From positions 5,456,001-5,520,000 of the forward strand of contig OZ218950.1 in assembly GCA_965112735.1 (NCBI GenBank): a stretch of 64,000 nucleotides of DNA, written 5' to 3'. This DNA is from Phaeosaccion multiseriatum. Its lineage: Eukaryota; Protista; Ochrophyta, other classes. Positions 1-64,000 of this stretch are shown here, piece after piece. The notes below the pieces were generated by a model, which was given only the letters and a program-made list of their open reading frames with translations, did no database searches and was not told the DNA's origin. A program made the position numbers and the translations under genes. Numbering within the stretch: position 1 is the first letter of the stretch; every line of letters begins with the position of its first letter.

Positions 1-1997
1 ACCGGTGTAGGGCTGCTGGTGTTGTTGCCAAGGGCTGCGCTCCCCGCTGCTGGGGGAGGAATGATGGCGAGGGAGGAGCCGCTGGTGTCGCCACGGGCAG
101 AGTCCGTGTCCTTTGAAGAGGTCCCTTCGCACGCCCCCTGCTGACCATCACACACCCCCCACTCGCTTGGGATGGTGTGCGGGGGGGGGGGCGAGCCACT
201 GAGCGAAATACACTGCGCAGTCCTCTGGCCCGGCTGGTGGAAGCAGCAAAGCGCGCCCAAACCGGCAAATTCGGATTCTTTTCGGAATCACAGATCCAAA
301 AGTGTCCATATATCCAACCCCTGTAGAAAAGCCGAAAATGCCCTCACCGAAGCGCTCATGTTTTCCGCTCCAAGCTCTTCGAACATCAACTCGTAGAAGT
401 TACCCTTCTGCACACGCCGTACCAAGACCACTCCGCTGCGATTCCAACCGTCCGCCGCGGACTTCCGCTGTACCAGCTGAGCAATACAACGAATGCCAAA
501 CACCTCGGTGCTGCGGGCCCGAAAAATGAACAAGTCCAATATCTCAAGCGCGGCGGCACCAATCCCTCGACCACCGAGCACGATAGCAAGAGGGTAGTCC
601 ATCCATACTACCGGAAGTAAGTCGTGCAAGCAGAGCGAGCCACAAGCCCTGTTCTCTCCCATCCTCCATGTTCACACCGCTCACGAGCCCCAACGCCGAA
701 AAAACCATCACCTTCTCTTCTGCATCACAGGCAGGCCCCGACTTCCACTCCATAGCTGTTGTGAACGACCAAACATCATGCTTCCGCCGTCCGTTACAGA
801 TAAGTAGCCAGATTGCTCAATGCCCCAATTTCCTTCAGCACCGGACGACGTACATCGCCGTACACTCCGTAGACGGTCACCAAACGCTGCCGTACCTCCC
901 GAAATGCGAGTACCGTACACTCCCAATGCCGCCTTCCAATTCCCAATTCTCCCTCGTATGCTGTGCCTCTCTTGTCGCCCATCGGTTCGCTGTTATGGCC
1001 ACAGGTCCCATATCCGCTCCACACGGAAACTCGAGGCGCTAACCACGATCAAAGGGCTCTCCGGTTCCTTCCAACAGCCCGAATAGCTGCCTTCGCATCC
1101 ATGCTGCCACCTTTGACGCTCGTACTAACTGCCTTGCGGTTGCTGTTTGTCCTGAGAGCTGAGCCTCCATCGGACCCCCCCCCTCCCCCTCCCATGCGTT
1201 CGAGATGGTGAGGGAGGTACAGCTGTAGTCCGTCTCCTTCCCTTCGCCGCTCCTCGGCCCGATATGTCTCTCGGATGTAGCTGCCGGAGGTGAGCCGTGC
1301 GAGCTCCCGTATCGAAGGTCAGCTACGCCCCCACCCATCCAGAGAGACTGCAGGCAAGCCCAGTGGCGACCACGTACGCCTCCTTCTGGCCATACTGCTG
1401 TTGTAGGTGGGAGACACTCCAACAACAAGGGAGGTACACTTAAAGACGCAGACGTACACAAACATTCACAGGCACACAGATATAGACAAAGGCACAATAC
1501 AGGGACACCAGCACCCACAAACGCACACTAGCACACACAGACGCAGACCAGCACACACAGATACAAACACACATCGTGTGTAGGGGCAGTGACCACGGCT
1601 GCTGTTGCCTAGGACTGCCCCGCCCGCCGTTGAGGGCCGGAATGGCGAGGGATGAGCCGCTGTTGTCACCGCGCGCAGAGCCAGCCTCCTTTGCGGAGGA
1701 GGCCCATATTCGCACGCCAAACACAGGAAATACGCACCCTACAGACAGAAACACCGTCTGGACATACACACACAAACATACAGACAAACACCTGGAAGAG
1801 CTAAGGGGCCTGCCGTCACCCGGGAGCCCCTTTCGTCTCGTAAAAAGACAAAAAATGCCGTGGACCACACCCCCCAAACCTTGGGCCACGGGAGAGAGGA
1901 GAGGGCGGAGAGATGAGTAGGGCGTCGGCCTCAACACCGGACGCGGATCCTACGGCGATACCAGCAAGGAAGAAAGGGCGAAGAGGGCAAAAGGCGC

Positions 1998-2195
1998 CGG
2001 CACTCAACACCGGGGAGGCGGTCGGCACTCAACACCAGACACCGCTCCTAAGCCGTAGAGCCCCACAACACCGGCAAAGGGAAAGAAAAGAAGAGTTCCG
2101 GCACTCAACACCGTGGACACTGTCGGCACTCAACACCAGACACAGTCTCCCTATCTCTCCTTCCCTCGCCCACGAGGACCCCGGCACTCAACACC
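1998..2195. repeat. Cluster of five exact 14-mers CGGCACTCAACACC
   Basis: Exact copies start at 1998, 2023, 2099, 2124 and 2182. Degenerate copies lie near 1927 and 2061. Spacers are unique. Confidence 0.85.
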
Positions 2196-2249
2196 AGGCG
2201 GGTCCCCTTGGCCGACACAAGCGCTCTGTCCGGGCCCAGGACAAGAGGC

Positions 2250-2545
2250 TCGCTTTCCACCACACCAGTATCTACTCTCCTCCTTGACAGTGTGCTCCAC
2301 TCTTCCTGGGCTCTGTCTCCGCCGCCTCAGTAAGTGACAGCGCACGCCAAGGTCTCTCCTCTTCTGAAAAATCTAAATTCCCTGCTTCACTGACATACTG
2401 TACATCTCCCCAGAGGGGACCCCCCCCCTTGGGGCGGTACCAAGCACCTACGCTGACGCTTCGCCCTGCTGGCTCCCATGTCTCCCACCTCTTCCTCGTC
2501 TCTGTTCCGCGAGAAACAAAGTTCCGTTGCTGCGCTGCTGAACAG
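2250..2545 (-). mobile_element. Decayed copy of repeat A (5' terminus) of the YR retrotransposon
   Basis: The reverse complement reads TTCAGCAGCGCAGCAACGGAACTTTGTTTCTCGC...TCAGAAGAGGAG...GGAGGAGAGTAG...GGAAAGC, colinear with A at 9748-10070. It abuts the left edge of the satellite. Confidence 0.6.
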
Positions 2546-2547
2546 GC

Positions 2548-5500
2548 TGCGCCTCGTGTTGCCAGAACAGGGCCAGATTGGGCGTGTGGGGCCTGCCGAG
2601 GCGATATCTGCCGCATGCTTGGCCATCACACGCCTCACTGTGCACAACCCGTGCTCGGCGACGGTCTGCCGTGCCCAGCTTACCCCTCATTCGGGCTGCT
2701 GGTGGCCTCAAATGCGCCTCGTGTTGCCAGAACAGGGCCAGATTGGGCGTGTGAGGCCTGACGAGGCCCCACTTGCCGCATGCTTGGCCATCACACGCGT
2801 CACTGTGCACAACCCGTGCTCGGCGACGGTCTGCCGTGCCCAGCTTACTCCTCATTCGGGCTGCTGGTGGCCTCAACATGCGCCTCGTGTTGCCAGAACA
2901 GGGCCAGATTGGGCGTGTGAGGCCTGCGGAGGCGATATCTGCCGCATGCTTGGCCATCACACGCGTCATTGTACACAACCCGTGCTCGGCGACAGTCTGC
3001 CGTGCCCAGCTTACCCCTCATTCGGGCTGCTGGTGGCCTCAAATGCGCCTCGTGTTGCCAGAACAGGGCCAGATTGGGCGTGTGAAGCCTGCGGAGGCGA
3101 TCTCTGCCGCATGCTTGGCCATCACACGCGTCACTGTGCACAACCCGTGCTCGGCGACGGTCTGCCGTGCCCAGCTTACCCCTCATTCGGGCTGCTGGTG
3201 GCCTCAACATGCGCCTCGTGTTGCCAGAACAGGGCCAGATTGGGCGTGTGGGGCCTGCCGAGGCCCTACTTGCCGCATGCTTGGCCATCACACGCCTCAC
3301 TGTGCACAACCCGTGCTCGGCGACGGTCTGCCGTGCCCAGCTTACCCCTCACTCGGGCTGCTGGTGGCCTCAAATGCGCCTCGTGTTGCCAGAACAGGGC
3401 CAAATTGGGCGTGTGAGGCCTGCGGAAGCGATATCTGCCGCGTGCTTGGCCATCACACGCCTCACTGTGCACAACCCGTGCTCGGCGACGGTCTGCCGTG
3501 CCCAGCTTACCCCTCATTCGGGCTGCTGGTGGCCTCAAATGCGCCTCGTGTTGCCAGAACAGGGCCAGATTGGGCGTGTGAGGCCTGACGAGGCCCCACT
3601 TGCCGCATGCTTGGCCATCACACGCGTCACTGTGCACAACCCGTGCTCGGCGACGGTCTGCCGTGCCCAGCTTACCCCTCATTCGGGCTGCTGGTGGCCT
3701 CAACATGCGCCTCGTGTTGCCAGAACAGGGCCAGAGGGCCAGATTGCGGAGGCGTGTCTGCCGAGGCCTGCGCCAGGCGATCATCTGCCGCACAATGCTT
3801 GGCCACCACAGCGCGAAGTACACAACCCGTGCTCGGCGACAGTCTGCCGTGCCCAGCTTACCCCTCATTCGGGCTGCTGGTGGCCTCAAATGCGCCTCGT
3901 GTTGCCAGAACAGGGCCAGATTGGGCGTGTGAAGCCTGCGGAGGCGATCTCTGCCGCATGCTTGGCCATCACACGCGTCACTGTGCACAACCCGTGCTCG
4001 GCGACGGTCTGCCGTGCCCAGCTTACTCCTCATTCGGGCTGCTGGTGGCCTCAACATGCGCCTCGTGTTGCCAGAACAGGGCCAGATTGGGCGTGTGAGG
4101 CCTGCCGAGGCCCCACTTGCCGCATGCTTGGCCATCACACGCGTCACTGTGCACAACCCGTGCTCGGCGACGGTCTGCCGTGCCCAGCTTACTCCTCATT
4201 CGGGCTGCTGGTGGCCTCAACATGCGCCTCGTGTTGCCAGAACAGGGCCAGTGGCCTCAACATGCGCCTCGTGTTGCCAGAACAGGGCCAGATTGGGCGT
4301 GTGGGGCCTGCCGAGGCCCCACTTGCCGCATGCTTGGCCATCACACGCCTCACTGTGCACAACCCGTGCTCGGCGACGGTCTGCCGTGCCCAGCTTACCC
4401 CTCATTCGGGCTGCTGGTGGCCTCAAATGCGCCTCGTGTTGCCAGAACAGGGCCAGATTGGGCGTGTGAGGCCTGACGAGGCCCCACTTGCCGCATGCTT
4501 GGCCATCACACGCGTCACTGTGCACAACCCGTGCTCGGCGACGGTCTGCCGTGCCCAGCTTACTCCTCATTCGGGCTGCTGGTGGCCTCAACATGCGCCT
4601 CGTGTTGCCAGAACAGGGCCAGATTGGGCGTGTGAGGCCTGCGGAGGCGATATCTGCCGCATGCTTGGCCATCACACGCGTCATTGTACACAACCCGTGC
4701 TCGGCGACAGTCTGCCGTGCCCAGCTTACCCCTCATTCGGGCTGCTGGTGGCCTCAAATGCGCCTCGTGTTGCCAGAACAGGGCCAGATTGGGCGTGTGA
4801 AGCCTGCGGAGGCGATATCTGCCGCATGCTTGGCCATCACACGCGTCACTGTGCACAACCCGTGCTCGGCGACGGTCTGCCGTGCCCAGCTTACTCCTCA
4901 TTCGGGCTGCTGGTGGCCTCAACATGCGCCTCGTGTTGCCAGAACAGGGCCAGATTGGGCGTGTGAGGCCTGCGGAGGCGATATCTGCCGCATGCTTGGC
5001 CATCACACGCGTCACTGTGCACAACCTGTTCTCGGCGACGGTCTGCCGTGCCCAGTTTACCCCTCATTCGGGCTGCTGGTGGCCTCAAATGCGCCTCGTG
5101 TTGCCAGAACAGGGCCAGATTGGGCGTGTGAGGCCTGCGGAGGCGATATCTGCCGCATGCTTGGCCATCACACGCGTCACTGTTCACAACCCGTGCTCGG
5201 CGACGGTCTGCCGTGCCCAGCTTACCCCTCATTCGGGCTGCTGGTGGCCTCAAATGCGCCTCGTGTTGCCAGAACAGGGCCAGATTGGGCGTGTGAGGCC
5301 TGACGAGGCCCCACTTGCCGCATGCTTGGCCATCACACGCGTCACTGTGCACAACCCGTGCTCGGCGACGGTCTGCCGTGCCCAGCTTACTCCTCATTCG
5401 GGCTGCTGGTGGCCTCAACATGCGCCTCGTGTTGCCAGAACAGGGCCAGATTGGGCGTGTGAGGCCTGCGGAGGCGATATCTGCCGCATGCTTGGCCATC

Positions 5501-7097
5501 ACACGCGTCATTGTACACAACCCGTGCTCGGCGACAGTCTGCCGTGCCCAGCTTACCCCTCATTCGGGCTGCTGGTGGCCTCAAATGCGCCTCGTGTTGC
5601 CAGAACAGGGCCAGATTGGGCGTGTGAAGCCTGCGGAGGCGATATCTGCCGCATGCTTGGCCATCACACGCGTCACTGTGCACAACCCGTGCTCGGCGAC
5701 GGTCTGCCGTGCCCAGCTTACTCCTCATTCGGGCTGCTGGTGGCCTCAACATGCGCCTCGTGTTGCCAGAACAGGGCCAGATTGGGCGTGTGAGGCCTGC
5801 GGAGGCGATATCTGCCGCATGCTTGGCCATCACACGCGTCACTGTGCACAACCTGTTCTCGGCGACGGTCTGCCGTGCCCAGTTTACCCCTCATTCGGGC
5901 TGCTGGTGGCCTCAAATGCGCCTCGTGTTGCCAGAACAGGGCCAGATTGGGCGTGTGAGGCCTGCGGAGGCGATATCTGCCGCATGCTTGGCCATCACAC
6001 GCGTCACTGTTCACAACCCGTGCTCGGCGACGGTCTGCCGTGCCCAGCTTACCCCTCATTCGGGCTGCTGGTGGCCTCAAATGCGCCTCGTGTTGCCAGA
6101 ACAGGGCCAGATTGGGCGTGTGGGGCCTGCCGAGGCCCCATTTGCCGCATGCTTGGCCATCACACGCGTCATTGTACACAACCCGTGCTCGGTGACAGTC
6201 TGCCGTGCCCAGCTTACCCCTCATTCGGGCTGCTGGTGGCCTCAACATGCGCCTCGTGTTGCCAGAACAGGGCCAGATTGGGCGTGTGAGGCCTGCGGAG
6301 GCGATATCTGCCGCATGCTTGGCCATCACACGCGTCACTGTGCACAACCCGTGCTCGGCGACGGTCTGCCGTGCCCAGCTTACTCCTCATTCGGGCTGCT
6401 GGTGGCCTCAACATGCGCCTCGTGTTGCCAGAACAGGGCCAGATTGGGCGTGTGGGGCCTGCCGAGGCCCCATTTGCCGCATGCTTGGCCATCACACGCG
6501 TCATTGTACACAACCCGTGCTCGGTGACAGTCTGCCGTGCCCAGCTTACCCCTCATTCGGGCTGCTGGTGGCCTCAACATGCGCCTCGTGTTGCCAGAAC
6601 AGGGCCAGATTGGGCGTGTGAGGCCTGCGGAGGCGATATCTGCCGCATGCTTGGCCATCACACGCGTCATTGTGCACAACCCGTGCTCGGCGACGGTCTG
6701 CCGTGCCCAGCTTACCCCTCATTCGGGCTGCTGGTGGCCTCAACATGCGCCTCGTGTTGCCAGAACAGGGCCAGATTGGGCGTGTGGGGCCTGCCGAGGC
6801 CCCACTTGCCGCATGCTTGGCCATCACACGCCTCACTGTGCACAACCCGTGCTCGGCGACGGTCTGCCGTGCCCAGCTTACCCCTCATTCGGGCTGCTGG
6901 TGGCCTCAAATGCGCCTCGTGTTGCCAGAACAGGGCCAGATTGGGCGTGTGAGGCCTGACGAGGCCCCACTTGCCGCATGCTTGGCCATCACACGCGTCA
7001 CTGTGCACAACCCGTGCTCGGCGATGGTCTGCCGTGCCCAGCTTACTCCTCATTCGGGCTGCTGGTGGCCTCAACATGCGCCTCGTGTTGCCAGAAC
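2548..7097 (+). repeat. 165/166-bp tandem satellite, block 1 (~27 monomers)
   Basis: The monomer TGCGCCTCGTGTTGCCAGAACAGGGCCAGATTGGGCGTGTGAGGCCTG...CCTCATTCGGGCTGCTGGTGGCCTCAA(C)A repeats head-to-tail with few variable sites. Confidence 0.97.
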
Positions 7098-7113
7098 CGC
7101 TGCTTCAGCAGCG

Positions 7114-8540
7114 AAGCGGCCCCTGCTCCTCTCCTGCCTTCTACTTCGTGCTGGCCCAGAGCATCGTTGCCGTCATCCTTGCTACTCCACTCGCGGCGGA
7201 GATTGTCATCCCCTCGTGCTGCAATGGCCGCATCCCCGGCCTCGAGCTTGTACAAGTGGAGGAGCAGAAATGCCAACGGCGGAAAATGCGAGGTGCTCCG
7301 ACGGCGGCGGTTTCGGCAGCTCAACAATCGGCGGCTTGCCACGGAGACGACACTATCGCTGTCTGGGCGGTCCCTCGGGACGTCCCCGCCCTCCAGCGCG
7401 GCACAGGGGCCTTGCGGCTGAGTGCCCTCATACTTTCTACGCACTATAACCTCTTCAGCTGGCCGGGGGAGCACCCTCATGTCCCCTCCTGCATCAACCT
7501 CGAGAAGCACGGCGTGGAGGGGAGCTGGCTCTCCTGCCAGCGGGTCTTGGGCATCATGATTGACACTGTGCGGGGGACTGCTTCGCTCCGCCCCGATAAG
7601 CTGGAGGAGCTGCAGATTCTTTTGGCTGAGTGGGGGCCAGAGCGACATTTTTGCTCGCTGAAGGAGCTCCAGTCTGTCATCGGGAAACTCCGGAGCATGA
7701 GCTACTGCGTAGGGCCCGGTCGCTACATGCTCCGCCAGCTCACCAACCTCACTCGACACTGCGGCTTCTCGCCCCACGCTCGCATCACGCTCTCCTCTCA
7801 AGCGCACTTCGACCTGCAGCGGTGGCGGGATCTTTTAGATTGGGGGGTGAAAGATCCCTCCGTCTTGGTCCGCCCTTTAGAATTGATGGTGAAGCGAGTC
7901 CCGGATATCGTATTGGATGGAGATGCAGCAGTGTGGGTGGACTCAGAGGGGGCTATCAGGGGGAGGCATTGTGTGGGAGGCAGCAGGACTTTTCGCGCAG
8001 TGGGAGTGGCCTCCCGAGGTACGGGCTGCTCACCAGGCGTCTCCACAGCTCATCTCCATCAACGACCTCGAGATGGCAGTGATTGTGGTGGGCATCTGCA
8101 CTTTTTGGCTGCACGACCCAGCCAGCTTCTGTCTCGCTGGCGTCTTGGTCAGAGGGGACAACACCAGCTCCCTCTCGTGGATTGAGCACCAGGGAGCGGC
8201 CAACAGTGACATTTCCAATGGTCTGGCAGGACTGGTGGGCCTTTTGGAGATCGGAGCGCAGTGCAGCCTCAACGTCGAGCACGTCGAAGGGGCGAAGAAC
8301 ATCATCCCCGACGGCCTCAGCCGCTACTCCCTCGATTATCTCATCGGTACTGACCACCTTTCTCCCATCTCTCCCATGTTTCAGCCGCTGACGGAGTGGC
8401 AACAGCTGGAGCCCAACTCAACGATTATGGACGCCGTTTTCGCAACCTTGCGTGGGGAGCCGCAGCGAGCGGTCTCAGGCCTGCAACCGTTCGTCGCTAC
8501 GCGACGGTCCAGCGTCAGTGGACTGACTTCTGCGGTCTAG
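7114..8540 (+). pseudogene. DIRS/Ngaro-type reverse transcriptase + RNase H, N-terminally truncated, one frameshift near 7950-7965
   Basis: RT motif B-like GPCSSPAFY, motif C-like CHGDDT, INLEK..VLGIMIDT..SLRPDKLEEL..KELQSVIGKL. RNase H motifs DGDAA / SINDLEM / RGDNT / HVEGAKNIIPDGLSR are split over two frames (ORFs 6971-8185 and 7917-8540). Confidence 0.85.
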
Positions 8541-9511
8541 CAGGCGTTCCCGTGTTACTGTTTGGAGATGACGACCCTCGCAATGCGGAGGTATTCATGG
8601 CGTTCATAGCGTGGTGCCGAGAGGAGAGGGGCAACGGTGCGGCCACTCTGAGGGGCAAGGGCCCAGGGGTGAATGACCTCTTCTCGCGGGAGGGGCTCAA
8701 GGGGCCTGCAGTCGGGAGGCAGGTCCACCTGCTCCTTCGGAGCTACAGGCTGGAGGACGGAGACAGCGTACAGCAGCTGCCAGTAGACGTGGACATTCTT
8801 CGCAGCACCAGACGGGAGCTGCGAGGGGAGGGGGAGAGAGGGCACATGTTAGGGGCCCTCATCCTCCTGGGGTGGTTCTTTCTCATGCGAGTGAGCGAGT
8901 TCGCCCCGAACAGTGTGAGTGGAGGGACAGATGAAGACTACATTCTCACTCATCACGATGTTACCTTCGCAGATAGAGCGAGCCGGAGCTACACTGGACA
9001 AGAGGCGCTTGCCGCGATCGAGGAAGGAGTGGAGCTGTGCCGCGTCACTCTCGTCTTCACTGGTAGCAAGACGGACACCTTCAGGAGAGGAGAAGTGCGG
9101 ACACACGAGCGGACGGGGGTCGTCGACTTGTGTCCAGTGGAGGCTGCCCTGGAGGCGGTGCGCTGCCACTACCGACGAACGGAGCAGGAGCGGGAGGCAG
9201 CAGGGGGTAGTGCCCTCCTTTCCTCCTATGTGGACGAGTCGGGGAGGAGGAAGTGCGTCACCTCCCACCAAGTCAGCAAGGCACTGAAGAGGAAAGCTCA
9301 GCAGATTGGTAGGGATCCAGCACGCATCTCGTCCCACTCCCTGCGGAGCGGTGGGGCTACGGCATTGGCGGCAAGCGGCGCTGACTGGCGACTCCTGCAG
9401 TTCTGGGGCAGGTGGGCGTCGGCGACAGCCTTTCAGTACGCGCACCGTACGGTGGAGGAGGCTCTTGGCTGGGCAGGGCGCATGCTGCATGCAGACACGG
9501 CAGCGCCCTGA
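8396..9511 (+). CDS. Tyrosine recombinase (DIRS/Ngaro-type integrase)
   Basis: Uninterrupted 371-codon frame overlapping the RNase H frame. Catalytic motifs FFLMRVSE, SKTD, LCPVEA, SHSLRSGGAT, GRWAS and FQY are all present. Confidence 0.92.
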   Translation: MATAGAQLNDYGRRFRNLAWGAAASGLRPATVRRYATVQRQWTDFCGLAGVPVLLFGDDDPRNAEVFMAFIAWCREERGNGAATLRGKGPGVNDLFSREGLKGPAVGRQVHLLLRSYRLEDGDSVQQLPVDVDILRSTRRELRGEGERGHMLGALILLGWFFLMRVSEFAPNSVSGGTDEDYILTHHDVTFADRASRSYTGQEALAAIEEGVELCRVTLVFTGSKTDTFRRGEVRTHERTGVVDLCPVEAALEAVRCHYRRTEQEREAAGGSALLSSYVDESGRRKCVTSHQVSKALKRKAQQIGRDPARISSHSLRSGGATALAASGADWRLLQFWGRWASATAFQYAHRTVEEALGWAGRMLHADTAAP

Positions 9512-9526
9512 GGACTTTGGGTGAAT

Positions 9527-9747
9527 GGGGGATGAGCGGTTCCTCTGAACCGCTGCCCCCAAAGGCCCGTGCTCGCCCCCGTCAGGGGAGCGACACCCCA
9601 GGGACACTGTGTGCCTCGAGGTGAGTCCTTCTTAGGACTGCACTCTTAATGAAAAGTTTATCCCCCAGCATTGGCGACGACTGAATGTGGAGGAGCGAGG
9701 CCTCTCAATGGGTACCCAGTTTTGATGGAGCGCAACGACTGCGAGAA
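9527..9747 (+). repeat. Split direct repeat B1 (221 bp)
   Basis: Matches 13576-13796 in full and 10334-10473 over its first 140 bp. Confidence 0.92.
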
Positions 9748-10333
9748 CGCTGCTTCAGCAGCGGAGCCACGGAAGTTCTGTTCTCGCAGAGTGGAGTTCG
9801 CAGAGTGGAGTCGACGGAGAAACAGGGTATTGAGAGCCGAGGGGTAGGGTGTGGAGCGTGGGCGCGTGTGTGGACCCCGAGGGGGGTTTAGGATAGAAAT
9901 ATATATGGCAGCAGATGGAAAAGCAGTGTTCTCTGCTGCTCGAGCTCAGAAGAGGAGGAGCCCTGCTGCACTCGCCACCCTACCGTGATTGAAGGAGATC
10001 GAGAGCAGGTACGCGGGGGTGTGGGCAAGCAGGGAGGAGAGTAGGGACGGTGGTGTAGGAAAGCAAGGATCGCAGTAGGGCCCGACTGCTTCTCTTGTGA
10101 GGGTGAAGATGCTGTGTGCTTACTTGTGTCATGCTACCAGTTGCAAACACAAGATGTGCCCCCAATGCTAACAGTTGCAAGGGCTTGCGCTACGCACACG
10201 CATCTAGTAGAAGTTAGAGACCCTTAGCCTGGTGTAGTATGGAGCTCTCACCGGGCAAAAGGTTTTTTCTTTCTCCACCCACCCACCCATCTAGATTAGT
10301 TTAGTACAGAAGTTAGATACTCAGTAGTTAAGG
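9748..10333 (+). repeat. Split direct repeat A2 (586 bp), TATA-like AAATATATAT near 9897-9906
   Basis: Near-identical to 13004-13575. Visible differences are a 14-bp tandem duplication near 9784-9811 and one substitution. Its first 16 bp recur at 7098. Confidence 0.92.
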
Positions 10334-10473
10334 GGGGGATGAGCGGTTCCTCTGAACCGCTGCCCCCAAAGGCCCGTGCTCGCCCCCGTCAGGGGAGCGA
10401 CACCCCAGGGACACTGTGTGCCTCGAGGTGAGTCCTTCTTAGGACTGCACTCTTAATGAAAAGTTTATCCCCC

Positions 10474-13003
10474 TGGCCTCAACATGCGCCTCGTGTTGCC
10501 AGAACAGGGCCAGATTGGGCGTGTGGGGCCTGCCGAGGCCCCACTTGCCGCATGCTTGGCCATCACACGCCTCACTGTGCACAACCCGTGCTCGGCGACG
10601 GTCTGCCGTGCCCAGCTTACCCCTCATTCGGGCTGCTGGTGGCCTCAAATGCGCCTCGTGTTGCCAGAACAGGGCCAGATTGGGCGTGTGAGGCCTGACG
10701 AGGCCCCACTTGCCGCATGCTTGGCCATCACACGCGTCACTGTGCACAACCCGTGCTCGGCGACGGTCTGCCGTGCCCAGCTTACTCCTCATTCGGGCTG
10801 CTGGTGGCCTCAACATGCGCCTCGTGTTGCCAGAACAGGGCCAGATTGGGCGTGTGAGGCCTGCGGAGGCGATATCTGCCGCATGCTTGGCCATCACACG
10901 CGTCATTGTACACAACCCGTGCTCGGCGACAGTCTGCCGTGCCCAGCTTACCCCTCATTCGGGCTGCTGGTGGCCTCAAATGCGCCTCGTGTTGCCAGAA
11001 CAGGGCCAGATTGGGCGTGTGAGGCCTGCGGAGGCCCCACTTGCCGCATGCTTGGCCATCACACGCGTCACTGTGCACAACCTGTTCTCGGCGACGGTCT
11101 GCCGTGCCCAGTTTACCCCTCATTCGGGCTGCTGGTGGCCTCAAATGCGCCTCGTGTTGCCAGAACAGGGCCAGATTGGGCGTGTGAGGCCTGCGGAGGC
11201 GATATCTGCCGCATGCTTGGCCATCACACGCGTCACTGTTCACAACCCGTGCTCGGCGACGGTCTGCCGTGCCCAGCTTACCCCTCATTCGGGCTGCTGG
11301 TGGCCTCAAATGCGCCTCGTGTTGCCAGAACAGGGCCAGATTGGGCGTGTGGGGCCTGCCGAGGCCCCATTTGCCGCATGCTTGGCCATCACACGCGTCA
11401 TTGTACACAACCCGTGCTCGGTGACAGTCTGCCGTGCCCAGCTTACCCCTCATTCGGGCTGCTGGTGGCCTCAACATGCGCCTCGTGTTGCCAGAACAGG
11501 GCCAGATTGGGCGTGTGAGGCCTGCGGAGGCGATATCTGCCGCATGCTTGGCCATCACACGCGTCACTGTGCACAACCCGTGCTCGGCGACGGTCTGCCG
11601 TGCCCAGCTTACTCCTCATTCGGGCTGCTGGTGGCCTCAACATGCGCCTCGTGTTGCCAGAACAGGGCCAGATTGGGCGTGTGAGGCCTGCGGAGGCGAT
11701 ATCTGCCGCATGCTTGGCCATCACACGCGTCACTGTGCACAACCCGTGCTCGGCGACGGTCTGCCGTGCCCAGCTTACCCCTCATTCGGGCTGCTGGTGG
11801 CCTCAACATGCGCCTCGTGTTGCCAGAACAGGGCCAGATTGGGCGTGTGAGGCCTGCGGAGGCGATATCTGCCGCATGCTTGGCCATCACACGCGTCACT
11901 GTGCACAACCCGTGCTCGGCGACGGTCTGCCGTGCCCAGCTTACTCCTCATTCGGGCTGCTGGTGGCCTCAAAAGCGCCTCGTGATGCCAGAACAGGGCC
12001 AGATTGGGCGTGTGGGGCCTGCCGAGGCCCTACTTGCCGCATGCTTGGCCATCACACGCCTCACTGTGCACAACCCGTGCTCGGCGACGGTCTGCCGTGC
12101 CCAGCTTACCCCTCACTCGGGCTGCTGGTGGCCTCAAATGCGCCTCGTGTTGCCAGAACAGGGCCAGATTGGGCGTGTGAGGCCTGCGGAGGCGATATCT
12201 GCCGCATGCTTGGCCATCACACGCGTCACTGTGCACAACCCGTGCTCGGCGACGGTCTGCCGTGCCCAGCTTACTCCTCATTCGGGCTGCTGGTGGCCTC
12301 AAATGCGCCTCGTGTTGCCAGAACAGGGCCAGATTGGGCGTGTGAGGCCTGACGAGGCCCCACTTGCCGCATGCTTGGCCATCACACGCGTCACTGTGCA
12401 CAACCCGTGCTCGGCGACGGTCTGCCGTGCCCAGCTTACTCCTCATTCGGGCTGCTGGTGGCCTCAACATGCGCCTCGTGTTGCCAGAACAGGGCCAGAT
12501 TGGGCGTGTGAGGCCTGACGAGGCCCCACTTGCCGCATGCTTGGCCATCACACGCGTCATTGTGCACAACCCGTGCTTGGCGACGGTCTGCCGTGCCCAG
12601 CTTACCCCTCATTCGGGCTGCTGGTGGCCTCAAATGCGCCTCGTGTTGCCAGAACAGGGCCAGATTGGGCGTGTGAAGCCTGCGGAGGCGATCTCTGCCG
12701 CATGCTTGGCCATCACACGCGTCACTGTGCACAACCCGTGCTCGGCGACGGTCTGCCGTGCCCAGCTTACTCCTCATTCGGGCTGCTGGTGGCCTCAAAT
12801 GCGCCTCGTGTTGCCAGAACAGGGCCAGATTGGGCGTGTGAGGCCTGCGGAGGCGATATCTGCCGCATGCTTGGCCATCACACGCGTCACTGTGCACAAC
12901 CCGTGCTCGGCGACGGTCTGCCGTGCCCAGCTTACTCCTCATTCGGGCTGCTGGTGGCCTCAAATGCGCCTCGTGTTGCCAGAACAGAGCCAGATTGGGC
13001 GTG
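10474..13003 (+). repeat. 165/166-bp satellite, block 2 (~15 monomers)
   Basis: Same monomer and orientation as block 1. Confidence 0.97.
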
Positions 13004-13796
13004 CGCTGCTTCAGCAGCGGAGCCACGGAAGTTCTGTTCTCGCAGAGTGGAGTCGACGGAGAAACAGGGTATTGAGAGCCGAGGGGTAGGGTGTGGAGCG
13101 TGGGCGCGTGTGTGGACCCCGAGGAGGGTTTAGGATAGAAATATATATGGCAGCAGATGGAAAAGCAGTGTTCTCTGCTGCTCGAGCTCAGAAGAGGAGG
13201 AGCCCTGCTGCACTCGCCACCCTACCGTGATTGAAGGAGATCGAGAGCAGGTACGCGGGGGTGTGGGCAAGCAGGGAGGAGAGTAGGGACGGTGGTGTAG
13301 GAAAGCAAGGATCGCAGTAGGGCCCGACTGCTTCTCTTGTGAGGGTGAAGATGCTGTGTGCTTACTTGTGTCATGCTACCAGTTGCAAACACAAGATGTG
13401 CCCCCAATGCTAACAGTTGCAAGGGCTTGCGCTACGCACACGCATCTAGTAGAAGTTAGAGACCCTTAGCCTGGTGTAGTATGGAGCTCTCACCGGGCAA
13501 AAGGTTTTTTCTTTCTCCACCCACCCACCCATCTAGATTAGTTTAGTACAGAAGTTAGATACTCAGTAGTTAAGGGGGGGATGAGCGGTTCCTCTGAACC
13601 GCTGCCCCCAAAGGCCCGTGCTCGCCCCCGTCAGGGGAGCGACACCCCAGGGACACTGTGTGCCTCGAGGTGAGTCCTTCTTAGGACTGCACTCTTAATG
13701 AAAAGTTTATCCCCCAGCATTGGCGACGACTGAATGTGGAGGAGCGAGGCCTCTCAATGGGTACCCAGTTTTGATGGAGCGCAACGACTGCGAGAA
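13004..13796 (+). mobile_element. Solo A-B repeat of the YR retrotransposon (793 bp, non-coding)
   Basis: A (13004-13575) plus full B (13576-13796). The flanks GATTGGGCGTG | TGAGGCCTG reconstitute an intact monomer, with no TSD. Confidence 0.92.
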
Positions 13797-16592
13797 TGAG
13801 GCCTGACGAGGCCCCACTTGCCGCATGCTTGGCCATCACACGCGTCACTGTGCACAACCCGTGCTCGGCGACGGTCTGCCGTGCCCAGCTTACCCCTCAT
13901 TCGGGCTGCTGGTGGCCTCAACATGCGCCTCGTGTTGCCAGAACAGGGCCAGATTGGGCGTGTGAGGCCTGCGGAGGCGATATCTGCCGCATGCTTGGCC
14001 ATCACACGCGTCACTGTGCACAACCCGTGCTCGGCGACAGTCTGCCGTGCCCAGCTTACCCCTCATTCGGGCTGCTGGTGGCCTCAAATGCGCCTCGTGT
14101 TGCCAGAACAGGGCCAGATTGGGCGTGTGAAGCCTGCGGAGGCGATCTCTGCCGCATGCTTGGCCATCACACGCGTCACTGTGCACAACCCGTGCTCGGC
14201 GACGGTCTGCCGTGCCCAGCTTACTCCTCATTCGGGCTGCTGGTGGCCTCAACATGCGCCTCGTGTTGCCAGAACAGGGCCAGATTGGGCATGTAAGGCC
14301 TGCGGAGGCGATATCTGCCGCACGCTTGGCCATCACACGCGTCACTGTGCACAACCCGTGCTCGGCGACGGTCTGCCGTGCCTAGCTTACCCCTCATTCG
14401 GGCTGCTGGTGGCCTCAAAAAAAAAATGCGCCTCGTGTTGCCAGAACAGGGCCAGATTGGGCGTGTGAGGCCTGCGGAGGCCCCACTTGCCGCATGCTTG
14501 GCCATCACACGCGTCAATGTTCACAACCCGTGCTCGGCGACGGTCTGCCGTGCCCAGCTTACTCCTCATTCGGGCTGCTGGTGGCCTCAACATGCGCCTC
14601 GTGTTGCCAGAACAGGGCCAGATTGGGCGTGTGAGGCCTGACGAGGCCCCACTTGCCGCATGCTTGGCCATCACACGCGTCATTGTGCACAACCCGTGCT
14701 CGGCGACGGTCTGCCGTGCCCAGCTTACCCCTCATTCGGGCTGCTGGTGGCCTCAAATGCGCCTCGTGTTGCCAGAACAGGGCCAGATTGGGCGTGTGAA
14801 GCCTGCGGAGGCGATCTCTGCCGCATGCTTGGCCATCACACGCGTCACTGTGCACAACCCGTGCTCGGCGACGGTCTGCCGTGCCCAGCTTACTCCTCAT
14901 TCGGGCTGCTGGTGGCCTCAAATGCGCCTCGTGTTGCCAGAACAGGGCCAGATTGGGCGTGTGAGGCCTGCGGAGGCGATATCTGCCGCATGCTTGGCCA
15001 TCACACGCGTCACTGTGCACAACCCGTGCTCGGCGACGGTCTGCCGTGCCCAGCTTACCCCTCATTCGGGCTGCTGGTGGCCTCAAATGCGCCTCGTGTT
15101 GCCAGAACAGGGCCAAATTGGGCGTGTGAGGCCTGCGGAGGCGATATCTGCCGCTTGCTTGGCCATCACACGCGTCACTGTGCACAACCCGTGCTCGGCG
15201 ACGGTCTGCCGTGCCCAGCTTACCCCTCATTCGGGCTGCTGGGTGGCCTCAAATGCGCCTCGTGTTGCCAGAACAGGGCCAGATTGGGCGTGTGAGGCCT
15301 GCGGAGGCGATATCTGCCGCATGCTTGGCCATCACACGCGTCACTGTGCACAACCCGTGCTCGGCGACGGTCTGCCGTGCCCAGCTTACTCCTCATTCGG
15401 GCTGCTGGTGGCCTCAACATGCGCCTCGTGTTGCCAGAACAGGGCCAGATTGGGCATGTGAGGCCTGCGGAGGCGATATCTGCCGCACGCTTGGCCATCA
15501 CACGCGTCACTGTTCACAACCCGTGCTCGGCGACGGTCTGCCGTGCCCAGCTTACCCCTCATTCGGGCTGCTGGTGGCCTCAAATGCGCCTCGTGTTGCC
15601 AGAACAGGGCCAGATTGGGCATGTGAGGCCTGCGGAGGCGATATCTGCCGCACGCTTGGCCATCACACGCGTCACTGTTCACAACCCGTGCTCGGCGACG
15701 GTCTGCCGTGCCCAGCTTACCCCTCATTCGGGCTGCTGGTGGCCTCAAATGCGCCTCGTGTTGCCAGAACAGGGCCAGATTGGGCATGTGAGGCCTGCGG
15801 AGGCGATATCTGCCGCATGCTTGGCCATCACACGCGTCATTGTACACAACCCGTGCTCGGCGACAGTCTGCCGTGCCCAGCTTACCCCTCATTCGGGCTG
15901 CTTGTGGCCTCAAATGCGCCTCGTGTTGCCAGAACAGGGCCAGATTGGGCGTGTGAGGCCTGACGAGGCCCCACTTGCCGCATGCTTGGCCATCACACGC
16001 GTCACTGTGCACAACCCGTGCTCGGCGACGGTCTGCCGTGCCCAGCTTACTCCTCATTCGGGCTGCTGGTGGCCTCAACATGCGCCTCGTGTTGCCAGAA
16101 CAGGGCCAGATTGGGCATGTGAGGCCTGCGGAGGCGATATCTGCCGCACGCTTGGCCATCACACGCGTCACTGTGCACAACCCGTGCTCGGCGACGGTCT
16201 GCCGTGCCTAGCTTACCCCTCATTCGGGCTGCTGGTGGCCTCAAATGCGCCTCGTGTTGCCAGAACAGGGCCAGATTGGGCGTGTGAGGCCTGCGGAGGC
16301 GATATCTGCCGCATGCTTGGCCATCACACGCGTCACTGTTCACAACCCGTGCTCGGCGACGGTCTGCCGTGCCCAGCTTACCCCGCATTCGATCGGGCTG
16401 CTGGTGGCCTCAAATGCGCCTCGTGTTGCCAGAACAGGGCCAGATTGGGCGTGTGAGGCCTGCGGAGGCCGTATCTGCCGCGTGCTTGGCAATCACCTGC
16501 GTCAGCCCGGGCCACGGCCTGCATCTTATTTTGCTCGCCGTGGGCCCGCCGTGCCCCGCCAATCCCTCATTCGGGCTGCTCGTGGCCTCAAA
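13797..16592 (+). repeat. 165/166-bp satellite, block 3 (~17 monomers, last one degenerate)
   Basis: Same monomer. It has private variants (GGGCATGT, GCACGCTT) and an A10 run at 14417-14426. Confidence 0.95.
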
Positions 16593-16597
16593 AGCCG

Positions 16598-17225
16598 ACC
16601 GAGGGGGTGAGATGGAGCGTGGGCGCGTGTGTGGGCCCCCTCGATGCATTATGTTACTTGGTCTTACTGGAACACTTGCTCTGCGGCGCGAGCTCATGCA
16701 AGAAACTGAAAGTGTGAATGTGATTGTGTGTGTGTGTGTGTGTGTGGCGGGTGTGTGTGTGTGTGTGAAGCCACAGAATTAAAAGTGTATTCCCCAACAT
16801 TGGCGACGACTGGATGAGGAGGAGCGAGGCCTCTCAATGGGTACCCAGTTTTGATTGAGCGCAACGACCGCGAGAATGCGCACTACCCTACCGCTTCACT
16901 GAAGGAGATTGAGGGCATGCAGATACGGGGGGGTATACGAGCACAGGGATCGAGGAGAGTAGAGACTGATGGTGCATGTAGGGAAGCAAGGTTGACTGTT
17001 TATTTCGCTGCTTCAGCCCGAATGAGGGGTTGGCGGGGCAAAATACTTACTTGTGTCATGCTAACGGTTGCAAACACAAGAGGTGCCCCCAATGCTAACT
17101 GTCGCAAGGGCTTGCGCCACGCACATGCATCTAAGTAGAGGTTTGAGACCCTTGGCCTGGCGTAGGTTGCGCTCTCGTCAGGTGGCCTGGCGTAGATCGT
17201 GCTCTCATCAGGCCCAAGGTTTTTT
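16598..17225 (+). mobile_element. Decayed fragments of repeats B and A of the YR element
   Basis: A fragment (GGAGCGTGGGCGCGTGTGTGG, ~16614), 3' half of B (16781-16876, ending GCGAGAA), then the distal half of A (CTTACTTGTGTCATGCTA...GCAAACACAAGA...CAAGGTTTTT). Confidence 0.75.
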
Positions 17226-17229
17226 CAGT

Positions 17230-17358
17230 ATTGGGCCTTTGAGGCCTGCCGAGGCACACCATTTGGCTCGTGTATGTCCATCACTTCCGTCGGTCAGGCC
17301 CGTTGTGCGCAACCCGTGCTCGGCGCGGGCCTGCCTGCTGCACCGCAAACGCCTCATA
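17230..17358 (+). repeat. Isolated, highly diverged satellite monomer
   Basis: ATTGGGC..TGAGGCCTGCCGAGGC..CCATCAC..CAACCCGTGCTCGGCG..CCTCAT match the monomer in order. Confidence 0.65.
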
Positions 17359-17359
17359 C

Positions 17360-18200
17360 CCTTGCTTTCCTCCCAGACCAGTATATCTACTCTCCTCGTC
17401 CCAGCAGTGTAGAATGCACCGCGCCTCCTCTCGCAACCTCCATCGGCCCAGCGCTTGCGATACACAGGCGGGCTGCTCCTCCGCGCAACTCTCCGTGCAT
17501 GGCTGCGCTGCTGAAGCAGCGAGACCCCGAGGGAGTGAAGGTGGTGTGTGGTGGGTGTGTGGGCGAGGGCGGGATGTGGGGGTGTGAGTGGGTGTGTGTG
17601 TTTGTGAAGCGAGCGCCACGACAGCGATCGAGAAGTGTGTGTGTACATACGTCGATCAGTGAGAATAATGTGGTATGTGGCTCCCCTGCTGAATACGCGC
17701 TGTTGACCAGTATAGGCTCTACTTTCTTGCAGTCCTTGTGCTCCATCCAACCTGGGAACCCATCGAGAGGCCTCGCCCGCTCTTACATTCAGTCGTCGCC
17801 AATGCTGGGGAAACCTTCAGAATGCTTACATGCAAGAGCGCAGCTCCCGCTGTAAGGGGCTCGCTCACCAAGGAAAATACACAGAGTCTCCAGGGTGTCG
17901 CCCCCCTTGCGGGGAACGAGCACGCGGGTCTTTGCATGGGCGGGCGCAAGCGGTCCAGCGGTGCTTGAGGGGCGGACTGGACGCGGTCCGTTCCACACAA
18001 GAGCCGCTTCACCCCCCACTCACCCAAAGCCCCCACGGCGCAGCTGTGTTCATGATTAGCCTGCGCATGCGCCCTGCTTTGTATAGAGAACCGCTTCGCC
18101 CCCCCGCCCCAATACTTCTCCTATCGACTGTGACCGCCTCTGTGCCCCGCCCAACTCGTCCAGCCAATGTCTCCCTCCCGTAGAGTGCGACGAGCACGAG
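17360..18200 (-). mobile_element. Decayed inverted copy of the YR element 3' part (YR C-terminus, B1, A)
   Basis: The minus strand gives remnants of the HSLR/WGRW-coding DNA and 'AGRM..TAAP.GLWV', then B (to 17723, ending CTGCAAGAA), a ~200-bp GT-rich insert, then CGCTGCTTCAGCAGCG at 17521-17506 and degraded A. Confidence 0.72.
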
Positions 18201-19467
18201 AAAACTTCGTACTCGGTGCGAACACGCACCGATACCTAAGCTGGCGCTCCTCTCCAGATCTTTCTGCCTGAGGCGCGGCTTCTCTGCGCCGAGAGCAAGG
18301 CGATCCCCGCCCAAAAAAACACAGACCCGTGTGTCACCAACAAGTCCACGGAGTCCGAAAAAGTCCATCGCCCCTCCACGCTTGCTGGAGTCCCCACCGA
18401 ATTTCTCAAACCCAAAGCCTTGGAAATAAATAAATAACTACGCTCTCGCGACATAATGGCAATTTACCCCCGCCGGGGTCCGACATCCCTGCTGCTCTTG
18501 AGATACAGCCCCATAGCACGCGTAATTCGGTGTGGGGAAAATATGGACAGGTCCAGAACAACTAACTTCCGGACGAATACCTCGCGGCCGTCTGCACCAA
18601 TCGATGGCAGGCAGACCGAGAAGAGACAAGGGGAGTAACCCCTTTGTACCCCATCAAGTGGAGAAAAGGCTCGCCAAGCCCTCATCTGTCCCCCGCACCG
18701 GCACCCGGCCCGTCGGATGTCCCCACAATCTCTTCAGGTCGCCCAGTGCTCACCAACAGGTGAAACGAGGGAGAGCACGAAGTTCCGTCCTCACCAACCC
18801 GCCACCCCCCGAGAGAGGAGGTGATTGAGTAGGGACTATGTCACCCCCCCACACACACACCGTAAGATTGCATTCACACAAACCTACGTTCAGTCGCACA
18901 CACGCACCGTACTTACAAAAAAGTCACAACATGTTGAGCTGCTGTGTGGAGACGCACTTCTCCCTCTGCAGCCAGTCCAGCCTTCGTCCAGCCTTCCCGA
19001 CTCCACCTGGTACTGTGGCCACATCATTCCGCTTGCGCGTTCTCCCTCTGCTCTCGCCTCGGACCCCATGCACCGCACTACCGTCCCTCCCCCGCTGCTG
19101 CTGCTGCTACAGCTGCTGCCGCTGCCGCTACTGCTCCGCTCCTCCCCAGCCAGGTGGCGGCCTGTCCACCCCACAAGCGAGGCGAACGGCCATCAGGGCT
19201 AGCCCTGCTATCGGACGCGCTCACCGGCTACCCCCCTTCCTCACGCGTATCGTGCTGGGGGTAAAAAACCAGACTACTCCAGAGGTAGAGAAGGGAAGAG
19301 ACGAAGAGACTAGGGTAGCGGGACCCCACGACACGAACGTGGACGAAAGGGCGACGAGCGGGCTAGAGCTCTGTGACCAGCGAGAGGCATGAAAGGAAAA
19401 GCCTCGGCGTCCTTGCCTGACAGGCGCACCATTGCATGCAAGTCAGGTGCTAGTGGAGGGTAATTTG

Positions 19468-19784
19468 CCCCCTTCCACTTCAACACTTACACTCTCGGCG
19501 TCTACAATGAGTTTGAGTGATACGGAATTGACTGGTCGCAAGCGAAAGGAATGGGCCCCCACCCGCGGGAGGCCGCCGCAAAGGAAGGCAGATCTCCCGC
19601 AAAGACAGGCAGCGCAGGGGAAGCGGGAGGTGGCCCTGCCTTTCTTTCTTCCCGCTTCCCCTGCGCTGCCTTTCTTTGCGGGAGCTCTGCCTTCCTTTGC
19701 GGCGGCCTCCCGCGGGTGGGGGCCCATTCCTTTCGCTTGCGACCAGTCAATTCCCACTCACTCATGTGTTGAAGTGGAAGGGGG
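19468..19784. mobile_element. Foldback MITE (317 bp) with 19-bp TIRs and TTG target-site duplication
   Basis: TIR CCCCCTTCCACTTCAACAC at 19468-19486 and 19766-19784. Inner 105-bp inverted arms (19524-19628 / 19650-19754) have 2 mismatches. TTG lies on both flanks. Confidence 0.8.
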
Positions 19785-19886
19785 TTGAGAGTTGAGAGGG
19801 GAAATAGTATACCACATCCAATAGCATCACAGATGGCGAGTAGATGCTGTTTGAAAAATCAAACCCGGTTTGCCATAAATAAAATT

Positions 19887-21880
19887 ATGGGGATTCAAGG
19901 CCTTACGAAGCTACTCTCGGACGAGTGCCCGGAGTGTATCAGGGAGATCGACCTCGAGGCGCTCACGGGACGGAAGGTGGCCATCGACGCGTCCATGGCC
20001 ATGTACCAATTCTTGGTAAGCCAAACGAGGTTTTATCATCGTCTTCTTTTTCCCTTTGTACCTCAAACTCGCTCGCCGGCTCTTGGGCGGACTTCAGATT
20101 GCGGTACGCAGCGCTGGAGATCGAGGTGGGGCTTCACAGCAGCTCACCAATGAGGCTGGGGACATCACCTCGCACATCCAAGGCATGTTCAATCGTACCA
20201 TTCGCATGCTTACGAAGGGCGTTAAGCCGGTCTACGTTTTCGACGGGAAGCCGCCTACAATGAAGGGCGGAGAGGTAAGAGGGGCGGGGCTCTAGCGGCT
20301 TTGAGAGGACCAGTTGAGTCATGCTCTTTCTGTTTCTTTACGCCCGTGTGCAGCTGGCAAAGAGGTCCGCCAAGCGAGCCAAGGCGGAGGAGGACCTAAA
20401 GAGCGCAGAGGAGGCAGGGGACGCCGAAGATGTTGACAAGTTCCAAAAGAGGCTCGTAAAAGTGTCAAAGAAACATAATGAGGACTGCAAGAAGCTCCTC
20501 GGACTCATGGGAGTGCCGGTCGTGGATGTAAGAGTATAGCACCCGGGGGCTAGATTCCTCAATTCCTCTCTGAGCTCTAACTTATGTTCCCTCGCACTCT
20601 TACGCTCCTCAATAGGCGCTATCGGAGGCGGAGGCGCAGTGTGCCGTCCTCGCCAATGCTGGAATGGTCTACGGCACTGGCACAGAGGATATGGATGCCC
20701 TGACGTTCAAGACACCCAAATTGGTGCGTCTCTCCCGTGTGCCGTATGATCTCTCGAAATGCGTTGTATATGCACAAACACGCCTTACATTTGGCTTTGC
20801 TTCTCGTGTCTTTCACCCCCGGCGTAGCTCCGCAAAATGACCTTCGCAGCAAATGCCAAGCAACCTGTGCTTGAAGTTGACTATACGAAAGTGCTGTCTG
20901 GCTTGGACATGACGCACGAGCAGTTTGTCGACCTGTGCATTCTCTGCGGGTGCGATTACACGGACAGTATCAAAGGTGAGGGGGGGATGGGGGGTCTGAA
21001 AGGCGTTGTCTTTGTGTCCAAAGTCTGTCTGATACCCTGTGTCATGTACGTGTCGTCGCCTCTTCAGGTATTGGTCCCAAGAAGGCCCTGAATCTCATTC
21101 GGCAGCACAAATCTATTGAGGAGATTCTGAAGCATCTGGACCGCTCCAAGTACTCCATTCCCTCGACCTGGCTGGTGGATGAGGCGACGAAGGCGGATAA
21201 GCCAGACGAGAATGGGGATGAAGAGAAATCAGAGGAAGTGGCAAGTGGCAAGGACGATGAAAAGGAGACCAGCAGTCCGGCTGAATCGGGAGACGTTCAG
21301 GAGACCGGAGACGGGAAAGTGGCTGACGCAAACATGCCCGACGAAGCTCTTCCCATGTACAAAGAGGCTCGAAGAATCTTCATGGATCCCGAAGTAAGCT
21401 CTCTTTCGCCGTTGCAGGCTTGTGGTCGAAAAGGACGGAGGCCCACCCGGCTCTAAACCACCTCATGACCCCCAATGCCTCTGCCCCTTTTCATACATCT
21501 AGGCGTACCCAGCAGACTCTTTCGATTTGAAGTGGAAAGACCCCGACGAAGAGGGTCTAAAAGCATTTTTGGTCGAGGAGATGCAGTTCAGTGGTGAGAG
21601 AGTAGACGCTGGAATAGCCAAGCTGAAAGCCGCACGGAAGCTGACAAGCCAGAGACGAATGGACAGGTATGTAAAGAGGACCCCTCACCAAGAGGGGAGG
21701 GGGGGGGTATCGCTTTTCTAATCTGTATTCCCCTGTGCTCGATACTCCAGCTTCTTCAAAGTCCTGCCATCAAGCGGGAGCTCATCTAAAGGAATAAAAA
21801 GAAAGGCTGACGAGAAAAAGGGTGCGGCTAAAGCTGGAGCGAAGAAGGGAAAGACGAAGAGCGGAAAGCCTCGACGCTAG
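19887..21880 (+). CDS. FEN1: Flap endonuclease 1 (multi-exon)
   Basis: [73 protein letters not shown] box QRRMDSFF and a basic tail. Introns are GT-AG. Confidence 0.96.
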
Positions 21881-21972
21881 ACCGCACTGGCCACTTGCCT
21901 CCTCGACGTAGGGCACAATATGCAGGTTTGCATCACCTGCCCATTGCAAAGAACTAAAAGAATAGAACTCTT

Positions 21973-23713
21973 TCAAAACTGCGTGCTCCTCCCCTTCACA
22001 CCGCAAAAGACACTGCTGCCCCTCCGACGGGATCGAGGCTGCGGAGGCACAACCTCAACAGGCGCTGACCATCGCAGGACGCTCGATGGGGCGACAAGGC
22101 CACTCCCCACTTGCTCCGATGTAGACGGGGCGGCAGTGACGGCAAACTCGAAGCATATTTCCCACCTGACACTCACTAGGTCCGTGCGCATGGACAGAGC
22201 GGCATCTGCGGGAAGCACTAACGTGAATGAAGAATGGCTTGTACGGCCCATGTGCTCTTGGAAAGTGTCGGCAATTTTGCGGTGAACACAGCTACTGCGC
22301 GCTTCCTTTCTCAACCCCTTACCCACGCTCCCCGATGCGGCGGTGGGGTCCGCCGGGAGTGGCAAACTCACTTCCTCCATTTGAAGGCACGCGCATATTT
22401 GGTGGCACCTCGTGTCCGCCAGAGTAAAGTCAAAATTCCCGAGGATAGCGTCCCCCGGACCAAACTCCTGCCCATAGAGCACAAGCTTTGCGACGTGCTG
22501 ATCTCCGTTTCCAATTCGGAACACATGTGCGTCACAAGAGCCGTCCCGGCGCGGAGAGTTGTCCAACAGCACCTTTTCCTCGTCCCAGGCGCCGAACCCG
22601 CTGCTGGCGCTCTGCACAGAACGTGTTTGTTTGCGTGTTACCGTGAGCGAACCAAACTTTCCGGCGGAGCAACTGGCTGTCAGCAGGTGCTGCAAAAAGA
22701 GTGCAGAACACTTCCATCCCCTCCGTGTTCCAAAAAGGACGTCATTCTTACCCGAGTTTTGCCCCCCTCTAGGACATGGCGGCCCCGTTGGAAGTTCCAC
22801 TTTGACGTTTGCATTTCAGAGACCAAAGCCTCGTGGTAGTGATCATCGCTGTCGCCATGCTCATTTTTTTGTGCTTTCCGGCCCGATGGCAGCCTGGTGG
22901 CCTCCGCATCAATAGTAGACGTCTGAAGAGACGACCACTCTGGGGCCGCAACAAACATCGAGCGAGGCCCCTCGTGGGCACAGGTCCCACTCGAGAGTAC
23001 AACAAAGGGGACATGAATGTCCTTCACCTCCACCACTGTTTTCTTTCCATACGCCCTCGGCCCTTCCTCTGCACCGTGACTGCTTCTCCTGCTAGCCACG
23101 GCTGGGGCCCGCGCCCTTGATATCCGGATCGTGACATAGTAAAAGTACCGGCAACCGACCCCCTTAAAGGAAGGAACTAGTCCACGAGGGAGGGGCACGG
23201 TGAAGTGAAAAGAGGTGGAAGACTCCTTCGATAGGTTCTGCCCCAGCACCAAGGTCAGCGGCCGCGTGCCGAACGTATACGCCACATTGGTGTCTTCCAA
23301 ATCAGGATACCTGCTCACACAGCATCACGAGGCGCCGTCAGGTGGTGTTGGAGCTGGCTTGCTTGCTTGTGGAGTCACGCACTTTACAAGGAGGGCTTCA
23401 CTATGGGGTGGGGGGGGACTCTGCCCGTAAAGCTTGCAGAGCGGCGAGGGTAGGGATATCCATCGTGGGTCAACTTTGGCGTGGCCATGGGCGTGAACTA
23501 CGGCCTGAGCGCCAGCGGGAGGAGCAGGGGGGTGAAGGGTCAGGACAAACAATCTCCCCCCCCTTCTCCTCCCTCCCTTTTGCCTCCAACCTTGATTATG
23601 CTTGCATTGCTGCCGCTGCTGTCGGAAAACGCAAAGTCCACCACACCCTCCAGCGTCTCGCCCGCTACAAGCGTACTTCGCAGCAACGTACACGTCACAC
23701 TGTGCTTCTCCAT
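21973..23713 (-). CDS. RGP1: RGP1-like subunit of the RIC1-RGP1 Rab6 GEF (arrestin-like fold)
   Basis: VAGETLEGVV, HAHGHAKVDPRWI, FTVPLPRGLVPSFKGVGCRYFYYVTI, GDAILGNFDF, FTLVLP..SMRTDLVSVRWEICFEF. Exon boundaries are approximate. Confidence 0.75.
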
Positions 23714-23871
23714 GATGAATTTGTGAATTCTGATTGGGCGGGGAGGTGGACAAACTTGGGAGGCGGGGAGGCCCAACTCACTCAATGTAACCTTACCCGT
23801 CCCCCGTCTCCTGACCACCCCAGAGAGGAGCAAGGAACGCGGCGGCAGGAAGTAGCACACAAGCGTCCACC

Positions 23872-26607
23872 ATGTCTATGGTCTTTGATGAATATGGGAG
23901 GCCCTTCATCATACTGCGTGAGCAGCAGCAGCAGGCGCGGATTCGCGGCAGGGAGGCTCAAAAGGTACAAGAGGAAGAAGAGGAAAACTAGTGAAGAGAG
24001 ACGTCTTCCATTACCAGGACTTCTCTCCCCCCCCGGCTTTCCTCTCCACCCTTGTCCTGCCCGATTGCAGCGATGATACAACTGCTTTAACTCAGTATCC
24101 TTCCTGCTTCTCCCCGCTTTGTTCACCGTCCAGTCGAACATCCTCGCGGCCCGTTCGGTGTCCAACATCTTGCGGACTTCGCTCGGGCCCAAGGGGATGG
24201 ACAAGATGCTTGTCAATCCAGATGGGGACATCACCATCTCGAATGATGGCGCCACCATCTTAGAGAAAATGCAGGTCCGGCTCGCCTGCTTGCCGATCCC
24301 AACCGAGCTTGATCGATTGCTACAGATTTTCAACCGCTTTCCTGCCCCCTCCGGCTTACCAGGTGGAGCATCAAGTTGCCAGACTTCTGGTGGAGCTGAG
24401 TCAGAGCCAGGATAACGAGATTGGAGACGGGACTACTGGTGTCGTTGTCTTGGCTGGTGCCCTGCTTGAGCAAGCAGAAAAGCTACTCGACCGAGGCATC
24501 CATCCGGTCAGGATAGGGGAGGGCTTCGAAATGTGCGTCATCAAGCCTCTTGCGTGGGAGGGAGGCAAGACTAGCTGTTGCATGCGAGAGATTTCGGTCC
24601 TCATCTCACTCGTCCACCGTTGTTTTGCCTCTGCCGCAGGGCTTGTCAAGTGTCCGTCAAGTACCTAGAAGAGATTAGTGACGTGGTGAAGTTCACCTCG
24701 ACGGATACTCAGCCTCTCATTAACACAGCCATGACCACCCTCAGCAGCAAGATTATCAATGTTCACAAGGTGAGAAGGAAGGAGGAGTCCAAACGGGTTG
24801 AGAAAATGGGGCGCAGTTCACTCATTCCACTTGGCCGTGCGCTCTTTATTGCCATCAGGCCACCATGGCAAAGATTGCGGTAGATGCTGTGATGGCTGTC
24901 GCGGATATTGAGAGGAAGGACGTGAATTTCGACATGATCAAGGTGGAGGGTAAGCCGGGTGGCGAGCTGGGGGACACGGAGCTCATCAGAGGAATTGTAG
25001 TGGACAAGGAGTTCTCCCATCCGCAGATGCCCAAGGTACGTGCCTAGTCTCTCTAGGTGGCCTGGCCCTCCCTCCCATCTCACGGCGTACCCATCCTCGA
25101 ACCTCACCCTCTGTCAACCTGCATGCATGTGTGTGCCCTGGCAGACTCTGAAAGACCCAAAGCTGTGCATTCTGACCTGCCCCTTCGAGCCCCCAAAGCC
25201 CAAAACAAAGCACAAGCTGGACATCACTTCCAGTGATGCTTACGACCAGCTCGTGCAGAGTGAGAAAGGTGCGTGCGTGCGATGGGTGTGATGGCTCCTG
25301 TTACTGTAGCGGAGCTCCATCTCACACAGGTGGCGTCAAACCGTAGTCCCATTCATTGACGGCTATCCCTCACACCCCCTATGCCACTCTTATCTATCTC
25401 TTACGTCACATGATCAACAGATTACTTCGACACGATGGTGCAGCAGTGCAAAGACAGCGGTGCGGACTTGGTCATTTGCCAGGTGCGGCGACAACAACCC
25501 AACCTACTGCCTTCAAATGTACTCTTGTCTAACAATAACAAACCCCCGTTTACCCTCTTCCCACAGTGGGGCTTTGATGATGAGGCAAACCACTTGCTCA
25601 TGCAGAGAGGATTGCCTGCAGTTCGTTGGGTGGGAGGTGTCGAGCTTGAACTCATTGCCATCGCAACGGGGGCCAGGATCGTTCCTCGTTTCTCAGGTGT
25701 GTGGTCTAGTGTTCTGACCCCCCCCCGCTCCCCCCCCCCAAGGAGAGCACATCAGTCCCCCCAGGGAAAGCATATCCTGACTGATGTGTCATACCGCCTG
25801 TCCCCCGTATTGTCCCTTCCACTCGACAGAGCTGTCTGCCGAAAAGCTCGGGAGGGCAGGATTGGTAAGGGAGGTCGCGTTCGGTACGACAAAGGATCGC
25901 ATGCTGGTCATCGAAGATTGCAAGAACAGGTGAGCGCAAAGTTATAAAGCTGTACAACCCCTCAGAATCGCTTCCCTGACTCCTTTCTTCTCGTCTTGAC
26001 AGTACGGCTGTCACTGTGCTTGTACGCGGTGGCAACAAAATGATTGTGGAGGAGGCCAAGCGCTCTCTTCACGACGCCATGTGCGTCGTTCGAAATCTCA
26101 TCAAGGACAATCGCATTGTGTACGGCGGAGGCAGCGCAGAAATTGCCTGCAGTCTGGCCGTCAGCGCTGCAGCGGACAAGGTACGCGCAATGGGGTTTGT
26201 TTGGTTGGGGTCTATCCGTGGGAGAATGGGGTTTTGTGTTACAGTCCACCCCTTAACCCGCGCTTGCTCTTTGCGCTCTTTCCGTTTCCCTCTCCTCTCA
26301 GATCGTGGGCATGGAACAGTACGCAGTCAGGGCCTTCGCAGAGGCGCTCGACGACGTCCCAATGGCGCTGGCCGAGAACTGCGGTTTGTCTCCCATCACG
26401 CAACTCAGCGCCGTCAAGGCCAAGCAGCTTGAGGAGAAGAACCCTTTCCTCGGAATTGATTGTAGCAACAAGGGGACCAACGACATGAAGGACCAGCGCA
26501 TCTTCGAGACGCTGATTGGCAAGCAGCAGCAGCTGCTTCTCGCCACGCAAGTCGTGAAGCATATCCTCAAGATAGACGACATCATTGCGCACGGAAAGTA
26601 CGCTTAA
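23872..26607 (+). CDS. CCT5: T-complex protein 1 subunit epsilon (multi-exon)
   Basis: N-terminus [90 protein letters not shown]. Confidence 0.96.
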
Positions 26608-27411
26608 TGGAAGCGGGCCCCAGCTGAGAAGCTGAGCGGGCGGCCGCACGCACTCCAGATCCGAAGTGCATGACGGCATGCATGAGCGCTTTAATGCGGT
26701 AATGATGAGTCACAAAACTTCAACGAACGTTTTCAGTTTTCAGTTTATTTGACCATATCAATATCGAACACCAAATGGGATCCGGGTGAGCGTGGCGTGG
26801 GCGTGCGTGCGCGATCGTGTTGTGTCACTGGGAGATTTCTTCAGGGTTGTGAAGCTTTCCGAAGATGTCTCTCTCCTCGTCAATCGTCAAAGAGCCCCTG
26901 TGCAGCGGTAGGACGGACAAACCTGTCACAAGACCGACCATCTCATACATCTCCCAATCGTTCGCGAACATGATCTCTTGTGTGCTTGTGTCTTGTGTGG
27001 ACCATGTGGGGGTGCGCCTCGCGCTGCCTGGGCGTCTTCTCTTCGTGTGCCGGTCGGGGATGCAGCACACCCGCTCAGCCCCGTGAGTGCACGAGTGAGC
27101 AGCACGGGAGGGGGATGGGGCAAGGGGGTGTAGGGGAGGTTAGCTCCCATGATCCCCCCGCCTGCTTCCTTCCGACCACCTCGCCCCCTCTCGTGTCCGG
27201 CTGCCCCCCCCTTTCCCCTCCTTTCCTCTCCAGTGTGGTGCCGCGATAGGGGGAAGAAGGTCCATCCCCTCGCCCCTCTCGCCCCCCAACCCCTGCTCCG
27301 CCACCCTTCGCTTGCCATTTCCGCCAACACCCCGTGCCTTCGCTCGTCTCTCCTCCATCTCCACTCCTCCCATGCCCTCTCACCCCTTCCGCTCCCATAC
27401 TCTCGTCTGCC

Positions 27412-29070
27412 TCACCCCAATGGCCTTTGAATACGAGGACTTCGCTGAGTCACTGGGCAGGGTGTGTGTGTGTTCCAGGCGGGGAGCGGGTGCGGTGGTG
27501 GAGGTGGTGGGAGGGAGCGAGGCGGAGGTAGTATGGTCGCCTTGTGTGAGCTGTGGTGCTGTGGGTTGTGGTAGCTGTTGCTGGGGAGGCTAATGCTGGT
27601 GCTGACAGGCCGGAGGAAGCTGCTGGCGCTCGACCACAATCGGCGGTGGTTGCTCAACCTCAATCGGCGGTGTTTGCTGCGCTGAGGGGGCTGGGGAAGC
27701 TGTCGTGGGGCCGCCCGCGGAGGCTGGCCCCGTTGGTGCTGTGGTGGCAACGGCTGAACCATCCCCTGGTGCTGGGGGTGCGGCGGGTGCAGCTGGAGAT
27801 GCTGCTGTAGGGATGGTCACATTGGTGGTTGTTGATAGTAGTAGCTCGACTGCGGCACGAGAGGCGGGTGCTGCGTCATCGGCCGAGGCTGCCGCTGCTG
27901 CGGCTGAGGCAGAGGAACCTGTTGCAGAAGCCGCTGGGGATGGGGTCCTGGCAGCTGCTGAGGAGGCTCAGGTTGCTGCCCGTTGCGGCCTTGCTGCTGC
28001 TGCGGAGCCATCAGCTGAGGCTGTGAAGACGGCTGTGGTGTTGCTGCTGAGACGGCTGGTGGCGTTGCTGCTGAGACGGTGCCACTGGCTGCGAAGCAGG
28101 GTGCTGCATCGGCGGTGGAGTGGGGTGCTGTATCGGCTGAGGAGGAGGTGGGGGGTGCCGGTTGACTACAGTTTCTAAGGGCCCCATCATGTGATCCATA
28201 CGGCCCCGCATATCCTCCAGTGCCAGATCAGTTTGCACCGCCACCCGTATAGTCCGATCGGCCTCACGCTGCTCCTGCGTCTCCTGCTGCAGTAGCGTAA
28301 CTGTGATGGTGTTAGGTAGACTAAGGCTTTCCCCAGACCCGCGGCTGCCGTTGTCTATTTCGACACCAGGCAAGCCGTAAAAAGTCCTCCGCTGCTAGAG
28401 CGTTTGCTGGTGATTGCCCATGCTACTGAGACTGCTGTTGATCGCCGGAGGCAACAGTTACAGTTATTCCAGGATCCGCTGTCTCCGGGCCGGCATCCAC
28501 GCCCCCCTCAGTAGGACCCTCAGTCGGCTCCCCCTCCTCGTCCAGAGTGTCATATCCCGCAGGTTTGCGTGTCGTTCTCTTCTGCCGCACCTTCACCTCT
28601 TTCCAACGGAGCTGAGGCGTCCATCAGTGTTGCAGCAGTCTCAGCCTTCGCGTCACCAACTCCCCTGCACTGCGGTGCTCGAGGAAGCAGTGTCTGCCCC
28701 TGGTGAGAGTGCCCCGGTCGCTGTCGAGCGTAGGCCTAAGGAGGTCGACGATAATTGTGAGTGCATGGCTGGGCCTCTGTGTCTGTGGTGCCGATCTCGA
28801 GGAGGAGGCTGGTCCTCCGCCCCACCAGCAGTCCCAGCAACCCTCACAACCCCAGCCGCCCTCTCAACCACAGTCCTCAGTCCACAGTCCTTCGCATCAC
28901 CCTCCACGGACCACCTCCTCTTCTCCTGGCGTTCATCTGCCTTCGCCAGCCCCTCAGTCTTCGGAGGAGCAACGCGTTCCCTTGGAGGCCGAACTCCAGT
29001 CTGTCGCGGTGCATTTGGGCGCCGATCTGTCTTCGTCTCAACGTGGGGCGCTGCGGGCTCTTCTACGCCC
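27412..29070 (-). other. Low-complexity Pro/Gln/Ala-rich coding-like region of unknown identity (possible gene or relic)
   Basis: Several short minus-strand frames with P/Q/A-rich content (e.g. 28011-28373). No single intact frame and no recognisable domain. Confidence 0.25.
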
Positions 29071-29999
29071 CACTTAGGCCTTTTTTACAAGGATGGCGAG
29101 GGAGGCTTGGGGGAAAAAAACAAAAAAACCGCAAAAAAAACTGTCAAAATCGTTGACTTCCGGGCCGACTTCCGCCCTTCCTTGCCCACCCCTCCACTCC
29201 CCACCCCCCACATCCCTCCCCCCGTCTCTCTCATCAATCATCAACTTGCCGCCGTGCTGTCCACGATGTACCCTGTTCTTTGACGCTCCATCAGGTACAG
29301 TAAAGTCCACATAATGGGGGGGGAAGAAAGTGTGAGTGGGGGGGGGGGGGAAAGGAAGGGGATGGCCCGATTTTCGGGAGAGCCCCCTGCTGTGATGGCC
29401 TCACTCGCAGCGCTGACTCATGGCAGTCTTTGCCCTACTTACATATCTTCCTCCTCTTTTCCCTGGTGACTGGGCTCCGGCTCGTCGCCCTTTCACCTTC
29501 GGTAGCCTCAGACTCCCTAATCTCGCTTTCTCCCTTCTCCTCATACGGTCCAGGCTTCCGTAGCTCGAGCACCAGCATCTGGCCCGCCCACCCCATCAGC
29601 AGCAGCAGTAGCAGCAGCGTAGAATCAGCTCCGCACCCACACCAGCAGCGGCCCCGGCAGCCACAGCCACCCGCCCGACAATGTTCGTGATCAGACGAAA
29701 GGGGGGAAAGGACAGTGCGCAAAGGCGTTTGAGGCGAAAGGCGGCTCAAAATTTCTGCTGCTTCCTGGTCGTAGCTGGGTTGTGCCGAGGGGCCTTCCAG
29801 CTGACGGGTGCTGCTCGTGATTGACCCAGATCTGGATTTTGGAGCGGTTCGGGTGTAGAGGTATTATACGGCTCCTCTAGCGCAGCAGCAGAAGCAGAGG
29901 AGAGCACGTTTTTGCAGTTGGACAAAAATGGGTCGGGAAGGAGAAGCGTTGCTTCCTTCCATGGCGGATATCTGTCTCCAAAGAAGCAGGGGGGGATGA

Positions 30000-32248
30000 C
30001 TATTTTGTTAGTTGCTCTAACTCGGTAAAGTATGTCGGGAAGGTTTTCGCTGTGCAGTCGGGGTCATTGATGGTGACAGGCACCCCGCCGCACGCCGCCA
30101 GCGAGAAGCACATGGCCATCCGATGGTCGTCGTACGTGTCTATCGCCACACCGGAATTGATGTTGGCGAGGGGCTGCACAATGCAATAGTCGCGCCCTTC
30201 TTCCACGGACGCTCCCAGCTTCGTCAACTCTGAGACAATGGCCTGTTCAGATGGAGAAAGGGTGGATTGCAAGGGGTTTGGTAATGGTGCTCTGTCTGTA
30301 AGACGTGCGGTAGTAACCCGCGTGGTATTCGCACTGGTTGGGGCACAACGCACCTTCATTCGCTCTGTTTCCTTGACCCTCCAGTTGTACACGTTGCGAA
30401 TTGCTGTTGGACCCTCTGCAAACAAGGCAATCACGGCCAGGGTCATGGCAGCATCGGGAATATCTCCGCAGTCCACGTCCACACCCTGCAATTTGGTGTC
30501 TTTGTTCCTGGATACTGTTATGGCATTCTTGTCCCACTCTACGGTGGCGCCCATTTTCTCCAATACCTGGATAGGGGTAAGGAGATAGGACGGCTACTTG
30601 GATACGGCTATAACACACATACTCTATAAAGAATACGAAATCTAAACTTTGTGTATTTGACCCTCACTCTCTCTACCCACACTGTATGAGGGTATACAAA
30701 ACAGAGGGGAGGAATGGTGCAAGGGTGATTCTTGAAACGCTACGAGAGCTGTCGGGGCTACGTTCATACTCTCTCACTCACCTCGGCAAACTTGACGTCA
30801 CCCTGAACACTCTCACTGCCGCAGCCAACCACTCTAACAGGGCCCCCGGTGATGGCCGCTCCTCCGAGGAAATAGGAGGCAGAAGAAGCGTCCCCCTCGA
30901 CGCCAATCGTGCCAGGACTGACGTATGATTGTCCCCCTCGGATGGTGAATGTCTTGTCTCCGTCGCTCTTCACCTGGATAACAGCAAAACGCAGGATAGT
31001 ACCAGCGGTGGGCCGTATCATCCACGTTGAGCAGCGGAAAGGGACTGTGAGTGCTCTACACGCGGCGATCTGGGGGTGTGCAGGTGCTGCCAACTCCACG
31101 TACCTCCACTCCAAATTTGGCCATGAGCTTGATGGTCATGTGCACATACGGAGCAGACACGAGCTCGTCCTTAATCTCGATGATGACATCGTCTTCCGCG
31201 AGCGGCGCCATCATCAGCAGAGCGGATATGTATTGGCTGGAAATCTGGCCACTCACTCTGGTGACACCCCCCTTCACCCCATTTGCCTTAATCTTGACCG
31301 GCGGACATCCCGTATCTGAGCATGTCACATCCACTCCCAGCTGCGTGCATAGGAGTCGCGTCATGCATGTGTGGAGACAGGTTCGTGAGCCGACTGCAGA
31401 TTAGCCACTCTTCTCCCAACGAAGCAGAGGAGGAGTACTAAGACTAACCTGTTCCAATCCCTCCACAAGGTCTTTGATCGGTCTTTCCCGCATTCGCGGC
31501 GTTCCATCGAGAACATATTCCCCCTTTCCAGCGCACAGTACCGCCGTGAGGGGGCGCATCGCCGTGCCTGCGTTGCCCAGAAAGATGTCTGTCGCTGAAT
31601 CAACATTGAGTGCCCCGGCCTTGCCCGTCACCTCGACCCGCAGGGCCTCAACGTCCCGATCCATGGATACCTATAGTAGTAAGCGAGTTAACGAATTGAT
31701 GCACACGTCAGCAACAGCCGGTCTTGTGTTGCATCTCTCTCAATGTCTATTGTACTGACCCCCAGAGTCTCGAGCGCTCCAAGCATGTAGTTGATGTCTT
31801 CACTTTCCAGCAAGTTCTCTACGACAGTTTTTCCCTCGGACAGCGCAGCTAGGAGCAGTACTCTATTACTCAGGCTCTTCGAGCCAGGCAAGACCACCTA
31901 TGGTCGTGAGTGAAGAAAAAAGGGAGAGGGAGGAGGCCTTGACAACTTTAGCCAGAGGCAGGAACAGGAAAAGCGAGCCTCTCTTTTAATGCAGCGTCCG
32001 TGCACCAGTGAGACAATTCATAGTTCCATCAGAGCTCTCACCTCTCCTTGAATGGACGATATGGGAGCTACCGTCAGCGACTCGAGGCGCATCTGCACAG
32101 ATGCGCGGCCGCACGATCTGGAACCGCAGCTGCGCGTGCGAGAAAGCCCTAGATGCGCCTTGCTCACCACCCCAGCAGTAGAGTGTGAGAGAAAGCCATG
32201 CGCGCTGGAAACAAGCGATAAGAACAGCAGCCCAGCGAGAGCACACAT
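30000..32248 (-). CDS. aroA: Plastid-targeted EPSP synthase (class I), multi-exon
   Basis: Signal peptide ending AHG-F plus transit peptide. Motifs [70 protein letters not shown]. Confidence 0.96.
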
Positions 32249-32364
32249 CGTTATTATGGAGGGAAAAAAATGGGAAAAATGGCGCCGCCCATGGGCCGAT
32301 GTGACTTTTAGTGACTTAATTGAATCACCGTATAAACTGAAACTGAAAGTGTGTGAGTGTGTGT

Positions 32365-33842
32365 TCGGCCCCATGCACGCCTAGCGGTTTTGCTCTAGGC
32401 CGCTAGGCCGCTCAGCCTTCGGCCGATCTAGACCTAGGCCGGCGGCCTCCGGCCGCTCTAGGCTGCTCACTTTTCAGTCCTAGGCGGCCTATATAGCCCG
32501 CCTCTAGGCAGCCTCCCAGTGGCCGTGGGCGCGTGCGTGGTGTCAGCCCGTGACATGCTTCTGAGGCCACCCTGCTTCCTGCTTCTGGCCGGCGCCAGAG
32601 GGCCTGCTTCCTGCTTCTGGGCTGGCCTCTCTCAGAAGCATGTCAGGGGCCGACCTGTAATCAGATAATCTTGTCCAGGGTCGACTCCCTCCCTCCCTCC
32701 CTCCCTCCCTCCCTCCCTCCTCCCTCCCTCCCTCCCTCCCTCCCTCCCTCCCTCCCTCCCTCCCTCCCTCCCTCCCTCCCTCCCTCCCTCCCTCCCTCCC
32801 TCCCTCCCTCCCTCCCTCCCTCCCTCCCTCCCTCCCTCCCTCCCTCCCTCCCTCCCTCCCTCCCTCCCTCCCTCCCTCCCTCCCTCCCTCCCTCCCTCCC
32901 TCCCTCCCTCCCTCCCTCCCTCCCTCCCTCCCTCCCTCCCTCCCTCCCTCCCTCCCTCCCTCCCTCCCTCCCTCCCTCCCTCCCTCCCTCCCTCCCTCCC
33001 TCCCTCCCTCCCTCCCTCCCTCCCTCCCTCCCTCCCTCCCTCCCTCCCTCCCTCCCTCCCTCCCTCCCTCCCTCCCTCCCTCCCTCCCTCCCTCCCTCCC
33101 TCCCTCCCTCCCTCCCTCCCTCCCTCCCTCCCTCCCTCCCTCCCTCCCTCCCTCCCTCCCTCCCTCCCTCCCTCCCTCCCTCCCTCCCTCCCTCCCTCCC
33201 TCCCTCCCTCCCTCCCTCCCTCCCTCCCTCCCTCCCTCCCTCCCTCCCTCCCTCCCTCCCTCCCTCCCTCCCTCCCTCCCTCCCTCCCTCCCTCCCTCCC
33301 TCCCTCCCTCCCTCCCTCCCTCCCTCCCTCCCTCCCTCCCTCCCTCCCTCCCTCCCTCCCTCCCTCCCTCCCTTCCTCCCTCCCTCCCTCCCTCCCTCCC
33401 TCCCTCCCTCCCTTGCTTCCTGCTTCTGGCCGGCACCAGAGGGCCTGCTTCCTGCTTCTGGCCGGCGCCAGCCGGCCTGCTTCCTGCTTCTGGGCTGGCC
33501 TCTCTCAGAAGCATGTCAGGGGCAGAGTGGTGCCGCCCAGCCAGTGGGTAGCAGCACACCTGTAGGTCTGCACTCCTCGTAGGTCCAGCGAGGCGGAAGA
33601 GACAACACGAACCAAGTCTACTCCTCACTTCCAATCCCATGCAATGAAACTGACTACTCTTTGCACTCTGGGCACTCCCACCGTCCGCCTAGTTGGCTGG
33701 CGTCTGCCCTAGGCCGCGCGGGCCTGCGGCCCGCGTAGGGCGCCTAGGCGGCGGCATACAAATAGGCCGAGGGCCTACGGCCCTCGCTAGGCCGGGCAAT
33801 TTTCCCAAATAGGTCTAGGCCGCTAGGCGTGCATGGGGCCGA
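32365..33842. mobile_element. Non-autonomous TIR DNA transposon (~1.48 kb) inserted in a (TG)n tract
   Basis: Perfect 23-bp TIR TCGGCCCCATGCACGCCTAGCGG (32365-32387 / 33820-33842). Many subterminal CTAGGC/GCCTAG motifs at both ends. TGTGTGT on both flanks. Confidence 0.8.
32685..33413. repeat. (CCCT)n microsatellite, ~180 units, flanked by direct repeats 32573-32649 and 33414-33521
   Basis: Directly visible. The flanks share TGCTTCCTGCTTCTGG...CTCTCAGAAGCATGTCAGGGG. Confidence 0.95.
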
Positions 33843-35970
33843 TGTGTGTGTTCGGTCGATGTCGACCCCTGACGCACTATCCGCTATCCGCTATCGCCGG
33901 CGCCAGCCGGCACGCTATCCGCTATCGAGAATGTGGGCGATAGTGCGTCATGGGTCGAGGTCGAGTGTGTTCGGTCGAGTGTGTTCGAGAGAGACGAGAG
34001 GGTCATGGTGAGGAGGAGAGGGGACGCGTGCGCGATTGTAGAACCAAGAGTAGACCCCGAACCCCCCCCCCCCCCCTTTCTTCTTTCTTCCTTTTTACTA
34101 TTATCACTGGTGCGCTTTTTCACGGACGCGCGCAGGCTGAAGGCCTCAATAGAGGGTGGGGAGTTGGCTTCCGGTAGCCAACAGCAAGCTTCAGCGTGTA
34201 CCGCGACGGTGGTGGCAGACTTGGCTGGCATTGCTGTCAGAACTAGTAGGGCGGGAGAGGGCCCAGGGGGGGGGGGGAGGGGAAGTGGCCGGAAAGGCGA
34301 CGGGAAGAGAGACCAGCTAGCGGCCTCTGTCCACGCTGTCCCCGACGGGCTTTAAAGGTCCGTGTATACTTGGTTCCACCTTTCTCGCCACGCTGCTTTG
34401 GATAACTCAGGTTCTCCGTCCACATGGACCTCCATAACAGGTGTTTTCTTGTCGCTCACAGCGGCCCCCTTCTGTCCCTCTTTCCCTTGTTGTACAGGAT
34501 CTCTCCGCTTGTGTCTGAGGAATAGATGCAGAGCCCAATCAATGGTTTTCACCGATCGCTTAACAGGGTGAGTTATACACGACGACCAGGGTGGTCTCTT
34601 TGGAGGAGTGAATTTGGCTGGCAGGGGAGGGAGAAACTTCAGATTGGTTGGTTCTTCGACACTAACGCATCTTGTCCCGGCTTTCTTGCTCTTACATTCG
34701 TGTGCTCAGCTTTGGCCTATCTCTTTTTTTCTGCTTGAATAATTAACTTTTGCTGCCCTCCCCTCAAATTGTGATCACAATCCTCCTCCTTTCCCCCTCT
34801 CAACATATCCCACTAGGAAAGAGGCCATGGCGAGGACTTCCTCCACCAGTAGTAGCGTGGGGCTGGGAAGAAGCGTGCGAGCAGCTTGTTGCTGCTACGG
34901 GAGACAGTGGAGGAGTGCATTTAATGGACAAAATTAGCTTTGAGAATGAACATCTCGATCAGCAGAGCATAAGAAGCGCACCAAACCTGTGCATCGTCAC
35001 TGGGGAGGGCCTAGCGGTGTTGTGACCTCTTCTTATCCAGGTCGAATCCTCTCTTCCCCGACGTTCAACAAGGGCCAAAATAAAAAGGGGGGTGTAGGGC
35101 ACTTTGAGCGGCATACTCTGGCTTCGAAGCTCCGGCAAGGACACTCTGAGCATCTCAGCAGCTATTACACCATGCACTCCCTGGTCTTTCCCAATAGTTT
35201 CATCTCTGGTGCTCTGTAGCTCGCGCCAACTTTTGGAGCCCAAAATCGCGCCAAAAGACCATCATATTTCGTCGCTCAACTCTCTCCATACAGCTCCCGC
35301 AATCACACTTTAAGCTTCCCACCACCGATAATACTATGGAGGCCGTAGCTTCCCCGAAGCGCTTCGCCTGCGGTGCTCTGTAGCGTGTGTACGCCCCCCA
35401 AGTGCTCTGCTGGCCAAAATGCAATTCCAATTTGGGCGGCAGGGATCCAGTTTCAGTGTCAAGGTGCATCCCCTTGTTCGTAACGACCGAGTGAATTCGG
35501 GCAGAGAAACGTCCAGCCAAGGCAGCAGCACCAGGAGCAGCAGCAGCACTGACACCGTCGGGCTCCCACTCAGGTGTGCCTGCTGCTCAGCCACACTGCT
35601 AGGGAAGAGGGAACGGAGAGCAGAGAGCGAGAAACGCCGCGTTAATCAGCCTGAGAGAAACACATCGGGGGAAGGAGGAAGGGGGGGGGACTAGGACGAG
35701 GACGAAAGGCAGCAGGCGCTGTGGAGTGGTGAAGGGAGGGGGTGACTTCGGCTTCTTTTCGGCAGAAGCAGGGACGCGCGATGCGTTGAGTACTCACTGG
35801 ATTGGACTACCTACTTTGAAGCTACGGTGTGGGGAAAGGCAGAGGCGAGGGCAGGTCTTGGTCGCATGCCTAGAGGCATAGGAGGAATACTCCTTTCTGA
35901 AGCTGTGCACTTCGTGTGGAGGGCCTTGCGTGATACTTGTCAACCACCATAAGCCTTGTCGCGGGCAGCA

Positions 35971-36309
35971 ATGGGGTGTGTTGGGTCGTCAATGTCGGCG
36001 GAGGAGAAGGAGGAGAACCGACGGTCGAAGGAGGTACGTGCAACTTCACCACTCGCGTGGATGTGCTTCCATGACGCACATCTGAGGATACCCTCGACTG
36101 GTTCTTGGTGATGCAGGTGGATGATGCAAACAAGGCAGCCGCCGCGAAGGAGGCGGAGAAGATCAAACTGCTCCTTCTAGGAGCCGGAGAGTCTGGCAAG
36201 TCTACCATCTTTAAGCAAATGAAGGTAAGAGCACAGCAGTGAACTTGCATACATATACTGTATTCGACACCGCTTTGACACCGTGACTTCTCTCCTCCCT
36301 GCTTTCGCT

Positions 36310-36355
<46 letters not shown>

Positions 36356-37633
36356 AACACACGTGTTGGCAGATCCTCTATGGCGTGGTTTCTGAAATGG
36401 AGAAACAACAAACCACTCCAGTGGTGTATAATAACACCATAGTCTCGATGAAGGTGTTAACGGATCAGGTGACTGCATTCGGCCTGGAGGACATGGTGCA
36501 GGCGAAGGATGCTCTGGAGAAAGTGAGGGCTTGCGAGGACGGGGACGCAATAGACATGGTGCTGGGCACTGCGCTCAAGGTGAGAGGCAAACTAATGAGG
36601 ATTTGCTGGTGCGACACAATGGTCTGTCTTACAAGCGCTCCCACTTGTTGTTGTCTTGTCCTCCTGCCGTCCCTCTGACCACCTTGCGTTCATAAAGTCT
36701 CTCTGGGAAGACCCAGGGATGCAAGCAGTATGGGAGCGGCGCTCAGAATTCCAAATCGTCGAGTCTGTGAAGTTTTACTTCAACGAGCTCGACCGCATCA
36801 TGCAGGACGACTTTGTCGCCAACCAGCAAGATGTACTTTACGCTCGCGTAAGAACTTCAGGTATCGTGACGGAGCGATACGAGATAGACGGGTCCATTTT
36901 CGAAATGTACGATGTGGGTGGGCAGAGAAACGAACGAAAGAAGTGGATTCACTGCTTCGACGACGTGACTGCGGTCATCTTCGTGGCCGCGCTGAGCGAG
37001 TTTGATCAGACTCTGTTCGAGGATGCCTCAACCAATAGGTGAGCTGAGTTTAGGTGTTGGTCCATGGAGCCAACACCTACTACGTACGTACATACGTACG
37101 TACCTACACACTCTCTCTTTGCAACTAACTGGCAAACGCCCGCTGTGCTTTGACTCTTGCTTGCCGCAGAATGATCGAGGCCATCGACCTCTTCAGCGAA
37201 ATTTGCAACAACCGATATTTCGCGGACTCGTCAATGATTCTCTTCCTCAACAAAAAGGATTTGTTTCAAGAAAAGATTTTGAAGGTGCAAATCCAAGGCG
37301 TAGAGTCCTTCAATGACTACGCAGGGACGCCCAATGACTATGATGAAGGAGTGGAGTACTTTTTGCAACACTTCTTAAAAGTCAACCAAAACCAGGTGAA
37401 TGCACCATTCAAAAATCGGCCGGCGGGGGCGCTAGTTGCCTCGAGATCTGGTCTGCACCACGCACCTCACAACCTCTAACCTTTTGCCCTTCCTTCTTGT
37501 GCTTGTTCCTCAGGAGCGTGAGATATATTTTCACATTACATGCGCGACGGACACGGAGAATGTAAATTTTGTGTTCAACAGCTGCAAAGATGTCATTTTA
37601 CGCAACAATTTGAAGGACAGCGGCTTTGTATGA
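35971..37633 (+). CDS. Heterotrimeric G-protein alpha subunit (multi-exon)
   Basis: MGC lipidation start, [49 protein letters not shown]. Contains a (CA)n intron tract. Confidence 0.96.
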
Positions 37634-37640
37634 AACGGCC

Positions 37641-39017
37641 CTACAGGCCCTCCAAACACTTTGGGCACGAGCAAACTCGCGTGGCGCCTTCTTGGTAAGG
37701 CAGGTAGTCTTTGAGAGCTGCCTGCCTCTCATCAAACGAAGCGTCCTTATCAATATAGCTTTGAAAAACCTCCTCGCCTTCATCCATGTCGCACAGCGCA
37801 AGAGCTTCTGCCCGCAGGGGCTGGCCCTCCGCATCCCCTCCCACGTACACGATTTCTGTATTAGGAGTGCACGAGTGGTTCATACAGCATATATACGAGA
37901 AGAGCGCTGTTCCATCGAGAGGAGCGAAGAGGGCAGCATCAGAGGCGCCATCTTGCCCTCCTCCACATCTATCCAACACTTCCAAGAGTGAGGAAGAGTC
38001 GTCTGTGCCTGCTTGGCAGCAGCCGCCGCTGCACTCCACATCACTAGTCGTATCGTCCTCATCATCCTCATCAGCAGCCAATTTCCTGACAAGCTCCTCC
38101 ACGCGAGCGTGCTTCCCATCCACGAATCGCCCGTCCTCCAACGCGTCACGCAGGGTGGCTATCAGAGGAGACGCACGCCGTATTCCGACATTGTTCTGTT
38201 CGAAGGTCCCCACGATTCGCCCCACTCTTTCAGCAGTAAAGAGAGGCCTCAGCCCGGAACAAGGGTTGAGAGCGTCAATCAGCAGCGAGGTGAACTCTTC
38301 ACATAGCCCCTGGAGCGTCTGTCCCAGCTCCTCGTCTCCGTGTGTTGCTATACACCACCACGGCTCCTGGACAAAGTCTGCGTACGGAGCCCACGCGGAG
38401 TCCAGATTCCCATCGTTCCTCCTGTACGTCGCTGCGACAGTTGCAACAACTTCGGCAACAAGGAGGAATATCTCATTGCGCTGGGCAGCGAATATCCTGA
38501 GCTCTATCAGAGGGTGGCCCTTTGCATCCTCCTCGCTGATGGGTCCAACGCAGAGGCTGGAGTGGCAGCGCTCGAAATGCTCCTCCAGACACTGTATACT
38601 GCAGTACACCTCCCCGCACTCCTGCTTGCAGGGATACAAGCTCGAATACTGGAAGCAACCCTGCTGTTGACGACGAGAAATGGCAAGTTACAGACGGAAC
38701 CGAGACTGCTCCACCAGGCCAAAGGAAGGAACCCAACTGACCTGCGCGTCCTCTCCTCCTCCCCCTTCCCGACTAATATGCTCCTGCAGCACAGCAAACC
38801 GATCCCCACAAAGAAGAAGGTCCAGCTGTAGCTCCACGCTCCCGACCATTCGTAGGCAATTGCGACACACCATCACATCGTGCATATTTGCTAGGCTTTG
38901 CATCGCCACCAGCGGCCGCTCTAGCAGCACAGTCTCGCCCTTCTTCAGCTGTGTAGTCGCCATGAGCCCTCTGCCCATGGCTTCAGTGTTGGCAACACGC
39001 ACCCTAGCGTCTTCCAT
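37641..39017 (-). CDS. SMYD-type SET/MYND lysine methyltransferase (SMYD5/ATXR2-like)
   Basis: GRGLMAT..GETVLLERPLV, CRNC, CKQECGEVYCSIQC, MNHSCTPN, GEEVFQSYID, post-SET CSCPKC. One intron at about 38666-38741. Confidence 0.88.
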
Positions 39018-39471
39018 GGGGGGCCGCCTTTTTTTTCTTTACTCTTTGTTGCCTAGAGACACAGAGTGGATGGTGTCAGGACTAAAACATTCTGTAACTG
39101 TTAAGATCTTCCCAATACTGAAGTTTCTTGACGGTTTCCCCGACAAGCCGCTTGTTAGACAAGCTCGGTCATTCATTTCTCATGGTTCGGCTCCTCCAAC
39201 CAGGAAGGCGAACCTGTAGTCTTTTCACCTTTACTTTCTTTCCTCCGGGGGGGGGGGGGGGGTTAGGTCGAGTCTAGCCCGGGGTTAGGGGTCGGGACTC
39301 CCGCAGCCGTTACAGCGGTGCCGGTAATGCTAGGGTGTGTGGTCCCGCCAAGTGCTGAGGCAAGGAAAGCACAAATCACTATTTCCTTTACTTTTCTCTA
39401 AACCCATGCCCCTTTAAATTAATGAAGTACCCTTGGATTCACGTGTTGTTCCCCGCCCCATCGGCGTCGAG

Positions 39472-40873
39472 TTACTTCGAGGAATATGATTTAACCTTGC
39501 AAAGGAGAGAGAGAGAGAGACAGAAAGTAAGAAGCAGCACGGTACGCGCTTCAACCCAGCACACTTCGCACGATGACAGGGTACTTGGAAGCCGAATTTC
39601 TACTCACATCATATTCTTGAGCGTCCGCGTTTCGAAAAATCCGTAATCCAGCAAGGTGCAAGAGAGGAGAGTAGCGTTAGCGTGAGGCTAAGAGGGGCGC
39701 TCTTCAGGGTGGCTTGCTGTCATTCACTCACTCGCCCACCAGCCACTCACGGTGTCTTGGGTCCAAACTCACTCCCTCTCTCCCTCATTTCTATCACACA
39801 GTGACTCACTCCCTAACTCACTCACTCACTCACTCACTCACCTTCGCAGCCGGCTGCCAAGGGATCCATGTCACACTCCGTTGGCCTACAGATGTTGCGA
39901 ACGGGCGGTTGGTTAGTGCTCAGTTTTGCGGGATTCGGTTTTATACTCAATGCAGCGGACTAGGGGGACGGAGGGGGGTACTCACGGCTTGAAGCGCATT
40001 CCTCCCGGATAGCTGACGGCCTTGAGACCTTGAAAGTCCAGCTTCTTGTCCCCAAAGTTTTGCTTCGGCGGCACAGCTGCCACAAACTGAAAAGAAACCT
40101 TGCTCTTGCCTGGAGGAATGATAGGGACCTGGGCAAACTGACCGGCGTCCGTATTGCCGTCCGGGTTATTTGCAACCACTGATTCGCTATTCTCATCGTA
40201 CACAAAGCCGTACACTGCCGCGTCTATGATGTCCTTCTTCTCTGGGCTTTCCGCGTCAACAGTGACCTGAGATAGCCACAACAAGGGCAAATCAGGTCAG
40301 TGCCGCCATCGACAAGACATTCAGAAACACACAAGCGGTATTCGTACGTACCTTTACGCACACTGGCCGCAGTCCTGCTCCAGCCTTTACCCCAGGCACC
40401 TCTTGCTTCGGCGGGCATTGCACCTCTTCATAGGTAGGGTTCTTTAGCAGTACTCGAATCGGGCCAAACGCCTCTGCAGGTCCTCCTGCACCAACGACGC
40501 CCAGCGCTACCGTCAAGCCTGATCATAACAGCAGACAAGACGAAATCAACGTGAGAGGAAGTGCGAATATAGGCACGTCTCTGACGCCATCACAGAGCAC
40601 ACCACGCAGCAGCTACTCCACGCACCACCGCGCTGTTCATGAATACCCACCTGCTGCTGCCGAAATGACGTCTCTGCGGGTCACACCCTCGTTCTCCTGC
40701 TTAGCAGCGGCCAGCTCTGTGCGCGTGGAGGTTGTCTTAGTGCTGCTGCTGCTGCTCCTCCTGTTGCTGTTGCCGATGCTGCTGCAGGTGTTGGGGACGA
40801 AGGCGACCACAGGAGAGTTGGCGCAGAATACGAAAGCCAAGAGAGAGACGAGGCGGATGAGTCCTCTCCCCAT
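39472..40873 (-). CDS. Plastid/thylakoid-lumen-targeted protein resembling a cyanobacterial hypothetical protein
   Basis: Signal peptide ending VVA-F, transit peptide, twin-Arg TRRDVI..AEA. Mature part YEEVQCPP..CVKVT..DAAVYGFVYDEN..IPPGKS. The 3' exons and end coordinate are uncertain. Confidence 0.7.
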
Positions 40874-41059
40874 GTCTTTCGCGTTTGAAACGCGCAATCT
40901 AGAGTCAGCTCGCACGCGCATATTGCAATCAATCATCAGCAGCTCACAGGCAGATCGGGAGTCAGAAGGAGTGTTGGTGGTACGACGCTGCCGTCTGTTG
41001 TTACTGACTTATGGCCCGGCCTTCCAACTTTTCTCAACTCCCGCCCTATTTTTATATAG

Positions 41060-42801
41060 ATGGAAAACAAGCAGCCGGGGAAGAGGGATTGGGAGCTGCT
41101 GGAAGAGATCGGGAGGGGCTCCTTTGGGTCGGTGTACTGTGCTCGAAATGTGTCGTCCAAGAAGCTCGCGGCCATCAAGTTGATCAACTTGGAAGCTTCT
41201 GAGGAAGAGATTGACGACATCCAAGCTGAAGTCAAGGTACTTCAGGAGAGCAGCTGCCCGCAGCTTACTCAGTATTTCTGCTCCTTCTTGGTGGAGAGCA
41301 CGTTATGGATTGTAATGGAGTATTTGGAAGGGGGTTCGCTCCAGGATATCATGCGGGCTTCGACAAAGGGGCACTTTGATGAGGCGACGATTGCTTGGAC
41401 GATGCGGGAGATGCTCCTGGGGCTCGATTATCTGCATCGGGGCCGGAAGATCCACCGTGATGTCAAGGCAGGGAACATTCTCGCGGCGCTGGACGGCTCT
41501 CTGCGGCTGTCTGATTTCGGTGTGGCTGCTCAACTCACGTCTACTTGGGATAAGAGGAAGACCTTCGTGGGGAGCCCCTATTGGATGGCCCCGGAGGTCA
41601 TTGCTGAGACTGAGTACGATAGTAAGGCCGACGTTTGGAGTCTTGGAGTCACGGCTATTGAATTGGCCACAGGCTATCCTCCTCTTTCAGATCTGAAGCC
41701 GATGAAGGTATAAAGAACTCTGGAGACTCTTGGGGAGGGGCCCGGCCTGGCGGGGATACCTCTTGCAACGCAGGCTCTATTAACTGCTTCCTGCTCTCGT
41801 CTCTCTTGTTTTCTTAGGCTGTATTGCTCATCCCGCATGGTCCTTCCCCGACATTGCCAGCTGCGGGGTCTTGGGGGAAGAAATTCCGGTCGTTCTTGGA
41901 ATGCTGCCTATTCAAGGATCCTTCAAAAAGGCTGCCGGCGAGTGAGCTTCTCAAACATCCCTTTGTGAAGGGTGCAACGAAAGCAAGTACAACAATACGG
42001 TAAGTAGTGCGATGGCAAGGATGAAATGTGATGCCCCTCTCCCTCCCTCGCCAACACCTCGCATGCAACCCTTTTGCCCGTATATCTCACAGAGAGATGA
42101 TCAAGGCACAGAGGCAAAGGAAGCGGTCTGAGCCCCCTCCTCCTCCTGTTACTGCTGCTATCGACCAAGTAGGGGTAGAAGGCTCCACGCTTTCACGACA
42201 CGCTTCCAAGCTGAGCCATCGCAGCCAGCGTGTGAGCGACGACGGGTGGGATTTTGACACTGGGACCGAGCGAAAGGCATGCACGGCTATTGCAGCCCCC
42301 CCCTCTCCTCTAGTACTTGTAGAAGTACAGGACGTGCCAGTTGGGTCCTCACACGTCGGTACGCCCTCTGCTGCCCCAGGGACGCCCTTGTCTGATGCGA
42401 AAGATGAGGGAGGCCCTCCCCCACCGGCATGCGCGAAGACGAGCTCAGCTGGGGGGGGGGGCACGGTCAGGGCTGCTGACAGGAGTCGATTGCAGGCTCG
42501 TGAGCAGTCTGCAGATAGCACTTGCGATGGAGCCTGCAGACACACGGGGCAACAGACTGCGAATTGTGCGCCGCAGCCAGAGCAACATAGCCCGACTCCG
42601 AAAGAGGAAGAACAAGGGGAGTTTTCGGTCGCCTTCCGTACGCGAATAGAGCCTGCCCTCACGAAGCTGTGGTACGCAACAGAAGATGGGTCAAAGGATA
42701 GAGGCGCTGTCGAGGACGTGGCCCTTGCCTTGGAGAGGATGGATAGATGCAAGACGGGCCAGTTCACGAGCCTTTTTCTGGCGTCCCTTGCCCCTTTGTA
42801 A
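41060..42801 (+). CDS. STE20-family (GCK-III, STK24/25-like) Ser/Thr kinase
   Basis: IGRGSFGSV, AIKLINLE..EEEIDDIQAE, HRDVKAGN, DFG, TFVGSPYWMAPE, plus a C-terminal helical tail. Confidence 0.92.
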
Positions 42802-42947
42802 CAAACACACCGCACTTTTCTCCAAAACAGAACAGATCATGTTTATTCTTTAGACTGTGTAGCTTAGGGGCGGGAAGGGTGACCAACATCGAATTGAATG
42901 CCCCGAGAGGTGGGGCCGGCTTTGCGCAGTTCCGCATCGGGACGGCT

Positions 42948-45900
42948 CTATGCGAAACTCACTTCGTCCGGACTGGTGTGCGCACGCATCCTTGCCGCGT
43001 GTGTGAAGCTGGGGAAGGTACGCTGTATGTAGGGGAAGGCAAAAGATGACAGCAAGAAGCGCGAGAGGCAGGAGTGGGGGGGTCCGGATCAAGGAGGTCT
43101 CTGGGTAAGTCGCATTGCGTGCATTGCGGAAGACGGGCAAGACTATAGCCACCCCTCCTCTCTGCGCCCGCCCCTGTTTCTTGTTCGTATAACACACCTG
43201 CCGCAGCCTGTCCAGCTCTTGCCTCAGCCCCTCGATTTCGTCGGTCTGCGCGCGAGCGAGGTCGACGAGCTTCCTTCTCATTGTGATGCTCTTCATACGC
43301 GTGACCGCTTGCTGGGCAGGCGTTATCTCGCCCCCGGTGGCGTCCATGCGGCTCCTCCAAATGGCGTCGCGCACCTCAACGCTCTTCTTCAGCTCAGCCA
43401 TCTGCTCCGCCACGCCCTTGTTCTCGGTGAGGCGGTCTCGCAGTTGCGTCTTCAAGATGCTGTTGGTCGCGTCCATCCCTCTCAGCTTCTCGGCATGTTT
43501 CCTGCGGAGGGGAGGGAGCCCAGCAGCCCAATAAGATTGTAAATAGACGGTATGAAGACATCAATGGGCTGAATACAGACTAACCTCGCCATCATTTCGA
43601 GACGCTGGTCAGTCTTCATCGCAAGCTCGCGGTCCTTCGCAGTCGTGTCTCCCTTGATGACCGCCTGAAGCTTCTTCGTCACGCGCAGGAGGTGCAGATC
43701 TGTGTAGTGCTCTTCCAGGTCGTGCACCTAACGCGAGGGACGAGGGATACAAACAAATAAAAGTCAAGCTGGGGCCGTCGAAACGAGACACGCTGGGGCA
43801 AAGAGCAAATGAAATAACTCACCTGCAGTTCCGCATACTTCTTATCCCACTGAAGCATGTTGATGCTCTTGCGGAAGTCCTTGATGCGCTGCAGCACGCG
43901 CACCTTGTCGGTCCCTAGCCTCTTGATCTCCTCGTTAATAGATCCTACGAAGGCCACAGGCAGGAGCACGGCGTCGCTATAGTCGGTGGCCAGCGGCCCC
44001 GTCTCGACCTCGTCCTGCCCTTGCTTCAGTTTGACTATGGTCTCCAGGTTACGCTCGGAAAGGGCTGTGATGGAGTTGCCAGGCAGCGATGACGGTTGGT
44101 GTAGTCAGCGAATCAATAAACAAGAGCACTTAGTACAAAAGGCTTTCATACCTGCACGGCTGATGATGCCGGCTCGCCTGCGCCCCACCGCTGCGATTTG
44201 CTCGTGCACCAGGTCCACCTCCTTCTGCAGCGCGTCGAGCTGGCGCTTCATGTCGCTGAGGCTCCTCTGCTTCTTGCGGATCTCCAGCTCTTTCCGAATC
44301 TGCCGTGTGAGAACAATACAGTGGAAGCGCGAAGCAAACGGACGGCATCACGCGTGTCAGCCACTGCGCACATCGCCAACGGATCGCATGATAGTAGAAC
44401 GGCCTTGTGCCCACACTTGCTTCCTTGCTTCCTTGCTTCCTTGCTTGCTTGCTTGCCTCACCTTGGCCGATCTCAGCTCCAGCAACTTGTTCCACACTTG
44501 ATCCTCCACCTCGAAGCCCGGGTACTCGAGGTCCTGCACCGGCGCGCTGCCCATGGAATCGATAGAGGCTTGCTTCTCCAGCTGAATGTCAACCTCTCCG
44601 AAGGGATCCGTGTCCGCCACCATCGCCTTCTTCTCCCTCTGAATGGCCTGTTTCATGGCCTCCTGCAAAGGCCCCATGCCTCCATACGATGCGTTGCTTG
44701 CTCCTCCGCTGGACATCCGACTGCTACGCTTACGCCTTGAATACCCCATACCTATTCATGAGACAGAAATAAGCAAACAGCGATCGATTCATGGGTGTGC
44801 AAAACCAAGTGAGGTTGGCTTGTGGCACGCGTCTCTCCAGTGTGAGAGGGAGAGCAGGGCGAAGCGCGGAAACCCCCTTCCCTTGCTCATATTCCTAGTC
44901 TATGCTCACCTGCACTCTCGCGCATGGAGCTGTGCTTCATGCCAGACCTCTGATAGCTTGTCTGTGCGCTGCTCATCCCATTGACGCTCCCTCGCCTCCC
45001 GCTGCTGCCGTTCATGCTAAAGCCGGAGCTCTCCCTGAGCTTGTAGAGCTGCACGAGCTGTGCCATGAGCTCTGCCATGTCGATGGGGTTGCTGGAGGCC
45101 TCTTGGATGTCCTTCTTGAAGGTCCGCTCGAGTGTGCGGTCCTCGGTGTACAGCTGCTCAATCTCGTCGCGCACGCTGTCCACGTGGCGTCGGAAAGCTT
45201 CCATGCTGTGTGGTGCGTGCGTGACATTTGGGGCCACACATGGTCAACAAAGCACCATGAATGATGACACGAGCTTCGGCACCCCGTGTAGTGTTTGATT
45301 CACTGCACCGCCCCCTCTCCCCTTCCTTCTGTGTCCAGTCTCACCGTTGGGTCATGAGCGCCTTCTTCCCCGCCAGTCCTTCGAGTGTCTTATCAAGCTT
45401 CTCGATGGTGACGTCGCCGTCCTCTCGCTCCACGATGCTCACAGCGAGGCGGCAGATCAAGAGCTCCTGCGCGGCAATCGCGGCCTGCACGTGCATGCGC
45501 ATGTCTGCCATTTCCTTCACCTGCGGCGGTACGGCGGGGTAGAGGAACGACAGCATAGGGGGTGGGTAATACATCAACATTTGGGCTAAGTAGGACAGGT
45601 CCCTGCACTCGGCTTGCTCTCCTCGTACCTTGTCGTCGAACATCCGAACCTGGTCCGCTACCTCCACTGTGAGCTTCTTGAACTCGAGCTCGAGGGCCTT
45701 GCGGTACTTGACCTGCTCCTCCTCGATACTCTTGAGCGCAGCCTCGTACTCCTCCGCAACTTTCCTCTGTTTCGCAAGACAGCAGAGGGAAGGGACACAT
45801 GAGCGGATGAATACGCGGGCGCTTCGTGCTCAGCTTCCAATCACCTCGGGACAAAATCCTGCCCTCCCTCACAACGGCGCGTCGTACCACCACGTGCCTG

Positions 45901-48900
45901 CTGGGCACCCCCCTCCTCACCTGCTCTTCCGACCACTTGTCTCTCTCCACTTGCTGCTCCATGAAGTCTGGCTTAGGCAGTGCGTCTGCCGTAAGCGCCT
46001 CTTGCTTCACCTCGAGCGTACCGTTCATCATGTCTTCTAAGGCGCGACGACCCATGTTGTCCCCGCTGGCCTCCTTCACGTCAAGACAAGGGCGTCAGTC
46101 AGTAAGGCACACGATCAAGAGCGAGGGGCTGTCACGTCGGAGCCAAGAAGGTGCCCCTTGGGTTCCGTCACTTTTGGCCGCGTCTCACCTCTTCCCGGCG
46201 CCGCCTCTCCTCTTCGGCCCTCCTCTTCCCCGCGCGCTTCTCCTCGCTTTCGTAGGGGCTTGAGCGCATCTCCTCGCTCACGTCAAATATCTTCTCGACT
46301 TGCTCGAGAGAGTTCCAAGAAGGCTGATAGAAGCCTTTGTCGCTATCGAGTTCGGCAATGACCCCTTTCAGCCTCTGATTGATGCCCTCAATCTTATCCA
46401 CCACGTCCTCCTTCTGGGAGTAGAGCAGTTTGACGTGTGCATTGAAGGCGATTCTCATCTCTGTCACCAGTTGCTGCAGGAGCACCACCTGCGTGCGCTT
46501 CTGTCGAGGTGTGCGCAGCGCGAGAGGAGGGTACAAGAGAGCCACAGAGGTGGTCGAGTCTTGCTCTCCGGCAGAGATGGCGGAAATGCTATAGACGGCA
46601 CATCGCACCACACCAGTCAGTGTACATGAGATTGGGGAGGGAGTGCGCAGGGAGCAACAACAGGGTGCAGCAGAATGAAACGTAAGTACGCACAGCAAGA
46701 GAAAAGACGGCTGTTACGGCTCGACTGGACTTGCCTCGGCTCCTCTAGCTTGTCTTCGTCGTCGTCTTCCTCGCCATCTTCGTCGTCGTCCTCCGGACCT
46801 CTCTTCTTGCCTCCCTTCTTGGCATCCGGCGCTGCCCTGCTGCCCTTCTGCCCTTTGCCAGACCCTCCTCCCGCGGCTGCGCTCGCCGCCTCTGCCCCTC
46901 CGCTGCGCAGGAACTTGACAATGTCCACTTCAGGGATAAGAAGGCCCTCGTTGAGCATCCACGAGATGTTGTTCGGCACCTCGTCAAGCAGGCCCGTCCA
47001 CGCTCGCAAGGCTGTGTACTTCCTGATACGTGAAGCGCAGAGTTCGTGCGCTACAGTGAGATACCCAACTAAATCAATCATCATGGGTAGGGAGAGTCCG
47101 GGACGGTTATGGGTAACGAGTATGTACTCAGTATGTGGGGGAAAGCAACAAGCGGCAGGGATCCCGGGGGAGGGGACTTGTCCCGAGGTCGGTCATGCCG
47201 CGCACTTACGCAATCAAACACTCAGGCTCTCACTCACCCCCTCCGAATGTCGCGCAGCTCCATGGCCCGCAGCCTCTTGGCCATGGTCACTCTGCGCTCC
47301 TCCTCCGGGCTCCTCTTGCGAATGGCGAAGCTGGCCACGCTGAGTCCCTCTCTCTGCAGCGCCATGACCTGCTGCTCCTGCGCCTCCATGGTGTCCCAGC
47401 ACTCCATCCGGATGCGGAGGGCGGCCAAGTCCTTCTTGACATTCTCCCTGTGCAGCTTGTCGCGCAAGTTGTCTGCAGCGACCTTGTTCTGGGCCATCTT
47501 CACATCCCTTCCGTCGAGATCGATCACGAACTCGGAACGCTCCATCTTCTCCTCGTCAGGGAGTCCCTGATAATCATCATCATGGAAGGCATGCAGTCAG
47601 TCTTTGATGCTTTCCCTTGGTTCGTCGCGACCGCCCCTTCCCTCCACTTACTTCATTGCGCTTGATGATCTTGTCCAGCCGATTCGCAAACTGAGACACG
47701 AGTCTCCTCTGTGCAAGCTTCGTCGGGTGCACTCCGTCCTCCAGCGCTGCAAGACACACGGGGCACAGAGGAGTACAGACTAAGCTGAGTGTGTTGCACG
47801 GAACACGGACGGTCTGCGCTGGAGACGGCGACTTCCAATGCTATGCACAGGCTTCGCTCACTCACCAGAGTACTTGTCCTCGTCGACGCTTTGGTTGGGT
47901 ATCTTCTCCTCTCGCAGCTTTAAGGCCCCGCCCCCCCCGCCCCCCCCTGCTGACTTGTCCCTCCAGGGTGACTGCCCCAAAACCTCTCTGGGGTCCTGTG
48001 CGCTGTCTGCCAGCAGGGACAAGTCAGTCACGAGCTCCTCGGGCACGTGGGAAAGCTCCACCCCTGTGCAAAACGAGTGCAAGCCGATGGGGCACATGCG
48101 ATGACGAATGAGTGGAGATGAAGCAGTGCAGGCAAGAGGGCGAAACACCGCCGTCTCCTAGCCAAGCAAGCGCTTACCCTCCAAGTCAAGACCAAAGAGC
48201 GTGCCGTCCAGCGATGTGCTGAACACCTTGCTTGAGTCCGGGCTGAAGGTCACGCTGATGACAGGCCCACTGTGCACCAAGGCGGTGTGGAACATCTCCA
48301 CCTGTTGCTCGTAGACGCGCCACAGCGACAACAGGCCGTCTGCCCCCCCAGTTGCAATGTAGTGCCCGTCAGGACTCACTGTCATCACCGCTGCACCCTG
48401 ATGACACGTAGAATCGACGAAGACGAAGAAAACTTGTCAGGGCAATGTGTTGGTTTTGCCAGCACATGCTGTCCAACCACAGACCATGTCGCTCACCTTC
48501 TGATGCGCTTCCAAGATGTCAAGCGGCAGGAGGGCCGGGGGGTCGCTCAGCGTTGCTCGGGCAGGCTGCCAAAGAGGGCGAGGAGAGCGAGAAGAGCAAG
48601 GAGAGCGCAGAGTGATAACTGTGTTCACTTGAAGCAAGCCCCCCCCCCCTCCCTACGCGTTGTATCGCACACCTCACCTTCTCCGGCAGCGCAGGCAGCA
48701 CTTGCAGCACGCGCATGGCCGATGAAACGGCGAAGAAGGGCCCCTCGGCGATCTGAGGATGCGTCACCATACCATGCAGCGGCGTCTCTGTCTGGAACAG
48801 CCACGACAGCTCCCTCGGCTCTCGGTTGCTCACGGCGTGTGGTGACACGATGGTGAGACAAGCCACAAGCTTGTCTTCCGTCGCAAAGACCAAGTTCTTG

Positions 48901-51140
48901 CCTCTCCACATTAGGGAGATGATGCCTCCTCCCCCCCCTACGACCGCTGGAGGGACTTCCCCGATGGCGACAACGTGGAAGTCTCCCGTGGGGGAGCCGA
49001 TATTCAACACATGCACCGACCTGTCCTCGGCACTGGCCACGGCCACCAGGGGGAGGCTCGGGTGGAAGGAGATGTGACTCACGGGGCCGCTGTACAGCTG
49101 CTCTCTCCATAGCGTCTTTATACACACGTCGTATGTCGAGGTTTGCTTCAGGTAAAGAATGTAGAACGCTCCGTGACACAGCCCTGCGGCCAAGATTGGC
49201 TGTGTGGGCGAGCCAGCTAGGGCACACACAGTAATGGGAAGCTTCGAAGCTTGCGGAGCTTTGAGGCTCTGAGTCTCCACACCGACACTGAACATGTTTC
49301 CGCTGGGAGACAGTGGGGAGGCGATGCCCCCTTCCTCCTCCGTGCTGCTGCCGGCGGCAGTGTCACTACTGGCGGCTGTATCACCAGGCTCCATGACGGT
49401 GCCGGAGTTTGCTTGCTTCGACACCTCGCTACTTCCAGTCGCATCACCCCCGCCGGCCGTGGGCACAACGTCAACAGTGAAGCGTCGAATTCCACATAGC
49501 TTGCCTCGCTCTGCCGACCACAGACGGATAGTGCCATCTTCTCCTCCAGACGCCACGAGCCCGGCCACCACCTCAGTTGCCGAAGCGTCCGTAATCTCCG
49601 GGCGGACAGAGGCCAGAGCTACGACACGCCCGCCATGGAAGCTGCGCAAGAGGTGCAACAATTGGGTGCGTGTGTTTCTTAGGGGAATGGAGAGCAGGAA
49701 GGGAAAGGGGATCAAGGAAGGGAAGGGAGACTCCTCCGGCTTCCTCCGTGCCCGAGGAGGACTGCTTTACCTGCGCAACTCGGTGATGCCCGTAGCAGGC
49801 AGATTCTTCTGGGTGGTGGGAGGGCTGTGCTTCTCGTAGTCCATGAGCACTGTGTGAAGGGTGCCGCCACGCGTGCCCACAACGAGTTTGTCAAACATGG
49901 GACTCGCAGACACAGCAACAACTTCAAAGGTTGCAGATGCCATCTCCGAAGCTGATCCAGCGGCGCTGCTACTGCTGCTGCCCCCGCCAATGCCAATGTG
50001 GACAGTGTAGTCAAAGATGGGTCCCGCAGATGGCGCCTTGTCGCTGACCGCCATCCAGCGCACCGCTCCATTGCGAGAAACAATCACCAAATGCGCCTTG
50101 GTGAGGACAAGTCCCACGGCCACTGCGCCCTTGCCGAAGAGACTGATGAGGTCCAGTTCTTGCACCACCTTTCCTGTCGTGCTGTCAAAGGCCACGAGTT
50201 GCCCCTTCTCGTTGCCCGCCCAAAGGTGGTCCTCAAGGCCCCACGTATGCGACACCCAAACGTCGTGCTTGCCGTCCCCCTGATTGACAACCTGCTCCAG
50301 CTCATCAGCATCCTCTTCCGAGGTTTTGCCGAGTCTCAATCCAGCTGTAGCGGCGGCCACGTCAGTCCCATTATTTCCGGTGTCGGCGGCGTTCTGGCCA
50401 GAGGTCTCTGGGAGGGAAGGAATCGCCCTCGTGCACGAGCAGATATGCTCGTCCACAAGGTCTCCTACTCTCCAAAAGTAGAGCCCACCCTTGCCCCCGG
50501 TCACGAGGTGATTGGCGTTCGCCGGATTGAAGCTCACAAAGGACATGGTCGCAGGCAAGACAACCTCCACAAGCTTGGACGACACCAGCATCGTGTCGTT
50601 GTCACCGTCTGCATTGTCGTCGCTCCCCGAGAGAGAGCCCGCGACACCACTTCCCTTCCCCGCTACGCTCCCCTTCCCCCCTGCCCCTCCTCTGCCCCCG
50701 CCGCCCTCCGCGGAGGAGCCAGGCGCTGCCGGGCTGGACTTGATGCTCCATACAGTCATAATATGGTCTGTACGATTACCAAAGGCCACCAGCCGACTCC
50801 CATCTCGGCAGAAAGCCGCATCAACGAAGCGCAGGCCCGTACCACCCTCCAGCGTGCCCCTAAGCCGCAGGTCGGGGTAGCTGTAAAGATGGATGGAAGG
50901 ATTCACCCGCCCTGACGGACACAGCGCCAGCCGAGAGGAGCGCCAATTGGACGTCACAGCACTAATGCCCGCCCATTCGTTCTCCTCCCAGATGTACAGC
51001 CCATCCCCGTCCCCCTTGTCCGGGAGAAGATGCGTAACTCGAGCTGCACTGCCGAAGCAGTACATGATACTGCTTTCATCTACAAAGCACAGGTTTGTAC
51101 CGGGGTAAGCCAATGCCCGGGAGGGCACTAGCCGCGCCAT
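42948..51140 (-). CDS. CFAP43: Cilia- and flagella-associated protein 43 (WD40 + coiled-coil), multi-exon
   Basis: N-terminal WD40 repeats. C-terminal LKQGQDEV..TDYSDAVLL, KDFRKSINMLQW, LLRVTK, RRKLVDLARAQ..ELDRLRQRTFPSF. The last few codons are uncertain. Confidence 0.85.
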
Positions 51141-51294
51141 CGCTCCCTCGCTCCCTCGTTATGTGCTACTGGCGTGAGGGAGAGCGCCAAAGAGTGCCCC
51201 GCCGCCGTTTCAGCCGTTACAAAATCATTGACATACTCTTTACTTTATTTTTTGCGCCAAACCCGCCCTCAGGAGGGAGCCGGCGACAGGTGCA

Positions 51295-53236
51295 ATGCAC
51301 TGCCCCAGTCACTCCAATCAGGCGCTGAGCTCGTCGAAATACGGCAGGAGGCATGACGGTATCTTTGGTACAGGACCTGTGGCCCGCTTCGCTTTTGCTG
51401 GCTTCGTCCCAGCCTATCTCGAGCCTCATCAGCATCGCTTGGGAAGGCAAATGATCGAAGCGGACTGGGCAGCCCAGGTGATGGATCGGTGTGGTGTGGC
51501 TGTCTTCTATTTTGCTGCGAAGTGAAGCTGCAGGCCGACACCTCTGATGGTCGTGTTGTGTCATGCCCTCGTCCCAAAGGTACTCGCCGGAATAAAGGCA
51601 GATCACGCCGAAATGGTCAGCGAAGGGCTGCATGCAGAGCACGCTGACGTCAATTGCCAAGTGGAAGGGAGTGAGGAAGGCTGCGCGTACTCCTACGCAA
51701 ACGCGGTATGGGCTTATGATGGGGTGGGGGGCACTCCCTGCTGCTTTCGTCCCCCTTACCCTCGGCGCCCCATTCCTCCTTCTCGACCAATAGGCCATTT
51801 TTACAGAGGAGCAGGTCGAGGCAGTGGGAGAGTCTCTCAAAGCTTCAGCGAGAGAGAGAGTGCAGCGTGATAAACGCTTCATAACGGCGGCTGAAATGCA
51901 GAAGGTGGATGAGGGCTTGGATAACATCGCGCGATACGCCCGCACCAGCGTGTCGCGGGTCGTAGTGGTAAGTTCTATGCCTGTCTTTTTCCTTTCCCTC
52001 CCGCCCTTCATGCTGTTCCCTGACTTGCCAACACACCTTCCTTTCCCTGCATTCAGGGGGATACAGGCATGACTTTATGTATCCGCTTTGGAAGCATCAT
52101 AGCAGCGGGAGTCTTCTTGGACGAGAATGCCGATCCCACCATTCAGAATAAGGAGGGGCAGGATGCAATCGATATCCTGAAGGTGGGTGACCCTCTCCTC
52201 ACTGCTGTGCACGGACACTGTTACAATCTTACAAGCCCCAGAGCCTCAAGAGCCCTCTCACCCATCGTGCCGTGAGCAGGAAAACTACACTCTGCTCGAG
52301 CGATTTTTGCAGCGCATCGCAGAGCTTCGCGCGCAGCGTACGTCAACTTTCTTGCCGGACCTCACGGCAGAGGAGCTCGAGATCGTGTCGAAGGAGGATA
52401 ATGTCCTCGACAAGTGCGACACGTACAAGCGCTTCGTCGAGGAGTTGGTGGAGCACGTGGAAGATAGGTAGGGTTGGGGCGTTACATTCGAGGCATGTCT
52501 GCGGCCAGAAGCGACAGAGACCCTGCCTGGAGCCTACTGAAGAGGACTAACCCGAGCGTTCGATTGCTCTCCTTCCCACAGGCTCCAAGCCATACCTGGC
52601 CTCAGCACCCAAGCGCACGCGAGCAAGATCATGGGGATTGAGTTTGACCCCCACAACAGGTGAAGCACGCACCGAAGAGAATCATGCTGTGAGACTCATG
52701 GGGAAGTTCTGATTGATTTTGGCTCTCCCCCCTCTTGCTGCTGCTTCTAACCTGGAGACGGGAGATCGACTTGGAGGACACCTTTCGCAAACATCTTGCC
52801 TCGCTTCGGGACATACTGGGCCCTGATGGCTCGCTCCCTCACGATGAAGACTCTTCATCTGGTCATTGGTGATTATGGCAGAAAGGTAGGGAAAGTCCTT
52901 TCTCCTTTCACGAGCAGAGTGAGTCGATGGGCGACACTTGCTATCGTATGGGGAGGAGAGAGTCTACCAGAAACACGGACATGATCGTGTACCCAGGCAC
53001 CCACAGGCCTCGGTCAGCTCGAGAGACCAATGACGAGCCAGACAACGACGCAGGCTGCGCCTTTGCGCGGAATGGTAGCCTACCCACCCCAGAGGGACGT
53101 GGGAAGAAGCAAATACTGTACGCCCTGGACTGGCCGGGGGTCAGGGCAGGGTAAGCCACGCAGAGCCCAGACCAGAGCTTCCGCGAACCCCCGCTGCTGC
53201 CCGGGTGAAGAGGCGAAGAGCCGTGTTATGGGGTGA
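51295..53236 (+). CDS. Ankyrin-repeat-containing protein of unknown function (multi-exon, ends uncertain)
   Basis: GT-AG-bounded exons. Ankyrin-like HADVNCQ and GDTGMTLCIRFGSIIAAGVFLDENADPTIQNKEGQDAID. Confidence 0.5.
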
Positions 53237-53560
53237 AGGATAAAGGGGAAGGGGAAGGGCCGTATGCTCCGCTGCGCAACGGGCACACAAGCTTCCAGCT
53301 ACCTCGTACCAGTCCACCAAGAGAAGCAGCGGGCCAATCTCTGAGATTGCCCAGGGTACCACTCGAAGTAAGATAGACGTGTCGAGCTACACTCGGTGGG
53401 TGACATTGGAGCTCTGCCCTCCCTCCCCAAGGGGCAACAGGGAGTTACTTGTCTATACTCAAAAATACAATGCCCCTACAACACGCACGTTACTCTTCTG
53501 TTCTCTCAACAAAAGCCCCTCATGAGACGAAGCTCTGAACCTCCTGGAGCACTCAGTCAA

Positions 53561-56500
53561 TTAATCGCTGCTTATCTGTGCTGCCTCTTGCGAGATCTCA
53601 CGCAGCATCGCATGCTTGGGTCGGTTCAGGACCCCCCCTCCAGCAGTCGCAGGAACCCTTGTCCGAGCACCGCTCGTGCCGCCGGCGGTGGGGCGAGGGG
53701 ACGGTTTCGGCTTCGGTAACAGAGCCGGGTACATGGAGTGTGCGCCCCTCGGGAGAGTGTATATCCATTCCTGACGCCGCAACAGGCCCGTGAGAGAAGA
53801 GAGGAAGGCCTGTGGAAAGGGGATCGACAGATGAACGAAGGCTTGAGCCGACACTTCGCTTAGAGTGAAACCTTGGTAGAATCGCTTCTTACTTACCCCG
53901 TGCTCGAGGGTGCTGAGAGAGCCCACCAAAAGGAGTTTCTGCTTGGCGCGCGAGAGCGCAACGTTGATGCGCGTCCAGTCTCGGAGCAGATTTCCCACGT
54001 TTCCCGCATCGTTGGAGCGGACAAGGGAGACTGTGCGAAGGGGGCCAACGCAAAAGGGACGCAAAGATACGTGCACTGCATGAGGAGGTGGCCTTCCCGA
54101 ACTCGTCCTTGACGACAAGTGCAAGCCGTCGCACAGTGCACGCTCCGATGAACTTACCTAGGATGACATCCTTGTCCCGTCCTTGGTACTTGTCAATGGT
54201 GTTGAACTCCACCCCAGGATAGAGCGCTGCGCTCGCTTCAAACGCTCTCACCTGCGAGCGGTAGGGGCAGATCACACCAATGGCGTCCCCATCCAGGCCT
54301 GGAGAGCAAAAGCAATAAAAAGCAAGAGGATGAACAAAGGACCACCGGTGCCAGGGCGTTGTGGACAGTTGTGTAGCTACCTGCCCGCAGGAGTCCACTG
54401 ACGCACAACAGGATGATGTCCAGCTCTGCGCGATTGACAAGGGACCCTCGCGATGCTCCTCTCTTGCCGTGTCGTCCCGCCACCCCAACGCCCGGAGGAT
54501 CACAACCTCCTCCTCCTCCTCCTCCTCCTCCTCCTCCCGCTTCACTCCCTGGTCGGGGTACGCCTTGCTTTTGCTCTAGAGAGCAGAATCGTCCTCCTTG
54601 TGCGGCTCCTTCCCCTTCTCCGTAAGAGAGCGCGTCTGTGTCCATAAACACCACTCTGAGAAGAATAGACAAGAGAAAAAGGTGTGCGTGTAAGATACGA
54701 TGGACAGGATGAGGCGCTTCATGATTGTGGAGGATCCGGAACACTGGGCATACTACTCTATCCCACTCACCTCTTGCCAGGCTCAAGGACATCCTTCAGC
54801 CAGTGTTGCTGCTCTACGCCGCTCAGCACGGCCGGAGGAAGCAGGTTCTCTGGAGAGGGCAGAAGGAGGCACCGCTGGGCTACCTGCGAGTTGCGAGTCC
54901 GCAAAGTCGAAGGGCAGTTGAGCGGTCTGTTGAGCTCCGAAGGAGAAGTGCGGTCGGTAAGTTGAGTGATCCACCCGCCCGTACCTTTGCATTGCCACAC
55001 TTGAGCGCGTTGCAGTAGATGAGCTGGTTGCAGAGCGACATGATGTCACTGTTCATGCGGTACTGGTACGACAAGTGCTGTGCACCGCGAGGGAAATGAG
55101 GGAGGGGCATCTTGAGCGGAGAGCAATGAACAAAGGAAGGCACATACTTCCCCGCCCCCCTAAACCGAACCTGCAGAGCGGAGGGGTGTGTTTCTGAAAG
55201 CCTCCGGAAGAGGGACACATTCATGCCCTCCTCCTGCGCCTCTTCGTTGCTGACGAGCGGGGGCAGCTGGTAGTGGTCTCCAACGAGCACGAACACGTCG
55301 GCGCTGCGCAGAGGCCCGAGTACTGTGGGCTGCGAGATTTGCCCGGCTTCGTCCACGATGCACACATCGAAGTTCCTCTTGCCGAACAGAGGGTGGCGGA
55401 TCCCGAGACATGTCACTCCGACGACCTTGTGCGCGATCCAAAGCAAGCAAGCAAGCAAAAGTCAGGATGAGCTCGCTGGCCAAGCTAACATGTCTACCAC
55501 ACCCTCACACCCCAGCCCCTCTCTCACCTTGGCACGCATCAAGACCTCGTGGTACTCTGTGGTGGTCTCGAGCGTCTCCCCAAGGAGGCAGTGCTTGACT
55601 CCCGGGTGCACGCTGCCGACATTGCCGATGCGCAGGCAAGGCACCCCCTCCTCCAGGAGCTTGAGCAGCAAGTTGTCCACTCCGCTGTGCGTGTATGAGG
55701 TGATGAGCACGGACTGGCCGCGCGCCACGAGGAGCCGAGTGAGGTAGGCGATCGTTGTTGTTTTACCGGTGCCTGTGGAGTGGGGCGGGAGGTAGGAAGT
55801 GGAGTGAGGCATCGCTGCAACCAACCTCTCCGTCCGAATCTGTTGGCTCCTTGACCTTGACGTGAACCATTCGTTACCCGTTACCCGTTACCTACCTGGC
55901 ATACCCAGCAGCAAGGCGTAGTCTCTTGCGCTGAGCACCTTCCTGACGGCGGCCCGTTGGTCCTCATTAAGCACCTCGTCGAACTCTCTCCTGAGCTTGG
56001 CCTTGGCCGCCTCCGACTGTAACTGTGCCGAGTCGGACGGGTCTCTCCTCACCCATGACGCCAAGGAGCCGCTCGCCGCGAAGAGGCCTTTGAAAGGGCC
56101 AAATTGTGGTGTGTCAAGATCCACCACGAGCCTCCGGCGCTTCTCGTCTCCCTGCCGCTGCTCCTCTTCGACAGAGCGCTCCGAACTGCCTGGTCTAGCC
56201 GCCCCCCTGTCGGCCGCGGAGAGAGCAGCAGAGCTCTTGGGCGTGGGGCCAACCATCAGCCTGGCCAGGTTGTGGCGCATGAGGCTGATGCCTGCCGTAA
56301 ACTCGTCCTTGTCGATGCGGAAAAGAATGCGCCGATTGATATCTACTACGGTATCCAACCCGCTCGAGACAGCACCTGCACCTATGTCTTCCACATCGGA
56401 AGAGACTCTGTAGGGCTGCACACTGCCAGTAGCTGACAACATGGGCACCTGCAAGATTCGACTGCTCTTGAGTTCAATGGTGCTGGAAGACAGGGCACTG

Positions 56501-59500
56501 ATTTGAGTACTCAGAAGGCAGAAGTGGCGATGCGGAGACCCGAGCTCCAACCCCCCAGCGCTGGTGCTGCTCGCTGACCGAGAGGCGTGACACACACTGC
56601 CCTCTGCGCTTACGATGACCCGGTCCCCGACAGAGAGCTTGAAGCTATCAAGAGGTGGGGGGCTTATCTGTGCATCACTCCCCCCACCCCCATCCTCCTG
56701 CGGCCGCGACACAGGACTCCGACGGAACGTGTGCACATACATGCCCTCTCCCTCTGCCTCAATCCCACTCAGCTGTAGAGACGCCACGCACATGCCTTCG
56801 TTGCGTGGAGCGAGGGGGGGGGAGGGGGTGCGAGCGGGAGGGGGGGGGGGGGGTAATCGTCATGTGAAGGATGTGCGCTGCTGTGCGCATGTTCAATCCT
56901 CTTCACACCTGTTTTCGCCTCCCTCATGGGGCCGGACTGCTGCCACACGCTCCGCCTCAGACTCTCCCCCACTTGCCCCTCGAGGTCGACCATGCGGTCC
57001 CACTGGCTGAAGTACAGGAGGTGCGACGGCTTCAGATGCCCCACCTGTACATTGCGAGAAGGGAGGAGCGTCAGTCCCTCGCGGATTAAGCGGGAGACGA
57101 CGAGCCACTCACAGCCTTCCTCCCTTCCCTCCCTCCCCACCTTCTCGTCGTAGTCCTGCTCCTTGAGTCCACTGGTCTCAAGGCTGCCCCCCTCCAAGCT
57201 CCTGCTCAACACCAAATAGCTCCTGTCAGCCAAAACAGGGCTAATGAGACTCGCCGGCCGACATGTCACTCACTCACTCACCTGTGGTACAGCATGCACT
57301 CTGTGTTCTGGAAGCACCTCGCACACGCGAAGGCATCTTTAATAACAGGCGGCAGGACGAGGCCCGTGCCCACCCCCTGCAGCCTCAAGCTCACGATGCT
57401 CATCTTGAAGAGCGAGGACGCGTGTCGGTTGCGAGCCATGAGCAGCGAGCGCACTTCGCTCCACTGGGGCTCGACAATGTCCACTTGCACGTCGCCTTCC
57501 CCCAAATACACGAGCAGGCCGGAGGTGCTCGTCTTGCTCTGTCCGTACCTGCCCTGCAGCATTAGCGTGTAGAGCATCACCTGGCAGAGAAAGAAAGGTG
57601 TTTCTACTCAGTCAATCGCCATTCGGGTCAAGACAAAGAAGAGAGCAGGGGCTCTTGGGCAGGGGCTCGTGCTCACCTGCGCTCGGTGTGCCGCTTGACC
57701 CATGGCACTCTTCTTGCCGGTCTTGAGCTCAAGGGGCATGACCACGAGACGCTCCTCAGCAGACAGAGACAGACTTGGGCCCTGCTGTAGACTCTGCTTT
57801 GGGGGGTGGTGCTCCTGAGCGCCTTTCCCGAGAGCCTGGCGCTGCTGCTGCTGGGGAACACACATACTGCCTGCTGGGTTCGCAGTACATAACGCACAGG
57901 GGTAATCAGAGAGAAGAGATGAGGCGACTGAAGAGGAAGGTCTATCCATCTCTCGAGGCAAGAAGCACGGCCCCCACTCACCACTCTTGCTGTTCTCCTT
58001 GTGCTGCAGCACCGGCGGCATATCCAATACCCTGCCCCTTCTAAGCCGGACCGTTACGGTGGCGTCGAGGAAGCCCTTCATCCCAAACGTCGTGCTCCAA
58101 ATGTTCTCCTCCACAGCCACGAGGGTGGCGAGCTGGACTGTCGTGCACGGCCTTCCTCGAAGCCTCTCTGGCGCTAGCTTGGAAGCTGTGGCACTCGAAC
58201 CAAACCCCCTCGCCTCCTTCCCTCCGCTGTTGCAAGGTTAGCGTGTGGGCAGCGACCGCTTTAAGACATACATGAATAAAGAGCACGACACACAAGAGCG
58301 GGCCTCACCTCAGCTGCACCCCCTCCCCCGTGAATGCAGTGGTGAAGGTGACGATGGCAGGTATGACGGAGCAGAGTTCCTGCTTGGCGGTGACATCATC
58401 CAAGCCTGCCGTGTAAATGGTCTCCAAGTTGCGACGGATCACTCCATCTGCCTCTCCCGTCAACTTGTCTCGGAGTGTGTGGCAATCTCCCCCTCCCCCT
58501 CCCCCCGGCGGTGAAGCTCCCAAAGCAAGGCCCTTTTGGAAGAGCTCGTGCTTGAGAATGCCCATGACAGCGGCCCGCCCCCCCGAGGAAAGTGAAGGCA
58601 GCCGACTCTTCAGGACCTGCTTGAACAGTACAACAGACAAGGACTGAGAGAAAGACAGTGGAAAGACAGTGCTCCAACACTACGAGAGAAGGCATCAGTT
58701 GTGAGAAAGAGTCCCACTCAGCTTCCGACGCACCACCCCGCGCCATACACACAAGCACGCACACACACACACACACACACCAACAAACACGCACCGCAGA
58801 TCTGTCGCAACCCACGGAGTCAGAGACTCGGCTCGGCGACACGAGAATGTCAGGAATTACAACGAGAAGGTTGTGTTCATTGTCCACCACCAAGTCCGTT
58901 TGGGCTGAAGCCAGCTCGCCGCCCTTCCTACTCTCCAGCGGCATGCACACGACGTGTACCATGTCTCCGGGGTCCACGGAAGAGTTGTACCAATCGCCCC
59001 TCAAGACGATGGTCTGCAAGAGGGTTAAGGCATATATATGCATAGGAGAGGACATTTAAGGGGACTGTGCCATCACACAAACTCGACACAAGGGTCGCTC
59101 GTGCATGGCCCACTTCAAACCACCTCCCTCCTCTCCATCGGCGGAAGCAGTCACCCTCACGGCTCTGCCATGAAGTCACTCACCCGCCTCCTGCCGCCCA
59201 AGTCACCGGGCCCATCCTCTCGGTGTTGCTGACGCACCACGCCCCCTCCCCCCACGAGGTCGGCGATGCTGCTCCCCTGAGCCATACGCTCCTCGAAGCA
59301 CGCCATTCGGACCTCTCTCCTCGCTCCGTCTCTCACTACCTCCAGCACCAAGAACCTTGCGAAGCTTACACTGCAGCTCCCCTCCTCAAGAGAGGGCTCT
59401 GCCAGGCGCTTACGCGCTTGCGTGTTTAAGGGTCGCTGGCCAAGGCCACCATCCCCAGTCCCCCCCCCCCCTGGGCGAAGAGGAGCATCTGGATTCAAAG

Positions 59501-60979
59501 GCTCATCTGCGAAACGTCCTGCTGCCGGGAGGGGGAGGTGGAGGGTGGAGAGGCTGTCAATCATGATATGGCGGAAGTGTTGAGCACAGTTCCACCCCAA
59601 ATCACCTCGAGGAGGTGCTCCAAGCGCTAGCGTTGTGGGACCCGTCGACTGACTCCTATCTTGGCGTTTGGCGATGGCGTCCTGGCACGAGGTAATAACA
59701 GAGTTCAGTCCACGTGTGTGTAATGTGCTTGACCTGCGCAACATGCATGACTTTGATCATCTCACAACCCACCTGTTCCAGTTTGTCCAGGACAGCAACA
59801 TCCTCCGCCGATAACTCGAAGTCGTCGATGTCAAAACCGTCCTCGCTGACAGCCTTGTCTGTACGCGATTCGAAGCAAGGGCGAGGGGGGGAGGTGAGTG
59901 AGACGGGGGGGGGTACAGGTGTCCTTCCTCACGAACCGACCTTCAGCATCTGTATGGCCAGCAGCCTGGGAAGCTTGGACAGTGGTGCTGGGAATGGCTG
60001 CAGCAGCAGGAGCAGGAGCAGCAGCGGCAGCTCCCGACAGAGCCTGAAGGGGCTCCTCCTCCTTCTCCGTTCTGCGAGGTGGCGACACTGCGGTCATTAA
60101 AGCCCTCCCTTGAGTCCCCAGCCTCGGCGGCTCACGCTCTGCACTACTGGTCGCCGTCACTGGCCTCGTCCTCTTCCGTCGTCGCAAGCCCATTGTCCAT
60201 ACGGTGTTTCCTCTCCCTTTAGAAACCAGAAAGAACAAACAACCACCGAAACAAAGCAATCAAACAAACGAAGTTGGCGGGTACACTGGCCTACTGCCTC
60301 TTTTCCTTACCTCCTCGACTCGTAGGACTCTCTCCCCCAGTACCCTGCGAATCCATCCCTTCCTGCGTTTGTGCTGCCGGGCAAAGGTCGTTCTGAGATG
60401 GGCCATGGTGCCCAGAGCCAACACCACCGACACATTTCCCGCCTTCTTCTTTTGGCAGAAGCCACGATGAGAGCAGGGACCCGCCCGTTCCTCGCGATCC
60501 AAGTGCGCCATGTGAGGCGCCGGAGCCACTTCCAGCAAGGCTACACTGCTCCTGCTCCTTCTCGTCCTGATGCTGCTTCCCATTTCGTTTGCCGAGAATT
60601 GCGAGGAGAGTTGAAAACTCAGCCTGGACGTCGGTAGTGTTCCGAGGAGAGGCGGCTTTATTGAGGGGGTGGAGGAGGTCTCTGTCGGGGGACTGGCGCC
60701 ACGTTACATCCTGCTAGAAGAGCACAGTGTGGATGTGGATGAGGTGTTGCAGACTGGTGCTGGCGGGCGCCCCCCCCCCCCTACAACACAAACCTCTTGG
60801 TCTGCGATTGCATCTTGACTCAGCCCAGGAGAAGCGCTTACTCGCCTCACGCGCTTCCGCATGCGGCTGCGGCTGCTACTGCTACTGCTGCTGTGTTTGC
60901 TCTCCTTACCGCGCCCACTGGCTCCTGCCTCTGCCGCTGCGGCTGGCCGGCCGTCTCCGCGAGCCTGGCCTTTTACCAT
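53561..60979 (-). CDS. DNA2: DNA replication nuclease/helicase DNA2 (multi-exon)
   Basis: [35 protein letters not shown], Fe-[13 protein letters not shown]1 helicase motifs [45 protein letters not shown]. The start codon is tentative. Confidence 0.93.
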
Positions 60980-61272
60980 AGTAAAAACCCAAACTCGCCC
61001 TCCCCCCGAATCCCTCGTCCGAAGTTGGAGATCAACGGGTCATGAGGCCGTGATTGTTTTTTGTTTGGTGGCATCAGGCTGTTGTTGAGATATATATATG
61101 TTGTTGATTTAATATTTGAATGTGTGCACGTGTTGGTGGTCCAACTCACAGTTCGCTGGGGATCCGAGTGTGTGTCCAAAAAAAAAAAAAAAAAAAAAAA
61201 ACACACACACACAGTGGCGCGGTCATACAACCTCAGCGAGGGCCGAACGGCAGAAATACAAGGCCGATCCTA

Positions 61273-62928
61273 ATGGGGGAAGAGGACATCATTGCACCAG
61301 CAGTAGGAACAGCAGCAGCAGCAGCAGCAGCAGCAGGAGGAGGAGGAGGAGGAGGAGGAGGAGGAGGAGGAGGAGGAGGAGGAGGAGGAGGAGGAGGAGG
61401 AGGAGGAGGGCGGAACGCTTCTGCTGCTGCCTCAGTTCCGGCCGGTAAAGCTGGTGGTAACAGGGCGCGGTGGTTTAGTGTTTTGACAGAGGATGAGCTT
61501 CGCCAGGTGGCGGCGTACAAGTACGCTCCGGGAACGTACACGTGGCTTGATGGGCAGATGACACCCTTTTGGAACTGGACGGTGACGTTGCTCCCCATGT
61601 GGCTGGCTCCGAACTTGGTGACCTTCATCGGCCTGATCGGAATCGTCGTCTGTACGGCTGCCATCCCGGTGTACAGCCCTGATATGGCTAGTGAAGAGGT
61701 GCCTGGTTGGGTTTGGTGTGGGTACGCCTTCGCTCTGTTTGGCTACCAGACCTTGGACGCTATTGACGGCAAACAGGCGAGGAGGACCAAGTCGTCCAGT
61801 CCACTTGGCCAACTCTTTGACCACGGGTGTGATACCCTTGTGACGGTGTTCCTATTGACCAGCGTTGCTGCAGCCGTGGGCTTCGGGAGCACCTGGCTCA
61901 CGGCCCTCATGTTCAGCCTCATTCAGGCCACCTTTTACTTCGCGCAGTGGGAAGAATACCACACAGGCAAGTTCTGGAAGTGAAAGGACGCACGCGATGT
62001 GCAGGAGTTTGGGTGGGGAATGTGTATCTAACGCACCCGGCGCAAAATTGGACTCTCGTCACCGCCCCCCCGGCAGGCACGCTCAATTGGAGCAATGGGT
62101 GGTGGGGGGTGACTGAAACGCAGTTATTTGACGTTGTGCTCTTCTTCGTCACGGCATGGGGCGGGGTGGGTATGTGGCGTGTCCCCTTCAGGGAAGTGGT
62201 GGGGCAGCAGCCGCTGGGTATAGAGCTCCCCGTGTGGCTGGATGAGGCAGCTGGCCATGTCGTGGCTGGAGATGTGGCCCTTATGGCCACGGTCTTCGTG
62301 ACAGTGATGATGTCTGGCGGCTCTCTCAAGAGGGTTTGGGATGCTACGCCGGACCAACTAAGTCCGGAGGACCGAGGGGATAAACTGGTGAGTGGCAGGA
62401 AGAGTCAAGTGCCGCAGTCAGTCCATCCCCGGTTTCGTGCCGACGCTCTCGCTTGCTCCCCAACTCCGTCCCCAGGTGGGAATACGCCACGGGATGGTTC
62501 AACTGCTGCCCATGCTAGCAGTGTGCGTGTGCACCTTGGCTCTTTCCGTCGGGGACGGCAAGGCTGTGTTTGCCAGCCACACTGCGCTGTTAGTGCTGGG
62601 CATTGGCATGATTTGCGCGCACATCAACTCGCGAATGATTATGCACCATATGGCCAAGAAGCGGCTTTTGCTGCACGACTTTCTGCCGTCGGTGATTCTT
62701 CTCATCGCCGCCATGGTCAACGTGCACTGGACAAGCCTGGGTCTGGGGGCCGACAGTCCACTGGACAAGGTGTGGTTCATAGACGCTGTGCTGATGTACG
62801 GTACTGCGTCCTACCTCTACTACGTGCACGGCGTGGTGCAGGACATCTGCAGGTACCTGGGTATTGAGTGCTTTCGCATCTCTGCCCAAGGGTCCAGCAG
62901 CAGCGAGTCCAGCGCAAAGAAGGCGTAA
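61273..62928 (+). CDS. Choline/ethanolamine phosphotransferase (CDP-alcohol phosphatidyltransferase, CEPT1/AAPT-like)
   Basis: YKY, PMWLAPNLVT, YQTLDAIDGKQARRTKSSSPLGQLFDHGCD, QWEEYHTG, GVTE, ICRYLGIECF. N-terminal Ala8-Gly25 tract. Confidence 0.93.
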
Positions 62929-62968
62929 GAAGGAAGTGCAACTCTCTCTTCTTTCTGTTTCTCTCATT

Positions 62969-63915
62969 TTAGTACTGTGGGCTCTGCGCCTCTCCCGTCC
63001 AAGGACACTTTCGGAGATTGCGCACGTAGGCGTTCCAGTCCCTGCACATCGGCGGCCGAGCAACGCGGGTGAGGGGGCAGGAGGAAGGGGGGGCGAGGGG
63101 TGCATGAGAGAGAGCATCCAAAGAAGCAAGAAGCAAGCCGGTGACGTCGCGCACCCCCCCACCCACCTCTTGTTGGCTTTGCTATTATTGATCTCCAGCA
63201 AGTCCCTCTTGTGGATGGGATATCCCGTGACGATGCACGAGGGTGCGTCTGAGGCGTACAGACCGGCGTACGGGGTGCCCTTGGCTTGGTCTGCGGGCGG
63301 GAGGGCCTGCTCCATCTGCGCGTCCATACACACACTCAACACCCAATCGCGTACCTCCTCTCGGGCCTGAGAGAAAGAGGGAGCAATTGCAGAGAGTGCG
63401 CACAAGGTGGACGAGGTAAGCAACAAACAAAGCGCGAGACAGTGCACAGCTCTTGGGACGAGCGCAGAGGGGCGAGGGAGCGCTTCTCGGCCGCAGCTTT
63501 GACTGTGACTGTCCTCCGCACCTTCTCGTCTGGCAAGTAGTGGTGGGGCGGCAAGACAGTCACCACGGGGACGTTGGAAGCTGAAGCGAAGTCCGAGTTG
63601 TCGATGAGCGTCACGTCGCCCTCGTCGATCACCTTTTTATGTACGTCGGTGGGGGTGGGGGCCATCGCACAAAGCGGGTCAGCGATCAATGAGTAGTTTT
63701 TAAAAATCAAATGCAAAAGTGCAACCAACTTGCGTCGCACAACAAGCGGAGTCGGCGACTCACCTCGGTGAGGTCCACGTATCGGTTGAGGAGCACAAAG
63801 GCGAGGTTGTCGTTGCCTTGCTTCTTGTGGATCTGCCCCCCCACATAGAAGGCCTTGTCTGCGGGGATGATGTCGATGTAGCGCAGAAGGCTGATGGCGA
63901 TTTTGCCCGACAGTT
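62969..63915 (-). CDS. IFT172: Intraflagellar transport protein 172, 3' part (gene continues beyond the window)
   Basis: SLLRYIDIIPADKAFY, AFVLLNRYVDLTE, IDNSDF, REEVRDWVL, CIVTGYP, ANKRDWN, KCPW. Confidence 0.9.
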
Positions 63916-64000
63916 CCTGACAAGACGCGCGGGGACATGTGCGTGGTAGTACGCGTTAAAGATAGTGAGCGAGTGGGTGGGTGAGTGAGTGAGTGAGTGA

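Follow-up and report, generated by a model that had tools for sequence, protein, structure and literature searches.

A satellite domain with resident tyrosine-recombinase retrotransposons on each nuclear chromosome of the alga Phaeosaccion multiseriatum: candidate centromeres

A regional centromere is usually recognised by a single domain per chromosome in which a retroelement resides among nucleosome-sized monomers of one satellite family, with variants specific to each chromosome. The terminal repeats of the tyrosine-recombinase (YR) retrotransposon DIRS-1 are inverted, the element also contains an internal complementary region, and copies of the element itself make up its clusters. DIRS-1 marks the centromeres of Dictyostelium discoideum (PMC2665215, PMC2995078, PMC7192593). 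Brown-algal centromeres carry a chromodomain Gypsy element (PMC11541908); this element, ECR-1, is centromere-specific in brown algae including Ectocarpus (PMC11541908, PMC12477816, 10.64898/2025.12.07.692804). Ngaro elements are abundant in Ectocarpus, at 2.45% of the genome, and the study reporting this gives a Gypsy and not a YR element as the centromere-specific one (PMC12477816). Diatom centromeres are short low-GC regions (10.1101/096016) and those of one oomycete are Copia-like clusters (PMC7082073). An atlas preprint describes YR elements as infrequent in chordate centromere arrays and the centromeres of its sampled protists and algae as "cryptic," and does not report a satellite-plus-YR architecture in an alga (10.64898/2026.09.17.752431). 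Few stramenopiles have known centromere DNA, and in none of the stramenopile cases listed here does the centromere consist of a satellite in which a recombinase retrotransposon resides; nor did we find a paper describing such an arrangement in ochrophytes, as the initial annotation of the locus had supposed.

The DNA analysed here (the window) is a 64,000-nucleotide stretch of contig OZ218950.1 (C1 below; assembly GCA_965112735.1, positions 5,456,001 to 5,520,000), and it holds the larger part of a ~26 kb domain (~C1:5449.7-5475.4 kb) of satellite and YR retrotransposons. This is one of 16 such domains in the genome. We consider that they are most likely regional centromeres and that the elements are aimed at them, and put the probability of this reading at roughly 0.65.

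The satellite has a period of 165/166 bp in the window, with higher-order periods of 331 and 496 bp (TRF). Its plus-strand monomers form three blocks: block 1 (2548–7097, ~27.5 monomers, mutually 93–100% alike), block 2 (10474–13003, ~15 monomers) and block 3 (13797–16595, ~16 monomers, the last of them degenerate at 80–85%). The TRF calls are 2548–7097, 10474–13003 and 13819–16504, with 90–96% matches; reading of the junction places the start of block 3 at 13797 rather than 13819, and its degenerate last monomers extend to ~16595. Further satellite lies upstream of the window at C1:5450640-5454791. To the right of block 3, a decayed monomer that the initial annotation had seen near 17230 is borne out by matches that are weak but collinear (17230–17357, plus strand; matches at 17230–17255 and 17304–17357, best E 5e-7). 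Comparison of the monomers with the DNA of two element families, F1 and F2, found no similarity for any monomer, and we therefore reject both an origin of the satellite from the element and homology-guided insertion.

Two near-identical young insertions inside the satellite, described in the initial annotation, are indeed present; both are in plus orientation, and identity between them is 97.9% over 726 bases and 100% over a further 221. The first, ins1 (7098–10473), is a rearranged, truncated and non-autonomous F1 copy that is 99.2% identical to the full-length F1 copy on C12, and consists, in order, of a 16-base A1 stub, the final (3′) 2.4 kb of coding sequence and B1-A2-B2. At its start (7098–7113, plus strand) is the terminal 16-mer CGCTGCTTCAGCAGCG, a near-palindrome that begins repeat A and is found again at 9748 and 13004 and, in minus orientation, at 17506–17521. 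The ORF2 fragment (7117–8537, plus strand; tblastn) contains the end of the RT plus the RNase H; it corresponds to the 772-residue F1 protein from residue 299 onward and is interrupted by a frameshift near 7941–7963. The tyrosine-recombinase ORF is intact (8396–9511, plus strand; 371 aa from the first start codon, in a frame open from 8354). Its product is 99.5% identical to that of the C12 copy, matches Pfam PF00589 at 30.4 bits (cut-off 27.1) and has readable R, HxxR, W and Y motifs, and its exact sequence is not on record in public assemblies. The plus-strand repeats that complete ins1 are B1 (9527–9747, 221 bases), A2 (9748–10333, 586 bases) and a truncated B2 (10334–10473), whose 140 of 221 bases are 100% identical to B1. 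At the right end of ins1 the satellite phase is broken, by either a 32-base duplication or a 133-base deletion; the ends of this copy are abnormal, and its placement by the recombinase is not a given.

The second insertion, ins2 (13004–13796), is a solo A-B unit (A 13004–13575, B 13576–13796), which ends at 13796 and not at 13818 as TRF suggested. It sits between GGGCGTG and TGAGGCC of one monomer, with no target duplication and nothing lost. Contigs from a second sample also contain the element family, with a few base differences.

Decayed copies at the satellite edges, which the initial annotation had also reported, are likewise present. On the left, in a blastn comparison with elements collected from other clusters, minus-strand F2-like B/A terminal repeats (79%) occupy 2079–2558, where 2250–2545 had been given, and positions 1–2250 are element debris as well. 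This island of decayed copies (1–2547, minus strand) includes a repeat common to the C10 cluster (32–533, 89–96%), an internal part of a non-autonomous family (267–1144, 72%) and an F2-like 5′ region (1859–2269, 85–87%). On the right, a plus-strand A/B terminal-repeat copy (16599–17177, 75–96%) comprises an A fragment (16599–16639), a B end (16777–16879) and A (16885–17177). A minus-strand copy (17506–18077) retains the exact 16-mer (17506–17521), B (17722–17934) and the end of the internal region (18001–18077), with 71–88% similarity over 17722–18077. The outermost remnant, an addition to the earlier list, lies on the minus strand and covers the end of A together with the first part of the internal region (19284–19404, 75%). 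Beyond 19404 in the window, blastn searches with the library of elements gave only simple-repeat matches, as did tblastn searches with the full set of six element proteins, in agreement with the earlier statement that the 45 kb of genes contain no copies. Outside the domain the genome is compact and gene-dense; one host protein has its best match in Phaeothamnion, at 49% identity, in keeping with an ochrophyte host.

All copies had been ascribed to one family, but the clusters hold at least three related families, including F1, F2 and a non-autonomous family; in the window the young copies are F1, and the decayed copies on the left are F2-like or non-autonomous. The proposed layering, young inside and old outside, stands for the young copies and only in part for the old ones: since satellite is found again upstream of the window, the decayed block at 1–2558 is an island between two satellite blocks and not an outer edge.

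On C12 the full-length F1 copy spans 6887 bases and has the layout A1-internal-B1-A2-B2 with direct terminal repeats; A1 and A2 are 100% identical over 513 bases, and B1 and B2 differ by one base (99.5%). The element has an ORF1 in the gag position, an ORF2 with a divergent RT/RNase H (772–790 residues) and a YR ORF3. ORF1 matches no Pfam family and an atlas search with it gave no useful lead; by its position it may be gag. The YR domain matches PF00589 at 30.4, 27.8 and 29.8 bits (cut-off 27.1). ORF2 has no direct Pfam match, and as a single sequence it found nothing by word-based protein search or PDB search. HMMER gave 1146 relatives of ORF2, whose consensus has the D-E-D-D motifs of RNase H as well as those of RT; RVT_1 is matched by 4 of 34 relatives, and the ORF2 profile matches the Ty3 and HIV RT/RH chains in the PDB (E ~2e-7). 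RT and RNase H together fill all 772–790 residues, and the nearest relatives are metagenomic proteins with a matching three-ORF layout. The searches found no integrase or protease family in ORF1–3, no methyltransferase family in any ORF at E up to 10, and no chromodomain or other aiming domain in any element ORF.

Because ins1 lacks a recognisable RT and a Pfam RT match is absent, a Crypton-like DNA transposon was considered; it is rejected on the grounds that full-length copies carry a 772–790-residue ORF2 that is profile-linked to RT/RNase H. As in the DIRS order, there is an RT/RNase H ORF, a YR replaces the DDE integrase and insertion leaves no target-site duplication. The terminal repeats are direct, where those of DIRS1-like elements are inverted, and the ORFs gave no match to the methyltransferase domain that characterises PAT-like and DIRS1-like elements. 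Judged from the layout of repeats and ORFs, the element is best classed as a Ngaro-type YR retrotransposon, close to the Ngaro/PAT-like assignment first proposed; its split direct repeats are not specific to Ngaro, since PAT-like and VIPER-like elements also have the A1...B1-A2-B2 pattern (PMC6681497).

Searches with element DNA, YR and RT and a scan for the 16-mer found that the 16 nuclear contigs, C1–C16, have exactly one element cluster apiece. Satellite is present in every cluster, and the two tests suggested in the initial annotation, co-occurrence of satellite and element and one cluster per chromosome, gave the predicted outcome on 16/16 nuclear contigs. Six small AT-rich contigs (C17–C22) are probably organellar. 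The clusters amount to ~1% of the genome and contain 63 of the 64 exact terminal 16-mers, the sole one outside being an isolated 24-base match; as part of the candidates was scored (40/91 in one genome search, 24/120 in another), rare copies off the clusters could be missed. Domain sizes are ~13–90 kb, with cluster limits that are approximate, having been read from short stretches of the genome. The C3 cluster lies at a contig end without a telomere, so the assembly there may be incomplete. The satellite period varies from 164 to 194 bp, and the consensus monomers of all clusters can be aligned as one superfamily with a conserved GCCAGATTGGGC box. The other clusters all carry diverged relatives of the satellite in the window, whose 165-bp variant occurs only on C1. 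Some clusters contain tandem arrays of element units (spacings ~795, 2122, 2384 and 2620 bases), and on C2 two copies have identical flanks.

All 12 young YR copies (97–100% alike, with terminal repeats 99.5–100%) lie in clusters, and every one of the six intact-ORF2 copies, five of which were read for full ORF sets, adjoins satellite monomers. The flanks rebuild an uninterrupted monomer in five insertions (C1, C12, C2, C3 and C13); rebuilding is ambiguous in the sixth case examined, on C16, and ~14 of 36 sampled A-start junctions are without flanking satellite. On different chromosomes, copies that are 99% alike lie within satellites of <70–85% similarity, which indicates independent insertions. 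The junctions occur at many positions of the monomer, and strict site-specific integration is accordingly rejected; with insertion sites that vary in this way, sequence-specific recombination alone fails to explain the pattern. There is nonetheless a hot spot, in that 4 of 19 mapped junctions, from four chromosomes and in both orientations, fall within a window of two columns in the aligned monomers (simulated p ~0.008).

Most likely, such insertions are made from element RNA that is reverse-transcribed to give DNA in which B abuts A; this B|A junction bears the conserved terminus ...GCGAGAA|CGCTGCTTCAGCAGCG, and the YR would join it to satellite DNA by conservative recombination, which would leave no target duplication. 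We infer both the recombination site and the manner of aiming; the aim would be the satellite domain rather than one sequence, the hot spot in the monomer notwithstanding. Solo A-B units such as ins2 and truncated copies such as ins1 would then arise by later recombination and deletion, as would A-internal-B forms and tandem A-B arrays. A narrower version of this reading, which we offer tentatively and would not expect to hold in all its parts, has true centromeres on one GCCAGATTGGGC-box satellite superfamily and elements actively aimed at centromeric chromatin through an interaction of the recombinase or ORF1 and not through a chromodomain, with a crossover preference for GGGC|ATGTTG.

Alternatively, the element might integrate anywhere, with copies surviving only in gene-free, recombination-poor satellite domains and selection removing the others. 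Such passive accumulation would fit a genome that is compact and gene-dense outside the domain, the pile-up of old decayed copies at domain edges and the lack of an aiming domain in the element proteins, but we regard it as unlikely. An equally young Gypsy family used as a control (copies 99–100% identical; chromodomain match weak and sub-threshold) has 2/8 copies in clusters and 6/8 on chromosome arms. Young insertions outside the clusters are therefore tolerated, and confinement is not general to the transposable elements of this genome. The dispersal of the young Gypsy copies along the arms, against YR copies that are without exception in clusters when young and beside satellite monomers when ORF2 is intact, favours targeted integration over passive accumulation.

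By analogy, and from the one-per-chromosome pattern, the 16 domains are probably centromeres: each of the 16 chromosomes has one domain, the monomers are nucleosome-sized and related between chromosomes, and the young copies are restricted to these candidate centromeres while another transposable-element family is not. A still less likely reading is that the domains are non-centromeric satellite heterochromatin, for instance a TE-trapping or silencing locus, and that the centromeres lie elsewhere. The domains are short, and brown algae, which are related ochrophytes, use a Gypsy element and not a satellite (PMC12477816, PMC11541908); however, the Ectocarpus centromeres are of similar size, ~39 kb (PMC12477816), no second one-per-chromosome repeat was seen in the genome searches, and the combination of a single domain per chromosome, a common family of nucleosome-sized monomers with chromosome-specific variants and a resident retroelement argues against it. 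That unequal crossing-over, segmental duplication or satellite amplification, and not repeated transposition, spread the copies is very improbable in spite of the tandem element-unit arrays, the identically flanked C2 pair and the abnormal ends of ins1, because near-identical elements are precisely joined within monomers of satellites that differ by 15–30% or more between chromosomes.

If the satellite domains are regional centromeres to which YR elements home, neither a satellite-based centromere nor a centromere-homing YR retrotransposon would have been described in stramenopiles before. If confirmed, this would be an independent case of the "satellite plus specialised retroelement" centromere, built by a different integration enzyme, and a recombinase system, occurring in nature, by which DNA is written into centromeres with no duplication of the target. 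How a tyrosine recombinase without an obvious reader domain locates centromeric chromatin, and whether centromere-homing has evolved convergently in every retroelement class, are now testable, and the 16 loci provide targets for CENH3 mapping and for the building of artificial chromosomes in the host alga.

Like DIRS-1, the present element belongs to the YR retrotransposons and has its copies gathered in a single cluster on each chromosome; unlike it, the element has split direct repeats and a low copy number and is seated in a nucleosome-sized satellite. With Ngaro/PAT/VIPER-like elements (PMC6681497) it has in common three ORFs, an ORF2-ORF3 overlap, the A1...B1-A2-B2 arrangement and repeat pairs that are near-identical when young, but its RT is very divergent, without a Pfam match and with HGDD where relatives have YVDD. 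It differs from the Ngaro elements of Ectocarpus in that the family is confined to satellite domains. The resemblance to ECR-1 lies in an ochrophyte host, short centromere or, here, candidate centromere regions (~39 kb in the ECR-1 case) and an element restricted to them; ECR-1, however, belongs to the LTR elements and has both a DDE integrase and a chromodomain, whereas here the element is of the YR type with no chromodomain detected, and the Gypsy family tested in this genome is dispersed. The arrangement as a whole is like that of the centrophilic retrotransposons of plants and animals, in which satellite arrays are colonised by specialised retroelements (10.64898/2026.09.17.752431).

The window, C1:5456001–5520000 of the assembly, holds one satellite, with a unit of 165/166 bp and higher-order periods of 331 and 496 bp at 90–96% matches (Tandem Repeats Finder). 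Its three blocks lie at 2548–7097, 10474–13003 and 13819–16504 by the same program; the third begins at 13797 by junction reading and tails off in degenerate monomers as far as ~16595. They are interrupted by two young tyrosine-recombinase (YR) retrotransposon insertions, ins1 (7098–10473) and ins2 (13004–13796), and the initial annotation was right that these are nearly identical (726 common bases at 97.9%, 221 bases at 100%). The satellite resumes upstream of the window at C1:5450640–5454791 (~25 monomers), with further element debris to its left, to ~C1:5449725, so that positions 1–2547 form an island between two satellite blocks and not, as had been supposed from the decayed copies there, an outer edge. 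In full, the domain on contig C1 measures ~26 kb and has ~84 monomers. An arrangement of young copies inside and old ones outside thus survives in a weaker form, with near-identical copies in homogeneous satellite and decayed ones in non-satellite islands and flanks.

When the whole assembly was searched with ins1, a full-length relative turned up on C12, 99.2% identical and 6887 bases long, in which split direct repeats give the layout A1-internal-B1-A2-B2. A1 equals A2 over 513 bases, B1 and B2 (221 bases) differ by 1 base, and there are three open frames, ORF1 (699 aa), ORF2 (772 aa) and ORF3 (385 aa), the last overlapping the end of ORF2. By comparison, ins1 opens with the 16-base start of A, CGCTGCTTCAGCAGCG, and a short filler, enters the coding region at ORF2 residue 299 (frameshifted near 7941–7963), and goes on with an intact ORF3 (8396–9511), B1 (9527–9747), A2 (9748–10333) and a B2 that ends after 140 of 221 bases; it is a damaged derivative of the full-length element. 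Satellite phase is broken at its right end, where either a 32-base duplication or a 133-base deletion may be read, and ins1 has therefore been rearranged or was never a clean recombinase product. Insertion ins2 is exactly one A plus one B, running from the start of A to the B end ...ACTGCGAGAA, and splits one monomer between GGGCGTG and TGAGGCC, so that the monomer neither gains nor loses a base. A full copy that recombined between its A1 and its A2 would leave such a solo A-B unit.

ORF3 matches Pfam Phage_integrase above the curated cut-off in three copies, and the arginine, HxxR, tryptophan and tyrosine motifs are readable in its translation. ORF2 gave no match to Pfam at E up to 10, in a word-based protein search, or as a single sequence against PDB; a full HMMER search with an E limit of 0.001 returned 1146 relatives. 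When 34 of these are aligned, the reverse transcriptase (RT) motifs KxDVxxAFR, FGWxxSP and YVDD and the RNase H motifs DASxxGxGG, NxLE, GDNT and ADxxSR are visible, and 4 of the 34 match RVT_1. The ORF2 profile matched the Ty3 Gag-Pol polyprotein (RNase H region), Ty3 RT and HIV-1 RT chains in PDB (E ~2e-7 to 1e-6). The link to known RTs runs only through this profile of distant relatives, as Pfam RVT_1 misses the RT entirely, and our element families have HGDD where relatives carry YVDD (e.g., L018:2112–4481, which is ORF2 of the F2 family described below, and L020:4937–7252 on the minus strand; L-numbers denote fetched genome stretches). The closest metagenomic relatives lie on contigs about as long as an element, where the three-ORF layout recurs. 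Searches with ORF1 gave no family match, and Pfam found no methyltransferase, integrase, protease or chromodomain family in any ORF. Judged by its structure, the element is a split-direct-repeat YR retrotransposon, a pattern common to Ngaro-, PAT- and VIPER-like elements (PMC6681497), and since no methyltransferase was found it is probably Ngaro-like.

The assembly has 22 contigs, of which C1–C16 (2.4–7.4 Mb) are nuclear and chromosome-scale and C17–C22 (27–224 kb) are AT-rich and partly plastid-like. Four independent queries, two of them DNA (ins1 and the 16-base A start) and two protein (the recombinase and RT/RH), place the family at a single site on each of C1–C16, and at every site the element co-occurs with satellite, as a one-cluster-per-chromosome arrangement would have it. 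The clusters, whose limits are approximate since they were sampled from short stretches, and their satellite units are: C1, 5450–5475 kb, 165/166 bp; C2, 3729–3781 kb, 177 bp; C3, 2–91 kb, 187 bp; C4, 165–198 kb, 186 bp; C5, 2533–2573 kb, 177 bp; C6, 2338–2392 kb, 177 bp; C7, 816–875 kb, 187 bp; C8, 1170–1215 kb, 187/164 bp; C9, 2104–2118 kb, 177 bp; C10, 741–820 kb, 187/194 bp; C11, 2179–2201 kb, 177 bp; C12, 1639–1695 kb, 185 bp; C13, 1618–1624 kb, 176 bp; C14, 1001–1028 kb, ~186 bp; C15, 1996–2083 kb, 177 bp; and C16, 492–524 kb, 187 bp. The ins1 DNA search covers the 40 of its 91 candidates that were scored, and one satellite search of the genome 24 of 120. Together the clusters make up ~1% of the genome and contain 63 of the 64 exact copies of the 16-mer; with at most one mismatch, on the two strands, the reversed pattern gave 0 and 4 matches versus 39 and 37 for the real one. 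The sole outlier, an isolated 24-base match at C13:3178170–3178193 (L052:501–524) far from the C13 cluster and with no further element sequence around it, could be either chance or a footprint. Recombinase and RT matches outside clusters reach at most 55% protein identity and belong to other YR families. CCCTAA telomere repeats begin C1 and C4; C3 begins instead with an AGGG-rich simple repeat (L060, C3:1–600), and this end, with the cluster in its first 91 kb, may be that of an unfinished contig or of a telocentric chromosome.

The consensus monomers all align with one another across the 16 clusters, with conserved blocks that include GCCAGATTGGGC and GGCCAGCAAACGCGTCGTTCGGGCTG; they have no sequence in common with the elements. 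The 187-bp units of C3, C7 and C10 are almost alike (92–96%), and the most diverged satellite is that of C1, 66–70% identical to C11 and elsewhere alike in short common blocks only. The 165-bp variant first seen in the window is thus specific to C1, and its family occurs once on every chromosome (C1–C16).

The proposal that all copies belong to one YR family did not hold. Besides the young family of ins1 and ins2 (F1) there is a second autonomous family, F2, with 67% DNA and 65–68% recombinase identity to F1, intact ORFs of ~610–640, 790 and 390 aa in four copies (C8, C10 and two on C15), and similar termini (A start AGCCTGTTCAGCAGCG, B end ...GGCGCGAA); a second F2 copy on C10 is broken, with ORF2 reduced to its final third and the recombinase frame intact. 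A third family is shorter and gene-less, with F1-type termini. Decayed copies in the window are accordingly mixed: F2-like at 1859–2558 (minus strand, 79–87%), gene-less at 267–1144 (minus strand, 72%), and, at the right edge, A/B repeats of F1 or gene-less type, 71–96% identical, at 16599–17177 (plus) and 17722–18077 (minus), with a last remnant at 19284–19404. Beyond these, comparison with element DNA and proteins gave no match in the 45 kb of genes, in agreement with the initial annotation. A repeat at 32–533, 89–96% identical to one flanking a C10 cluster copy (L004) and outside all three families, is probably another cluster-resident element. Just past the last remnant lies an inverted repeat (19514–19764; 115-base arms, 96% complementary, 21-base spacer), and the gene region holds a 729-base (CTCC)n microsatellite (32685–33413, ~182 units, 99% purity), after which comes a 32-base repeat (33414–33493).

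Elements at least 99% alike sit in satellites that differ by 15–30% or more between chromosomes, joined inside monomers, and so represent separate insertion events and not co-amplification. Each of the six copies whose ORF2 is intact lies next to satellite (five were read through all their ORFs; for the C7 copy, ORF2 alone was confirmed). In five insertions on five chromosomes the flanks rebuild an intact monomer, so that target bases are neither duplicated nor lost, which is expected of conservative tyrosine-recombinase recombination. By contrast, possible duplications are seen at ins1 (32 bases) and at a C16 array (L009:3476, L057:500), where CTCAAAAAA on both flanks gives 9 bases; monomer comparison gave no confirmation of the latter. 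Head-to-tail element arrays occur at C6:2367085–2368676, C3:72924–80827, C6:2350605–2355387 and C15:1996964–2005469, with A starts spaced ~795, 2620, 2384 and 2122 bases apart, respectively; they could have arisen by integration at a B–A junction already in place, from multimeric intermediates or by unequal crossing-over.

Confinement might simply mean that copies are kept only in clusters. A Gypsy-type family met by chance in the C10 cluster (L016:3–1115, C10:756003–757115, the end of a pol gene; integrase C-terminal and chromodomain matches weak, below Pfam cut-offs) served as control. It has 99–100% identical copies on the arms of C2, C5, C8, C10, C11 and C14, with only two of eight in clusters, and from these copies appears young, active-looking and dispersed rather than cluster-confined. 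Young insertions outside clusters are therefore tolerated, whereas all 12 young YR copies are in clusters (one-sided Fisher p ~7e-4, our own calculation from the counts), which argues for aimed integration and against mere passive survival. Strict sequence recognition as the mode of aiming was rejected, since the 19 mapped junctions use many monomer positions; four of them (C3, C6, C7 and C12, both orientations represented) cluster in two alignment columns at the step from GGGC to ATGTTG, a hot spot with simulated p ~0.008. Of the suggested satellite-targeted Ngaro/PAT-like element, the split-direct-repeat YR structure and the restriction to clusters stand, and the missing methyltransferase points to a Ngaro-like affinity.

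Regional centromeres usually show one domain per chromosome, a nucleosome-sized satellite with chromosome variants and a restricted resident retroelement. The 16 domains, ~13–90 kb in size, show this signature and are therefore most likely regional centromeres. The one host protein compared best matches Phaeothamnion confervicola (49% identity), and the host looks like an ochrophyte. Ectocarpus centromeres are similarly short (mean ~39 kb), but their resident element is ECR-1, a Gypsy element with a chromodomain (PMC12477816; PMC11541908), whereas here it is a YR retrotransposon; a brown-alga comparison makes no mention of a YR element (10.64898/2025.12.07.692804). An atlas records YR elements among the centromere satellites of chordates; in the small number of algae and protists that it sampled, it found only "cryptic" centromeres (10.64898/2026.09.17.752431). 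The nearest functional analogue is DIRS-1, which resides at Dictyostelium centromeres (PMC2665215; PMC7192593).
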